Shown here: piece by piece, positions 1 through 45,435 of the stretch | Numbering within the stretch: the stretch's first letter is position 1 | Layout: every line of letters begins with the position of its first letter | From: Candidatus Micrarchaeota archaeon | Lineage (GTDB): Archaea > Micrarchaeota > Micrarchaeia > Micrarchaeales > CABMGC01 | Direction: 5' to 3' | Assembly: GCA_021801765.1 (NCBI GenBank) | Contig: JAJYXO010000029.1 | Span: forward strand, 1-45,435 | Length of the DNA stretch: 45,435 bases | Translations under genes and position numbers: made by a program | The notes under the pieces: model-generated | Databases searched by the model: none | Told to the model about the DNA's origin: nothing | Seen by the model: only the letters and a program-made list of their open reading frames with translations

Positions 1-715
1 GAGCCGCAGTCATCGAGCAGCTTCTCGGCGGCGACAAAACCAGATCAATTGCAGAGATTTCAACAAACGACAGTAGACCAATAACCATAATCCACAAAGG
101 CGTGGAGTATCAGATCAAATTTAGTAACCTTCTGTACCGCATATCATCCAATACCGAAGGAATAAATGGCAAGGCAGAGGCAAGGAGTCTTCTGGCAGTG
201 AGGAACGCAAAACTCAGGATACCATCAGAAGTCTACAAAGACGAAGGATTCCTGGATGCGGCGAGAGCCGCAGTCATCGAGCAGCTTCTCGGCGGCGACA
301 AAACCCGATCAATTGCAGAGATTTCAACAGGCGATAGAAGATCTATAACCATAATCCACAAAGGCGTGGAGTATCAGATCGGATTTAGTAGCCTTCTGCA
401 CAGCATATCCGCCAATACCGAAGGAATAAATGGCAATACAGAGGCAAGGAGTCTTCTGGCAGGGAGGAACGCAAAACTCAGGATACCATCAGAAGCCTAC
501 AAAGACGAAGGATTCCTGGATGCGGCAAGAACTGCAGTCATCGAGCAGCTTCTCGGCGGCGACAAAACCCGATCAATCGCAGAGATTTCAACAAACGACA
601 GTAGACCAATAACCATAATCCACAAAGGCGTGGAGTATCAGATCGGATTTAGTAGCCTTCTGCGCGGCATATCATCCAATATCGAAGGAATAAATGGCAT
701 GGCAGAGGCAAGGAA
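1..715 (+). repeat. In-frame 264-bp (88-codon) tandem repeat, about 2.7 copies in the window, continuing upstream of the window
   Basis: gagccgcagtcatcgagcag at nt 1 recurs at 265, and as gaactgcagtcatcgagcag at 529. Copies are near-identical by eye. The third copy diverges after about nt 715. Confidence 0.9.
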
Positions 716-3278
716 CTACCTTTTCCTCAGATCGACAGGCGAAACCCATGCAAATGCGATAAAGATCATCGCAGCTGGGGACGTAGAAAAGTACATGGAA
801 GACCACAGCATGAGGAAGGTGGAAGACACCGGTATCGTTAAGATAATCTCGCAGCTCGGACTTGACCACTCCAGACTCGCCAGATACATTAGGCTGGCGC
901 ATCCGGAAATTGCAGAAGGCGAAGCGACAAGGATTGTAAGGGCGACGTTCAGAGGCATATACGGATTCGGAGTTGACAGGGAAACTCAGTACCTGAGGTA
1001 TGGAGTTGCGCTTGATTCCCCTCTGATGTGGACAGAGCTGCCTGCTGAGACTGAAAAACCTACGCTGGAGATAGAAGGCAATGCAGAAGGCGCTTCGCAT
1101 ATCTACATCTCAGGCTCATGGAAGAGAAGAATAAGTGTGGAGAACGGCAGGTTCTCAACCACAGTGCCTCTCAGGCTCGGAGAGGAGAACGAGTTCAGGA
1201 TCTATGCAATAAACGATATGGAAAGGACAAGGAGCCTGCCGCTGGAATTCAGGATACTGCAGAGAGGAAACACTGAAGACTTATCGAACCTGATCAGCGC
1301 AATATCTCTGATGGGCAGCGAAGCGCTCAGGAATATGAGAAGCGATGAGGGAAGATATGCGCTCCTTGTAGGGCTCCTCGAAGATGCGTCGATAAGAAAG
1401 TTCTGCAAGTCATTCGAAGAAGGGGAAGCATATGTAAGCAATATGGCAAAAACAACAAGCGACAGGACAATCGCAGCTGCTCTGGAAGACGTGCTCAGGA
1501 ATTTCAGGGAGATAAAAGGAAGGGAGTACCCTGCACTTGCCGGAGGGGAAGAACTGATTTTCTACCAGAAGTATGCAATACAGAGGCTCAGGGAGAGAAT
1601 GGAGCGCGGAGAGAGTTCAATACTTGCACTGGAGGCAGGGCTGGGAAAGACCCTTATCGTTCTTGCAGCGCTTTCCGCGACAAACAGGCCTGGAGTGATC
1701 ATAGTGCCAAAGAGCGTTGCGGATTCGTGGGACGAACAGAGAGTGCGTTTCCTGCCTAATGACCGCATGAACATGCTGCACGGCATCAGTTCGGAGGATA
1801 GAAAGCAGGAGATACAGAGGGAGATACTCTTAAGATCTGCAAGAAATGGCAGCCATACTAACCTACTGGTGAATCAGGAGTTCCTAAGGGACATCAGCGA
1901 CAGCGAGAGGTTTGGTCTGCTGAACGAGGCGCTGCTGCCGAATGGGATACTCGTAATAGACGAGGGCCATTGGATGGCGATACAAGGCACGAACCAGAGC
2001 ATAGGCATCTCAAGGCTGACTCCCGGATCAAAGATCATCGTAAGTGCAACGCCTTACAGCAATCCTGAGAGATACAGGGCGCTGATAAGCCAGATAAGGA
2101 TTGATGACGAGAGGTTCCAGAGTGCGAAGGCGTTCAGGGAGGCATTCGACTGGGATGATCCGGAGAGCTACAGGAGACTCCACGCGATAGTCGAATCGCA
2201 GGTGATAAGGTTCAGGAAGGACGATGTATTGGAAAGATATGATACAGATGCGCCGCTGGAAGGGCAGGGCCATCGCGTACCCATCGAGACAACGATGCCT
2301 ATGCGCGAAGCAGAGCTTACCGCGGATCAGGCGCTCTCTTTGTACGAGATGTTCACAGACTGGAATGGATGGTTGGAGAGGAATGGCCATTACATGCGCG
2401 GAGACGGGGAGCTCTGGGAAGGAAACGCGCTGATAAAGAAGCATGCGATAATGCAGACGATAAACAACCCTGATTACATAGGTTCGCAGGCGCAAAGCCC
2501 GAAGCATGAAGAAGTCAGGAAAGTTGTTGAGGAATGCCTTGAAGAGGGAAGAAAAGTGCTGATATTCACAAAATACATACATGAAGCAAACACATACATG
2601 GAGATGCTGCGGGGATACGGACCTGCGATGCTCACCGGAGAGATCTCTGCGCATGGAGACCTCACCAATGCGGATGGAAGCCCGAGGCTCTTCAGATACA
2701 GCCAGACTAAAGGCTTCGAACTTGACGAGAGGGGATATCCTATAGACGACGCTGAAGGAAGGCCGATCTCCGCGCTTACCTACGAGAGGCTGACGTTCAT
2801 GCACTCTCCTGAGCGCAGGGTTATGATCTCGACTTACGGCACTGGGGGAGTGGGCATAACGCTTAACGCCGCAAAGGCGGTTGTGCTAGCCGATCCGCCT
2901 GAGACTTATACCGAGTTCTACCAGGCGCTGAACAGGGTAGAAAGGATGGACACTCCAGAGACAAGGACACATCACGACGTGCGCATATACAGGATCGCGA
3001 GCAGGTACCCTGAAGAGTTCATGGAACTTATGAAGGATACCTACATAAAGAGAATCGATGGAAGATACGAGGAAGCGGACAGGAGCGAGGCTCTCGACGA
3101 GGAGAATGGGAGGCTAAAGGAAGGCTATACAACTGCATACGACGAATTCTTCAGGCAGGGCACATACGACATGTTTGCATACAGAAGGATAGAGAATCAG
3201 AGGATAATATCAGGCATGCTGCTCGACGGCATCATCTCCGAGGAAGAAGCAGCAGGCCCCGGATTCCAAGGAGCATAG
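1..3278 (+). CDS. SNF2/Rad54-like SF2 helicase, 5'-partial, with N-terminal 88-aa tandem repeats
   Basis: The reading frame is open from the window edge (codons from nt 3: AAVIEQLLGGDK...), so the GTG at 102 in the ORF track is probably internal. Helicase motifs: I LEAGLGKTL, II VIDEGHW, III VSATP; C-lobe TGGVGITLNAAKAVVLADPP and QALNRVER. Stop TAG at 3276-3278. Confidence 0.8.
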   Translation, partial: AAVIEQLLGGDKTRSIAEISTNDSRPITIIHKGVEYQIKFSNLLYRISSNTEGINGKAEARSLLAVRNAKLRIPSEVYKDEGFLDAARAAVIEQLLGGDKTRSIAEISTGDRRSITIIHKGVEYQIGFSSLLHSISANTEGINGNTEARSLLAGRNAKLRIPSEAYKDEGFLDAARTAVIEQLLGGDKTRSIAEISTNDSRPITIIHKGVEYQIGFSSLLRGISSNIEGINGMAEARNYLFLRSTGETHANAIKIIAAGDVEKYMEDHSMRKVEDTGIVKIISQLGLDHSRLARYIRLAHPEIAEGEATRIVRATFRGIYGFGVDRETQYLRYGVALDSPLMWTELPAETEKPTLEIEGNAEGASHIYISGSWKRRISVENGRFSTTVPLRLGEENEFRIYAINDMERTRSLPLEFRILQRGNTEDLSNLISAISLMGSEALRNMRSDEGRYALLVGLLEDASIRKFCKSFEEGEAYVSNMAKTTSDRTIAAALEDVLRNFREIKGREYPALAGGEELIFYQKYAIQRLRERMERGESSILALEAGLGKTLIVLAALSATNRPGVIIVPKSVADSWDEQRVRFLPNDRMNMLHGISSEDRKQEIQREILLRSARNGSHTNLLVNQEFLRDISDSERFGLLNEALLPNGILVIDEGHWMAIQGTNQSIGISRLTPGSKIIVSATPYSNPERYRALISQIRIDDERFQSAKAFREAFDWDDPESYRRLHAIVESQVIRFRKDDVLERYDTDAPLEGQGHRVPIETTMPMREAELTADQALSLYEMFTDWNGWLERNGHYMRGDGELWEGNALIKKHAIMQTINNPDYIGSQAQSPKHEEVRKVVEECLEEGRKVLIFTKYIHEANTYMEMLRGYGPAMLTGEISAHGDLTNADGSPRLFRYSQTKGFELDERGYPIDDAEGRPISALTYERLTFMHSPERRVMISTYGTGGVGITLNAAKAVVLADPPETYTEFYQALNRVERMDTPETRTHHDVRIYRIASRYPEEFMELMKDTYIKRIDGRYEEADRSEALDEENGRLKEGYTTAYDEFFRQGTYDMFAYRRIENQRIISGMLLDGIISEEEAAGPGFQGA

Positions 3279-3289
3279 CCTCGTTTCCG

Positions 3290-3315
3290 GCCTGAAGGCA
3301 GGCAGGGTTTCTTTT
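3290..3315 (+). terminator. Weak hairpin plus T-tract after the SNF2 stop
   Basis: GCCTG-aagg-CAGGC (3290-3303) followed by agggTTTCTTTT. Confidence 0.3.
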
Positions 3316-3652
3316 AAAGCTTTCTCCAATGTAAAGCATATTCTCAGTACTCTGTCTACTGCGAATAGAAGCGATTGCAGGCTAATAAAGTCCCGAAGCT
3401 TCCTGCCAGGAAGCATCTATAAGTATTCTCATTCATCTAACCTCTATAATGCTACAGCGCGGATACTGTCCATCACGCCCTGCTGCGGCTATCTGTCAAA
3501 GAATTGTGAATGCATTACCTAAAGGTAAAAGAGAATTTCAAATACCTTTAAATACCTTTCGAATTATATTATGATTCAATCGTGATTCTTTCGTGTAATG
3601 TGCACGTAAGATTCATGGAGTGTTCATGTAAGGATCGTGATGGGGATTGTCC

Positions 3653-4135
3653 ATGGAGGATGTTGAACAGATAGCAAAGGAGATCAAGGCTCTCAAAGAG
3701 GAGATAGGGGAGCTTGTGGGATCCAAGCGCCAGCTACCTGAAGATACGAACATGGCGATGCTCTTCAAGTATATGACCGATGAAAGAGAGAGGACCAACA
3801 AGATACTCAGCAGCATAACTGATAAGATAATCAGGCTTGAGAAGGAGATAGATAGCACATACAATGCCGGAGAGGCATACGATACGGGAAACAGGGAGAT
3901 AGCTCTATCTGCCTTAGATTCAAAGATTATAAATTTCGTCCAGACAAAAGGCATGGCATGCGCAGACGAAGTAAGGGAGCACATGGGTTACAGGGGCAGA
4001 AACGCAGCATGCGCAAGGCTTAACAGGCTCTACAAGGAGGGCTTGCTTGACAGGTTCCAACTGGGTCACAAGGTTTATTACAGGTTTGATGCTGGCAAGA
4101 CGACCAATACGCTCATTATATCACCTCCACAGTGA
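3653..4135 (+). CDS. Coiled-coil plus C-terminal winged-helix (MarR/TrmB-like) DNA-binding protein
   Basis: ORF track 3647..4135 starts at a TTG; ATG at 3653 is preferred. The N-terminal half is heptad-like (IAKEIKALKEEIGELV). The C-terminal part (ALDSKIINFVQTKGMACADEVREHMGYRGRNAACARLNRLYKEGLLDR) looks like a wHTH. Confidence 0.6.
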   Translation: MEDVEQIAKEIKALKEEIGELVGSKRQLPEDTNMAMLFKYMTDERERTNKILSSITDKIIRLEKEIDSTYNAGEAYDTGNREIALSALDSKIINFVQTKGMACADEVREHMGYRGRNAACARLNRLYKEGLLDRFQLGHKVYYRFDAGKTTNTLIISPPQ

Positions 4136-4137
4136 AC

Positions 4138-4167
4138 AGGCCTGCCGCAAGGCAGGCCTCCCTTCTT
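4138..4167 (+). terminator. Perfect 9-bp GC-rich hairpin 3 nt after the stop codon
   Basis: AGGCCTGCC-gcaa-GGCAGGCCT (4138-4159) followed by cccttctt. Confidence 0.45.
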
Positions 4168-4270
4168 GAGAGAGGCGCTTATCCTTGAAGCTGCGAACCA
4201 GATCGCAGCTATAATGAGTGCAAAAGAGATCTTCACACTAAACAATATAAAAGTTCATAACGTGTATTGA

Positions 4271-5296
4271 GTGGAAGGTTTGATGTCCGCAAGTTCAACG
4301 CATGCAGATGCAGCGTCATTAACGCATTCAAGCGACATAGACGGATTGGCAAGCGCAGCTTTCGTGAAGATGAGATTCGGCATAGATGCAAAGAGAATCT
4401 TCTTCTGCGATTATACGCCCGAGAGCCTGCTCTACGCTTCAGAGAGGATAAAGCCTCTCTGCAGGCCAGGTTTTACGCTCTTCATAACCGATATAGGCAT
4501 GAACACAGGCCTTAAGAAGGCATTTGTTAACCTTCTCTCCTATATCAACAAGAAAGGCGGAAAAGCGGTATGGTTTGACCACCATCCTTGGAGCGAAGGA
4601 GATATCTCGAAAGTTGCCAAGCTTTGCCAGATAGCTATAATAGGGGAGAACAGGAGATATTGCGCCACAGAGATAACAAGGAAGATGCTTGGGCTCAATG
4701 ACGGGTTCTCCATAAAACTTGCCGAGATAGTCCATTATTCAGACTTCAACCTAAAGCCAGACAGCAGGAACATGAAAAGGCTGATAGGCGCATATGCGCT
4801 CTCAATCTCTAGCTACAGCACTATGAATAGGAGAGATGCCTATGCCAAGCTCAGAAATATAGCAGTGCTACTTAGCTGCCATAAGCTTATCTCCAGCAGC
4901 ATCAAAGCAGATGCAGCTGCTTTCAGCAAGCTCAATAGGCTAAGGGTAAGCAAGATGCTTGGAGAGCTTTATGTATACGGAAATGTTGCCATAGGCTTCG
5001 GAGAGACTATACAGTCAACTAACGCCTGCGCAGAGATAATGAAGAAAAGCGGCAAGGACATTGGAATATACATCAATACAGAAAGCAATAAAGGCCATAT
5101 GCGCAGCGTTAAAGCTGATTGTTCAGGAATGGCAAAACGGCTCGGAGGCGGAGGCCACCCGCATGCCTGTGGCTTTCCGCTTAGAGCACCTGAAATAAGC
5201 CAGATAAAAACCAGAAGCGGCAGATCTAATTTCTCGCAGAAGCTGGCATATCTTGCGAGAGACCTCCCAAGCGCAGATCTACCCTCCTCAAAATAA
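4271..5296 (+). CDS. DHH/DHHA1-family phosphoesterase (NrnA / RecJ-like fold)
   Basis: Motifs HSSDIDGLAS, ITDIG, WFDHHPW and the DHHA1 motif GGGGHPHACGF. Start is GTG 4271 or ATG 4283. Confidence 0.75.
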   Translation: MEGLMSASSTHADAASLTHSSDIDGLASAAFVKMRFGIDAKRIFFCDYTPESLLYASERIKPLCRPGFTLFITDIGMNTGLKKAFVNLLSYINKKGGKAVWFDHHPWSEGDISKVAKLCQIAIIGENRRYCATEITRKMLGLNDGFSIKLAEIVHYSDFNLKPDSRNMKRLIGAYALSISSYSTMNRRDAYAKLRNIAVLLSCHKLISSSIKADAAAFSKLNRLRVSKMLGELYVYGNVAIGFGETIQSTNACAEIMKKSGKDIGIYINTESNKGHMRSVKADCSGMAKRLGGGGHPHACGFPLRAPEISQIKTRSGRSNFSQKLAYLARDLPSADLPSSK

Positions 5297-5328
5297 GGAT
5301 TCTGAGATTTGTATCTGAAGATATATTG

Positions 5329-6528
5329 TCAGACTATATTTCCGTATCCTGATAGCCTCCATCTCTGACTCAGGTTTCTTAGCACTGAGATCTTCGCGCT
5401 TTTGTCAATGCATATTGGCCTATTCAGCGAGACCTCTATGCTGTTCTTCCTCGCAGTTTTAACATATCCAACTACTGTTCCCGTCCCTACTCCAAGTATA
5501 AGCGGCTCATCATTTCTGAAAGCCTGTTTAGGCACATCAGGCCTGTTCAGCGAAACATAGCTTAGAGTTATCTCGTTGAACTGCTCAGGCAGTTTGCCTG
5601 CCTTGCCGACAACCTGGCCTACTAATCCATCTGCCTTAGTGAGAGATGGATCCATGTCTGTGCCGACGGCTATGAGGCCTCCGGCAATTGCCTCTTCGAG
5701 CTTATCCTCTCCTGCAGAGAGACTTTCTACCCTCGCTATTATCGGCTCATAGCTCTCCTTTTTCTGCTTCTCCTTGGATGACCCCATCCCCGGCCTTATC
5801 TCTATTTCATCTCCTACCTTGAACTTTCCTTTTACTACGGATCCGCCTATGACGCCTCCTACTAGTTTGTTTATTTTAGTGCCAGGTTTGTTCACATCGA
5901 ATGATCTTGCTATGTACATTATAGGGTCTGATTCGGTGTTCCTCTTAGGAACTCCGATATTAACTATCTCTTCCAGTATCTTATCTACGTTTATGTTCTT
6001 GTTGGCCATCACTGGTATTATAGGCGCATTCTCTATCCTGCTACCCTTTATGAAATCCTTTATCTGGCCGTAGCTTTTGACTGCTTGCTCTTTGCCAACT
6101 ATATCAACCTTAGTCTGCGCTATCACCACGTTCTTTATCCCCAGTGCATTGATTATCATCAGATGCTCCCTAGTCTGCGGCATGGGACATGGTTCAGTGG
6201 CAGATATCACGAAGAGCGCTCCATCTATGATGCTTGACCCCGCTATTGCAGTGGCCATGAGCGTTTCGTGTCCAGGCGCGTCGAGAAGGGAGATTCTCCT
6301 TACCTCCTTCGCTTCTGATCCATCGCTGCATTTCTTCTCAGTTGTGTAGCCTCCATCTTCACAGCTGCTTATCACTGCCTCAGCGTATCCTAGCTTGATG
6401 GTCATGCTCCTTTTGACGCTCTCACTGTGTACATCTGTCCACTGGTGGGTTATTGCGGATACAAGGGTTGTTTTGCCATGATCCACGTGGCCAAGTGTGC
6501 CTATGCTTAGTTCACTCTGCTTGAGCAT
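5329..6528 (-). CDS. eif2g: Translation initiation factor aIF2 gamma subunit
   Basis: G1 GHVDHGKTTL, G3 DAPGHE, G4 QTKVD, plus full-length EF-Tu-like domains II/III. The start is trimmed to M24 (MLKQSEL...) because a TATA-like box lies 26-33 nt upstream, inside the longer ORF 5329..6597. Confidence 0.9.
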   Translation of the reverse strand: MLKQSELSIGTLGHVDHGKTTLVSAITHQWTDVHSESVKRSMTIKLGYAEAVISSCEDGGYTTEKKCSDGSEAKEVRRISLLDAPGHETLMATAIAGSSIIDGALFVISATEPCPMPQTREHLMIINALGIKNVVIAQTKVDIVGKEQAVKSYGQIKDFIKGSRIENAPIIPVMANKNINVDKILEEIVNIGVPKRNTESDPIMYIARSFDVNKPGTKINKLVGGVIGGSVVKGKFKVGDEIEIRPGMGSSKEKQKKESYEPIIARVESLSAGEDKLEEAIAGGLIAVGTDMDPSLTKADGLVGQVVGKAGKLPEQFNEITLSYVSLNRPDVPKQAFRNDEPLILGVGTGTVVGYVKTARKNSIEVSLNRPICIDKSAKISVLRNLSQRWRLSGYGNIV

Positions 6529-6553
6529 AAAATACCATTGTGGTGAATTGTTT

Positions 6554-6561
6554 CTTATATG
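6554..6561 (-). promoter_or_regulatory. TATA-like box for the aIF2-gamma gene
   Basis: The minus strand reads CATATAAG, 26-33 nt upstream of ATG 6528. Confidence 0.35.
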
Positions 6562-6981
6562 CTTTGCATCTGTACAAGTGCATCTGAACCATCTCATATT
6601 CGCTTTTCTTCTTCATATACCTTACCATGTTTTCATCACAAGCCTTACTTCTATACAAGATATAAGAAGCCTGCGAAGTTTGCTGAGTATTTATCGTTTA
6701 CTCATGTATTTATATCTAGCACTAAGTTCTCCTTCTTCTCAAGCTTTTCCAGGTACTTTGCATATTCCTACGCTTACAGTGCATAGTACCATGTGCTTGT
6801 ATTCAACGGGCGGCAAATCCACACTGCATATAATCGAACTGCTTGAAGTACGACAGATGGTATATGGCTGGAATATACTCACAGATAAGCGCTGTGGGAT
6901 TGCTGCTTATGACCAATCATAGCCACCCCGAAAGCCCACACGGCTTGCGGGTGGGAGGATGTCACATTAATGTAGCTGCGG

Positions 6982-7377
6982 CTATTCCTTTGCCTCCTTT
7001 TTCTTGAAGATCTCGTCCGCGGATTTTGCGCCATATTCCTCTATTACAGTATTTATTTGCGACGTATCTGCGCTTATCGTGTTTCCCCTTATCAGCCTTC
7101 TTGACCTATAACCATGTTTTGCAACTCTCATTCCCACTCCGTATCCGAGAAGAGGCCTAGCCTTCCTTGTTCCCTCTATCTCCCTGCGCGAAGGCGATCC
7201 TGAGTTGTCGCTGAGGCCAGTTACTCGTAGCTTGAACCCGTCAAGCCCTGCAACAGAGCCTTCAATGATCTCGCCTATCTTCCTTCCGATAAGCTGCCCC
7301 TCCATTTCCTTCTGCACTATCGCTTGTGCCGTCTTTCCTGTCTTCTTGTCCGAATAAACAACTTGCATCATTTTCAC
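6982..7377 (-). CDS. rps6e: 30S ribosomal protein S6e
   Basis: [16 protein letters not shown]...GFKLRVTGLSDNSGSPSRREIEGTRKARPLL...GYRSRRLIRGNTIS is the typical archaeal S6e pattern. Confidence 0.9.
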   Translation of the reverse strand: MKMMQVVYSDKKTGKTAQAIVQKEMEGQLIGRKIGEIIEGSVAGLDGFKLRVTGLSDNSGSPSRREIEGTRKARPLLGYGVGMRVAKHGYRSRRLIRGNTISADTSQINTVIEEYGAKSADEIFKKKEAKE

Positions 7378-9527
7378 CTATACATGCTCTCTGGTTCTTC
7401 TTTGAACCTCCTTATCCTATCTGCCAGCTCCTTTGGTATCGCTGGCTTGATTTCCCTAAGCGCCTTTTTGAAATCATCTGCGTTCACAGTATCTCTCTTC
7501 ACTCTTATCGCATTCATACCCGCTTCTCTGCATAGGTTCTCTATCTCCGCGCCGGTATAGCTCTCTGTCAGGTTTGCGAGCTCGTAAAGATCCACGCTCT
7601 TCTCCAATGGCATCCTCTTTGTATGCACCTTGAAAATCTCTATCCTCGCCTCTATGTCGGGCATCGGTATGTCTATTATCTTGTCGAATCTCCCGGGCCT
7701 GAGCAGAGCAGGATCAATATCTTCAGGTCTGTTAGTTGCAGCAAGCACTATCACGCTCTTCAGCTCCTGCAAGCCGTCCAACTCTGTGAGAAGCGTATCC
7801 ACTACCCTCTCAGTTACTCTAGAATCATCATAAGTTCCACGGGCCTTTGCTATAGCATCTATCTCATCTATGAATATTATGCACGGTGATGCTAGCCTGG
7901 CCTTTCTGAATATCTCCCTAACTGTCTTCTCGCTCTCGCCTACCCATTTGCTCAATACTTCAGGACCTTTTATCGATATGAAGTTCGCCTCCCTCTCTGT
8001 TGCAACTGCCTTTGCAAGCAGCGTCTTCCCTGTCCCAGGGGGGCCGACCAGCAAAACTCCCTTAACCGGCCTTATGCCTATCTTCTCAAATGCCTCGGGC
8101 TCTTTGAGCGGCATCTCCACAGCTTCCTTGAGCTCTGCCTTTACCTTCTCAACTCCCCCTACATCTGACCAGTGAACATTTGGCCTTTCAACAAAAACCT
8201 CTCTCAGGGCGCTGGGCTGTATATTCTTCAGTGCCTCCATAAAGTTCTCCCTGTTTACTGTTAGCTCGCTAAGCACATCTACAGGTATTGACTGTTTGTC
8301 TATTATCTTCGGGAGAAGTTTACGAAGCGTGGACATCGCTGCTTCTTTCACAAGCGCATTCAGATCAGCGCCAGTATAGCCGTGCGTTATGTTCGCAAGT
8401 TCTTCTATACTCACATCCTTGCTTATAGGCATATTGTTTACGTGTATCTGCAGTATCTGCTTCCTCGCATCCCTGTTTGGCACCCCTATCTCTATCTCTC
8501 TATCGAACCTTCCAGGCCGCCTCAATGCTGGATCTATGGCATCCTGCCTGTTTGTAGCTGCTAGTATTATGACCTGCCCTCTAGGCGGCATGCCATCCAT
8601 CAATGTTAGCAGCTGCGAGACCATCCTCCTCTCCACCTCATTAGTTGCCTCCTCCCTCTTAGGGGCTATGGCATCTATCTCATCCATGAAGATTATAGTA
8701 GGAGATTTCTCATTCGCATTCCTGAATATCTCCCTTAACTTCTCCTCGCTTTCCCCTACAAACTTGCTGACAAGCTCGGGTCCTGATATGGATATGAAGT
8801 TTGCATCGCTCTCATTGGCAACTGCCTTTGCAAGCAGCGTCTTTCCTGTCCCAGGGGGGCCGTATAGCAGCACTCCCTTCGGTGGCTCTATTCCAAGCCT
8901 TTGGAAGAGCTCTGGATACCTTATCGGCAGCTCTACCATCTCCCTTATCTTCTGTTTTGCATCATCCAATCCTCCTATGTCTTCGTAGTGTACGTCTCCT
9001 ATTCTTACAAGAGACTCAGATACGGGCTCATCCTTAACCACAAGGTTGGTGTCTATCCCTACCCTGACTATCCCGTGTGGCACCACCTGCACCACAAGGA
9101 AGTTGAATACCAGCCCAAACATAGGTATTGGTATTGAGTCTCCCTTCGTAAGCGGCCTGTTCTCCAGTCTCCTCTTTGCATACTCTGAGAAGTCTGGCGA
9201 GAGTGGAGGCCTCTGGCTCGGAGGCGGTGCAAGTACAACCTTTTCCGCATCCTTGACCTCTGCCTTAGATATGAATATCTTATCTCCTATTCCAACTCCC
9301 AGGTTCTGCCTCAGATAACCGTCTATGCGTATGAATCCAAGGCCTTCATCGCTAGGATGCGATTGCCAGACAACTGCCGCCGAGGATTTTATCTTACCCT
9401 TTATCTCTATAATATCTCCTGACACTACTCCTAACGATTTCCTAGATTTGGAATCTATCCTGGCTATGCTCCTGCCAGAGTCTGTCACTAGCGCATCCGC
9501 AACGGTAAGTTCCAAAGAGGTTGTCAT
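7374..9527 (-). CDS. cdc48: Cdc48/VCP-like AAA+ ATPase (two AAA domains)
   Basis: N-domain ([25 protein letters not shown]), two Walker A motifs [13 protein letters not shown], two Walker B motifs (IIFMDEID / IIFIDEID), and second region of homology. The 4-nt overlap with rps6e suggests an operon. Confidence 0.95.
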
Positions 9528-9659
9528 GAGATCAGCTTCTCACACATGCAGGCATAGTTGCACTGCATGCCCATTTATAAAGAGTGCATAACAGGAATAT
9601 ATAACTTTCTATGCTTATACTCTTCTGTATTCTGAAATTTCGCGGCAAGGAGTGTTCAT

Positions 9660-9812
9660 ATGGGAAAATTCAATCTGGCAGATGAAGAACTGACAAGGAT
9701 CTGGATATGCAGAAAGTGCAAGGCTAGAAACAGGGCAGGATCTGCAAAATGCAGGAAGTGCGGCAGCAAGTACATGAGGACCAAGAGGAAGGAGAAGAGG
9801 GTCAAGAAGTAA
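9660..9812 (+). CDS. rpl40e: 50S ribosomal protein L40e (50 aa, below the ORF-track cutoff)
   Basis: Hand translation: MGKFNLADEELTRIWICRKCKARNRAGSAKCRKCGSKYMRTKRKEKRVKK. It has a CxxC...CxxC zinc ribbon, a basic tail, and GGAG 7 nt upstream of the ATG. Confidence 0.85.
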   Translation: MGKFNLADEELTRIWICRKCKARNRAGSAKCRKCGSKYMRTKRKEKRVKK

Positions 9813-9854
9813 TCTTTATAGGCATTGCAGAATAGTATTATGTTATAATGAAGT

Positions 9855-10088
9855 TTGAGTGATCAGATGGCAGAGCTTAATCCAATAGAAGCCGCAGTGG
9901 TGCAGGCAATGAAGGACATCGGCGCCACGAATGAGGAGAAGAAGAAAACTGCAGATGACATAGCTAAGAAATGCAACAGGCCAAAGAGCATGGTGAACAA
10001 CGCACTTGTCTCACTGATAAATAAAGGCGTGATAAAGAGAGTTGCAAGGGAGAAGGCATCTGGGTACTACGTGATACCTGCAGCCTGA
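9855..10088 (+). CDS. Small winged-helix DNA-binding protein
   Basis: 77 aa; TADDIAKKCNRPKSMVNNALVSLINKGVIKRV is HTH-plus-wing-like. Alternative ATG at 9867. Lies 12 nt upstream of the next ORF. Confidence 0.5.
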   Translation: MSDQMAELNPIEAAVVQAMKDIGATNEEKKKTADDIAKKCNRPKSMVNNALVSLINKGVIKRVAREKASGYYVIPAA

Positions 10089-10099
10089 AGGTCAGTTTT

Positions 10100-10987
10100 A
10101 TGGCAGAGAATACGGATTCCATCGAATTCTTTGCCGACTGCCCAGGCTGGTTCTTGAAATCCACCAAAGCAATAGATACAGGCACAAAGCCCCTTGAGGT
10201 AGCTAAGTATCTCGCATTTGTGAGACGAAACGTAGATATAAAGGCATTTACCTTCTTAAACCTTGATCTAGCAGCGCTTTCGAAAGCAGCTTCAAAGATG
10301 ACCGAAGAGCTGAAAGGCATCTCTTCTCTTCCAGTCGCTTACAAGAGAATGGCAGCGAAAGATGGCAAGGAAGCCGTGGAAAGCGCTGTGATGGGCGAAG
10401 AGCATAAGAAGCCGTTTGCAAATGCCTATCTTTTCAGGATGATACTCGAAAACCTTAAGCTGGATTACACCCTGCATCCTGACAGAAACAGGATATTCGC
10501 AGGCTGCGCTGATGGTATTAAGAACGAATCTAAAGGTAGCAAGGATCCTTCCAACGCAATATCTTTCATAGCAAAGTATGGCAAATGGGTTTCAATAAAA
10601 AAGATGAATATCAGAGAAGATACAAAGCCTGAGGAGATAGCAGCGCATCTTACCTCCATAAGGCTAACTCTTGACAAGAAAGCGTTCGAATACACCGGGC
10701 TAAATGCTGCAGGGCCAGATGATTACGTCGCATCGTTAGGTAAGATGCGAAGGAGTGCTGAAAATCTGGAGAAGGCCATCAATATACTCAATTCAAAGGC
10801 AACGGATGTGAAAGTAGCAGAATTTTCAAAAGGCACAAATGACGGGGGAGAGGTTGCAAGAATCTACCTCCTTAGGCAGATGCTACAAGCAATGAAACTT
10901 AATTTCGATGTGAGTCCAGAAGAGCTCACATCTGCCTACCCTAACTTGAAGATACCAATGCCTCCTGGCCGAAAGCCAAAGAAATAG
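10100..10987 (+). CDS. Hypothetical protein with internal duplication and basic GRKPKK tail
   Basis: 295-aa ORF with no antisense competitor of comparable length. Two halves share TKP.E.A..L...R...D.KAF ... YL.R..L...KL. Confidence 0.55.
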   Translation: MAENTDSIEFFADCPGWFLKSTKAIDTGTKPLEVAKYLAFVRRNVDIKAFTFLNLDLAALSKAASKMTEELKGISSLPVAYKRMAAKDGKEAVESAVMGEEHKKPFANAYLFRMILENLKLDYTLHPDRNRIFAGCADGIKNESKGSKDPSNAISFIAKYGKWVSIKKMNIREDTKPEEIAAHLTSIRLTLDKKAFEYTGLNAAGPDDYVASLGKMRRSAENLEKAINILNSKATDVKVAEFSKGTNDGGEVARIYLLRQMLQAMKLNFDVSPEELTSAYPNLKIPMPPGRKPKK

Positions 10988-11083
10988 TAGGTTACATCTT
11001 AAACTGCCTTTAAGCGAGAGTGGCGATTTGGGCTGCATAACAGAATGCCTGCACTGTTGGCATTATAATACTGCAGCTATCCA

Positions 11084-11218
11084 CTAAATCTTAAAACTGT
11101 GGTTGCATTTGGTGCAGAACTCCTCTCTTTCGCTGCTGCTCTTCGTAGATATTTTTGCATGCCATTCGCTTTTACAGTAACAACTGCATCCTATCATCGC
11201 CTGACAATTCCTGCACAT
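11084..11218 (-). CDS. Candidate 44-aa Cys-rich zinc-ribbon protein
   Basis: Hand translation: MCRNCQAMIGCSCYCKSEWHAKISTKSSSEREEFCTKCNHSFKI. Two CxxC pairs are about 30 aa apart. GGTGA lies 5 nt upstream of the ATG and an A/T-rich box lies about 30 nt upstream. No homology recognised. Confidence 0.3.
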   Translation of the reverse strand: MCRNCQAMIGCSCYCKSEWHAKISTKSSSEREEFCTKCNHSFKI

Positions 11219-11284
11219 AACATTCACCGATGCTTATCCTGACTTCTATCTTTTATTCTTTTTGTCACTCTGAAATTTCTAATG

Positions 11285-11388
11285 TGCAGGGGGAGAGATT
11301 TGAACTCTCGAAGGCGCTAAGCCACAGGATCTTAAGTCCTGCGCAATTTTCTGTGGCCAAATGCCAGACCAGGCTCTGCCACCCCTGC
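11285..11388 (-). tRNA. tRNA-Leu(UAA) with an insertion of about 18-20 nt (putative non-canonical intron) in the D-arm
   Basis: Reverse complement: GCAGGGG TG GCA GAGCCTGGTC[TGGCATTTGGCCACAGAAAAT]TGC G CAGGA CTTAAGA TCCTG T GGCTTAGCGCCTTC GAGAG TTCAAAT CTCTC CCCCTGC A. Acceptor, anticodon, long variable arm and T arms all pair. It is 104 nt versus about 85 expected. CCA is not encoded. Confidence 0.8.
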
Positions 11389-11400
11389 ATTGTGAACAGG

Positions 11401-12141
11401 CTAGGCGTACATCGACGGGCCAGAACCTACGTTGTCTGCGTTGGCATAATGCTCGTGGGATTCTTTGACCTTGCTCATCATCTCGCTTATCTTTGCCTCA
11501 ACCTCCTTTGCCTCCTCCTCCAGTTCGCTTAGATCGACTTCTACACCGAGGAGTTTATTAAGTCCTGTTATAGCTATTTCTGCATACTTTGGATCCATTA
11601 TCGAAGGATTGACTTCCACAAGTATATCTATTGCAGGTATGCCGAACTCCTTCGCATTAACCAGCAGCGAAGCGCTAACTCCAGCAACGACGCCTTCTTC
11701 AATAGCTTTTATGCCAATCTTGCCTGCCTTCTTAACAGTGCTTTCGTCAGAGGATGTCATGTATATGGTATCTGATGGCTTCTGCGAAGGCATGCCTCCT
11801 ACTGAAACCATGCGCAATACTCCATACTTCCTAGCAAAGGCGAGTATCTCTGAAGTAAGTTGGTAGACAGCGTTAGCTGCTATGGCGAACTCAGCAATGA
11901 AGAGCACCAGCTTATACTTCTCGTTCTTGTATATGCGCGCCGGATGCATTGGCACCGCATCGTGAACAGCCGCTATAGGAGGGAACAAGTCACTTGATAT
12001 ATATCCTATATATTTCATGTTGAGCTTCTCTATCATATAGCTGCCTGACATGGTTCCTACAAGGCCTATGCCTGGAAATGCCTCTATGAGCGTATATCCC
12101 TTTATCGTTTCTTTCTCATCGAAAAGCCTTATGCCAATCAT
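11401..12141 (-). CDS. PAC2-family proteasome assembly chaperone (PbaA/B-like)
   Basis: LIEAFPGIGLVGTMSGSYMIEKLNM... is typical of PAC2/COG1938. ATG 12141 is preferred over TTG 12162 because the TTTAAAT box at 12171-12178 would be too close to the latter. Confidence 0.75.
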   Translation of the reverse strand: MIGIRLFDEKETIKGYTLIEAFPGIGLVGTMSGSYMIEKLNMKYIGYISSDLFPPIAAVHDAVPMHPARIYKNEKYKLVLFIAEFAIAANAVYQLTSEILAFARKYGVLRMVSVGGMPSQKPSDTIYMTSSDESTVKKAGKIGIKAIEEGVVAGVSASLLVNAKEFGIPAIDILVEVNPSIMDPKYAEIAITGLNKLLGVEVDLSELEEEAKEVEAKISEMMSKVKESHEHYANADNVGSGPSMYA

Positions 12142-12274
12142 GGAATCATATAGTAGAACCAAGAATAAGAATTTAAAGCTATACTTGGCGACGCAGGCAT
12201 CTGTTATATTTTAATGACGTATCTCCGATGATAAATATAAAAAGATATACCTTTCATCTAATACCGGTGAAAGT

Positions 12275-12520
12275 ATGGCTGAAAGAATGACAGATGAAAA
12301 AATAAAGAGAGAAGATGGCTACCTCTACTTTCTGGGAAAAGATGGGTATGCATGGAGAACACCCATGAAGAACAACCCTAGGGGCAGAAAGGCGAAAGTC
12401 GGAAGCGAGAAGGTACCAAGAGAAGAAGGATACCTCTACTTCATAGACAAGAGCGGGTACGTAGCTAGAACCAAGATGAACAGGAGGGGAAGGGTAAGCA
12501 CCGCAAGGCGAAGAAGATAA
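12275..12520 (+). CDS. Small basic protein with duplicated E(D/E)GYLYF..K.GY..R motif
   Basis: 81 aa; KREDGYLYFLGKDGYAWRTPMK and PREEGYLYFIDKSGYVARTKMN; Arg-rich C-terminal tail. Confidence 0.6.
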   Translation: MAERMTDEKIKREDGYLYFLGKDGYAWRTPMKNNPRGRKAKVGSEKVPREEGYLYFIDKSGYVARTKMNRRGRVSTARRRR

Positions 12521-12523
12521 TCT

Positions 12524-12560
12524 AATTTTATAATTTTTTATTTTTAAATTTTTTATTTTA
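12524..12560 (+). terminator. Oligo-T archaeal-type terminator region
   Basis: aattttataattttttatttttaaattttttatttt lies immediately after the stop at 12518-12520. Confidence 0.5.
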
Positions 12561-12901
12561 ATAATTGTTTAACTGCGCAGATAGAAATCCAAATCTTGCA
12601 GAATGCTGGAGCGAGTTGCAAAGAAGGCTATATCCTTTCTTCATAATAATTAGTAAGTGATCTGGATCCTCAATTTCTAGAAAGGCCAGTCCTATTCCAA
12701 GGTATGGATTGATCATTTAATTTTAGCCTCTCAAGCCTATTTAAGACAAAGGGCATTACAACAATTCACTTTTTTACTTTTTGCTTTGCTACTTGAAAAT
12801 AACGGATTTTATGCCTCTACGGCAAGAGGTTTGCTGATTTCCTTTCAGCGAAAGGTTATTAAATGCATGTGTTTATTTAATAGCAACCAAAAAGGAATGA
12901 T

Positions 12902-13435
12902 ATGATGGGAAAATTTAGATTGCAAAGCGCAATGGAATACCTGATGACCTACGGCTGGGCCATCTTGATAATAGCTGTAACACTTGGTGCATTGGCGTTC
13001 CTAGGAGTATTCAGCGGAACAGGATTGCTCCCTACTGCTTGCATAGCGTCATCTGGCTATATATGCAACAACCCCGTATACATCCACCAGACCGGCGGAG
13101 AAGGTAACCTTATAGTCACAATAGGGCAGTCTACAGGAACTCAATGGAATACTGCAAATGTGTATTTCGTTCCACAATCTAGCGAGGGCTCTGTGGCCTC
13201 TGGAACATCTCTGACTTCGGCTTCGTATGTGGGATCAAACACTAACGGCGGTACCGGATGGACATTCCCAAGCGGTATGCAACAATCAGTGACTATACAA
13301 ATACCTACATCTTCGGGGACAACTCCGCCAGGGACATCGCTTCAAGGCTATCTGTGGGTTACATATACCACGTCTTCAGCCGGCGCTGCGCCGCTAGAGA
13401 CAGAGTTTGCAACAGTCACTGCAAAGGCGTCCTGA
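12902..13435 (+). CDS. Class-III signal peptide (archaeal type IV pilin-like, DUF361-type) protein
   Basis: N-terminus MMGKFRLQSAMEYLMTYGWAILIIAVTLGALAFLGVF is a basic stretch plus Q-S-x-E-Y-L plus a hydrophobic helix. The remainder is Ser/Thr/Gly-rich and beta-type. Confidence 0.75.
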   Translation: MMGKFRLQSAMEYLMTYGWAILIIAVTLGALAFLGVFSGTGLLPTACIASSGYICNNPVYIHQTGGEGNLIVTIGQSTGTQWNTANVYFVPQSSEGSVASGTSLTSASYVGSNTNGGTGWTFPSGMQQSVTIQIPTSSGTTPPGTSLQGYLWVTYTTSSAGAAPLETEFATVTAKAS

Positions 13436-13491
13436 CTTTTCAGGCCCTTTCTTTTATTTTTAGATTTTTAGGATTAGTTTTCTAATATTTT
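13436..13491. terminator. T/A-tract convergent terminator region between the pilin-like gene and dph2
   Basis: cttttcaggccctttcttttatttttagatttttaggattagttttctaatatttt. Confidence 0.4.
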
Positions 13492-14403
13492 CTACTTCTT
13501 TTCCTCTTTTATCTTTATTACTTCTATGAGTTCGTTCGCACTCAGCAGCGGCTTCCTGAGCCTATCTATGTCATCTATCCCTATCCTAGGGCATGCAGTA
13601 TTCACAAATGCATCGAAGCATAGCATGTTGTTCACCGCGTCAAAGTCTACATTGTTGGATACGAGTATCTCTGCCTTCATTCCAGCTTTCGCTATCTTCT
13701 CTTTTAACAGCTTCGCAAGGTTCATGTTGAACTGCCCATTCTTGGTACTGACGAGTATGCCGAAGCTCTTCGCGTTAATAGCTGCCGCAATTTTCCCTGT
13801 GCTCTTCTTCCTGTAAATCTCCCTGTATCTGTCTATCCTCTCAACGCGTTTCAAGAATGGATCCACCATAAAGAATGGTTTTGATGTGTGGAGCAGCGCA
13901 CCTATCGGGTGGAAGATGCCGCCGCCGAAGTAAACATGCGCATCCACATGCCTGTCTATTGAAGCCGAACTTCCTATGTCGCATCCTAATATCTGCCCAT
14001 TCTGCTTTGCAAAGCCATACGGTTTCCCTATGAATACTTCCTTGCCCTCCTTCTCGTAGAAATTCCTTATATCATCTAACTGGTGTATATGCTGTATGGT
14101 GGTGCATATTCCCAACTTTTGGTAAGGCGCCAATCCTGCCGAAGAGAGCTTCAGCACCCCAAGGTCCGCATCTATCTTGTAATGCACATACTCTACGTTA
14201 AAGTCAATTTTGTGGAATTCTGCATGACCGAAGTGAACAAGCTTCTCTGCGCCTATAGTCTTTGCTTCATCTATAGCCAGATCGCAGGCACCGTAAGTAG
14301 GAGATGACGAGATGAAGACCTCATGGCCTTCTCTCTCAAGCGATTCGGCGTGGTCCAAAGCCTGCTGCTTTAGGCCTTCTGGAAATTGCAGTAGAATACG
14401 CAT
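13492..14403 (-). CDS. dph2: Diphthamide synthase subunit Dph2 (2-(3-amino-3-carboxypropyl)histidine synthase)
   Basis: MRILLQFPEGLK...SSSPTYGACDL...ILGCDIG...FVNTACPRIG gives the three spaced Cys of the radical-SAM-like Dph2 fold. Confidence 0.85.
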   Translation of the reverse strand: MRILLQFPEGLKQQALDHAESLEREGHEVFISSSPTYGACDLAIDEAKTIGAEKLVHFGHAEFHKIDFNVEYVHYKIDADLGVLKLSSAGLAPYQKLGICTTIQHIHQLDDIRNFYEKEGKEVFIGKPYGFAKQNGQILGCDIGSSASIDRHVDAHVYFGGGIFHPIGALLHTSKPFFMVDPFLKRVERIDRYREIYRKKSTGKIAAAINAKSFGILVSTKNGQFNMNLAKLLKEKIAKAGMKAEILVSNNVDFDAVNNMLCFDAFVNTACPRIGIDDIDRLRKPLLSANELIEVIKIKEEKK

Positions 14404-14461
14404 TCGTCATCACTGTGGTTGCATCCTAACATTTATATTGGCTCCTATATAAAAGTATTGC
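14404..14461. promoter_or_regulatory. Divergent promoter region (dph2 / idi)
   Basis: 58-bp spacer with TTTATATT (about 14432-14439) and TATATAAAAG (about 14445-14454). Confidence 0.4.
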
Positions 14462-14995
14462 ATGGAGCAGAGCGTTATCCTTGTGGACTCCAGAGGCAGA
14501 AGGATAGGCACCGAACAGAAGCTCAAAGCGCATTCAAATGGCGGAATATGGCATAGGGCCATATCCATATTTGCATTCAACGATAAAGGAGAGACCCTGC
14601 TGCAAAGAAGGGCATTCATAAAATATCATACCCCTGGTAAATGGTCTAACACATGCTGCAGCCATCCTGCACCAGGAGAAAAAGCAATTAGCGCAGCTCA
14701 TAGAAGGCTTATGGAGGAGATGGGATTCAGTTGCAAACTCAAGAATGCTTTTATGTTTAAATATGAAGCAGATGTTGGAAAAGGTCTAACTGAGAAGGAA
14801 TATGACTACATCTTTTTCGGTAGGTTCAATGGCGAGCCTAAGCCCAACTCCGACGAGGTTTCTGAATACAAATGGATGGGCTTGCAAGAACTAACCAGCG
14901 ACATAAACAAGAACCCCGATTCGTATACCCCCTGGCTAAGGCTTATGATCGGAGAGGTTTCCAAAAAGTATATGCAGCTCAAGGATGAGATCTAA
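14462..14995 (+). CDS. idi: Isopentenyl-diphosphate delta-isomerase, type 1 (Nudix family)
   Basis: HRAISIFAFNDKGETLLQRRA..K...PGKWSNTCCSHP ... EKEYDYIF... gives the catalytic Cys/Glu context of IDI-1. Confidence 0.85.
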   Translation: MEQSVILVDSRGRRIGTEQKLKAHSNGGIWHRAISIFAFNDKGETLLQRRAFIKYHTPGKWSNTCCSHPAPGEKAISAAHRRLMEEMGFSCKLKNAFMFKYEADVGKGLTEKEYDYIFFGRFNGEPKPNSDEVSEYKWMGLQELTSDINKNPDSYTPWLRLMIGEVSKKYMQLKDEI

Positions 14996-15537
14996 GCCGC
15001 AGTTCCTTTAGACTTCAGCATCTCGCTAATTTCTATCTTATATGTGCCTGATAGCTTAGATGCAGCTCTCTTGAGCGCCTCCATCGCTATCCTCCTATTG
15101 TTCTTATCTGCTTTCACTTCGAGCACTCCCTGCCCTTTCCCCACCCTAGCTGCGACTGATATGCCTTTTCCAAAGGAAAGAGACATACCCTGCGAGAGCC
15201 TGTCTGCCCCCGCCCCTGTAGCTCTCTTCTTCTCCCTTATCACGTTGTGAGGGTAAGTTACCACTCTGAAGAAGTAGTTTCCAGGTATCTCTCTTTCGAG
15301 GTGCTTGTTTGCCACCTGCCTTGCAGCCTCGAGTGAATTAGACCTAAGCTGGACTCTCTGGTTGGAGCAGAGCCTAAACGAGAGCTCATAAGAAGGTTTG
15401 TCAACGCCCATTCTAAAGACCAGAAGGCTCGTGTGTGGCAATGCTTTCACATAGCTCTTCTTAGGTTTCTTTACTGAGTACCTGCTCCACGCCTGGCTGT
15501 TGGGAGTCCTCATGGTCCTCGCTGGTCTAAGCTTCAT
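14992..15537 (-). CDS. rpl10e: 50S ribosomal protein L10e (uL16)
   Basis: MKLRPARTMRTPNSQAWSRYSVKKPKKSYVKALP...LVFRMG... is the L10e pattern. 4-nt tail overlap with idi. Confidence 0.9.
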   Translation of the reverse strand: MKLRPARTMRTPNSQAWSRYSVKKPKKSYVKALPHTSLLVFRMGVDKPSYELSFRLCSNQRVQLRSNSLEAARQVANKHLEREIPGNYFFRVVTYPHNVIREKKRATGAGADRLSQGMSLSFGKGISVAARVGKGQGVLEVKADKNNRRIAMEALKRAASKLSGTYKIEISEMLKSKGTAA

Positions 15538-16036
15538 GAATATACCTGTATTAATATTCTAAGAAATGTATTTATACCTTGGCGTTATGGGGCTTTTATA
15601 GGAACTTGACATTTACATTCAATTACCTAGACAAGCCCAATTTCCTTAATAACATAGAGGAGACGATGCAAGACCTTAGATTTCCAATTAAGGCAATTGT
15701 CATGACCTGAGAACATGCCAAAACAAACAACGATAAGAAACCAACAAACCCCCGGTGGGAAAAGGATTCTTCTATCATATGCGATTCGCTTTTATCCAAC
15801 CATGAAGGGCATAGGTTTCCCTCCCACATTGTTAAGTTTTACGTTTTGTCAACTCCTATGACCTCCTTTGCCCATCTTTCAATGCAGCGAGCCGTCAATA
15901 TAACCTCAACATTTCTACCACGAGTATATTCAGCCAACCTCGTTTTAAAAAACAAAGAGGTATATTGTAGAAAGGTTTAAATAGTTTATTAAAGTATATT
16001 TATTTTACTTAAATAAATGATTATATAGTTGATTAT

Positions 16037-16408
16037 ATGATATCCCGACATAAAATTGTCTCAATATGTATAAAAACACTGTTCCTAGCATCTACCCTAT
16101 CGCTGGCGGCCAAGCCTGCTTACGGGTTTATTCCGCTACCGAACCTTGACATACTATCTACATTATCTTATGTGCAGGCCCTTTTGATGAAGGTAGGGCC
16201 TCTTCTAAGCGCTGTTTTGTTCGTAACCGCAGGCATATTCTATGCTATAGGCCAATTTTTCCCTTCATACAAGAGGGCAAGCCTACATGGCATGTCCATA
16301 GATATGATAATAGGCGCGATAGTTGTCGCTGCACTATCAGTTGCATCTACTGGCCTCGCCGCAGCTTCAACCAACCTGCTCTCAAACATTACCTCAAACT
16401 CACTGTGA
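16037..16408 (+). CDS. P1: small secreted two-helix membrane protein, VirB2/TrbC/TedC/CedA1-like layout (candidate conjugative-type pilin)
   Basis: Signal-peptide-like N-terminus (MISRHK + IVSICIKTLFLASTLSLAA + KPAYG). Then hydrophobic helix 1 (LLSAVLFVTAGIFYAIGQFF), a basic loop PSYKRASLHG, and hydrophobic helix 2 (IIGAIVVAALSVASTGLAAA). Confidence 0.55.
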   Translation: MISRHKIVSICIKTLFLASTLSLAAKPAYGFIPLPNLDILSTLSYVQALLMKVGPLLSAVLFVTAGIFYAIGQFFPSYKRASLHGMSIDMIIGAIVVAALSVASTGLAAASTNLLSNITSNSL

Positions 16409-16412
16409 GAAG

Positions 16413-17444
16413 ATGCGACTATTTTGGGAATATGGTTTTTCCATAGCCGTAGACCTGATAGCGATAATGATCGCAGTAAGCGGCATATCGCTTGGAATTG
16501 GATATGCGTTTAACGAGAAGAGGCTCAAAGAATTCGGCAGGCAGGAGCTCTTCCAGTCTATATTCAACGGTATCCTTGTCGGGTGCTTGCTTGCCCTTTT
16601 TTCCACGCATGGCATAATTGGGAATCTTATAACTGCACTAACGCAATCAAAAGGCACAAGTTTTTCGTGCAGCGAGGCGTTGTCAGGAAACCCTGCAATA
16701 TGCTTTGCCTATAACTATCTGGTAGGCATTGGGCCTTACACATTTATGGGCCAAAGCAATCAATCTGTACTTAGCGTTTCTACGGAACTAATAACTGGCC
16801 TCCTGGGGCTTAATGCGATCATCGGCATAGTAGCTGGTATAAAGATCAATATATTTGTCATTAGCATTTCGTTGGCTTCAGTATTGAGCCCAATAATAAA
16901 TGAAATACAATATATCATACGAATCCTCGCAGACGTATCAATAAGTGCAATAGTACAGGCATCTCTGCTAATGTTCGTATCTGTAAGCTCAATTACTGCA
17001 ATACTGCCGACAGGCCTGATCCTAAGGTCATTTCTACCAACGCGGAAGATAGGTGGATTCCTGATATCTCTCAGCATAGGGTTCTACGTCGTCTTCCCCC
17101 TCACATACGTATTCAATGCTGCTCTCATAAGCTCCTATTCTGGCAGCATCAGCAACACTTCAATAGGCTCTGTAAGCATCAACGCTTCAAACCTTGAAAA
17201 TACGCTTCTTTCTGCAAACCCTGGCACTAACGAGAGCCTAAGTCGGCACATAGCATCGCTTGCTTCGGGCATCGAGGCGTCTCTCGCAGGTATGATGAAT
17301 GGCATAATGTCGGATGTTGCATATCTGCTGATGTATGCATTTATCCTGCCCGCATTCAGCCTTATCTTAACTGCCGTATCAATTAGAGAAATAGCCTCGT
17401 TGCTAGGGTCAGAGGTATTTTTTGGTAGGTTCAGGTTATTATGA
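16413..17444 (+). CDS. P2: polytopic (about 7 TM) membrane protein, VirB6/TrbL/CedA-like by layout only
   Basis: ATG 16413 lies 4 nt after the P1 stop; the ORF-track start at 16323 overlaps P1. There are multiple 20-25-aa hydrophobic segments and Asn/Ser-rich loops carrying N-x-S/T sequons. Confidence 0.6.
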   Translation: MRLFWEYGFSIAVDLIAIMIAVSGISLGIGYAFNEKRLKEFGRQELFQSIFNGILVGCLLALFSTHGIIGNLITALTQSKGTSFSCSEALSGNPAICFAYNYLVGIGPYTFMGQSNQSVLSVSTELITGLLGLNAIIGIVAGIKINIFVISISLASVLSPIINEIQYIIRILADVSISAIVQASLLMFVSVSSITAILPTGLILRSFLPTRKIGGFLISLSIGFYVVFPLTYVFNAALISSYSGSISNTSIGSVSINASNLENTLLSANPGTNESLSRHIASLASGIEASLAGMMNGIMSDVAYLLMYAFILPAFSLILTAVSIREIASLLGSEVFFGRFRLL

Positions 17445-18175
17445 TGCAAACAGGCTATGGCTATCGCAAAAATAAGATATATTCATACATGATATACTCA
17501 CTCTCTGCAGCCTTATTTACTGCCAGCATATTCTCATACTCTGCCTTGCTTGTGTTTTCATCCGCTATACTGCTCTTACTTGCTTCTATATACTACAACA
17601 GCGGCCACATTGTAAATAACCTGCTGTTGCGCAAATCAAAGGTAATAGAAATATACAACGGATACAAGCTCAGCACCGAAGGATTGTCCCTCTGCAAACG
17701 AAATGGCAATGAATTCGTTAGCATTTCAGCTGCAATATTAACTCCGAATAATATATCCAATATAACTCCAGAAGATTATGAATCCGTAATAGAGAGTGTT
17801 CATGAACCATTTGACCTCTCTATTTCAATAGTCGAAGAGGGCAAAAGCCGAATACTTGAAGATCTTAATACAAAACTCAAGATGAAAGAGATAGAGCTTG
17901 CGAAAATCGACCCTGGAAAATATGACAGGATAAACAGCATAAAACGGGATATCACAGTAATAGAGGGCGATATTGAAGATATATCTTCTGGAGGCAAAGC
18001 ACTTTCTATTTATATTATCCTCAAAACACGCGCAACTTCAGCTAATGAGATCGACGCAATAGTGGAATCTGCTAAAAATATCGAACGTTTAGCAGAATCT
18101 TTCGCTGCTTCATGCAGGCTTGAATACAATATACTTAGCGGAGAGCATCTAATCCGCGCATTGGAAAGCTGGTGA
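17441..18175 (+). CDS. P3: 2-TM protein with a soluble coiled-coil domain (candidate VirB3 plus VirB4 N-domain equivalent)
   Basis: ATGA overlap with P2. N-terminal hydrophobic hairpin (IYSLSAALFTASIFSYSALLVFSSAILLLLASIYY). Soluble part has the pattern ...KSRILEDLNTKLKMKEIEL...GGKALSIYIILKTRA..EIDAIVESAKNIERL. Confidence 0.5.
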   Translation: MMQTGYGYRKNKIYSYMIYSLSAALFTASIFSYSALLVFSSAILLLLASIYYNSGHIVNNLLLRKSKVIEIYNGYKLSTEGLSLCKRNGNEFVSISAAILTPNNISNITPEDYESVIESVHEPFDLSISIVEEGKSRILEDLNTKLKMKEIELAKIDPGKYDRINSIKRDITVIEGDIEDISSGGKALSIYIILKTRATSANEIDAIVESAKNIERLAESFAASCRLEYNILSGEHLIRALESW

Positions 18176-18176
18176 T

Positions 18177-19259
18177 ATGCTTCAATACGATGGGTTTCTA
18201 TCCGGCTCTAGGAGGATATCTAGATTGATCTGCATGCCTACATTTGCAAAGCCTGAAACAGGAAAAAATGAAAGAAGTTCCGCTGATAAGATATATCTTG
18301 GCAAGACCTCTATCCTTTCCATCCCGTTCTTCCTTGACTTCGATTCTACATTCAATCCTCATGTATTGATAGCAGGAACAAGCGGCAGCGGAAAAACCTT
18401 CACAATTAAAAGCATTATGGCAAAATTAGGGCTAATCTGCAACTCCTCTATTATTTCATTAGATTTTACCGGGGAATATGCAAGCGTTGCAAAACTAATC
18501 TCCGCTTCTAGCAAAATAGAGGATTGCATAGATGGCTCAGTGTATATAAACCTGAAGAGTTTGCCTGATATGAAAATTGCAGAGGAGATAAATAGTGTAT
18601 TGGCAGAGCTTACTTCAATAATGAAAAGCAGGCGGCAACCTGCAAATAGGATATTTATAATTATAGACGAGGCCTGGAAATCAATCAGCGATAGCCCTTT
18701 CTTATCAAGCATAATACGCGAAGGCAGAAAATACAATATATGCATGATATTAGCCTCGCAACTTGTAAATGACATAAAGCCGCAAATGATTGCAAACATA
18801 TCCACTACATTGGCATTTAGATTGCAGGATAAGTTGGGGATACAGTGCCTCATCAAAAACTACGGATTAAAAGATGAAGCGTATACAACCTTTGGTTCGC
18901 TTCAGATAGGGAGCTGTATTGCAATACAGGCGCTTAAATCGGGCAGATGCCGCAGCCTGCTTATAGACAAAGTTGCTGGCGCTAGAGTTGATGGGTCCGC
19001 CAAATTGAAAATAGGTGAAAATGTGGTAGAAATAAAACTAGATGATCTCGAACGTATCATACGCATGATTTCAAAAACCGATCCTTCAGTATTTATCCAG
19101 AAAATTGAATCTGACGGGAGCATAACAACTGCTGAGCTTATAAATCAAATGCTCAAGTTAGGGGCAGAAAGACGAAAAATATTATCTGAATTAAGAAAAC
19201 TTAAAATCACTGACAATGAGCTATCTGACGCATTTGCATCTTCCGAGGCGCTTAAATGA
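18177..19259 (+). CDS. P4: HerA/FtsK/VirB4-clade (DUF87-type) P-loop ATPase with C-terminal wHTH-like tail
   Basis: Walker A HVLIAGTSGSGKTF, Walker B RIFIIIDEAWK, and REGRKYNICMILASQ (the RKYG-type motif of HerA-like ATPases). Confidence 0.75.
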   Translation: MLQYDGFLSGSRRISRLICMPTFAKPETGKNERSSADKIYLGKTSILSIPFFLDFDSTFNPHVLIAGTSGSGKTFTIKSIMAKLGLICNSSIISLDFTGEYASVAKLISASSKIEDCIDGSVYINLKSLPDMKIAEEINSVLAELTSIMKSRRQPANRIFIIIDEAWKSISDSPFLSSIIREGRKYNICMILASQLVNDIKPQMIANISTTLAFRLQDKLGIQCLIKNYGLKDEAYTTFGSLQIGSCIAIQALKSGRCRSLLIDKVAGARVDGSAKLKIGENVVEIKLDDLERIIRMISKTDPSVFIQKIESDGSITTAELINQMLKLGAERRKILSELRKLKITDNELSDAFASSEALK

Positions 19260-19924
19260 GGAAAAAAGGCTATTTGATAAGCAGGATAAGCATGAAGGCG
19301 AGGCTGCTAGGAAACCTAAAGAATGTAGAATCGCTAATCAACCAATACCCATACAATGAGAAAATCTCAGGCGGCAGCAGCCTCAAATACTTAATACGCG
19401 AAGATGAAAAAGCCAGCGAGCGCTTTTACATTATCGACTTTGGAAAAAGCTTCATAAATTTCTCTACATTTTCATCTACTTCGCCTCTAAACTGCATAGA
19501 AGAATCCCTTGCGAGGCTGCTAACTATTATCTCAACTCTCGGAGACAATTACGAAGTAGAGGTAAAAAACCTATTTCCATATTTGATATATGCATTAATG
19601 CGGCAGCGTCTCGTGTATTATATGGAAAATTTAAAAGAGCCAAATGATAACTCTGTCGACTTAATGCTTGCCCGTCGCATAAAACGCTTGCTCATTGAAA
19701 ACAATAAACTTAAATCTGAGCTTTCCGAGGCAAATGGAAAGCTAATGCGCATATTGACGAACCTCATAATTGCAAAATATCCTAACAACGCGAGCTTGCT
19801 TGAAATTGCAGAAAACAATGGGCTCAGCAAAAATGATGTAAATGAAGCCCTTTCCAAATTGCGGAAAAATGGTTATTTTGTAAGGCAAACTTTAGGCGGA
19901 AGATTTAGCGTGGTGAAACTATGA
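19256..19924 (+). CDS. P5: coiled-coil protein with C-terminal winged-helix domain
   Basis: 4-nt overlap with P4. C-terminus is ASLLEIAENNGLSKNDVNEALSKLRKNGYFVRQTLGGRFSVVKL. Confidence 0.55.
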   Translation: MRKKGYLISRISMKARLLGNLKNVESLINQYPYNEKISGGSSLKYLIREDEKASERFYIIDFGKSFINFSTFSSTSPLNCIEESLARLLTIISTLGDNYEVEVKNLFPYLIYALMRQRLVYYMENLKEPNDNSVDLMLARRIKRLLIENNKLKSELSEANGKLMRILTNLIIAKYPNNASLLEIAENNGLSKNDVNEALSKLRKNGYFVRQTLGGRFSVVKL

Positions 19925-20400
19925 TTTTCGATTATTTAATGCGACTGTTCCCAATAGCAATCGGCGCATTTGCGGCCTATATGCTGACAAAAATAAATAT
20001 ATCCAGCAGAAAAGTGAGTATACTTCCAGGCACAAGCCCTTCTTCCTGTTCTGCCGAAGAGATTAGATTTGATTCAATTGACCGTAAACTGCTCCTTAGG
20101 AAATATTCTTTGGATGAACTTATAATAAATGGAAAATTCGAAACATTAAAGCCAAACATCGAATTCCTTGCGTTCTATAAGTTAGGGCTCATTGATGCAA
20201 CAAACTACAGCCCCCACCGCCGTTACATTTTCAAAAAAATAAAAAGAATCAAGATTTTCCTTATACGGAAAGAAGAGCTGTCAAACACAATGGCCTTCGG
20301 GTCTCTGTCTGGGATAATTATGGCTTATATGCTCGGGTACAAGTTAGATCTTGTATGCTCCAGTGATGCGGCAAGCCTATCTGAGATGATAAGGTGGTAG
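19921..20400 (+). CDS. P6: small membrane protein with two TM segments (N- and C-terminal)
   Basis: LMRLFPIAIGAFAAYMLTKI and MAFGSLSGIIMAYMLGY. Overlaps P5 by 4 nt and P7 by 7 nt. Confidence 0.5.
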   Translation: MIFDYLMRLFPIAIGAFAAYMLTKINISSRKVSILPGTSPSSCSAEEIRFDSIDRKLLLRKYSLDELIINGKFETLKPNIEFLAFYKLGLIDATNYSPHRRYIFKKIKRIKIFLIRKEELSNTMAFGSLSGIIMAYMLGYKLDLVCSSDAASLSEMIRW

Positions 20401-22571
20401 CAATAAAAGTATTTAGAGTCGATTCGATACCTTCAAATATAAATTATAAGTTACTAATCAACTCTGCGCTTAATGAACAGTTCATGATATATCATGATTT
20501 ATCTGAATCTGAAACATTGATGCTTGCAACCAGCGAACTCGTAGCATCATTGCACAATTCTATCCCTGGTTTGTCCGTATCTGAGAAATACAAATCATTC
20601 AATCTTAGTTCCATGCGCTATTTGTCTATATACACTAAAAATAACCAGCAACCTCTATGGGATATATACAATATCCTAAAAGGCCATAGCTCTGGGCTGT
20701 TTGTATCTTTCTGCCCGTCAAATTACAAGCATGTAAAGAAAACTAAAGACCGCATAGCTGACTTTATGAGCAGGGAGGAGATACGTGTCACAAAAAGTAT
20801 TATCCCATTAGACAAAAGATCATCAGGGTCAATACAATCTGACTTGTACTATGGTTATGACAGCCGGATGGCTAATACTTCATTGTTGGAAATGCTCTCC
20901 GAATCTCTTTTCCTAAATGGCACATCCTACAAAGTTGCGATGATAATCGAAAGCTATTTAGATGAGCACCTATTTACCTATTTGAAATCCAAATTAAAGG
21001 TAATATATCAATGTGAGATTCACCCTATGTGGATTGAAAAATTATGGAAAATCGCAATTGATAAAGATGCAATACCCTTTTCTCAGGAGGCCTCCTCTTC
21101 TCTTCTCTCGTTTTCTGAAAGCACAATCAAGGAACTAGTGATAAATTCCCCTGCCAAAATTTCTAAGGCTGGAATTTTTATAGGGACTAGGATGCTTGGA
21201 GGAGTAAGTGAGACCAATGATAAGATTTGCATACCAATTCCAACCTTAAACTTAGGTGTAATAATAACCGGAGTCCCTGGGACTGGGAAGACCTTCGCAG
21301 CCATGAATATAGTAGAGCAGGTTTTACGTGCAGGCATGCGTAATATTGCAGTTATATCTCCAACTTCGGAATGGGGCAATATTGCATCAGAATGCGGTAT
21401 GAACCTTGTACGCATATCTGATCCAGCCTTGAGCCTGAACCTTTTCGGATGCAGCGACGCAAACGTATCCAGGTTCTATGAAAACCTTGCCATGCTAATT
21501 GCAAACTCCTGCAACGCAGGCCCTTATACAAACCCACTGGAAAAGTGCCTCTTGTCTGCCTTCCATAAATGTTACTCCGAAGCACTGGATCCCGATCCAA
21601 CTGAACTTTACGAGCAGATAGAGGAGGCAATTATAGAGCAACATGGGAAACGCAGCAATGCAGGTGTAAAATATACTAAGCATGGAGAGAACATACGCTC
21701 TGCGCTTGAAAGCATAAGGCTATTAATAATGAAGCGTCAATTCGCATACAATGGTGGAACTAAGATCAAAGATCTGCTTAAAAACGGAGTAATATTCGAT
21801 CTTTCTGGAGCCAGCAACAGCACCAAACCGCTTTTTTATTCGCTGATACTAAACCAAATATACTCTTACGCTGAACAGTTTGACGAGCTTGGGGACGGGG
21901 CTCTAAGAATGCTGATATGTGCGGAGGAAGCGCATCTTGTTTTTGGCAAAGCTAAAAAATCCGCGCCTTCTGTGGACCTTGGCCAGAGGATGCAAGATTT
22001 CAGGAAAAGAGGGATATGCATGATGCTAGTAACCCATAATGTGACTGACATAGATGATACACTCAGGAGATTATGTCAGATTAAAATGTATTTTAGGCAA
22101 AACTCCGATATTGCTAAGTACGCTGCAAACGATCTAATATTTTCAGAAAAGGACTTTACGGAAGTTGCTGATAAGCTCAAAACCCTAGGGCAGAGGATAT
22201 GCGCATTAAATCATATAAACCAAATTGGAACATCTAAAAACCCGACATCATCAATTTTTATGAAAGCTTCAGAACAGAATCATACACAGGCGCCAATGCC
22301 TTCTCTAGCAAACAACGAATCAAGAAATAAGACAACTATTGTTTCATTGTTTAAGGCAGACGGATCACCTGCAGCCTGCTTCAAAGCGGAGGTACGTTAT
22401 GTTCATGAAGTATTATTTTCAGGGTACACGGATGAAGCTGGTCATATAAAGTCAAATGCCATATTGGATGGGAAAAAATGCGAACTAATTATTTATGGTG
22501 AGAAAAGAAAGGATAATCGGCTATTTTACATAATCGGAGGGGAAGAATCCATAATAAAACTTAACTGCTGA
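20394..22571 (+). CDS. P7: large HerA/VirB4/VirD4-clade P-loop ATPase with C-terminal beta-sandwich-like domain
   Basis: Walker A LGVIITGVPGTGKTF, Walker B LRMLICAEEAHL, and FRKRGICMMLVTHN. C-terminal about 90 aa (IVSLFKADGSPAACFKAEV...YTDEAGHIKSNAILDGKKCELIIYGEK) resembles a CarboxypepD_reg/PEGA pattern. GTG start. Confidence 0.75.
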   Translation: MVAIKVFRVDSIPSNINYKLLINSALNEQFMIYHDLSESETLMLATSELVASLHNSIPGLSVSEKYKSFNLSSMRYLSIYTKNNQQPLWDIYNILKGHSSGLFVSFCPSNYKHVKKTKDRIADFMSREEIRVTKSIIPLDKRSSGSIQSDLYYGYDSRMANTSLLEMLSESLFLNGTSYKVAMIIESYLDEHLFTYLKSKLKVIYQCEIHPMWIEKLWKIAIDKDAIPFSQEASSSLLSFSESTIKELVINSPAKISKAGIFIGTRMLGGVSETNDKICIPIPTLNLGVIITGVPGTGKTFAAMNIVEQVLRAGMRNIAVISPTSEWGNIASECGMNLVRISDPALSLNLFGCSDANVSRFYENLAMLIANSCNAGPYTNPLEKCLLSAFHKCYSEALDPDPTELYEQIEEAIIEQHGKRSNAGVKYTKHGENIRSALESIRLLIMKRQFAYNGGTKIKDLLKNGVIFDLSGASNSTKPLFYSLILNQIYSYAEQFDELGDGALRMLICAEEAHLVFGKAKKSAPSVDLGQRMQDFRKRGICMMLVTHNVTDIDDTLRRLCQIKMYFRQNSDIAKYAANDLIFSEKDFTEVADKLKTLGQRICALNHINQIGTSKNPTSSIFMKASEQNHTQAPMPSLANNESRNKTTIVSLFKADGSPAACFKAEVRYVHEVLFSGYTDEAGHIKSNAILDGKKCELIIYGEKRKDNRLFYIIGGEESIIKLNC

Positions 22572-22574
22572 AAA

Positions 22575-23909
22575 TCATATAAGCCCTAACCCGTTCTCAA
22601 AGTCATCTTTGCGGAACTCTGCCCCAAGCTGCTTCGTTATTGTAATTGCATCTTCCAAAGCACTCTCCAAGCATGAGCTAGCTCCTGGAGACGGAGTTAT
22701 GTTGAATATCGCCCCATCTTCAACTATCTTTCCAGCTCCAAGTATCAATGATTTCTTATCTTCATCTATTATCTGCGGCCTTATGCCGCCTACGCCATTT
22801 GCAAATTTCAGATCGCCATGCTTTATTGAAGGCACTATCTTTGCAGCCTCGTTCTTAAGGAATGAGTGCTTACCGAAGAAAGGAATATCATAAATGGCAT
22901 TTCTGCCGAGGATTCTGCGTATATCTTTGTCTGAAAAGATATTCCAAAGGCTCTCGAGCGTTTTAATGTCAAAATCAAAAGTCCTTAGATAATCCAATAT
23001 AGTATCACTATGTCTGCGCTCAAGCTGTATCCCTACCGTGACTGTAGGCCCGAATCTTGTTATGTTAGGGTTGGTAATATCCGGATCTCCATGTACGGCT
23101 GCAAATGGTATCCCGCCTATCTGCACCCTGTAGACTTTCCCATTCAGCACCTTTGGAGTATAATAAAAATTTCCGCCAATCGATAGCACCGATAGGTTCC
23201 TATCATATCCAAGTGATTTTGCAAAAAAGAGGCTATATGCGCCAGTGGCGAAGACTACGAACCTTGTCTTGTAACTCTCATTTCCAGACCATAGCACATA
23301 TAATTCCCCTCTCCTTTCAACTGAATCTATCTTCACCCCTTTAAGTACATCCGCCCTCCCATTGCTGCCGCCTACCGCTCCGTTTGCAAATGATGTAGCA
23401 AGCTTTCCGAAATCTACCATGTATCCTTTATCTGAGAGAAGGGCTGCAAGTTTATCACCTGTCTTCCTACCTTTTACTACGTTTGGCTCAATCTTTCCTA
23501 CTCCCTCGCTGTCTATCCTTATCAACCCAGGGAAGAGTTCCTTCAGCCACTTGCTGTACATCTTGTCTATGAGTTCTACCTCATCTTCTCCCACTGCGAG
23601 TACCATCTTCTGACAACCGCGTATCATCTCCTCTTTGACGGCCTTCGGCAGCGCTTCTGTGTAGCGCAAAAGCCTCTCCGCTGCCTTCTTTGTCTTTTTG
23701 GCATGCTCTTCTGAATAGTTAGTTTCTATGTCTCCAAAATGCAATGTTTGAGAGTTATTGCTGCTGTTTGAGTTGAGCAGCGCGAAATCGTCGTATTTCT
23801 CAACAAGCAGTATCTTCCTTATGTCTGTATATCTGCTTAGAACATAGAGCAAAGAGGTCCCCGTGACGCCCCCGCCTACTATAATTACATCGTACTCATG
23901 TGTCAACAA
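22575..23909 (-). CDS. Malate:quinone oxidoreductase-family FAD-dependent oxidoreductase
   Basis: YDVIIVGGGVTGTSLLYVL (FAD Rossmann fold) followed by LNSNSSNNSQTLHFGDIETNYS. This parallels the Mqo motif ESSN.WNNAGTGH...ELNYT. Confidence 0.7.
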   Translation of the reverse strand: MLTHEYDVIIVGGGVTGTSLLYVLSRYTDIRKILLVEKYDDFALLNSNSSNNSQTLHFGDIETNYSEEHAKKTKKAAERLLRYTEALPKAVKEEMIRGCQKMVLAVGEDEVELIDKMYSKWLKELFPGLIRIDSEGVGKIEPNVVKGRKTGDKLAALLSDKGYMVDFGKLATSFANGAVGGSNGRADVLKGVKIDSVERRGELYVLWSGNESYKTRFVVFATGAYSLFFAKSLGYDRNLSVLSIGGNFYYTPKVLNGKVYRVQIGGIPFAAVHGDPDITNPNITRFGPTVTVGIQLERRHSDTILDYLRTFDFDIKTLESLWNIFSDKDIRRILGRNAIYDIPFFGKHSFLKNEAAKIVPSIKHGDLKFANGVGGIRPQIIDEDKKSLILGAGKIVEDGAIFNITPSPGASSCLESALEDAITITKQLGAEFRKDDFENGLGLI

Positions 23910-23976
23910 ATAACCTTTAACTTATTCAATGATTAATATTCAAAAAGAGGGTTTTTATTACGGACATGCGGCCCAC

Positions 23977-25038
23977 TTAACGCGCGCTTGGCATCTTCGA
24001 CATAGCGGGATCATCATTCGCTATTCTAACTGCTATCGCCTTTCCGACCTCTGAGCACCGCGATTCTCCGCCTATATCATAAGTCCTGTATCCATCACCT
24101 ATGGCTCCCTCTACCGCTGCAAGCATCGCCTTCCCAGCCTCATCATATCCCATCCACTCGTACATCATCTTCAGCGAAAGTATGCTTGCTATGGGATTCA
24201 TCTTATTCATGCCAGTATACTTAGGCGCAGATCCATGCACAGGTTCGAACATTGCATATCCCTCTCCTATATTTGCCGAGGGTCCTACGCCTACGCCACC
24301 TACTATCTCAGCAGCCTCGTCAGAGAGTATATCTCCAAAAAGATTCTCCGTAACGATCACGTCGTAATTTACAGGGCTCTTTATTAGCCACTGTGCCATC
24401 GCATCTACATGTGCATCATCAACCTTTACCATTCTGTACTTCTTATCAGTTGCCTCCTCCATTATGGACTCCTTGAAGAGGCCGTCTGTTTCCTTAAGTA
24501 TGTTTCCCTTGTGCACTATTGTAAGGTGCTTCTTTCTCCTTGCCGCCATATCAAGCGCAAACCTACCTACCTTTCTACTAGCCTCCCTTGTTACCAACCT
24601 CATGCCAATTGCAGTATCGTCATTCACTCTAACATCGAATCCAGAATACATTCCCTCTGTATTTTCCCTTACTATGACCATATCCACCTGATCCTTGATT
24701 CCCTTAACCCCTGCGAGGCTCTTTGCAGGCCTTACGTTGGCATATAGCTTAAATGCCTTCCTTATCTTCACAGCCGCGCTTGTCTCAGATCCCTGGCCCT
24801 CCGGGGTAGTCATCGGCCCCTTTATTACGCAGTCGCTCTTTTTCAAAAGCCTCAAAGTGGCATCAGGTAGGTTTGTTCCGAGTCTCCTTATACAATTGTA
24901 TCCTGCTTTTCCCTCAGTAAACCTCATAGTTATTCCAAATCTCCTATTCACTGCCTTTGCAACAATTAGTGCCGCACCTATTACCTCGGGGCCTGTTCCA
25001 TCCCCTCGCAATACAGCTACAGACCATCTATCTTTCAT
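23977..25038 (-). CDS. Isocitrate/isopropylmalate dehydrogenase-family enzyme (probable isocitrate dehydrogenase, from context)
   Basis: VAVLRGDGTGPEV, VRENTEG.Y, NLFGDILSDEAA, GSAP. The 4-nt overlap with aconitase suggests co-transcription. Substrate cannot be fixed by eye. Confidence 0.75.
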   Translation of the reverse strand: MKDRWSVAVLRGDGTGPEVIGAALIVAKAVNRRFGITMRFTEGKAGYNCIRRLGTNLPDATLRLLKKSDCVIKGPMTTPEGQGSETSAAVKIRKAFKLYANVRPAKSLAGVKGIKDQVDMVIVRENTEGMYSGFDVRVNDDTAIGMRLVTREASRKVGRFALDMAARRKKHLTIVHKGNILKETDGLFKESIMEEATDKKYRMVKVDDAHVDAMAQWLIKSPVNYDVIVTENLFGDILSDEAAEIVGGVGVGPSANIGEGYAMFEPVHGSAPKYTGMNKMNPIASILSLKMMYEWMGYDEAGKAMLAAVEGAIGDGYRTYDIGGESRCSEVGKAIAVRIANDDPAMSKMPSAR

Positions 25039-27812
25039 CTTCCCCCCTTAAGCATCTTATTCAGCACGTAGTTAAGTATCCCTCCGTGTTTATAGTACTC
25101 AACTTCAAGCTCCGAGTCTAGCCTTACTGCCACCTCAGCCCTGGCGATCCTTCCGCCCTTCTTTCTGAAAATCATCCTTGCAGGCATATTTGGCCTTATG
25201 GCCCCGTCGAGTTCTATCGAGATCTCGCCTGAAGGGTCGATTGCCAGTTCATCAGCGCCGTCTCCTTCGGCGAACTGCAGAGGAAGTATGCCCATACCTA
25301 TGAGGTTAGACCTATGTATCCTCTCAAAGCTCTTGGCGATGATCGCCTTGACTCCAAGCAACATGGGCCCTTTAGCTGCCCAATCTCTGGAGCTGCCTGA
25401 TCCATACTCCTTTCCTGCAATGACAATAAGGCTTACGCGCTCTCTCTTGTATTTCATTGCCGCATCAAATATGCTCATCTTCGCTCCATCTGTGAAATGC
25501 AGCGTGTATCCACCTTCATCCTCCACTATCATGTTCCTTATCCTGTCGTTTGCGAATGTTCCTCTCATCATAATTTCGTGGTTCCCTCTCCTTGATCCAT
25601 AAGTATTGAAATCTTGTTCTCTGACACCATGCTCTTTAAGATATCTGCCTGCAGGGCTCTTCGGGCTTATCTCTCCAGCAGGCGATATATGGTCTGTAGA
25701 GACAGAATCTCCAAAAACTGCAAGAACGCGTGCGCCTCTTATACCGCTATTTGGGATAAACATTGCTCCTTCAGAGAAGAACGGAGGCCTGCGTATATAA
25801 CTGCTATCTTTATCCCACGAATAGAGACTGCTTGCATTCCCCTTCAATGCATTCCAATATTTATTTACCTTAAAAATCCCTTCTCCATACTCCTTCCTGA
25901 AGAGATCCTTCTTGACCACCTTGCTTATCACTTCGTCTATCTCCTTCTTCCTAGGCCAGATATCCTTCAAATAAACCTCTTTTTCACCCTTGCCAACGCC
26001 TAGTGGCTCTTTTGTAAGGTCCTTTAGCACTGTGCCTGCTATTGCAAAGGCTATCAGCAGAGGAGGAGACATAAGATAGTTTGCCCTTATATCCTTGTGT
26101 ATCCTTGCTTGGTAATTCCTGTTCCCAGAAAGCACCGCTGCAACTGCGAGGCCATTGTTGTTTATTGCATCGCTCTGCCCTTCTATCAAAGGCCCGCTAT
26201 TTCCTATGCATGTTATGCATCCGTATCCTACAAGGTTATATCCTAACCTAGAGAGCGGCTCTATAAGCTTGGCAGCCTCTAGATATCTTGTCACAACTCT
26301 AGACCCCGGCCCAAGGCTTGTTTTCACCTTCCCATTGTCTACGCGCAGCCCTAATTCAACTGCTTTTTTCGCCAGCAATCCTGCTGCTATCATTACCGAA
26401 GGGTTGCTCGTGTTTGTGCAGCTGGTTATCGAAGAGATTACCACGTCGCCGTCAGAGAGAGTCCTTATCTCTCCTCTTCCACTCTTCAATTTCACGCTCT
26501 TTATTTTGTTGTGCTTAAGAGAACCCTTTATTTTGCCATCATCTGCTGCCATGCTTTCTGATGCCCACCTCACATAGTCGGAGCTACTTATCTTGCCTTC
26601 TCCTTTTCCTTCTCCTATAAACTCATCGATGAAATTGCCCCTTATCTCTTCAAGCGGTATCCTCTGTTTAGGCTGGCTTGGCCCTGAAACGCTGGCTCTG
26701 ACACTCTCCAAATCAATCTCCATGGTATCGCTAAAGTCGACCTTGTCATATCTTATCTTCATCATTCCTTGCAGGCTGTAATATCTCTTTACAAGCTCTA
26801 TCTGCTCCTTCGGCCTGCATGTTAAATTCATATACCTCAAAGTCTCTTCATCAATAGGAAATATCGCTACTGTGGCTCCGTATTCAGGGCACATGTTAGA
26901 AAGTGTTGCCCTGTCCGGGAGGCTCAATGATTTCACTCCCTCTCCAAAGAATTCGACGAACATGTTTACTACGCCTTTCTCCCTCAGCATTCTTGTAAGC
27001 GTCAATGCAAAATCCGTTGCCGTAACTCCTTCCCTGAGCTCTCCCTCCAGTTTCACTCCAAGAACCCTGGGAGTGACAAATGGCACAGGCTGGTTAAGCA
27101 ACGCAGCCTCAGCTTCGATTCCTCCTACCCCGAAGCCGAGAACTCCAAGCGCATTAACCATTGTTGTATGTGAATCTGTCCCTACTAGCGTATCAGGGAA
27201 CGCTGTAAGCCCGTCTTTTGTTTTCCTCAAAACCACGACTTTCGCCAAATATTCTAGGTTTATCTGGTGGCAGATGCCCGCCGAAGGAGGAAAGACCCTG
27301 AAATTCTTCATGCTGCCGCTAGCCCACTTCAGTAGCGAGTATCTCTCATTGTTCCTTGAGATCTCCCTCGCTTGGTTAATCGCAATGGAATCTGCAGATC
27401 CGAATGAATCTACCTGCACAGAATGATCTATTATCAAGTCTACTGGCACAACAGGTTCTATTAGCTCTGCTGAACCACCTCTCTCAACAATCTCATTCCT
27501 CATTGCAGCTAGATCCACTATCGCAGGCACTCCTGTGAAATCCTGCATAAGTATCCTGGAAACTTTGAACGGGATTTCTCTCTCCTTAGGGTTTTTTGCA
27601 TTCCACCCTGCAAGCTCTATTGCATCAGCCTCAACGATTCCCTCCTCGCCTATGTTCCTGATCAACGATTCTAATACTACTCGAATTGAGAATGGCAACC
27701 TTGAGGCATCAATGCCCAATCTCCTCAGCTTAGGAAGAGAATAATACTTGATTTTCTTTCCGCCAAGCGAGAAGCTTGATGAACTGTAGCTGAAGATCTC
27801 AGAATCTCCCAT
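25035..27812 (-). CDS. acnA: Aconitate hydratase A (monomeric, about 925 aa AcnA/IRP type)
   Basis: Full-length match to the AcnA pattern: YYSLPKL, DHSVQVD, TDSHTTM, and cluster cysteines in ITSCTNTSNP and YGCITCIGNSG. The swivel domain is at the C-terminus. Confidence 0.92.
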   Translation of the reverse strand: MGDSEIFSYSSSSFSLGGKKIKYYSLPKLRRLGIDASRLPFSIRVVLESLIRNIGEEGIVEADAIELAGWNAKNPKEREIPFKVSRILMQDFTGVPAIVDLAAMRNEIVERGGSAELIEPVVPVDLIIDHSVQVDSFGSADSIAINQAREISRNNERYSLLKWASGSMKNFRVFPPSAGICHQINLEYLAKVVVLRKTKDGLTAFPDTLVGTDSHTTMVNALGVLGFGVGGIEAEAALLNQPVPFVTPRVLGVKLEGELREGVTATDFALTLTRMLREKGVVNMFVEFFGEGVKSLSLPDRATLSNMCPEYGATVAIFPIDEETLRYMNLTCRPKEQIELVKRYYSLQGMMKIRYDKVDFSDTMEIDLESVRASVSGPSQPKQRIPLEEIRGNFIDEFIGEGKGEGKISSSDYVRWASESMAADDGKIKGSLKHNKIKSVKLKSGRGEIRTLSDGDVVISSITSCTNTSNPSVMIAAGLLAKKAVELGLRVDNGKVKTSLGPGSRVVTRYLEAAKLIEPLSRLGYNLVGYGCITCIGNSGPLIEGQSDAINNNGLAVAAVLSGNRNYQARIHKDIRANYLMSPPLLIAFAIAGTVLKDLTKEPLGVGKGEKEVYLKDIWPRKKEIDEVISKVVKKDLFRKEYGEGIFKVNKYWNALKGNASSLYSWDKDSSYIRRPPFFSEGAMFIPNSGIRGARVLAVFGDSVSTDHISPAGEISPKSPAGRYLKEHGVREQDFNTYGSRRGNHEIMMRGTFANDRIRNMIVEDEGGYTLHFTDGAKMSIFDAAMKYKRERVSLIVIAGKEYGSGSSRDWAAKGPMLLGVKAIIAKSFERIHRSNLIGMGILPLQFAEGDGADELAIDPSGEISIELDGAIRPNMPARMIFRKKGGRIARAEVAVRLDSELEVEYYKHGGILNYVLNKMLKGGR

Positions 27813-27864
27813 AAACAGAGAATGAACTGTAAAATTCTTAAGCGTATACTTGGAATGTAATCAT

Positions 27865-28908
27865 ATGAGATATCTGCTCACCTGTACTAGATGCTCCTCT
27901 AAATACCCTAAATCATACAACAGCCAGCTATGCAGATGCGGTGGAATACTTGAGGTCAGGTACAAAAAGGTAAAACTTCCGGAGAAAGGCGAGGAGTTCT
28001 GGGATTTCGAAGGGGCTCTTCCTGATGGCAAATACCTGAAATACGAGCTAGGCGGCACCAAGCTTATAGAAGCCATGGAGAAAGGCCTCTATCTAAAACT
28101 TGAAACCGGCAACCCTACCTGCTCATTTAAGGACAGGGGATCTGCGATAGAGGTGGCGAAGGCTGCAGAGTACGGATACAGGGAGGTAGTTTGTGCATCT
28201 ACGGGAAACATGGCATATTCAATAGCATACTACGCGAGGCTCTATAATCTGCATGCTAAAGTCTTCATAAGCAAGGGGGCAAATAGAGACAAGCTCGCAA
28301 ACATACTTAGCACACATCGCGCTGAACTAATGATTGTTAATGGCGATTTCACCAAGGCGCAGGCTCTCGCGGAGCTATACGCAGAAAAACATGCGGCATT
28401 CCTTGCTGGCGACTATTGCTACAGGAAGGAGGGCCAGAAGACTGTCTGCCATGAAATCTTGGCCAAGCTTCCCGAGGTTAAGAACATCATAGTGCCTGTG
28501 GGAAACGCAACGCTCATAAGCGGCGTATTCAAGGCGCTGGCTGAGGCAAAAACGGCAGGCAGAATAAGGTCATTGCCTTATATAATAGGTGTGCAGTCCA
28601 CCAGATGCATGCCTCTGGTAAGGGCGTTTCGCAGAGGCAAAGGCATCAAATACGAGAAACCTGCGACCAAAGCCGATGCGATAGCCGTGGGCTACCCTAC
28701 CTTCGGTGAGCAGGCAATTGATGCTATAAGTAAGACAAAAGGCTCGATGGTCTCAGTCAGCGACAGCGAGATGGCAGCTGAGCAGCTCAGATTTATGGAA
28801 GACTATGGATTAGTTGCCGAACTCGCCGGCGTTGCGAGCCTTGCGGCTTTCAAAAAGTTCAAGCCCAGAGGAACAACTGTTGCAATAATAAGCGGCGGAA
28901 ACGTATAG
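27865..28908 (+). CDS. thrC: Threonine synthase-like PLP enzyme with N-terminal zinc ribbon
   Basis: CTRCSSKY...CRCGG ribbon, PLP-lysine motif PTCSFKDRG, and a Gly-rich loop. ATG 27865 is preferred to TTG 27850. Confidence 0.7.
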   Translation: MRYLLTCTRCSSKYPKSYNSQLCRCGGILEVRYKKVKLPEKGEEFWDFEGALPDGKYLKYELGGTKLIEAMEKGLYLKLETGNPTCSFKDRGSAIEVAKAAEYGYREVVCASTGNMAYSIAYYARLYNLHAKVFISKGANRDKLANILSTHRAELMIVNGDFTKAQALAELYAEKHAAFLAGDYCYRKEGQKTVCHEILAKLPEVKNIIVPVGNATLISGVFKALAEAKTAGRIRSLPYIIGVQSTRCMPLVRAFRRGKGIKYEKPATKADAIAVGYPTFGEQAIDAISKTKGSMVSVSDSEMAAEQLRFMEDYGLVAELAGVASLAAFKKFKPRGTTVAIISGGNV

Positions 28909-28966
28909 AAAATGCCATGAGAATGCAATATATATCTTTTCAAACCTTATCTCAATCGATGCCTGT

Positions 28967-30046
28967 ATGGAAGATGTAGTATACACTGCCAGAGGAACCC
29001 CAAACATAGCGCTTATAAAATACTGGGGAAAGAGGGACGAAGGCCTTATACTTCCAAAAAACTCATCCATAAGCCTAACTCTAGATGGAAACGCCGAAAC
29101 GGTAGTGGGGAAGGCATTTAAACTCTATACAACTACAAGCGTAGTCTTCTCACACAAGATAAATGCTGATTTCATTTACATAGACGGCGAACTGCAGGAC
29201 CTCAGCAACAAGGCAGTGCGCGATAGGTTTGCTATAATAGACATCTTGAGAGGAATTGCAAAAACAAACGCGCATGCGATGGTTGTAAGCAAAAACTCGT
29301 TCCCTACGGCAAGCGGCTTGGCATCAAGTGCATCCGGCATCGCTACGCTGGCATACATTGCTTCAAATGCGCTGGATCTAAAGCTTTCTGAGAGGGAGCT
29401 ATCCATACTGGCAAGGCGTGGCTCCGGCAGTGCGTGCAGGAGCATAATGGGGGGCATAGTGAAATGGGAGAAAGGAGAGGCCAAAGACGGCTCAGACTCA
29501 TTCGCAAGGCAACTATACACGCACGATTATTGGCCTGAGCTGCTGGATCTCATAGCCATAGTTTCAGAGGACAAGAAAAAGGTGGCATCAAGAGCAGGAA
29601 TGGCGCAGACGGTGGCTACAAGCGATCTATACAGAAAGCGGCTGGAGATTGTCGATGGATATGCCGCACAGCTTGAAAAGGCAATAGAGAAGAAGGATAT
29701 GGATGTTATGGCTGAAATAATAATGAAAGAAAGCAATAGCATGCATGCTGTGATGCTAGACACTTCTCCTCCTATAATGTACCTCAATGACATCTCCAGG
29801 GAGATAATAAACGCAGTGCACGAGATAAACACAGCGTCAGGAAAGAGAATATGTGCCTATACATTCGATGCAGGCCCGAGCCCGCACATAATAACAACTG
29901 AGCATGAGAAGGAGAGAATTGTGGACAGATTGCTCAAAGTGGAGGGGCTGCAAAGCCTTCTCCTCACAAAAATGGGAAAAGGGCCAGAAATGTTGCAGGA
30001 ATCCGACGCACTGATAGATAAGAGCTTTGCGCCAATGTTAAAATGA
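28967..30046 (+). CDS. Diphosphomevalonate decarboxylase-family (GHMP) enzyme; exact mevalonate-phosphate substrate undetermined
   Basis: ARGTPNIALIKYWGKRDE..LPKNSSISLTLD, PTASGLASSASG and RGSGSACRS. Confidence 0.8.
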   Translation: MEDVVYTARGTPNIALIKYWGKRDEGLILPKNSSISLTLDGNAETVVGKAFKLYTTTSVVFSHKINADFIYIDGELQDLSNKAVRDRFAIIDILRGIAKTNAHAMVVSKNSFPTASGLASSASGIATLAYIASNALDLKLSERELSILARRGSGSACRSIMGGIVKWEKGEAKDGSDSFARQLYTHDYWPELLDLIAIVSEDKKKVASRAGMAQTVATSDLYRKRLEIVDGYAAQLEKAIEKKDMDVMAEIIMKESNSMHAVMLDTSPPIMYLNDISREIINAVHEINTASGKRICAYTFDAGPSPHIITTEHEKERIVDRLLKVEGLQSLLLTKMGKGPEMLQESDALIDKSFAPMLK

Positions 30047-30108
30047 GCGTACGATCTCAATTAGCGCTATTTGCCGATTAGCCTGAATAGGATGCCAGCG
30101 AAACGCAA

Positions 30109-30180
30109 AGCCTCCGGCGAGGATTGAACTCGCGACCTCCTGCTTACCATGCAGGCGCTCTACCACTGAGCTACAGAGGC
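30109..30180 (-). tRNA. tRNA-Thr(GGU)
   Basis: Reverse complement: GCCTCTG TA GCTC AGTGGTA GAGC G CCTGC ATGGTAA GCAGG AGGTC GCGAG TTCAATC CTCGC CGGAGGC T. No CCA encoded. Confidence 0.85.
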
Positions 30181-30253
30181 ACAGATAGAGTTTGCAGCCA
30201 TATTTATAAATTCCTAACTGAGGCATTTCTGCGCTGCTCTCTGCGGTGTCATA

Positions 30254-31372
30254 TTACCTTATTAGTCTTCCGTAAACCTCTCTTGTCTTGGATATCGAGA
30301 AGAGGCCAAGATTGGCTGTATTCTTGATATATTTTTCTTTATTACTGCTGTTTATTATCTCAAGGATCTTATCTGCAAGCTTTTTTTCATCCGCAACTAC
30401 GCACATCTCTCTTACCTCTTTTGGCATCTCATTGTAATTGGGAAGTACTACTGGTGTCCCCAATGCCACACTCTCAATTGCTACTATCCCCAGCCCTTCT
30501 CTCTCTGACATGTGCAGCATCGCTGCGGATCTCGCTATCTCTCTGTACAAATCCTCTTTCTTGCTGTAGAAGTGCCTAATTATCAGCGCCTTCCCTAATC
30601 CAAGCCTCTTAATATCCCTTCTTATACTTGCCTCTTCAACTCCTTCGCCTATTAATAGCCCTTTTACGCTTGGATCCTTTTTATGGGCCTCAGCGAATAT
30701 CTCCAGCCATTTGTCTACCCTTTTTTCCTTTATGAATCTGCTTGAGAATATTATTCTTCTCTCCTTCCTCTCTCCCGATTCCCTTCTTATCCTGCCTATA
30801 AGCCTATCGTCTATAACCGGAGAGAATATGCGTATGTTGCCTCTCGGAATGCCTCTTTTTTGCAGCAGCGCAGCAGTACTGCTAGATATGGCAACATATT
30901 TTGACTCTGGTTTCATTGCAAATCCAGAATACCTGTGTGCAGCCTCTCCTTTTATCTTTCCCATATATTTCTTCCAGTATTCTCTCCTCCATACTTCTGC
31001 TATGTTTATCACTAGCTTGCAGCCATTCATCCTGCAGTAGAGGCGTACTGTGGGCAGATGCAGAAAAGGAAATGCGTCAGTTATAACCGCATCGAATTTG
31101 AACCTAAAAAGGTTTATTGCAGACATTGCAAAGATGCTTGCCTCCTTTATGGATCTCCTCCCGCCCCTATAAGCTGTTTTCTCATCCATTCTTGCATATG
31201 CGTGATAATGTATTCCATTATGTACAAACTCCTTCTCCATGCCTGGCCACCTCAGTGTGAGGAAATGTACTTCGTTTGATTTTGCAAGCTCGGCTGCCTC
31301 GTTCATCATCAACTGCTCTATGCCTCCCTTGTGCCATGGATAAGGCATGTCATAGAGAAATCCTATCTTCAT
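30254..31372 (-). CDS. Glycosyltransferase family 4 (GT-B, group 1)
   Basis: C-terminal E..G....E motif region (SEREGLGIVAIESVALGTPVV). Start trimmed to MKIGFLYD (31372) because a TTTATAAT box lies at about 31396-31403, 24-31 nt upstream. Confidence 0.75.
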   Translation of the reverse strand: MKIGFLYDMPYPWHKGGIEQLMMNEAAELAKSNEVHFLTLRWPGMEKEFVHNGIHYHAYARMDEKTAYRGGRRSIKEASIFAMSAINLFRFKFDAVITDAFPFLHLPTVRLYCRMNGCKLVINIAEVWRREYWKKYMGKIKGEAAHRYSGFAMKPESKYVAISSSTAALLQKRGIPRGNIRIFSPVIDDRLIGRIRRESGERKERRIIFSSRFIKEKRVDKWLEIFAEAHKKDPSVKGLLIGEGVEEASIRRDIKRLGLGKALIIRHFYSKKEDLYREIARSAAMLHMSEREGLGIVAIESVALGTPVVLPNYNEMPKEVREMCVVADEKKLADKILEIINSSNKEKYIKNTANLGLFSISKTREVYGRLIR

Positions 31373-31424
31373 AAAATGATTTACGCCATAGGACATTATA
31401 AAGATGTAAGGAAGGAACTAGGGG

Positions 31425-32204
31425 TCACCCGCTCTTACTCTTGTACGGGTCGTATTTACGATTTTCTACAAGAATCATTACCCCCTCAACCTTACTCAGA
31501 TAGCTCTCTGTGCTCTCCCTAGTGAAGTATCCTGCCTCTCTCATTCTTTCCACTATCTGCCTTGGATCGATCATGCCTGCAGCTCCAGCTTTCATCATCA
31601 CATGCACATATGCGTCTCCGAATTCCGCCAGGCTGCTGAACCTCTTGAGCACAAATGCCCTCCCTTGTCCTCCTTCATACCCCAGATTTGCGAGATTGTT
31701 GAATTCTATATTCCTATTACTATCTGTAGATAGCTTCCCTATCTCCATAAGCCAGTCTGAAATTACGAATTTGAATGGTATATTAAGTCTTTCTGAAACA
31801 ACTCTGGCCTCCTTTATTACCTCTTCAAGATATGCCTTGCTAAGCATGGGTGATGGGCTCTTTCCCTCGTACTTCAAATCCACCAATATATTTGCATACA
31901 TTCCAGAGGCAAGCTTCTCATTGCGTAGCCCAGCATCGGAAGGCGCATCTTTCCTCAAGGCTTTCTCCAGGGCAGCAGGAGCTATCCTTTCAATTGCAGC
32001 TTGTTTCACCTTCGGCGCCGCGTGCTCCCTAATCCGTGGCGCTATATGTGTATTCACCATATCCGCACTTAGTATTATGCCTGCGATTATCGCTGCATTT
32101 CTTGCTGCCTTATAAGGATTAAACCTCCTACCTCTGAGAGCTGCTGAGGTATATTGCATCATGGCATTACTGGCTCTGATCTCTCTGTTTGCAATTCTCT
32201 CCAT
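31425..32204 (-). CDS. Hypothetical protein with GH73/FlgJ-like (N-acetylglucosaminidase) C-terminal pattern
   Basis: LNIPFKFVISDWLMEIGKLS...NNLANLGY...FVLKRFSSLAEFGDAYVHVM...EAGYFTRESTESYLSKV parallels the GH73 consensus (gIP...aaLESGwG...NNlFGik...Fr.Y.s..es..dy..ll...GYATdp.Ya.kl). This is pattern-level only. Confidence 0.45.
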   Translation of the reverse strand: MERIANREIRASNAMMQYTSAALRGRRFNPYKAARNAAIIAGIILSADMVNTHIAPRIREHAAPKVKQAAIERIAPAALEKALRKDAPSDAGLRNEKLASGMYANILVDLKYEGKSPSPMLSKAYLEEVIKEARVVSERLNIPFKFVISDWLMEIGKLSTDSNRNIEFNNLANLGYEGGQGRAFVLKRFSSLAEFGDAYVHVMMKAGAAGMIDPRQIVERMREAGYFTRESTESYLSKVEGVMILVENRKYDPYKSKSG

Positions 32205-32382
32205 AGGGTAACCTGCAGAAATTGATAGGGTTGTATCTATTCTCTTGTTTCTGGTATTTAAATATTGACCTTTGCTAGTTCTGCAGTCAAGGGCCGAATT
32301 AAACTACAAAGCTCCTTTACTGCGTTTCAGAAATCAAGAACTGCCATGGCTAACAAATAACGCCAACCAAACCTGTAATGCA

Positions 32383-32745
32383 TTACCTCACAAGGAAATT
32401 TGCCAGTATAGATCTCACTACTCTGTTGCCATTCCGTGAAACTATGCCTCTCCTCAGCTTTTCCCTTGATCTTGGCCTCATCGCACTGTAGCAAGATGTA
32501 CAGAGGTATCTCCTCTGAAGTATGCCAGAGCTTACATACATGTCCCTATCAAGTACGTATCTCGGCGGCATCACTCTCACATCCTTTTTTCCAAAAGGCT
32601 TGCTGCAGTTTAGGCAACTGTTCTCAATCTCCTTCAGCACGCCCCCCGCGTCTCCGTCTTTCTCAGAGGTAGCCGCTTTTCCTGCGAAAGAACGCAGGTC
32701 AGCGGCTGCCTCAGGTACCCCACCATCTTCCATCACACAATCCAC
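32383..32745 (-). CDS. Hypothetical zinc-ribbon protein
   Basis: 120 aa; CLNC...(about 40 aa)...CTSC; basic C-terminus; flanked by AT-rich spacers. Confidence 0.4.
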   Translation of the reverse strand: MDCVMEDGGVPEAAADLRSFAGKAATSEKDGDAGGVLKEIENSCLNCSKPFGKKDVRVMPPRYVLDRDMYVSSGILQRRYLCTSCYSAMRPRSREKLRRGIVSRNGNRVVRSILANFLVR

Positions 32746-32921
32746 CCCGATATAGTAAGCTGCATATTACCTATTTAAATCTTTTCTTTTATTGATTGTA
32801 ATAATTCTAATAATAGCATTGTAAAAGGCATAAATGTAGCATTTTGATACATATTCATCAAATTTTTATGAAAAAATAACATAATTTTGAAAATTACTTT
32901 CAGAGAATTTGGAAGAATTGA

Positions 32922-33028
32922 AGCCCCAGATGGGAATTGAACCCACGACCCCTTGTTTTCCAGGTTTTAGTTAAACTTTGGTTCAAAGTCCTTACGAGAC
33001 AAGTGCTCTACCACTGAGCTACTGGGGC
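32922..33028 (-). tRNA. tRNA-Thr(CGU) with an intron of about 35 nt at the canonical 37/38 position
   Basis: Reverse complement: GCCCCAG TA GCTC AGTGGTA GAGC A CTTGT CTCGTA[about 35 nt]A ACAAG GGGTC GTGGG TTCAATT CCCAT CTGGGGC T. Total 107 nt. Confidence 0.8.
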
Positions 33029-33099
33029 AACATAAGATATTTACTGGAAAGAAATATAGGTCTTCTTCGAGCGCACTCGGCATCATATGACTGAATGTA

Positions 33100-33567
33100 T
33101 TAAAACTGAGAAGCCACTTCAAATTCACTAATCCTCGTCACACAGTATGTGCACTCTATAATCATGGGACTTGAGGAGAGGACCCTGAACTCGCTCTCCG
33201 CTTCCGAATCGTTGTTGCTTATGCACCTTGTATATGTACACCTTATTGCGCCTTTTATGGTCTTTGGCAGTGAAAGAGTGTGTTTTTCTGCAACTTTGTA
33301 TTCATCTACAATGCAGATTGTAGCTTCAGGAGCTATCAGCGCTATTAGCGATGCTTCGTCTTCTCCAACTCTCCTTCCTTCAACCTTTACCATGTCTTTC
33401 CTGCCAAGCTTCCTGCTCTCAGCGTTAACCAGTATTGCAACCTTGGCACTTCCTACTCCCTTTTTCCCCAGTATTGCCAGCGCCTTAAGCCCCTTACCTG
33501 CCGGAATGTGATCTATAACTGTGCCATTCCTCATCTTGCTCACGAAGAGCTTACCTTCCTCCATCAA
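33100..33567 (-). CDS. pyrI: Aspartate carbamoyltransferase regulatory subunit
   Basis: LFVSKMRNGTVIDHIPAGKGLKALAILG plus a C-terminal Cys-pair zinc domain (CTYTRC...CTYC). Confidence 0.9.
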   Translation of the reverse strand: MMEEGKLFVSKMRNGTVIDHIPAGKGLKALAILGKKGVGSAKVAILVNAESRKLGRKDMVKVEGRRVGEDEASLIALIAPEATICIVDEYKVAEKHTLSLPKTIKGAIRCTYTRCISNNDSEAESEFRVLSSSPMIIECTYCVTRISEFEVASQF

Positions 33568-34456
33568 ACATCCTCTTAAGTATGGCCATCCTGACAGGAA
33601 CGCCGTTGTTAGCCTCTTCGAAGTACATGGCTTTCTTGCTCCTGTCCACCCTCCTATCTATCTCATCTATCCTTGGCAATGGGTGCATCAGTATTCCTTC
33701 AGGTTTCATTCTTGCAACAAGATCCTCATTGATATAATAACTTCCTTTCGCCTTCTTATACTCTGTTTCATCAGCAAACCTCTCCTTCTGTATCCTTGTC
33801 ACATAGAGCACGTCAACCTCCTCTATCACCGAATCTATATCATAGTCAATTTTTTTGCATTTAAAACCAAGTTTATCTATCACCTCGCTTCTTGCAGCGA
33901 GCTGATCCGGAGAGCTTAGGTATACAGCCTTAGGCTTGAACTGCCCAAGGGCGTAAAGGAGGCTGTTAGTCGTCCGTGAGTATCTTAAGTCTCCCATGAG
34001 GCAATACGTCAGCCCATCTATTCTACCAAACGACTCAACTATCGTGTAAAGGTCCACTATAGATTGCGTGGGGTGCTCGTTCCTGCCATCGCCGCAGTTT
34101 ATCACAGGGTTTTTAGCTACTTCTGCAGCTAACTTCGCAGCTCCATCATACCTGTGCCTGATTGCTATGCAATCTGCATATCCGTCAAGCATCCTAATGG
34201 TATCTGAGAGCGTCTCGCCTTTTGCCATAGAAGTATCTTCCTGGCTCCTGAATCCTATCACAGAGGCCCCAAGCCTCTTTGCCGCAACATCGAAGCTCGT
34301 ATACGTCCTGGTGCTAGGCTCGAAGAATGCAAGCGCAATTACTTTCCCATCAAGAATTCCCTTCCCTGCGCTTATATCTGCCTTGAAGCTTTTCGCATCA
34401 GAGAATATCTTCTCCAGATAACTCCTGCCAAGCCCAAGGGACGAAAGAATGTCCAT
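33551..34456 (-). CDS. pyrB: Aspartate carbamoyltransferase catalytic subunit
   Basis: FFEPSTRTYTSF, NEHPTQ, HPLPR. 17-nt overlap with pyrI. Confidence 0.93.
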   Translation of the reverse strand: MDILSSLGLGRSYLEKIFSDAKSFKADISAGKGILDGKVIALAFFEPSTRTYTSFDVAAKRLGASVIGFRSQEDTSMAKGETLSDTIRMLDGYADCIAIRHRYDGAAKLAAEVAKNPVINCGDGRNEHPTQSIVDLYTIVESFGRIDGLTYCLMGDLRYSRTTNSLLYALGQFKPKAVYLSSPDQLAARSEVIDKLGFKCKKIDYDIDSVIEEVDVLYVTRIQKERFADETEYKKAKGSYYINEDLVARMKPEGILMHPLPRIDEIDRRVDRSKKAMYFEEANNGVPVRMAILKRMFDGGR

Positions 34457-34567
34457 CTGACCCTAATATAACGGATGGCAAAATATTTATACGAATCATT
34501 TGGCTGCTCAAACGCGAGTCAACAATGCTTATATCTATTTTTATAACAGTATGGATAAGGTATATCG

Positions 34568-35623
34568 ATGGAGCGATTGCGCCCTCTGCTTAGTTTCTCT
34601 TATACTGCGTTAAAGAGCAATCTCTCAGAGCTAAGCTCTCCATACAAGCTTAACTTTGCAGTTACGCTAAAGTGCCAGTCGCGTTGCTTAACGTGCAACA
34701 TATGGCAACTAAAACCTAAAGGCGAACTCTCTATAGAAGAAATAAGGGAACTGGCTTCAAAGAACAGGTCATTCAAGTGGCTGGCCATTACTGGTGGCGA
34801 ACCATTTCTCAGGAGCGACATTACTGAAATAGTGCGCGCATTTGCAGAGGCTTCAAATCTCTACATGCTCACGCTGCCTACCAACTCTCTCTGCAACTCT
34901 GGTATAGTTCTCTCAAAGCTCAAGGAGATGCTCGAAAGAGGCGTACCACACACTGTCATCACAGTCAGCATTGATGGCAGTGAAGAGATGCATGATACGA
35001 TACGAGGCATCAAAGGAAATTATAGAAAGGCGATTTCGCTATTCGATTTAATGCATAACATGCAGGATGAATATAAAAATCTCTCAGTAGTCTTCGGGTA
35101 TACCATGAGCAGATTCAACCAAGGAAGGTTCATGGAAACCTTCGAATCTGTCAAAAACGAACTTCCCTATGTAACCTGCTCTGATTTCCACATTAACATA
35201 GCCCAGAACTCCGGCAATTACTACAGAAATGCTTTGGAACACATAGCTGTGGAACGATCTGCAGCCGAATTGGAACTTTCCAACATACTATCAATGCGTA
35301 GGAACAGAGGCATCACCGATGCCATAGAAGGAGCTTTTATAAAGGGCATGCTGTACTTCGTAAGGAATGGCAGACCGCCGTTGAGGTGCAGGAGCCTTGA
35401 CGCGTCGATCTTCATGGACAGCTTCGGAGACATTTATCCTTCTATAATGTGGGATATGAAGATCGGCAACGTTAGGGAAGCAGATTATCATATTGGACCC
35501 ATACTTCTCTCCGAAGCCGCCGCCCATGCTAAGGAAATGATTCGCAGCGGAAAAGATCCCTCGCATTGGACATCATGCGAAGCATACCAGGCTCTTATAG
35601 GGCATCTTCCTAGCCTTCTCTAA
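34568..35623 (+). CDS. Radical SAM protein (possible SPASM/twitch C-terminal extension)
   Basis: CQSRCLTCNIW (CxxxCxxC), GGEPFL, and additional C-terminal Cys residues. Confidence 0.7.
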   Translation: MERLRPLLSFSYTALKSNLSELSSPYKLNFAVTLKCQSRCLTCNIWQLKPKGELSIEEIRELASKNRSFKWLAITGGEPFLRSDITEIVRAFAEASNLYMLTLPTNSLCNSGIVLSKLKEMLERGVPHTVITVSIDGSEEMHDTIRGIKGNYRKAISLFDLMHNMQDEYKNLSVVFGYTMSRFNQGRFMETFESVKNELPYVTCSDFHINIAQNSGNYYRNALEHIAVERSAAELELSNILSMRRNRGITDAIEGAFIKGMLYFVRNGRPPLRCRSLDASIFMDSFGDIYPSIMWDMKIGNVREADYHIGPILLSEAAAHAKEMIRSGKDPSHWTSCEAYQALIGHLPSLL

Positions 35624-35630
35624 ATCCCTT

Positions 35631-37193
35631 TTACGTATTATTCTTTCCGACAGAGTACTCATAGACATTATACCAATAGAAATTATCTCCCCAATTGCTG
35701 AAGAGCGTGTAGTTTCTCAACCAACTCTCCATAACCGGCGAATAAACGAGCGAGAGAGAACAGCTCTTATACCCTGTCACGTTCCCCACAATGAATGAGC
35801 CATTACTCAGATCCATGGAGTTTATAGTTTCGCATCCTATCGACCCGAAAGGGTACCCCTGCGCCATTTCCGGCACATGCCTTGAATCTACATAATAGCT
35901 AAGCGGAACTGCGTATGGCATGTACACCTTCGCTCCCGCATGCTGCGAATTGATATAGCTGCCTATCTGCATCAAAGGCTCTGTAGCGCTGAGTTGTGAA
36001 TAATCTATGTACCTTGCATCAGCAATTGCAGATATCACCAAAAGAAACCCTATCGCTGCTGAGGCAGTTTGTATTGCCATCTTTTTAGGAGCCTTCATTC
36101 TCCCTGCCCTCCTGATAACCTCTGCAAGCGCTATTCCAACAATGAGTGTAATAGGAGGTATAAACATAAGCGCGTACCTTGGGCCTATGTAAAGCACAGG
36201 TATATACTTCTCAAAACTTATGCTTCCAAACCCTAAGTAAAGAATAGAGATCAGCAGCCAATATGCCAGTATAGTTCCTTTCCTGAACCTGATTGCAGCT
36301 AGATATGCGCCTGCTACAACAACAGCATAGCCAAAGTAACCAAACGCAAGGCTGCCAAGGGTAACAGGGTCTGTTTTCCAGTTAAGGAAGAGATCCTTAA
36401 TATAAGAGCCCATGGCCGGCTGCGTCCCTGAGAAGTACATGTTGTAATTCTGCGAATATACGCTCATCACAAAGGACGGACTTCCTCCTTCGTAGATACC
36501 TATAACTATTACTACTGCAAGCGCAGCGCAAATCCCCACCGCATAAAAGCAGAAACCTATAGAAAGGCGCCTCCTTCTCTTATATATTACCAATGAGAGT
36601 AGGTAAGCGGAGAGGAATAGGATCCCTATCGCTGCTTCGGAGACTGAAAGTAAATTTATGGCGACCACAAAGCCTGACATAAATAGATATCTATTCATAT
36701 CCTTCTCCCTTTTCAGCGCAAGAATAGCAAGCATAACTCCCAATGATACGAGCATCATCATAGGTATGTCATCTCCTACATTAGAGCTCTGGGAGAGAAC
36801 TAACGGCATTACCGAGTAAAAGAGCCCCGAGATCACTCCAGCAGCCTTCCCGTGCAGCTCCCTTCCGATAATATAAATAATTACTATGGTGGCTGAGAAG
36901 CAGAATATCCCGAAGAGCGCTGCAGAAAGCAACCCTTCTCCGAAGAGAAGAAAAAAGAAAGCTACCCCTGCAAAGATTAGATAGTTTGTGCAGTCTACTA
37001 TCGTGCACCCGATCTGCTTTACCTGCCCGTGCGCCAGAAGGCCTGCTTGTGAGAAGTAAATGTAGTTATCTGATCCATTTATCCAACTAGGCCCGTAGAA
37101 ATACGCTATGTTATTAAAAATGCCTAAGGCTATGATGGCTGCAATTGCAACGAGATGCCAATTCTCGCGCAGCCAGATGTGCCTTCTCTGCAT
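35631..37193 (-). CDS. GT-C fold membrane glycosyltransferase (GT39/GT83, PMT/ArnT-like)
   Basis: 520 aa, more than 10 TM segments across the N-terminal two thirds, soluble C-terminal domain. Family assignment is by architecture. Confidence 0.6.
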   Translation of the reverse strand: MQRRHIWLRENWHLVAIAAIIALGIFNNIAYFYGPSWINGSDNYIYFSQAGLLAHGQVKQIGCTIVDCTNYLIFAGVAFFFLLFGEGLLSAALFGIFCFSATIVIIYIIGRELHGKAAGVISGLFYSVMPLVLSQSSNVGDDIPMMMLVSLGVMLAILALKREKDMNRYLFMSGFVVAINLLSVSEAAIGILFLSAYLLSLVIYKRRRRLSIGFCFYAVGICAALAVVIVIGIYEGGSPSFVMSVYSQNYNMYFSGTQPAMGSYIKDLFLNWKTDPVTLGSLAFGYFGYAVVVAGAYLAAIRFRKGTILAYWLLISILYLGFGSISFEKYIPVLYIGPRYALMFIPPITLIVGIALAEVIRRAGRMKAPKKMAIQTASAAIGFLLVISAIADARYIDYSQLSATEPLMQIGSYINSQHAGAKVYMPYAVPLSYYVDSRHVPEMAQGYPFGSIGCETINSMDLSNGSFIVGNVTGYKSCSLSLVYSPVMESWLRNYTLFSNWGDNFYWYNVYEYSVGKNNT

Positions 37194-37718
37194 CTATGAC
37201 ACACCAAAAGTCGTATTCGTCCAGAGCTCTAGTTCCATATCTGCCTGCCTGCCGTCTATGCTAACAGGCTCGTTGATAACCTGTATGGCAAGCGCATTGT
37301 ACCTGGACGGGTTCCTCCCTATAGTAATGTTAATGCCGCTTCCGCTTATCTCTAGGAAGTAGTCGTATCCGACTCCCATTGCAGGCTTTGTTTCCTGATA
37401 ATCATAGTTTGACATTGCAGCAAGAGAGAGGACCTTTCCTGCATCAATGCCCCCTTGCCCGCCAAGGCCTATGGTTATGTTGCTCCATGTCACCGTGTTG
37501 CTTACATTCAGATCAGAATCCCAGTTTGCCGGACTACCCTGCTGCAGCATTCTTCCAGCAAGGGCCTGTAGCTGTGATTGCATGTTTCCCATGCTATTGC
37601 TATATGCGATGGAGAACTGGCCGCTGACACTAAGCCAGACGTATGTGATGATAATCATTGCAGCTATGAAGATGATCATTGCAAAAATTATGTCGAAAGA
37701 CCAGAATTGCGCCTTCAT
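37194..37718 (-). CDS. Pilin-like / class-III-signal-like secreted protein
   Basis: MKAQFWSFDIIFAMIIFIAAMIIITYVWL is a short basic N-terminus, a Q and a hydrophobic helix. Several N-x-S/T sequons. Its stop abuts the start of the GT-C gene. Confidence 0.45.
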   Translation of the reverse strand: MKAQFWSFDIIFAMIIFIAAMIIITYVWLSVSGQFSIAYSNSMGNMQSQLQALAGRMLQQGSPANWDSDLNVSNTVTWSNITIGLGGQGGIDAGKVLSLAAMSNYDYQETKPAMGVGYDYFLEISGSGINITIGRNPSRYNALAIQVINEPVSIDGRQADMELELWTNTTFGVS

Positions 37719-37773
37719 CCCATCGTATGGCTTTAAATCTTAGACTTTAAATTCTTTAGCGTGAGAAGAGAAT
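37719..37773. promoter_or_regulatory. Divergent promoter spacer with two TTTAAAT boxes
   Basis: TTTAAAT at 37732-37738 and 37746-37752. The latter lies 22-28 nt upstream of ATG 37774. Confidence 0.4.
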
Positions 37774-38505
37774 ATGGCGATTGACATTCATGGCAAGGTT
37801 GTGGATTATAAAAAATTCACCATAGTGCTGCCTACCCTAAATGAAGAAGAGACAGCGCCTAGGCTAGTGCATAAATTGATGGATAGGTACAAAGGAATAC
37901 ACATAATAGTAGAGGACGACAGCAGCGATGCCACCACAGCAGAAAAGATAAGGAAAATAGCTTCTGGTAGCAAGAGCGTTAAGATAGTCCGCAGGCGTGA
38001 AATGCAGAAGATCAAAGGTCTTTCTTCAAGCGTGATAGACGGAATACTCTCTAGCGATACCGAATACTCCATAGTTATGGATGCGGATTTCCAGCATCCA
38101 TACGAGAAGGTAGCAGATATAGCCAGAAAACTTGATGAAGGATACAACATCGTAGTGGCAAACAGGAAGGAGGTAAAAGAATGGCCGCTTTACAGGAAGA
38201 TAATATCACTCACACTGATTCGCCTAGCAGACTTTATACTAACCGCAGAAGGGAGGCAGCGGTGCGATGATGTATTCTCCGGGTTCTTCGGCGTTAGATG
38301 CAATTTCTTCGCTAACATCTACCGCAATAACAGCAAGAGATTTGTCAAGAATGGATTCAAGATCCTCTTCGACTTGCTCAAATGCATAGATAAGGGCAGC
38401 ATAAAAATATGCAATGTGCCATACTCGTTCGGAACGAGGGGAGGCGGGAGCTCAAAGGCAGGAGTCAAACAGGCTATGGCCCTATTGAAGTCTTTTATAA
38501 CCTGA
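37774..38505 (+). CDS. GT2 glycosyltransferase, dolichyl-phosphate sugar synthase (Dpm1-like)
   Basis: FTIVLPTLNEEE, IIVEDDSSDAT and VMDADFQHP (DxD). Confidence 0.8.
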   Translation: MAIDIHGKVVDYKKFTIVLPTLNEEETAPRLVHKLMDRYKGIHIIVEDDSSDATTAEKIRKIASGSKSVKIVRRREMQKIKGLSSSVIDGILSSDTEYSIVMDADFQHPYEKVADIARKLDEGYNIVVANRKEVKEWPLYRKIISLTLIRLADFILTAEGRQRCDDVFSGFFGVRCNFFANIYRNNSKRFVKNGFKILFDLLKCIDKGSIKICNVPYSFGTRGGGSSKAGVKQAMALLKSFIT

Positions 38506-38555
38506 CATCGCAGCGTACTTTCAATAGCAACTGATTTAGCCTTTTTCACATACTT

Positions 38556-39008
38556 ATGGATAAAGCGCTGATGCAGATGAAATTCAAGTATGTTTCACAT
38601 ACTGCTGACGAGGCATTTATAGCTTACGGGCCCACATTCGAAGCCGCAATAGAAAACGCTGTGCTTGCCATGCTGGGAATAGCTTTAGATACGGGGAAGC
38701 TAAGCAAAGGACCTGGGGCTCCGCGGTCAATCCTTATAAAGGAAAAAGCAGCTACGATGAATGAGCTCGCATGGTTCATCCTTCAGGACATCCTTACCGT
38801 GCGCGATGCAAGATCTATAGGAGCATACAAGTTCGATATAACCAAGTTAAGCAAAGACAGCAAGGGGTACTCTATAAGCGGAAAGCTCTGGTATAAACCG
38901 CTGAGGGAGGATTACATGCGCACTGACATCAAGGCAGTACCTGCATATGGCCTGAAAGTCTCAGAAGGAAAGAAAGGATACTCTATAAATGCCGTGATAG
39001 ATATCTAA
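38556..39008 (+). CDS. Archease
   Basis: MKFKYVSHTADEAFIAYG... (HTAD motif) with a C-terminal KAVPAYGLKV pattern. The true start may be M6 or M8 (38571/38577). Confidence 0.85.
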   Translation: MDKALMQMKFKYVSHTADEAFIAYGPTFEAAIENAVLAMLGIALDTGKLSKGPGAPRSILIKEKAATMNELAWFILQDILTVRDARSIGAYKFDITKLSKDSKGYSISGKLWYKPLREDYMRTDIKAVPAYGLKVSEGKKGYSINAVIDI

Positions 39009-39260
39009 AGCTTGACACCTGACGCATCAAAAGCAATGCGTATATATCTGCGAATTCTATATTATATATTGAAGGCAAATGAAAATTGCTCTGTGCCTGT
39101 TTGGCAGCTTTTGTTTCAATGCCTTCCAATACTGCGATGCAGTGCGATGCGGCAAAGCAGGCTGATACTTCCTTAACAAAGTGGGCGGGAAATCCCATAC
39201 CGTTTACGGGCGGAAGGATGTCACGATACTAATTTATGCATTTAAGCTACAAGGAGATAT

Positions 39261-39836
39261 ATGGGTTCCACAATCCGATGCGATTGGGCGTTAGCAGGCA
39301 AGAGTCAGATATACATCGATTATCACGATAAAGAATGGGGCGTCCCAGTGCATGACGATCGCCTCCTATTCGAGTTCCTTATCCTCGAAGGGGCTCAGGC
39401 GGGCCTGAGTTGGCTCACAGTGCTTAAAAAACGCGAAAACTATCGGAAAGCCTTCGACGGGTTCGATCCGAAGAAGATCTCCAGATATGATGAAAAGAAG
39501 ATAGAGAGCCTGCTGACAGATCCTGGGATAATAAGGAACAGGTTGAAGATAAGGGCTGCAGTAGAGAATGCAAAGAGATTTATAGAAACCCGCCAAGAAT
39601 TTGGCACTTTTGACGAATACATATGGGGTTTTATGCCAGGCAGAAGACGAATTAGGAACAGATGGGCATCTGTGAAAGAGCTGCCTGCCAGAACAAAAGA
39701 ATCCGACGCCCTCAGCAAGGACCTGCTGAAAAGAGGATTCAAATTTGTGGGCTCTACAATATGCTACGCACATATGCAGGCTACTGGAATGGTCAACGAT
39801 CACATAACACGTTGCTTCAGATACAATCAGGTTTAA
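39261..39836 (+). CDS. tag: DNA-3-methyladenine glycosylase I
   Basis: RCDWA......YHDKEWGVPVHDDRLLFEFLILEGAQAGLSWLTVLKKRENYRKAF, with a C-terminal H..C zinc-site context. Confidence 0.9.
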   Translation: MGSTIRCDWALAGKSQIYIDYHDKEWGVPVHDDRLLFEFLILEGAQAGLSWLTVLKKRENYRKAFDGFDPKKISRYDEKKIESLLTDPGIIRNRLKIRAAVENAKRFIETRQEFGTFDEYIWGFMPGRRRIRNRWASVKELPARTKESDALSKDLLKRGFKFVGSTICYAHMQATGMVNDHITRCFRYNQV

Positions 39837-39906
39837 GCCAGGGAAGGGAGTTGAACCCCTCTACGCCGCTCTGCAGGCGGCTGCATAGCCGATCTGCCAC
39901 CCTGGC
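39836..39906 (-). tRNA. tRNA-Cys(GCA)
   Basis: Reverse complement: GCCAGGG TG GCAG ATCGGCTA TGC A GCCGC CTGCAGA GCGGC GTAG AGGGG TTCAACT CCCTT CCCTGGC T. Discriminator U. Its 3' end touches the tag stop codon. Confidence 0.85.
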
Positions 39907-40031
39907 AATACTGTGTACACTCGACAAGATTCTAATGTACGTAGCAGTATCTGATATATCAAACTACATTTATAAGTTTATACGCGCCGCGCATCTATAA
40001 CTGGTCATATCACTTTCAGAACCGCTATAGG

Positions 40032-40039
40032 TTTATAAA
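40032..40039 (+). promoter_or_regulatory. TATA box (TTTATAAA) for the CBS/HPF-like gene
   Basis: Lies 23-30 nt upstream of GTG 40062 and 32-39 nt upstream of ATG 40071. Confidence 0.4.
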
Positions 40040-40061
40040 GTGTGTCGCCCAGATATAATTC

Positions 40062-41234
40062 GTGATTCGCATGCAAATTCCGTTTGAATCTATACCAAAG
40101 GAGTTTATCTCATCAACTGCTTTTTATGATTACAAAGAGCCCATCACATCTGCAGTAGACAAAATAAACAAGTACGGCGCGGTAGTAGTCACAAAAGATG
40201 GCAAATACTATGGCATTGTAGACGATAGAACTATCTCCAGGAAAGGAACGAACATATCAAAGAACATGGCCATTGGAAACTTTGCTTCAAAGCTCTATGC
40301 GCTAGGAAAGGCAGACACCCTTGAACGCGCCATTTACATTATGTACGAGTCCAGGACAAAAGCGTTGCCATATATTGACAATGGAAATGTTTCTGGGATA
40401 ATAAAAAGGGAGACAATGCTCAAGGCAATCCTTTCTTTGCATCTCCTCTCAGAATATAAGGTTGAGACGTTAATGTCCACTCCTATCCTTGCGATAGACT
40501 CCAACTCTACGGCATCGCAGGCTCAGGCTGCAATGGCGCGCGGGCAGGTTTCGCGCCTTCTTGTAACTTCTGGCCATGGTTTCGGGCTCATAACCTACAA
40601 AAGCATCTTCGGAAAGGCAGCTAAGATAAGAGAAAGGGCGCAGAAATACAGCAAAGCAGATCAGAGGGGCGGAAAATCTGGAGCCTATGCCTCTGGCGGT
40701 CCGAAAGTATACGAGCTCTCAGAGAACAATGCGCACACTATTCAATACAACGGCACAGTGGAAGATGCGATAAGGCTGATGGTAGAGCATAACATCTCTT
40801 CCCTTATAGTAGTTAAGAAAGAGAAGCCTATCGGAATAATGACAGTCAGGGATATCTTTGAAGCTATAATAAAGGAGAGCTTGGTGCATAAGGACAACAT
40901 AATGGTCTCTGGCATCGACAAATACACGCAAGAGTATGAAGGCGATATAAGAAATGCGCTAGACAAATTGGATGAGCGCATAGACCGATTCCACGATCTT
41001 AAGGCAGATGCGATAGCATTCCATGTGAAAAGGTCAAAGTCGCGCAATTACGAAATGCACCTGCGCATATGGCTAAATAAAAGAGGCGCTGTCTCTGTGC
41101 ATGCAAATGGATACTCTATAGATTCTGCGATGAAAGACCTCACTGAAAAAGCGTACAAGTTCATAAAGGAGAAAAAGGAACTGGTGCAGGCTACTGCTAG
41201 GCAAAGTAAAAGGGAGTACGATGAAGAAGAGTAG
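40062..41234 (+). CDS. Four-CBS (two Bateman modules) protein fused to a C-terminal HPF/RaiA (S30EA)-like domain
   Basis: CBS-like segments include VVVTKDGKYYGIVDDRTI, ALPYIDNGNVSGIIKRE, SRLLVTSGHGFGLITYKSI and SSLIVVKKEKPIGIMTVRDI. C-terminal about 95 aa (IMVSGIDKYTQEYEGDIRNALDKLDERIDRF...AFHVKRSKSRNYEMHLRIWLNKRGAVSVHANGYSIDSAMKDLTEKAYKFIKEKKE) parallels the E. coli HPF beta-alpha-beta-beta-beta-alpha pattern. Confidence 0.6.
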   Translation: MIRMQIPFESIPKEFISSTAFYDYKEPITSAVDKINKYGAVVVTKDGKYYGIVDDRTISRKGTNISKNMAIGNFASKLYALGKADTLERAIYIMYESRTKALPYIDNGNVSGIIKRETMLKAILSLHLLSEYKVETLMSTPILAIDSNSTASQAQAAMARGQVSRLLVTSGHGFGLITYKSIFGKAAKIRERAQKYSKADQRGGKSGAYASGGPKVYELSENNAHTIQYNGTVEDAIRLMVEHNISSLIVVKKEKPIGIMTVRDIFEAIIKESLVHKDNIMVSGIDKYTQEYEGDIRNALDKLDERIDRFHDLKADAIAFHVKRSKSRNYEMHLRIWLNKRGAVSVHANGYSIDSAMKDLTEKAYKFIKEKKELVQATARQSKREYDEEE

Positions 41235-41685
41235 GCTACAATCGAGCTTCGAGTTGTTGATGACGCTATCATTTGGACTTGCAATACTCACTCCACTGGT
41301 ACTTATAGCATTCCTACAGCTATCTAACGCGAATGTATCTCTTTCTTCTATAGAAGCACAGCAGGCCGCCGACAAGCTCGCAAGCGTCTCTGCGATAATA
41401 GGCAGCGAGGGGCCCCCTGCAAAACAGACAGTGCAGATAAACATGCCCCCAGGTGTGAAGTACATCTATGTTGGCACTTCATCAGATAATGTCGGCCATG
41501 TAATAATATTTGTAGTTATTTCCCAGACTGGCCTAAGCGATGTAACTGCATATTCTCCAATAAACGTGAGCGGCAACCTTGGAGGAATAACCTCACCTGG
41601 CACATACCTGGTTAACGTAAGCTCCGAGTCCACCTGCCCATCACAGCTAAGCGTTGGATGCGTATACCTTTCTCCAGCCGTATAG
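41221..41685 (+). CDS. Class-III signal peptide (type IV pilin-like) protein
   Basis: MKKSRLQSSFELLMTLSFGLAILTPLVLIAF has the same R-L-Q-S-x-x-E-L/Y-L-M signature as 12902. Overlaps the upstream gene by 14 nt. Confidence 0.7.
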   Translation: MKKSRLQSSFELLMTLSFGLAILTPLVLIAFLQLSNANVSLSSIEAQQAADKLASVSAIIGSEGPPAKQTVQINMPPGVKYIYVGTSSDNVGHVIIFVVISQTGLSDVTAYSPINVSGNLGGITSPGTYLVNVSSESTCPSQLSVGCVYLSPAV

Positions 41686-41694
41686 GGTGCAGAA

Positions 41695-44600
41695 GTGAGA
41701 TTACAGATATCACTCGAATTCATGCTTGTCTTCACGTTCGTCACTACAATCTTTCTATTTGTGACCACAATGGTCTTGGATCAAAAAGCTGTCATAACCA
41801 ACCAGCAGACATTTGCAAATCTTCAGATGGTGGCACAAAGCATAGCCCATCAGCTGAATATTGCATCCAAAGCAGGAAGCGGATATGCCGCCAATATACC
41901 TATATCCTCTGCGTTCGGTATAAATCTCTACAACATAACCATAACTAGATCCGGGACTGTTATAGCTTATGCAAAATATGGCCGGCAGTTCATAAACGCA
42001 GTTGCATATTCAAACTCCCAAGGCGTATACGCATCCAATGACATAAATACCAATTATCTCATGCTGCAGAACTCCTTCGGCGAGATATGTGTTGACATCA
42101 TCTGCGCAAACTCCACTTCAGGCGCTGCGCAGATAAGCCTCTCATCTATATCCACGCATGCTGCATTGCTGAATGGCAACAGCGGCTATATACAGTTGCA
42201 GTCGCAGCCTAGTTGGTCTACTGCATTGACTGTTTCAGCCTGGATAAATACTAAGGCAACACCGTCTACTGGCAACTATTTCGAGATATTCAACAACAAT
42301 CAGGTCTTTATGAGAATTTCAGGAGATCCTACGGACCATTCGGTAGACTGCTTTGTCAAACTTTCCGATGGGTCTGTGGAACCAAGGGCAACTAGCGGAA
42401 TAGTGCCTTTGCCTAATTCATGGTATATGGCCACATGTACCTGGGCAAGCAATACGCTCTCCATCTATGTTAACGGGAAATTGGAGGACACATCGTCTAG
42501 AGCAGGCACGCTTGCATCATCTACAGTAGGTCCGTATATAGGAAGCTCTGAGCAGGCTATCCTGCCTCCTCACAATACATGGAATGGGCTTATAAGCAAC
42601 GTACAGCTATATGGAACCGGACTCTCAAGCCAGCAAGTGCATTCCCTCTACCAAGAAGGGATAAACGCACAGCCAATTTCAGGAGCAGGCATCTTGGGCT
42701 GGTATCCTCTGGATGGCAACGCCAATGACTACTCCGGAAACGGCAATAACGGCTACATACATGGCCCAGTGCTCTTCCCTGCCGTGAGCGAGCTTCAGGC
42801 CAAAGCTACTAACAAAGAAGGATACGCTATCTCAAATGTGCTGATTGGCTTTGCAACAACCCTTGGCAATTTCACCTTTGGACAATCATATGCAAACTAC
42901 ACCGATGCGAATGGAATAGCAAGAGCATTCCTCACCCAGCAAGGTGCCAATGGGTATGCGAGGGTAAAGGCAACGCTATACACCGAAAACATCAGCACAT
43001 CCAACAGCCTTGTCGGCTGGTGGCCCCTCAATCTAGATCAAGGCAATTTTGCACAGGACATTAGCGGATACGGCAGCACGGCAAATATGATCTACGCTTC
43101 ATGGAGCAACCCTGCAAGCGTGGCTCAATTCAACGGGAGGGATTCTTACGTAAGCCTTGGCAACTCCCTTGTGCTTAACACAGGCCAAGTTACTGTAAGC
43201 GGCTGGGTCTACATAAACTCAACATCCGTAGATGGAAACAGACACGACTTGTTTGATGACTCTGAATCTACTTCTGATTTGGGCACCGGAGGAGGAATAG
43301 TCTTTGCCATGCCAAGCGAATCAAGCCAAGGGGAAGACATACATTTCTGGGTCACAATAAATTCCCCGCATAATTGGTATGCTGCTAATGCGCCTATCAT
43401 AACAAACAGATGGGCATTCGTAACTGGTACGTACAACGGCAGCGATGTTAACCTTTTCATAAACGGCCAGCTTGCAGATAGCTACCCTATATCCGGCAGC
43501 TTTCTCCAGCCTCAAGGTTCAAGCTTCATAGGCTCATGCGAGCAGTTTGTGCAAGGCGGATACTGCGGCGAGGCAGCAAATGGTTATGTTACAAACCCAT
43601 TCAATGGCAAAGCAGCAGACCTGCAGATATATAATATTGCGCTTACCCCGTCACAGGTTAAGACCCTCTATGGAGAAGGCATGTCTGCCCCTCCCATAAT
43701 GAGCGCAAATGCTATTGGATGGTATCCTTTGAATGGCAATGCCAATGACTACTCTGGAAACGGATACAATGGCACTATCGCTGGCGGTACGCTATTTGTG
43801 CCTCTGAACAGCCAGCAGTCAGAATCTTCAAATATCAATGCAAGCAGCATGCTAAGCGCAAGTTTCAACGGCGTTAGCAGCTATGTTGCAATACCTCCGA
43901 GCAAATCCTTAGATATAACTGGAAATGTTATCTCATTAGATGCCTGGGTGCGAATCTCCGCACCCTCGAGCCTAAGCGAGGTAATATCAAATGAACCTAC
44001 AGGCGGCGGCTACTATATGTGGATTGATAGCACATACCGCGTGCATTTCGGATTCAACCATGGAACAGGGGAGGTTGTATCTTATGCTCCGCTGCTGCAA
44101 GGCAGGTGGTACAATCTCGCTGGGGTATACAATGGCACAAAGCTCTCAATATATATTGACGGTGAAGAATCAAATTCAATATCTGCATCATTGCCAATAA
44201 GCAATGCCAATTGGACATTCATAGGCGCCTATGGCGGCAACACGGTAAGCGCATACACAGATTTCATAAAGGGCAATATCTCAGATGTTCAGATATATGA
44301 CAGCGCTCTACCTCCTGCTGATGTCTCAAGTCTCTATCAAGAGGGAATGGCAGGTCTTCCATTAAACAATGCAAACCTCTCTGGCTGGTGGACGCTGGAC
44401 GGCAGCGCCAACGACTATTCCTCCAATGCAAACACCGGCAATGCCGTAAACGTGACATACTCCTCTCAACAATCCGTACCAATTTCGATGCTATACTCCC
44501 TGAGCGGCTACGGGGCTGATTTCAACGATAGCACCATAATAGCAGCATCACCAAACTCCATGACCAACAACTGGGCCAAAGGCTGGACCATCGGAGGGTG

Positions 44601-45435
44601 GATCCAGTACACAGCAACAAACTCGATAGGCATATGTGGATATATGGGGGGAGTCCAACAGAATGCTGGCACTCCAAGATTCGGGGTAGCAGCAGGGTGT
44701 GATCGCGCCTACCCATTGCCATACGTGGAGCTTATAAACTCCGGAGGCTCAAATTGCAATACGTTTAGCACGAGCAATCAAGCTCTCCAGCCAAATACAT
44801 GGTATTATCTCACTGGAACTTGGAACTCCACCACTGGCAAGATTGAGCTTTACGTAAATGGCATGCTATACGCTGAAAATCAATGTCCTACTGGCACATG
44901 GAATCCCTCCTCTATAACTCCAGGCAGCCCATTCAACTATGTTATTGGCGGAGTAGGCGGGACCAAATTTACTGGCAGAATAGCCAATTTAATGCTGTAC
45001 AATGAGTCCCTGCCAGCCTCCGAGATATACAAAATGTATGCAAATGGTATACCCCCTGACGCAACAGCCACAATTCCGCTTGCCTATGCGACCCAGGCTC
45101 CCGCATTTAACATTCCCCAAACTATACCTTTTGTAACATATACTGCAAATGCAGTGATAACTACTGGCAACCAGAATACATTCACTTACACGGTAAATAA
45201 AAACGGAGATCAGACGCTGATTATGATAGCCTCTGCAGGAGACGGCATAAGCGTTACAACCCCTTCTGGCTGCAGCACCATAGTAAACAGCACCGATCCA
45301 TACCAGGGATTCTCTGTATTGAACTGCCCTGACCAATCCTCCGGGCAGCATTCTGCAACTCTGACGGCCCTTAGCGGTTATGGCACTGCCTACATCTCTT
45401 ATGCTGCTTATGTGCTTTCACAACCGCCCCCTGGA
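41695..45435 (+). CDS. Giant (at least 1247 aa, 3'-partial) pilin-signal-anchored protein with four LamG (concanavalin-A-like lectin) domains; candidate adhesin
   Basis: Not in the ORF track. I read frame 1 codon by codon from GTG 41695 to 45435 and found no stop. N-terminus is (M)RLQISLEFMLVFTFVTTIFLFV. The linker G-W-[YW]-P-L-[DN]-G-[NS]-A-N-D-Y-S-G-N-G recurs at nt 42697, 43717 and 44383. Each module ends L-Y-[QG]-E-G or M-Y-A-N-G. There are many N-x-S/T sequons. Confidence 0.88.
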   Translation, partial: MRLQISLEFMLVFTFVTTIFLFVTTMVLDQKAVITNQQTFANLQMVAQSIAHQLNIASKAGSGYAANIPISSAFGINLYNITITRSGTVIAYAKYGRQFINAVAYSNSQGVYASNDINTNYLMLQNSFGEICVDIICANSTSGAAQISLSSISTHAALLNGNSGYIQLQSQPSWSTALTVSAWINTKATPSTGNYFEIFNNNQVFMRISGDPTDHSVDCFVKLSDGSVEPRATSGIVPLPNSWYMATCTWASNTLSIYVNGKLEDTSSRAGTLASSTVGPYIGSSEQAILPPHNTWNGLISNVQLYGTGLSSQQVHSLYQEGINAQPISGAGILGWYPLDGNANDYSGNGNNGYIHGPVLFPAVSELQAKATNKEGYAISNVLIGFATTLGNFTFGQSYANYTDANGIARAFLTQQGANGYARVKATLYTENISTSNSLVGWWPLNLDQGNFAQDISGYGSTANMIYASWSNPASVAQFNGRDSYVSLGNSLVLNTGQVTVSGWVYINSTSVDGNRHDLFDDSESTSDLGTGGGIVFAMPSESSQGEDIHFWVTINSPHNWYAANAPIITNRWAFVTGTYNGSDVNLFINGQLADSYPISGSFLQPQGSSFIGSCEQFVQGGYCGEAANGYVTNPFNGKAADLQIYNIALTPSQVKTLYGEGMSAPPIMSANAIGWYPLNGNANDYSGNGYNGTIAGGTLFVPLNSQQSESSNINASSMLSASFNGVSSYVAIPPSKSLDITGNVISLDAWVRISAPSSLSEVISNEPTGGGYYMWIDSTYRVHFGFNHGTGEVVSYAPLLQGRWYNLAGVYNGTKLSIYIDGEESNSISASLPISNANWTFIGAYGGNTVSAYTDFIKGNISDVQIYDSALPPADVSSLYQEGMAGLPLNNANLSGWWTLDGSANDYSSNANTGNAVNVTYSSQQSVPISMLYSLSGYGADFNDSTIIAASPNSMTNNWAKGWTIGGWIQYTATNSIGICGYMGGVQQNAGTPRFGVAAGCDRAYPLPYVELINSGGSNCNTFSTSNQALQPNTWYYLTGTWNSTTGKIELYVNGMLYAENQCPTGTWNPSSITPGSPFNYVIGGVGGTKFTGRIANLMLYNESLPASEIYKMYANGIPPDATATIPLAYATQAPAFNIPQTIPFVTYTANAVITTGNQNTFTYTVNKNGDQTLIMIASAGDGISVTTPSGCSTIVNSTDPYQGFSVLNCPDQSSGQHSATLTALSGYGTAYISYAAYVLSQPPPG

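Follow-up and report, generated by a model that had tools for sequence, protein, structure and literature searches.

A seven-gene operon of a Micrarchaeota archaeon, a probable and so far undescribed relative of the Ced/Ted DNA-exchange machines

Conjugative plasmids of Sulfolobus carry two ATPases. Likewise, the archaeal Ced machine uses CedB and CedD (PMC11868833, PMC11823120), of which CedD has been described as VirD4-like (PMC11823120), and Ted loci encode a VirB4 together with a HerA-like helicase (PMC9905601). Both Ced and Ted are devoid of a relaxase, yet they move DNA (PMC9905601). In Patescibacteria a chromosomal T4SS without relaxase, whose VirB2-like pilins belong to PF18895, is essential for epibiotic growth (PMC12102498). 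The module analysed here, comprising the genes P1 to P7, was found in the window (the whole stretch of 45,435 nucleotides that was analysed) of a Micrarchaeota (DPANN) archaeon with a small genome, in agreement with the small-genome archaeal host predicted by the sequence-only reading. It resembles the Ced/Ted DNA-exchange machines and would be a new relative of them; a search of the literature retrieved no description of this operon. The earlier statement that two split ATPase units match no nameable system had to be revised, since Ced combines CedB with CedD and Sulfolobus plasmids also have two. With a probability of roughly 0.6, we consider the module a chromosomally fixed, vertically inherited and relaxase-less machine derived from T4SS, the Micrarchaeota counterpart of the crenarchaeal Ced/Ted systems in a new gene architecture, that enables contact-dependent transfer of DNA or another macromolecule. 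If true, the operon may be a route by which ultrasmall symbionts trade DNA or large molecules with their neighbours or hosts.

All the seven ORFs proposed between positions 16037 and 22571 of the plus strand were confirmed in the sequence, and the successive junctions from P1 to P7 consist of a 4-nt gap, a 4-nt overlap, a 1-nt gap, two 4-nt overlaps and a 7-nt overlap. Public contigs encoding identical proteins were independently called with the same seven products of 123, 343, 244, 360, 222, 159 and 725 aa, which bears out the claim of seven coupled genes on one strand. Because overlaps or gaps of 4 nt or less occur at all six junctions and other gene callers recovered the same gene set, P1 to P7 form one operon. 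The start of P2 was placed at the ATG at 16413, while its mechanical ORF opens at the TTG at 16323. An AT-rich stretch at 15950..16036 (+) with TATA-like elements (TTTAAATA at ~15975), as read from the sequence, is the candidate archaeal promoter of the operon.

We compared the loci of this module across genomes, taking a species-level locus as informative when at least 5.5 kb was available upstream of P7. In 37 of 59 such loci P1 to P5 precede P7 on its strand with their order kept; in about 17 of the 59, and also in L086, P7 was unlinked from P1-P6. Relatives of P7 are encoded in 174 species genomes, the best 80 being all Micrarchaeota-type MAGs. As T4SS genes usually sit on mobile elements, the module might be an integrated conjugative element, a plasmid or a provirus whose ATPases transfer the element or package its genome, and its GC content of 0.404 against 0.46 in the flanks, the toxin-antitoxin pairs that adjoin it in some genomes and weak matches of the P4 profile to the packaging ATPase B204 of STIV (9e-5) and to a PHROG terminase family are in line with such an origin. 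However, the annotation of 10 kb on either side of the module contains no relaxase, integrase, capsid or replication gene, just as the sequence-only reading had recognised none, and the loci inspected lack integrase, relaxase, replication, capsid and portal genes within 10 kb; the clusters in these loci do not adjoin capsid genes, the setting that had been named as a sign of a provirus. No adjoining tRNA or repeat boundary was found, and IMG/VR holds no relatives of P7 or P2 and gives matches to P4 at the P-loop level only. Besides, rpL10e is the immediate upstream neighbour of P1 in several species, frequently accompanied by dph2, and in 16 module-bearing loci it is found no more than about 5 kb upstream. 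This position of the module beside rpL10e/dph2 is kept in many species, and the identity of 35-72% across the 174 species genomes follows a pattern that looks vertical. The module is positioned between housekeeping genes, with flanking genes that differ between lineages. The gene order kept in 37 of 59 loci and the lack of annotated mobile-element genes within 10 kb of the module confirm that the arrangement is not due to chance. The same conserved order, the rpL10e/dph2 neighbours, the housekeeping flanks and the absence of IMG/VR relatives point to a domesticated rather than a mobile module, and we regard a mobile element as very improbable.

Among the seven proteins the pilin candidate P1 (123 aa; 16037..16408, +) shows the highest conservation, with 51-72% identity. 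In the hydropathy profile a leader of Sec type, with A-Y-G ahead of residue 31, precedes a helix, a basic loop and a second helix, and the loop is conserved at P76/K79. Within the P1 family 33 of 42 members matched the Pfam family T4SS_pilin and 23 of 42 matched TrbC/VirB2, with the profiles covered almost over their whole length; three members passed the T4SS_pilin gathering score of 26.6 (30.4, 29.0 and 26.9) and members lay near the threshold for TrbC/VirB2. P1 of the window itself did not match the pilin models, and the matching relatives share 45-65% identity with it. The sole PDB sequence match of the family profile was TrwL, the VirB2 of R388, to which P1 aligned in register (hhalign E 3.6e-4). 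The AF2 model (pLDDT 85) shows a helical hairpin at 38-72 / 77-122, which Foldseek could not distinguish from other helical hairpins. These profile matches support the assignment of P1 as a relative of VirB2/TrbC-type pilins, as had been proposed. P1 would be exported by Sec, relieved of its leader by signal peptidase I and held in the membrane as a two-helix pilin, from where it may be extracted to form a VirB2-like filament or a short conduit.

P2 (343 aa; 16413..17444, +) is a polytopic membrane protein with about 7 hydrophobic segments and a small extracellular region in which two Cys are invariant and a Ser/Asn-rich loop (248-275) varies. A VirB6/TrbL/CedA-like layout had been noted for it, but homology to these proteins is not supported, as searches against Pfam, NCBIfam, PDB sequences and Foldseek-PDB (AF2 pLDDT 80.6) as well as hhalign against TrwI returned no match, and it agrees with VirB6/CedA/TedA only in position and polytopic layout, as a positional counterpart. 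Judging from its position and topology, P2 could be the membrane platform or pore for the assembly of P1. The family is broad, with 2089 representatives at E<=1e-3, and tandem arrays of P2-like proteins without a nearby ATPase were found at the loci L088 and L091, so the family is not confined to machines of this kind. P1 and P2 go together: at L090 a P1-like and a P2-like gene form a pair unlinked from the module, resembling cedA1-cedA, which is located apart from cedB.

The first ATPase, P4 (360 aa; 18177..19259, +), is a soluble member of the FtsK/HerA superfamily in which the motifs quoted earlier were found (Walker A GTSGSGKT, Walker B IIIDEAW and REGRKY), and it matched AAA_10, DUF87 and TrwB_AAD_bind in Pfam. 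CedB was the best NCBIfam model in 29 of 29 members of the P4 family and gave the lowest best E-value of all models (4e-24), followed by CedD, the CD1110 VirB4-like model and TraC, although P4 of the window scores 59 bits, far below the CedB family cut-off of 700. Its profile aligned by hhalign with the 630-aa conjugation ATPase of pNOB8 (probability 98.3, E 2e-14), and P4 has its nearest matches in CedB, VirB4-like models and this plasmid ATPase. Such an enzyme could also belong to a HerA-type complex outside secretion, be it an anti-phage defence of the HerA/MADS kind or a membrane-tethered DNA-repair helicase, as in PADLOC P4 is matched by mad8 (1.5e-18) and by HerA models and P7 by mad8, these defence models reach scores (65 bits) on a par with the other ATPase hits, and the top PDB matches are antiphage HerA structures (HerA 7e-23, VirB4 9e-12), the HerA chains outscoring the one VirB4 chain. 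Nevertheless, CedB scores 24-37 bits more than the HerA models (antiphage 35 bits, repair 22 bits), neither the operon nor its surroundings encode an effector of the nuclease, SIR2, NurA, Mre11 or Rad50 type, four of the seven proteins are exported or reside in the membrane, the relation of P1 to pilins would be left unexplained, and a near-universal module with a stable position in a reduced genome is atypical of defence islands; we hold this explanation to be highly unlikely. The C-terminal domain of P4 (~90 aa) is conserved and is encoded by a separate gene in L021-type loci.

P3 (244 aa; 17441..18175, +), which always lies directly upstream of P4 in the loci compared, may be its membrane anchor or partner. 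The soluble domain predicted earlier is present, with a charged helical segment, but in place of two separate TM segments a single N-terminal hydrophobic stretch of 39 residues (14-52) was seen, readable as a hairpin. P3 matched no family or PDB entry, nor VirB3 of R388. For the transfer machine we propose that P3 would tether a soluble, hexameric, CedB/VirB4-like P4 to the membrane in the manner of VirB3 or the N-terminal domain of VirB4, and that P4 would power the extraction of pilin, the transfer of substrate, or both.

The second soluble ATPase of this superfamily, P7 (725 aa; 20394..22571, +), begins with GTG and is a CedD/VirD4-like candidate. It carries the reported motifs, Walker A GVPGTGKT and Walker B LICAEEA, with FRKRG, and neither the two Walker motifs nor RxGRKY / FRKxG vary within each ATPase family. 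CedD was the best NCBIfam model in 19 of 22 members of the P7 family, more than any other, with the lowest best E-value (3e-12), and the score of P7 is 29 bits, far below the cut-off of 600. By hhalign, P7 aligned over 369 columns with the 1025-aa ATPase of pNOB8 (probability 55, E 1e-4), which we take to be TraG-like; the N-terminal domain (about 270 aa) and the C-terminal one (about 120 aa) have no recognised fold. Sequence comparison thus supports a placement of P4 and P7 in the FtsK-HerA superfamily, within its HerA/VirB4 part, in keeping with the DUF87/HerA/VirB4 clade suggested for both, with CedB and CedD as the respective nearest models. A type IV pilus, an archaellum-like or a type VII (ESX)-like system would also combine ATPases with a small pilin-like protein and a polytopic protein of the membrane, and among plasmid-borne sequences the nearest BLAST matches of P4 are the EccC/FtsK proteins of mycobacterial ESX loci. 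However, the leader of P1 is of Sec type with an A-x-G/A site rather than a class III signal peptide with a hydrophobic N-terminus behind it, neither P4 nor P7 belongs to the PilB/GspE/VirB11 family, the EccC/EssC models score below those of CedB or VirB4 for the P4 family, and EccB, EccD, EccE and WXG-like genes are absent, which makes this explanation very improbable. In the proposed Ced/Ted-like machine, P7 would drive the substrate, for which DNA is the most likely candidate, through the channel in one direction or the other, possibly docked through P6 (159 aa; 19921..20400, +), whose end overlaps the start of P7. P6 is conserved in 51 loci and matched no family in Pfam and NCBIfam-type model searches; of the two TM segments assigned to it, the N-terminal one (6-22) is clear and the C-terminal one (123-139) is weak.

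P5 (222 aa; 19256..19924, +), also conserved in 51 loci, is soluble with the helical, coiled-coil-like middle that had been described, and the C-terminal helix-turn-helix, given earlier as a wHTH, matched weakly (Pfam E about 4e-3; family profile against a DeoR HTH in PDB, E 7e-4). It may bind DNA as a substrate adaptor or as a regulator of the operon. The net function of the machine would be contact-dependent transfer of DNA or another macromolecule between Micrarchaeota cells or between symbiont and host. The same T4SS-derived machine might instead be a conduit for host interaction that takes up or delivers proteins, nucleotides, lipids or other molecules, which is possible though rather unlikely: the T4SS of the ultrasmall Patescibacteria, for which such a role is suspected, is a close parallel, being likewise chromosomal, relaxase-less and of the same Pfam pilin family, and Micrarchaeota depend on cell contact with Thermoplasmatales hosts and are devoid of many transporters and biosynthetic pathways (PMC8975820, PMC5498576). 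The operon also has no relaxase or nuclease, but the Ced and Ted systems move DNA without the former, the nearest named ATPase models are those of the DNA importers CedB and CedD and of conjugative-plasmid ATPases, P5 has its HTH, and no effector was identifiable in the sequence. On the side of the non-DNA conduit are also distant P2-like genes that form arrays and carry giant inserts on the extracellular side. These arrays recall the multiplied and extended VirB6 genes of Rickettsiales.

The module of this Candidatus Micrarchaeota contig is best described, on the sequence relationships of its products, as a T4SS-derived system of the same kind as Ced and Ted, novel in its gene architecture and in the phylum that carries it. 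ORF calling bore out the seven same-strand genes proposed by the sequence-only reading, all on the + strand: P1 (16037-16408, 123 aa), P2 (16413-17444, 343 aa, with an ATG start where the mechanical ORF opens with TTG at 16323), P3 (17441-18175, 244 aa), P4 (18177-19259, 360 aa), P5 (19256-19924, 222 aa), P6 (19921-20400, 159 aa) and P7 (20394-22571, 725 aa, with a GTG start). Their junctions are as tight as had been claimed: P1 and P2 are 4 nt apart and P3 and P4 1 nt apart, while neighbours overlap by 4 nt at P2/P3, P4/P5 and P5/P6 and by 7 nt at P6/P7. Identical proteins called independently on public contigs comprise the same seven products (123, 343, 244, 360, 222, 159 and 725 aa). Roughly 55 nt upstream of the P1 gene is an AT-rich stretch that contains the element TTTAAATA, and P7 stops 3 nt short of the convergent gene mqo. 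The flanks are made up of housekeeping genes, with eIF2-gamma, S6e, CDC48, dph2, a Nudix/IDI gene and rpL10e on one side and mqo, isocitrate dehydrogenase and aconitase on the other, and the two tRNAs of the window are both distant from the module.

Conservation within the module is highest for P1 (51-72% identity), whose reading as a VirB2/TrbC-type pilin was upheld at the level of the family. The two commonest family matches among 42 P1-family members were Pfam T4SS_pilin (PF18895), matched by 33, and TrbC/VirB2 (PF04956), matched by 23. The T4SS_pilin gathering score of 26.6 bits was reached by three members (30.4, 29.0 and 26.9 bits), with matches covering profile positions 2-63 of 71, and the TrbC match spanned positions 8-96 of 98 with a best score of 25.8 bits against a cut-off of 27.9 bits. 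As the window P1 alone matched no family, its membership rests on its 45-65% identity to the matching relatives. The sole PDB sequence matched by the P1-family profile was TrwL, the VirB2 of R388 (E 0.25), which hhalign aligned in register with P1 over 51 columns (E 3.6e-4), and the CedA1 and TedC chains in the PDB were unmatched by this profile at E<=10. Hydropathy indicates a leader and two hydrophobic helices, and in the AF2 model (pLDDT 85) the leader forms a helix, the predicted cleavage site falls in a disordered linker, and residues 38-72 and 77-122 pair as a hairpin whose inter-helix loop carries the nearly invariant residues P76 and K79. Foldseek searches of this model against the PDB returned generic helical hairpins only (ATP synthase c subunits and toxins) and were uninformative. 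Judged from these family relationships, P1 is a relative of T4SS pilins. Its leader is SPase-I-type in appearance (A-Y-G, or A-x-A in relatives), and a type IV pilus or archaellum was rejected because this leader is of Sec type and not a class III signal peptide; P4 and P7 likewise gave no significant match to PilB/GspE/T2SSE-type models.

The Walker A, Walker B and arginine motifs by which P4 and P7 had been assigned to the DUF87/HerA/VirB4 clade were all found and are invariant within each ATPase family. P4 is a bare ATPase of 360 aa lacking the N-terminal VirB4 domain, and its Pfam matches are AAA_10, DUF87 and TrwB_AAD_bind. Among NCBIfam models the window P4 scored best with CedB (59 bits), followed by CedD (44), VirB4_plasma (42), CD1110 (36), VirB4_CagE (35), antiphage HerA (35) and repair HerA (22 bits). 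The CedB model matched all 29 P4-family members, and its best E-value (4e-24) was lower than that of every other model; the VirB4_CagE, TraC, CD1110 and VirB4_plasma models matched the P4 core in 27-29 of the 29 (best 1e-16 to 3e-19, far under their cut-offs), and the CedB and HerA models scored equal to or better than the VirB4-type models on the family. P7 was matched most often by the CedD model (19 of 22 family members, lowest best E-value 3e-12), and the VirB4-like CD1110 model matched 15 of the 22. Hydropathy places no TM segments in P7, whereas VirD4 has them. The two proteins hold as CedB/CedD-like by NCBIfam, P4 being nearest to CedB and P7 to CedD; as their scores lie far below the curated equivalog cut-offs (59 against 700 bits for CedB and 29.3 against 600 bits for CedD), this denotes nearest resemblance and not membership. 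The P4 profile also aligned by hhalign with the 630-aa ATPase of the Sulfolobus plasmid pNOB8 (probability 98.3, E 2e-14, 211 columns) and more weakly with the 1025-aa ATPase of the same plasmid, which among five references was the best partner of P7 (probability 55, 369 columns). We take the 1025-aa protein to be TraG-like and the 630-aa protein TrbE-like. The pairing of P4 with P7 mirrors that of CedB with CedD in Ced, where both are required for DNA import (PMC11868833) and CedD has been described as VirD4-like (PMC11823120); in Ted loci a HerA-like helicase is often found beside VirB4 (PMC9905601).

The same ATPase cores were weighed for other functions. In the PDB the P4 profile matched HerA-type chains at 7e-23 to 1e-16 and a single VirB4 C-terminal domain (4ag5) at 9e-12, and PADLOC matched the ATPase cores of the module to mad8 (1.5e-18) and HerA (1e-16). 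Only these cores matched: the other five proteins include no cognate effector or partner of HerA/MADS systems in PADLOC, where P5 gave two marginal CARF/Csa3 matches (E 4e-3 to 8e-3), and NurA, Mre11 and Rad50, the partners of a HerA-NurA or Mre11-Rad50 module, are neither in nor beside the operon. Against either function also stands the fact that membrane or exported proteins make up four of the seven products, and on P4 the repair-HerA models score 22 bits against 59 bits for CedB. The P4 profile matched the STIV B204 packaging ATPase far more weakly (9e-5), and PHROGs matched only the ATPase cores, apart from marginal HTH-type matches of P5. The defence and virus readings were rejected because partner genes are lacking and the chromosomal position is stable. 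A T7SS-like system was rejected as well, given that neither ATPase belongs to the required family and that lower scores came from the EccC/EssC models; among plasmids, tblastn with P4 and P7 gave superfamily-level matches only (EccC, FtsK, DUF87).

The identification of P2 as a VirB6/TrbL-type channel protein did not hold. Its topology of about seven hydrophobic segments by hydropathy and its position fit, but the P2 family (44 sequences) matched nothing in Pfam, NCBIfam or PDB sequences, its AF2 model (pLDDT 80.6) found no Foldseek match in the PDB (best E 0.73) or BFVD, and hhalign against the TrwI/VirB6 of R388 came out empty. When P1 was aligned by hhalign with the N-terminus of P2, following the CedA1/CedA-type relation of Beltran et al., the expected region was aligned at an insignificant E of 0.62. 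The P2 family proved large in an exhaustive profile search, which returned 2089 representatives at E<=1e-3 and 788 at E<=1e-10, and three loci bearing distant relatives were inspected (L088, L090 and L091). In L090 (7751-8993) a leaderless 81-aa P1-like gene (E 2e-15) lies immediately 5' of a P2-like gene (E 4e-45), an arrangement like that of cedA1-cedA, with no ATPase within 8 kb; from this adjacency P1 and P2 seem to be a functional pair. In the archaeal contigs L088 (7849-15309) and L091 (5786-18285), six or seven P2-like paralogues stand in tandem arrays; two of them (726 and 1457 aa) have giant inserts where the window P2 has a variable loop (248-275), and no ATPase or pilin was detected near these arrays. 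The arrays resemble the VirB6 genes of Rickettsiales, which are multiplied and extended. As none of the three loci has an ATPase nearby, P2-like proteins also occur outside modules that contain an ATPase.

The remaining products are less distinctive, and their earlier descriptions stood in part. The two TM segments claimed for P3 appear in hydropathy as one 39-residue hydrophobic stretch, probably a hairpin, and P3 matched no family, R388 VirB3 (TrwM) included. For P6, also described as having two, one segment is clear and the second only weak, and no family match was obtained. The C-terminal HTH of P5 is weakly supported; the P5 profile touched a wHTH regulator ORF of pNOB8 at E 4e-4. A small membrane protein is encoded directly ahead of each soluble ATPase, P3 in the case of P4 and P6 in that of P7, and by analogy with VirB3, the VirB4 N-terminal domain and the VirD4 TM domain we infer that P3 and P6 may be the membrane anchors of P4 and P7.

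To determine how far this arrangement extends, relatives of P7 were collected. About 190 full-length relatives share 36-46% identity with it, the named ones being Candidatus Micrarchaeota, Micrarchaeia or Micrarchaeaceae MAGs, and a scan of GTDB with the P7 profile, taking a single genome for each species, yielded 174 genomes with relatives, the best 80 of which are Micrarchaeota-type wherever they are named. Synteny was scored with profile HMMs built from the window proteins and their locus-encoded relatives in 59 species-level loci having at least 5.5 kb upstream of P7. P1-P2-P3-P4-P5 preceded P7 in the same order and strand in 37 of the 59 loci (with P6 detected in most), one further locus had this arrangement with P4 disrupted, four had only a free-standing P4 C-terminal domain with P5-P6-P7, and in 17 P7 stood alone. 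The reverse split was seen in locus L086 (10001-14856), where P1-P6 lie beside dph2/rpL10e and EF1A/S10 occupy the place of P7; together with the 17 P7-alone loci, this shows that the second ATPase can have its gene at another genomic site. On clustering of the P7 sequences the unlinked state was found in a main group of eight loci and in scattered others, and the linked state occurred throughout, the most divergent clusters included. Besides the window, 16 module-bearing loci have rpL10e, in many cases accompanied by dph2, no more than about 5 kb upstream of P1, and in several of them it directly adjoins P1; in other loci the module is flanked by different housekeeping genes or by toxin-antitoxin pairs. 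The window module is the most compact, with a P5-to-P7 span of 470 nt against a median of 1001 nt, and has none of the additional small membrane ORFs (one or two) that precede P7 in other genomes.

The four loci with a free-standing P4 domain (L021, L023, L028 and L043, at ~8050-12220 in each) encode it as a gene of ~90 aa, downstream of which come P5, P6, a small TM ORF and finally P7; the upstream region has neither P1-P3 nor the P4 ATPase, and in L021 it holds an SMC gene instead. Their P7 sequences form one cluster, which suggests that the P4 C-terminal domain, P5, P6 and P7 are a sub-module. Extra P4-like ATPase genes were also found near the module, in L040 (14210-15931, E 5e-66) and in L010 and L066 (~3348-4901 on the - strand, E ~1e-14).

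This distribution bears on whether the module belongs to a mobile element or provirus or serves packaging. The GC content of the module is 0.404 against 0.46 in the rest of the window, with P3-P7 at 0.387-0.397 and P1 and P2 at 0.44-0.45. Recent transfer was rejected as the reason for the low value, because the module is syntenic across many species. The absence of relaxase, integrase, capsid and replication genes noted for the window extended to every inspected locus, with no relaxase-like gene within 10 kb, and the homologous clusters inspected have no capsid, portal or integrase neighbours. Scans of IMG/VR found no relatives with the P7 and P2 profiles and only P-loop-level matches with that of P4. 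A mobile element, provirus or packaging module was rejected on this context, on synteny and on the absence from viral contigs.

The proposal of an archaeal T4SS / Ced-Ted-like transfer machine is supported in part: it stands for the pilin, for the pair of CedB/CedD-like ATPases and for a chromosomal rather than viral setting, and falls short on the VirB6 identity of P2. Like the Ced system of Sulfolobales (CedA, CedA1, CedA2, CedB, CedD and CedE), the module is chromosomal and relaxase-less and unites a VirB2-like pilin with a polytopic membrane protein and a pair of paralogous ATPases of HerA/VirB4 type. In Ced as well as among the relatives of the module (L090), genes for the pilin and the polytopic protein may lie away from those of the ATPases. 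It differs from Ced in lacking equivalog-level similarity, in having all its parts in one operon together with three further genes (P3, P5 and P6), in a P4 of 360 aa against a CedB model of 590 positions, in a host that is a DPANN symbiont and not a crenarchaeon, and in the cleavable-looking Sec leader of P1, whereas CedA1 was reported to be unprocessed (PMC9905601). The Ted system of Thermoproteales (TedA, TedB and TedC) is by description also chromosomal, with a pilin that, as P1, has a signal-peptidase-I-type leader, a VirB6-like polytopic protein, a VirB4-like ATPase and often a second, HerA-like one (PMC9905601); its gene order is different and its accessories are ParA/MinD and Rad50 in place of P3, P5 and P6. 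pNOB8 shares with the module the possession of two FtsK/HerA-type (DUF87) ATPases but is a mobile plasmid with integrase and ParA/ParB, and the P1, P2, P3, P5 and P6 profiles had no meaningful match among its ORFs; no pilin is known from Sulfolobus conjugative plasmids (PMC9905601). The order of pilin, small membrane protein and ATPase in the Trw system of R388 (VirB2-B3-B4-B5-B6 ... D4) is reminiscent of the module, and P2 and TrwI are both polytopic and of the same size (343 and 342 aa) with no similarity found. None of the seven products significantly matched VirB1, B5, B7-B11 or relaxase models in Pfam and NCBIfam; Ced, Ted and archaeal plasmids are also without recognisable relaxases. Apart from these, the nanohaloarchaeal SPEARE proteins have VirB4/TraG-like domains in a different architecture (PMC10266531).

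The closest parallel in lifestyle is the T4SS of Patescibacteria (CPR), chromosomal in ultrasmall host-dependent cells as the module is, widespread in its phylum and mostly relaxase-less, with VirB2-like PF18895/PF04956 pilins next to a VirB4-type ATPase (PMC12102498). It differs in being bacterial, with a bona fide MPF-FATA VirB4 and VirB3/VirB6/TrsD homologues, and its pilin genes are often arrayed, whereas the module has a single pilin gene and membrane components that are unrecognisable. The module mirrors this chromosomal, relaxase-less and pilin-bearing T4SS, which is essential for epibiotic growth (PMC12102498), and by that analogy the same machine may move a substrate other than DNA and serve host interaction rather than DNA exchange, a serious rival to a role in DNA transfer. 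A bolder proposal, to which we give only about one chance in five, is that the module would be the DPANN counterpart of the Patescibacteria T4SS, namely a core, vertically inherited, pilus-forming conduit required for symbiosis that imports DNA, nucleotides or macromolecules from Thermoplasmatales hosts, the 'pili-like' bridges between ARMAN cells and their hosts being made of P1. If so, two unrelated lineages of ultrasmall symbionts would have independently domesticated conjugation machinery for episymbiosis. To our knowledge, chromosomal domesticated machines of conjugation type had been known in archaea only from Crenarchaeota (Ced and Ted), and the module extends the range over which T4SS-derived systems are known in Archaea. 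For archaea, a T4SS review from December 2025 covers no systems other than Sulfolobus plasmids and pT33-3 (PMC12857230). Of the genome papers on cultured Micrarchaeota, that on Mia14 names two type IV pilus loci together with Sec and Tat, does no more than speculate on DNA exchange and does not list the module (PMC5498576), and that on A_DKE lists no such system (PMC8975820). No description of the module turned up in the full-text literature searched on Micrarchaeota/DPANN and T4SS-type genes, which covers subscription journals thinly, so that an arCOG-level mention elsewhere is possible. A conserved VirB2-like pilin and two CedB/CedD-like ATPases, encoded at a constant position on the chromosome of a ~0.6-1 Mb genome, bear on the means by which DPANN archaea acquire DNA, nucleotides and lipids from their hosts, and provide a concrete gene set for study in the existing Micrarchaeota co-cultures.

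Besides, a few minor features of the window were observed. The spacer between rpL10e and P1 is 500 nt, unusually long for such a compact genome, and holds a 68-aa ORF (15623-15829, - strand) that is probably spurious, as other gene callers omit it. An Rfam tRNA at 32922-33028 (- strand, 107 nt span, 60.7 bits) was not reported by ARAGORN and is probably intron-containing; such tRNAs are common in DPANN archaea. Contig L093 (13979-15177) carries an identical P1 with a P7 of 723 aa against 725 aa, and has small ORFs in place of mqo, isocitrate dehydrogenase and aconitase on its right flank (22571 onward in the window), which indicates a rearrangement at the right boundary of the module between close strains.

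Follow-up and report, generated by a model that had tools for sequence, protein, structure and literature searches.

The 45,435-nt stretch of DNA analysed here (the window) comes from a micrarchaeon, a DPANN archaeon, and ends inside a giant open reading frame on the forward strand (41695..45435). Frame 1 is free of stops from the GTG at 41695 to the last base, 45435, and the 1247 open codons recounted agree with the preliminary description of this DNA, as does the absence of the ORF from the mechanical ORF list, which is due only to its running off the end of the window. The GTG is supported as the start by a GGTG sequence 5 nt upstream (41686..41689, forward strand), which could be a Shine-Dalgarno-like site, and homologs, such as P0004 and cluster member P0126, begin MRLQISLEF. 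The window thus holds residues 1-1247 of a 1347-aa protein, the full length being taken from P0001 and P0126 (97-98% identical; P0126 is 1347 aa long) and the stop, which was to be sought beyond the window, from the related locus L001. The computed mass is 142.9 kDa for the full protein and 132.5 kDa for the window portion, in keeping with an earlier figure of more than 130 kDa. Homologs match with E values from 0 to 1e-60, and the family scarcely occurs outside Micrarchaeota. The ORF is genuine, and its product is the greater part of a 143-kDa micrarchaeotal surface protein in which a type-IV-pilin-like head is joined to four lectin-like LamG domains.

The giant gene is the last of a conserved trio. 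The first member (40062..41234, forward strand) encodes a 390-aa CBS-domain protein, recognized by PF00571 in the orthologs at L001-L004 and by tblastn synteny, and overlaps by 14 nt the second, which encodes a small pilin-like protein of 154 aa (41221..41685, forward strand) whose class-III-like N-terminus, MKKSRLQSSFELL, leads into a hydrophobic run. In 29 of 58 evaluable loci the giant gene is immediately preceded by an ortholog of the small gene, the N-termini of these orthologs having the form ...QSSFELL...; the protein has no Pfam or NCBIfam match and is a candidate partner or minor pilin. Two further genes of this kind lie at a distance. One, on the reverse strand (37194..37718), is the ortholog of a ~179-aa class-III-like protein (MKAQFWSFD...) whose gene directly follows the giant gene in 50/52 loci; in this window it has left that position and adjoins a gene for a PMT_2 glycosyltransferase (35631-37193). 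The other (12902..13435, forward strand) encodes a stand-alone pilin-like protein of 177 aa beginning MMGKFRLQSAMEYLMTYGWAIL, which gave no profile matches and may be a candidate major pilin. Neither a pilus ATPase nor a platform protein is encoded in the window. In this organism the 10 kb 3′ of the giant gene contain none of the pilus machinery part of the locus, to which the gene is not linked in L001 either; in the closest relatives, L006 and L079, as here, neither the other pilin-like genes nor the machinery come after it. In this organism the giant gene is detached from the pilus machinery.

The N-terminus of the giant protein resembles an archaeal class III signal. A predicted three-residue leader, (M)RL (41695..41703, forward strand), precedes a putative prepilin-peptidase site before Q4 (41704), placed there by motif conservation, after which Q4-I-S-L-E8 and FMLVFTFVTTIFLFVTTMV provide a +1 Gln, a +5 Glu and about 20 hydrophobic residues. 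The +1 Gln and +5 Glu are the signature of EppA-processed Methanococcus pilins (PMC3875500), with which the giant protein agrees, and its leader is short and positively charged, as are those of the family, which run to 3-35 residues and end in K/R-x. Of 120 homologs, 97 share this motif of a basic residue, Q at +1, E/D at +5 and a hydrophobic run, and most of the others are truncated or were called from an internal Met. At -1 the motif-bearing homologs have L (49), A (29), G (6), S (4), I (4), N (3) or Q (2), and Leu occupies this position in the giant protein and in both other motif-bearing ORFs of the window, rather than the Gly or Ala typical of known archaeal prepilin sites; signals of M. 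maripaludis are known to end in Gly (PMC3875500). Among the 90,870 six-frame residues of the window, the pattern [KR]xQ[ILFVMS][AST]x[ED][YFL] occurs exactly three times (12917, 41233 and 41698), in each case where an ORF begins and ahead of a hydrophobic run, which bears out the earlier claim that the signature is common to the proteins starting at 41695, 41221 and 12902. Pfam Class_IIIsignal (PF04021), which the preliminary description had named together with Laminin_G_3 as an expected match, is the best-scoring family for the N-terminus, at 12.8 bits against a gathering score of 23.7 bits, and homologs score 14-15 bits, likewise below threshold. The N-terminus, MRL↓QISLEF, lacks the bacterial prepilin motif G↓F/M-T-L-I-E (IPR012902), and Pfam and NCBIfam profile searches matched the protein to no family of bacterial pilins. 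Profile searches detected no prepilin peptidase gene in the window, nor did a dedicated one appear in the loci examined; Micrarchaeota encode such an enzyme, an example in the consulted part of the Mia14 genome report being MIA14_0570 (PMC5498576).

The sub-threshold pilin profile leaves room for an ordinary Sec-exported or S-layer-associated LamG protein, whose N-terminus would be a generic signal peptide or anchor and whose proximity to pilus genes in relatives would be coincidental. NCBI labels the homologs merely 'LamG domain-containing protein' (JGI names one 'UPF0333 family'), and LamG proteins with signal peptides are common in DPANN archaea (PMC9563170). This reading is nevertheless improbable: the leader is just three residues long, the invariant Gln and the acidic residue would lie where a Sec signal has its hydrophobic core, all three occurrences of the motif in the window are at ORF starts, and the S-layer protein of Micrarchaeota is a member of another family, PF05123 (10.1101/2021.04.28.441871).

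Residues ~5-28 form the sole strongly hydrophobic segment of the protein (Kyte-Doolittle maximum), and the hydropathy scan revealed no C-terminal anchor. In an AF2 prediction of the first 162 residues (mean pLDDT 85.4), a 59-residue helix (residues 2-60; 41698..41874, forward strand) is followed by a seven-strand beta head, with strands across residues 65-133 (41887..42093, forward strand). The head closes with a conserved QNSFGxICVDxxC motif in which homologs show little or no variation at C132, D134 and C137, and Cys132 and Cys137 probably form a disulfide. Searches of the PDB with the N-domain sequence profile matched no sequence, and Foldseek matched the N-domain model to no solved pilin, the best E value, 0.09, going to unrelated folds; the lack of a pilin in both searches is a further point for the Sec-exported reading.

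Beyond the head, the whole protein matches Laminin_G_3 (PF13385; gathering score 27.6 bits) in four stretches (E = 2.2e-75). Scanned separately, each segment passes the threshold: LamG1 (residues ~160-315; 42172..42639, 78.5 bits), LamG2 (residues ~480-656; 43132..43662, 74.4 bits), LamG3 (residues 726-878; 43870..44328, 89.3 bits) and LamG4 (residues ~954-1111; 44554..45027, 54.9 bits), all on the forward strand, so that the four modules proposed earlier stand, as does the Laminin_G_3 half of the expected Pfam matches. LamG_3 domains are not in every case lectins. Since the concanavalin-A-like superfamily also includes glucanases, the protein might be a glycan-degrading enzyme instead of an adhesin, which is very improbable indeed: the segments match the families of LamG, pentraxin and toxin receptor-binding domains, which are non-catalytic, profile searches matched no glycoside hydrolase family, and the GH16-type ExDxxE motif is absent.

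A recurring motif, GW(Y/W)PL(D/N)GNANDYSGNG, marks the domain boundaries and is conserved at the DNA level as a 57-nt repeat on the forward strand. With copy 1, GWYPLDGNANDYSGNGNNG (42697..42753), as reference, copy 3, GWYPLNGNANDYSGNGYNG (43717..43773), has 84% DNA identity and copy 4, GWWTLDGSANDYSSNANTG (44383..44439), 72%; copy 2, GWWPLNLDQGNFAQDISGY (43015..43071), is degenerate. The motif and its nucleotide conservation between 42697 and 43717 had been reported as those of a linker; the former two hold, and the element is more than a linker, being a conserved domain-junction element. Between LamG1 and LamG2 lies an insert (residues 365-432; 42787..42990, forward strand) that had been described as CarboxypepD_reg-like (~42785-42990), a label that fails: searches with residues 350-440 (E <= 1) and with the entire protein (E <= 0.1) gave no match to that family. 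It is instead most probably an Ig-like domain of the Big_1 intimin/invasin type: Big_1 (PF02369) matched at 31.3 bits (E = 2.2e-7), slightly below the 34.9 cut-off, and Foldseek ranks intimin (1f00, 6tpl) and invasin (1cwv) highest for its AF2 model (pLDDT 85), with probability 1.00 and an rmsd of 1.5 A over 65 columns, at an E value of just 6e-3. N-x-S/T sequons, of which at least 14 had been noted, number 18, whereas composition shuffles give 21.6 +/- 4.1; the count stands and its significance does not, as there is no enrichment.

The distal end of the protein sets it apart from most of its family. Other members stop near residue 1135, query coverage in the homolog search being 91%, and the window contains the start (45070..45435, forward strand) of a lineage-specific C-terminal extension of ~220 aa. 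The extension has no PDB or Pfam match, and matches only P0001 itself and, weakly and in a repeat-type manner, LapA-domain adhesins. Comparison with L001 delimits a strain-variable mosaic region (44250..45435, forward strand), preceded by 2555 nt of perfect identity and containing 68 mismatches, by which 31 codons are altered synonymously and 31 nonsynonymously. The share of sites that vary among close alleles is ~1% for the proximal domains and climbs to 7-8% for LamG4, the most variable domain, and the extension, with mosaic patterns; the distal domains are thus the variable, mosaic part of the protein between strains.

In relatives, the giant gene belongs to a conserved locus, the full order of which was seen in all four of the loci looked up. 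One strand carries genes for the CBS protein, the small pilin-like protein, the giant protein, the ~179-aa protein, a PQQ propeller + LamG protein and a LamG protein; the opposite strand carries two T2SSF genes, a ~200-aa gene and T2SSE. The giant protein and the four other secreted proteins of the locus all have class-III-like N-termini. In a tblastn survey of representative genomes, which underlies all the synteny counts and covers evaluable loci only, the T2SSE ATPase and two T2SSF platform genes lie within ~13 kb of the giant gene in 34 of 42 genomes, far beyond the coincidence that a Sec-exported protein would imply. Two platform genes and one ATPase constitute 'system 1' of methanogens and DPANN archaea, with which this layout agrees (10.64898/2026.04.22.720090).

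The core of the preliminary description, a prepilin-type N-terminus on a multi-LamG protein acting as an adhesin of an episymbiotic archaeon, is supported by the motif in 97/120 homologs, the predicted helix and head, and the machinery at 34/42 loci. On balance we consider it probable that the giant ORF encodes a modular type-IV-pilin-like protein, a multivalent lectin-like adhesin on or with a pilus-like fibre; the reading that fits best is a minor pilin of modular build or an adhesin associated with the pilus. As relatives' genes adjoin pilus-assembly genes, the protein is a good candidate for host attachment. It has been proposed here that the short leader MRL would be cut off before Gln4 by the cell's prepilin peptidase, and that the hydrophobic half of the ~59-residue helix would hold the protein in the membrane until the pilus machinery (the ATPase and two platform proteins) pulls it out. 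The small beta head might dock it into a minor-pilin complex with the neighbouring class-III-signal proteins. LamG1, the Ig-like domain, LamG2, LamG3, LamG4 and the C-terminal extension would then point outward as an adhesin chain, either capping a type IV pilus-like fibre or in association with it, where the LamG chain could bind glycans of the host cell or host matrix; the proximal scaffold would stay conserved, with variation and recombination falling on the distal LamG modules. Against this reading stand the sub-threshold PF04021 score, the lack of a pilin among the PDB matches, the Leu at -1, the detachment of the gene from the machinery in this organism and its closest relatives, and its size, as a subunit of 143 kDa could find a place only at the tip or outside the fibre core.

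The same chain might never enter a fibre. On this view the N-terminal helix, whether or not it is cleaved, would do no more than tether a surface lectin that crosses the S-layer alone or in a bindosome-like assembly built by pilus-type machinery; we hold this to be unlikely, with a chance that still deserves weight. In its favour, the giant gene stands apart from the genes for the ATPase and platform proteins both in this genome and in those of the closest relatives, the protein has a single N-terminal hydrophobic helix, and its very large size speaks against packing into a fibre. Archaeal class-III-signal proteins outside pili exist, for example the sugar-binding proteins of the Sulfolobus bindosome, subsystem 4I (10.64898/2026.04.22.720090), and the Micrarchaeum pseudoperiplasm is just 20-25 nm wide (10.1101/2021.04.28.441871), a distance that by rough geometry a seven-domain chain could span. 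A mere anchor, however, would not need the +1 Gln and acidic +5 residue kept in all motif-matching homologs, and in most genomes the gene is tightly syntenic with the machinery and with the genes of four other class-III-like proteins, which suggests a co-assembled complex.

As a candidate for host attachment, a modular pilin-like adhesin of this kind is not unprecedented, since LamG proteins at pilus loci of Micrarchaeota were noted in 2017. According to the consulted part of the report on Ca. Mancarchaeum acidiphilum Mia14, LamG-like jellyroll proteins are linked to a type IV pilus locus, MIA14_0170-0177, assigned to the Methanococci/Thermococci-type system (PMC5498576). That locus, from the same phylum, similarly combines a CpaF-like ATPase, two TadC genes, a secreted component and LamG proteins, which are proposed to act in host interaction; the same part of the report holds no account of a pilin-like N-terminus, fixed domain order or junction motif (PMC5498576). 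Compared with the Mia14 proteins as they are described there, the giant gene differs in being detached from the machinery and in having the extra C-terminal extension. The Epd pili of M. maripaludis and archaeal TFF 'system 1' employ EppA-processed DUF361/Class_IIIsignal pilins together with large adhesin-like class-III-signal proteins (PMC3875500; PMC4858521; 10.64898/2026.04.22.720090). They share with the micrarchaeotal locus the two platform genes and one ATPase, several pilin-like genes, the +1 Gln/+5 Glu and large secreted locus proteins predicted as tip adhesins (PMC3875500; PMC4858521; 10.64898/2026.04.22.720090), although here -1 is often Leu rather than Gly, the PF04021 threshold is unreached, and the large proteins are LamG_3 arrays in place of DUF2341, for which there was no Pfam match.

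Bacterial modular pilins often bear PF13385 modules, and modelling of the Streptococcus sanguinis pilus places PilC, a pilin with a lectin module, at its tip (PMC8179133; PMC9934059). In PilC and in IPR012902 + PF13385 architectures generally, as in the giant protein, a bulky ConA-like/LamG_3 module is grafted onto a short N-terminal pilin or pilin-like module, the gene sits with other minor pilins, and a filament cap with glycan binding is predicted. The giant protein differs in its archaeal class-III-like signal with Q at +1 and no G↓FTLIE N-methylation motif, in its four LamG domains and Ig-like domain compared with a single module (143 versus 53 kDa), and in a pilin module with no detectable sequence or structural match to the bacterial one. 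A LamG-bearing subunit is also found in the Tat-fimbriae of Haloarcula hispanica, where the LamG of TafC is modelled outward at the tip (NF052521; PMC11821415). The LamG part of the giant protein gives a weak NCBIfam match to NF052521, over profile positions 186-362 only; at 67.9 bits against a cut-off of 410, and with no twin-arginine (RR) signal, it falls outside the TafC family. Assembly of the Taf fimbriae relies upon donor-strand exchange from a beta-sandwich N-domain (PMC11821415), whereas the micrarchaeotal protein has a predicted alpha-helical, pilin-like module.

The preliminary description had claimed, at 41695-45435 on the forward strand, an unlisted open reading frame without a stop, and translation of frame 1 bears this out with 1247 stop-free codons; the frame is missing from the mechanical ORF list only because it extends past the end of the window. 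Upstream it is closed by a TAG at 41683-41685, and its first start codon is the GTG at 41695, which has a GGTG located 5 nt ahead of it. The choice of start is supported by the homolog P0004 (MRLQISLEFILVF...) and the cluster member P0126 (1347 aa; MRLQISLEFMLVF...), whose N-termini coincide with it. The stop codon sought beyond the contig end is visible in the sister contig L001 from another assembly, and the full protein comprises 1347 aa (142.9 kDa), with 1247 aa (132.5 kDa) encoded in the window. In several database entries, among them that of the 97% identical homolog P0001, the gene was called from an internal ATG, so that the first nine residues are missing. Internal-Met calls were seen for the homologs P0001, P0124, P0125, and P0128 (1338 aa), as well as for the small pilin-like gene of L001 (9539-9964; 141 aa). 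Such calls remove the signal motif and thereby hide the pilin-like character from annotation pipelines, a masking that affects many database entries of the giant-protein family.

The N-terminus of the giant protein, (M)RL-QISLE-FMLVFTFVTTIFLFVTTMV, had been likened to a class-III signal. The Class_IIIsignal profile (PF04021) scores under threshold. The pattern [KR]-x-Q-[ILFVM]-[AST]-x-[ED]-[YF] is kept in 97 of 120 homologs, and most of those that do not display it are truncated or begun at an internal Met. The same signal had been attributed to the small pilin-like proteins encoded at 41221-41685 and 12902-13435, in agreement with which a relaxed form of the pattern occurs just three times when the whole window is translated in six frames (12917, 41233, and 41698), in each case at the start of an ORF and followed by a hydrophobic run. 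All three signals read R-L-Q. None of the small pilin-like proteins, encoded at 41221, 12902, and 37194 (minus strand), has a match in Pfam, NCBIfam, or PHROGs, and BLASTP of these proteins against the N-domain of the giant protein gave nothing significant. The one at 12902-13435 is a candidate for the major pilin. Leu occupies position -1 in the giant protein and is the commonest residue there family-wide, being present in half of the members (49/97); characterized archaeal prepilins have Gly or Ala at this position (PMC3875500). The Leu points either to a peptidase that is less strict about position -1 or to processing at another site.

In an AlphaFold2 model of residues 1-162 (67 sequences; mean pLDDT 85.4), a single helix (residues 2-60) precedes seven beta strands that extend to residue 133, and the pilin-like head closes with an invariant QNSFGxICVDxxC motif containing a conserved Cys pair. 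The N-terminal segment is the sole strongly hydrophobic stretch of the protein, and a C-terminal anchor is absent. A Foldseek search of the PDB with the model found nothing significant, the best match, to HIN and RecO folds, having E = 0.09, so that no solved pilin can be named as a relative, and a profile built from 21 N-domains had no matches among PDB sequences at E ≤ 10.

The body of the protein contains the four LamG modules predicted for it, which match Laminin_G_3 with 78.5, 74.4, 89.3, and 54.9 bits when each is scanned alone (Pfam gathering score, 27.6 bits) and share pairwise identities of just 29-36%. The recurring sequence GW(Y/W)PL(D/N)G(N/S)ANDYSGNG is real. It is nearly invariant across the family, lies N-terminal of the Pfam LamG core, and is a conserved domain-junction element, not merely the linker it had been taken for. 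Copies are found after LamG1, LamG2, and LamG3, with a degenerate one between the Ig-like insert and LamG2, and the claimed nucleotide-level conservation holds, copies 1 and 3 being 84% identical over 57 nt and copies 4 and 1 72% identical. The insert had been assigned to CarboxypepD_reg, a family that it does not match and that was dropped in favor of a Big_1 Ig-like domain on the basis of both profile and structural matches. This domain (residues 365-432) is flanked by junction copies 1 and 2 and scores 31.3 bits against Big_1 (E = 2.2e-7), slightly short of threshold, and when residues 325-480 were modelled (pLDDT 85.4), the closest structures were those of intimin and invasin (probability 1.00, rmsd 1.5 Å over 65 columns). 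The N-x-S/T sequons lose their interest as a feature, as the 18 observed are not above the 21.6 ± 4.1 expected from composition. That the LamG array belongs to a glucanase is very improbable given that no catalytic family or motif was detected, the GH16 motif being absent and no GH family being matched. An S-layer protein was also rejected, the Micrarchaeota S-layer protein belonging to a different family, PF05123 (10.1101/2021.04.28.441871), as was membership in TafC, to which the LamG part alone aligns and whose Tat motif is absent.

At E ≤ 1e-5 the giant-protein family numbers 266 proteins, typically 1080-1150 aa in length, and the named ones are from Micrarchaeota. A scan covering one genome for each species found 71 loci, nearly all of them with the title Micrarchaeota, Micrarchaeia, or Micrarchaeaceae; a few are labelled Marsarchaeota and one 'Acidiferrales bacterium.' The contigs L034 (DATLRT010000029.1; 'Candidatus Acidiferrales bacterium'), L023, and L039 ('Marsarchaeota') encode the entire pilus and LamG locus of Micrarchaeota, and contigs with these labels are probably mis-binned, given that they share this locus. 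Look-ups of distant homologs revealed one conserved locus around the giant gene in 4/4 cases. It begins with a CBS protein gene and a pilin-like gene of ∼158 aa (each in 3/4 look-ups), followed by the giant gene (4/4), a ∼179-aa gene, a gene for a PQQ beta-propeller and LamG protein of ∼725 aa, and one for a LamG protein of 655-1175 aa, past which two T2SSF platform genes, a ∼200-aa gene, and the T2SSE ATPase gene are located on the opposite strand. Class-III-like N-termini are present on all five secreted proteins of the locus. Among evaluable loci of the survey, the ∼179-aa gene is directly 3′ of the giant gene in 50 of 52, T2SSF or T2SSE lies within ∼13 kb of it in 34 of 42, and a small pilin-like gene is found upstream in 29 of 58. 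This synteny with pilus genes, together with the class-III-like motif, argues against a plain Sec-exported LamG protein, which is accordingly considered unlikely.

The conserved pilus locus is broken up in the window organism. The CBS gene (40062-41234), the small pilin-like gene (41221-41685), and the giant gene form an unbroken, compact trio, in which the first two overlap by 14 nt and the last two are 9 nt apart. The ∼179-aa ortholog is found at 37194-37718 on the other (minus) strand beside a PMT_2 gene, and no ATPase, platform protein, or peptidase gene was detected in the window; for this organism the analysis covered the window and 24 kb of the sister contig. The closest relatives, L006 and L079 (40% identity), have the trio only, and L077, from another lineage, has all of the pilin-like genes with the machinery not adjacent. 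Detachment of the locus from the machinery in the window organism and the size of the giant protein both lend weight to a membrane-tethered or bindosome-like surface lectin, which is a possible though doubtful reading. Glycosyltransferase genes occur on both sides of the locus (window 35631-38505; L001 14780-16453), including a minus-strand PMT_2 (GT-C) gene within 35631-38505 that abuts the displaced 179-aa pilin-like gene, a GT2 gene at 37774-38505, and, in L001, a second PMT_2 gene, which together with a methyltransferase gene follows the giant gene in convergent orientation. The glycosyltransferases may glycosylate surface proteins, although the giant-protein sequons are not enriched. A six-gene cluster of lower G+C (0.39-0.42) at 16323-22571 encodes proteins of 373, 244, 360, 222, 159, and 725 aa, of which the 360-aa protein matches DUF87, TrwB, and AAA_10 and the 725-aa protein HerA; the same cluster is located upstream of the pilus locus in contig L003 (1198-4656), a HerA_C gene is upstream in contig L002, and the cluster may represent a conserved secretion-like or DNA-transfer-like module.

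Comparison of the window with L001 revealed 1 differing base in ∼10 kb upstream of the giant gene. The gene itself is identical over its first 2555 nt, but 68 of the remaining 1186 nt in the window differ, affecting 31 codons synonymously and 31 nonsynonymously. Identity over ∼12.5 kb thus turns abruptly to 5.7% nucleotide divergence within the giant gene (window 44250-45435; L001 12529-13714). Mosaic combinations of the same variants exist in five other alleles from independent assemblies, and the abrupt divergence and mosaic alleles point to strain-variant recombination or assembly chimeras. The end of the contig falls within this variable region, whose variability may account for the break in the assembly. 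Variable sites among close alleles amount to 0.7-1.7% in the pilin head, LamG1, Ig-like domain, and LamG2, 3.6% in LamG3, and 7-8% in LamG4 and the C-terminal extension, suggesting that specificity would lie in the distal strain-variable domains. The extension (∼220 aa after residue ∼1125) is absent from the rest of the family, other homologs giving 91% query coverage. A search of 1.84 billion representatives returned only the extension itself and weak, repeat-inflated matches to LapA-domain adhesin repeats, nothing was found in the PDB, and as far as sequence comparison reaches it is an orphan without informative relatives. Family-wide, the pilin head (31-56%) and Ig-like domain (33-62%) are best conserved and fixed in position, whereas the LamG modules are ∼30% identical and not positionally orthologous, suggesting that a scaffold is kept while the outward modules diversify and reshuffle. 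LamG1 of the giant protein shares 63% identity with module 1 of the homolog P0002 and 58% with module 4 of P0003, which indicates an apparent shuffling of LamG cassettes within the family. The latter match pairs 42172-42639 with P0003 residues 931-1091, the own-position modules of most orthologs being ∼30% identical to LamG1.

Interpretation of the giant protein as a modular minor pilin or pilus-associated adhesin is favored with moderate confidence. A three-residue leader would be removed by prepilin peptidase, the hydrophobic half of the helix and the acidic +5 residue would permit handling by the pilus machinery, and the small head would join neighboring class-III-signal proteins in a putative complex. 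The LamG, Ig-like, LamG array would then be shown outward, perhaps at the tip, as a multivalent lectin-like, possibly glycan-binding, binder. A bolder and rather unlikely proposal is that the Micrarchaeota-wide locus builds a dedicated host-recognition organelle, in which a pilus tip complex would be assembled from five class-III-signal proteins, including three giant modular pilins with LamG and beta-propeller modules, and host specificity would be re-tuned by recombination that swaps or reshuffles LamG cassettes. The exchange would take place at the GWWPLNGNANDYSGNG junctions, whose conservation extends to the DNA level. The proposal is hinted at by the mosaic distal alleles, the likeness of LamG1 to module 4 of another ortholog, and the perfectly conserved proximal scaffold, and such swapping would be akin to the diversification of phage receptor-binding proteins. 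Filamentous connections in DPANN archaea have been observed by microscopy. How these archaea, including Micrarchaeota, find and hold their hosts is to our knowledge largely unexplained, and we know of no adhesin identified. The giant-protein family is kept across the phylum and tied into a type IV pilus locus in most genomes; although not surprising to a specialist, the protein is a concrete, expressible target and a good starting point for experiments on the attachment of DPANN archaea to hosts.

Precedents exist for a protein of this kind. Large adhesin-like proteins with class-III signals were predicted in archaeal pilus loci in 2016 (PMC4858521), a link between LamG proteins and the pilus loci of a Micrarchaeon was noted in 2017 (PMC5498576), and bacterial pilins with lectin modules have been characterized. 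The present analysis adds the explicit recognition of a pilin-like head on the LamG proteins of Micrarchaeota, their fixed architecture with its junction motif, the quantified phylum-wide synteny, and the distal mosaic variability. The conserved giant-gene locus resembles the archaeal 'system 1,' reported from methanogens, Thermococcales, and DPANN, in having one ATPase with two platform genes (10.64898/2026.04.22.720090), a system assigned to MIA14_0170-0177 of Micrarchaeon Mia14 with LamG proteins tied to pilus loci (PMC5498576). The mechanism proposed for the giant protein is like that of bacterial modular pilins, onto which PF13385 is among the modules most commonly grafted, as exemplified by Streptococcus sanguinis PilC, whose lectin module binds glycans and has been modelled as a pilus cap with partner minor pilins (PMC8179133, PMC9934059).
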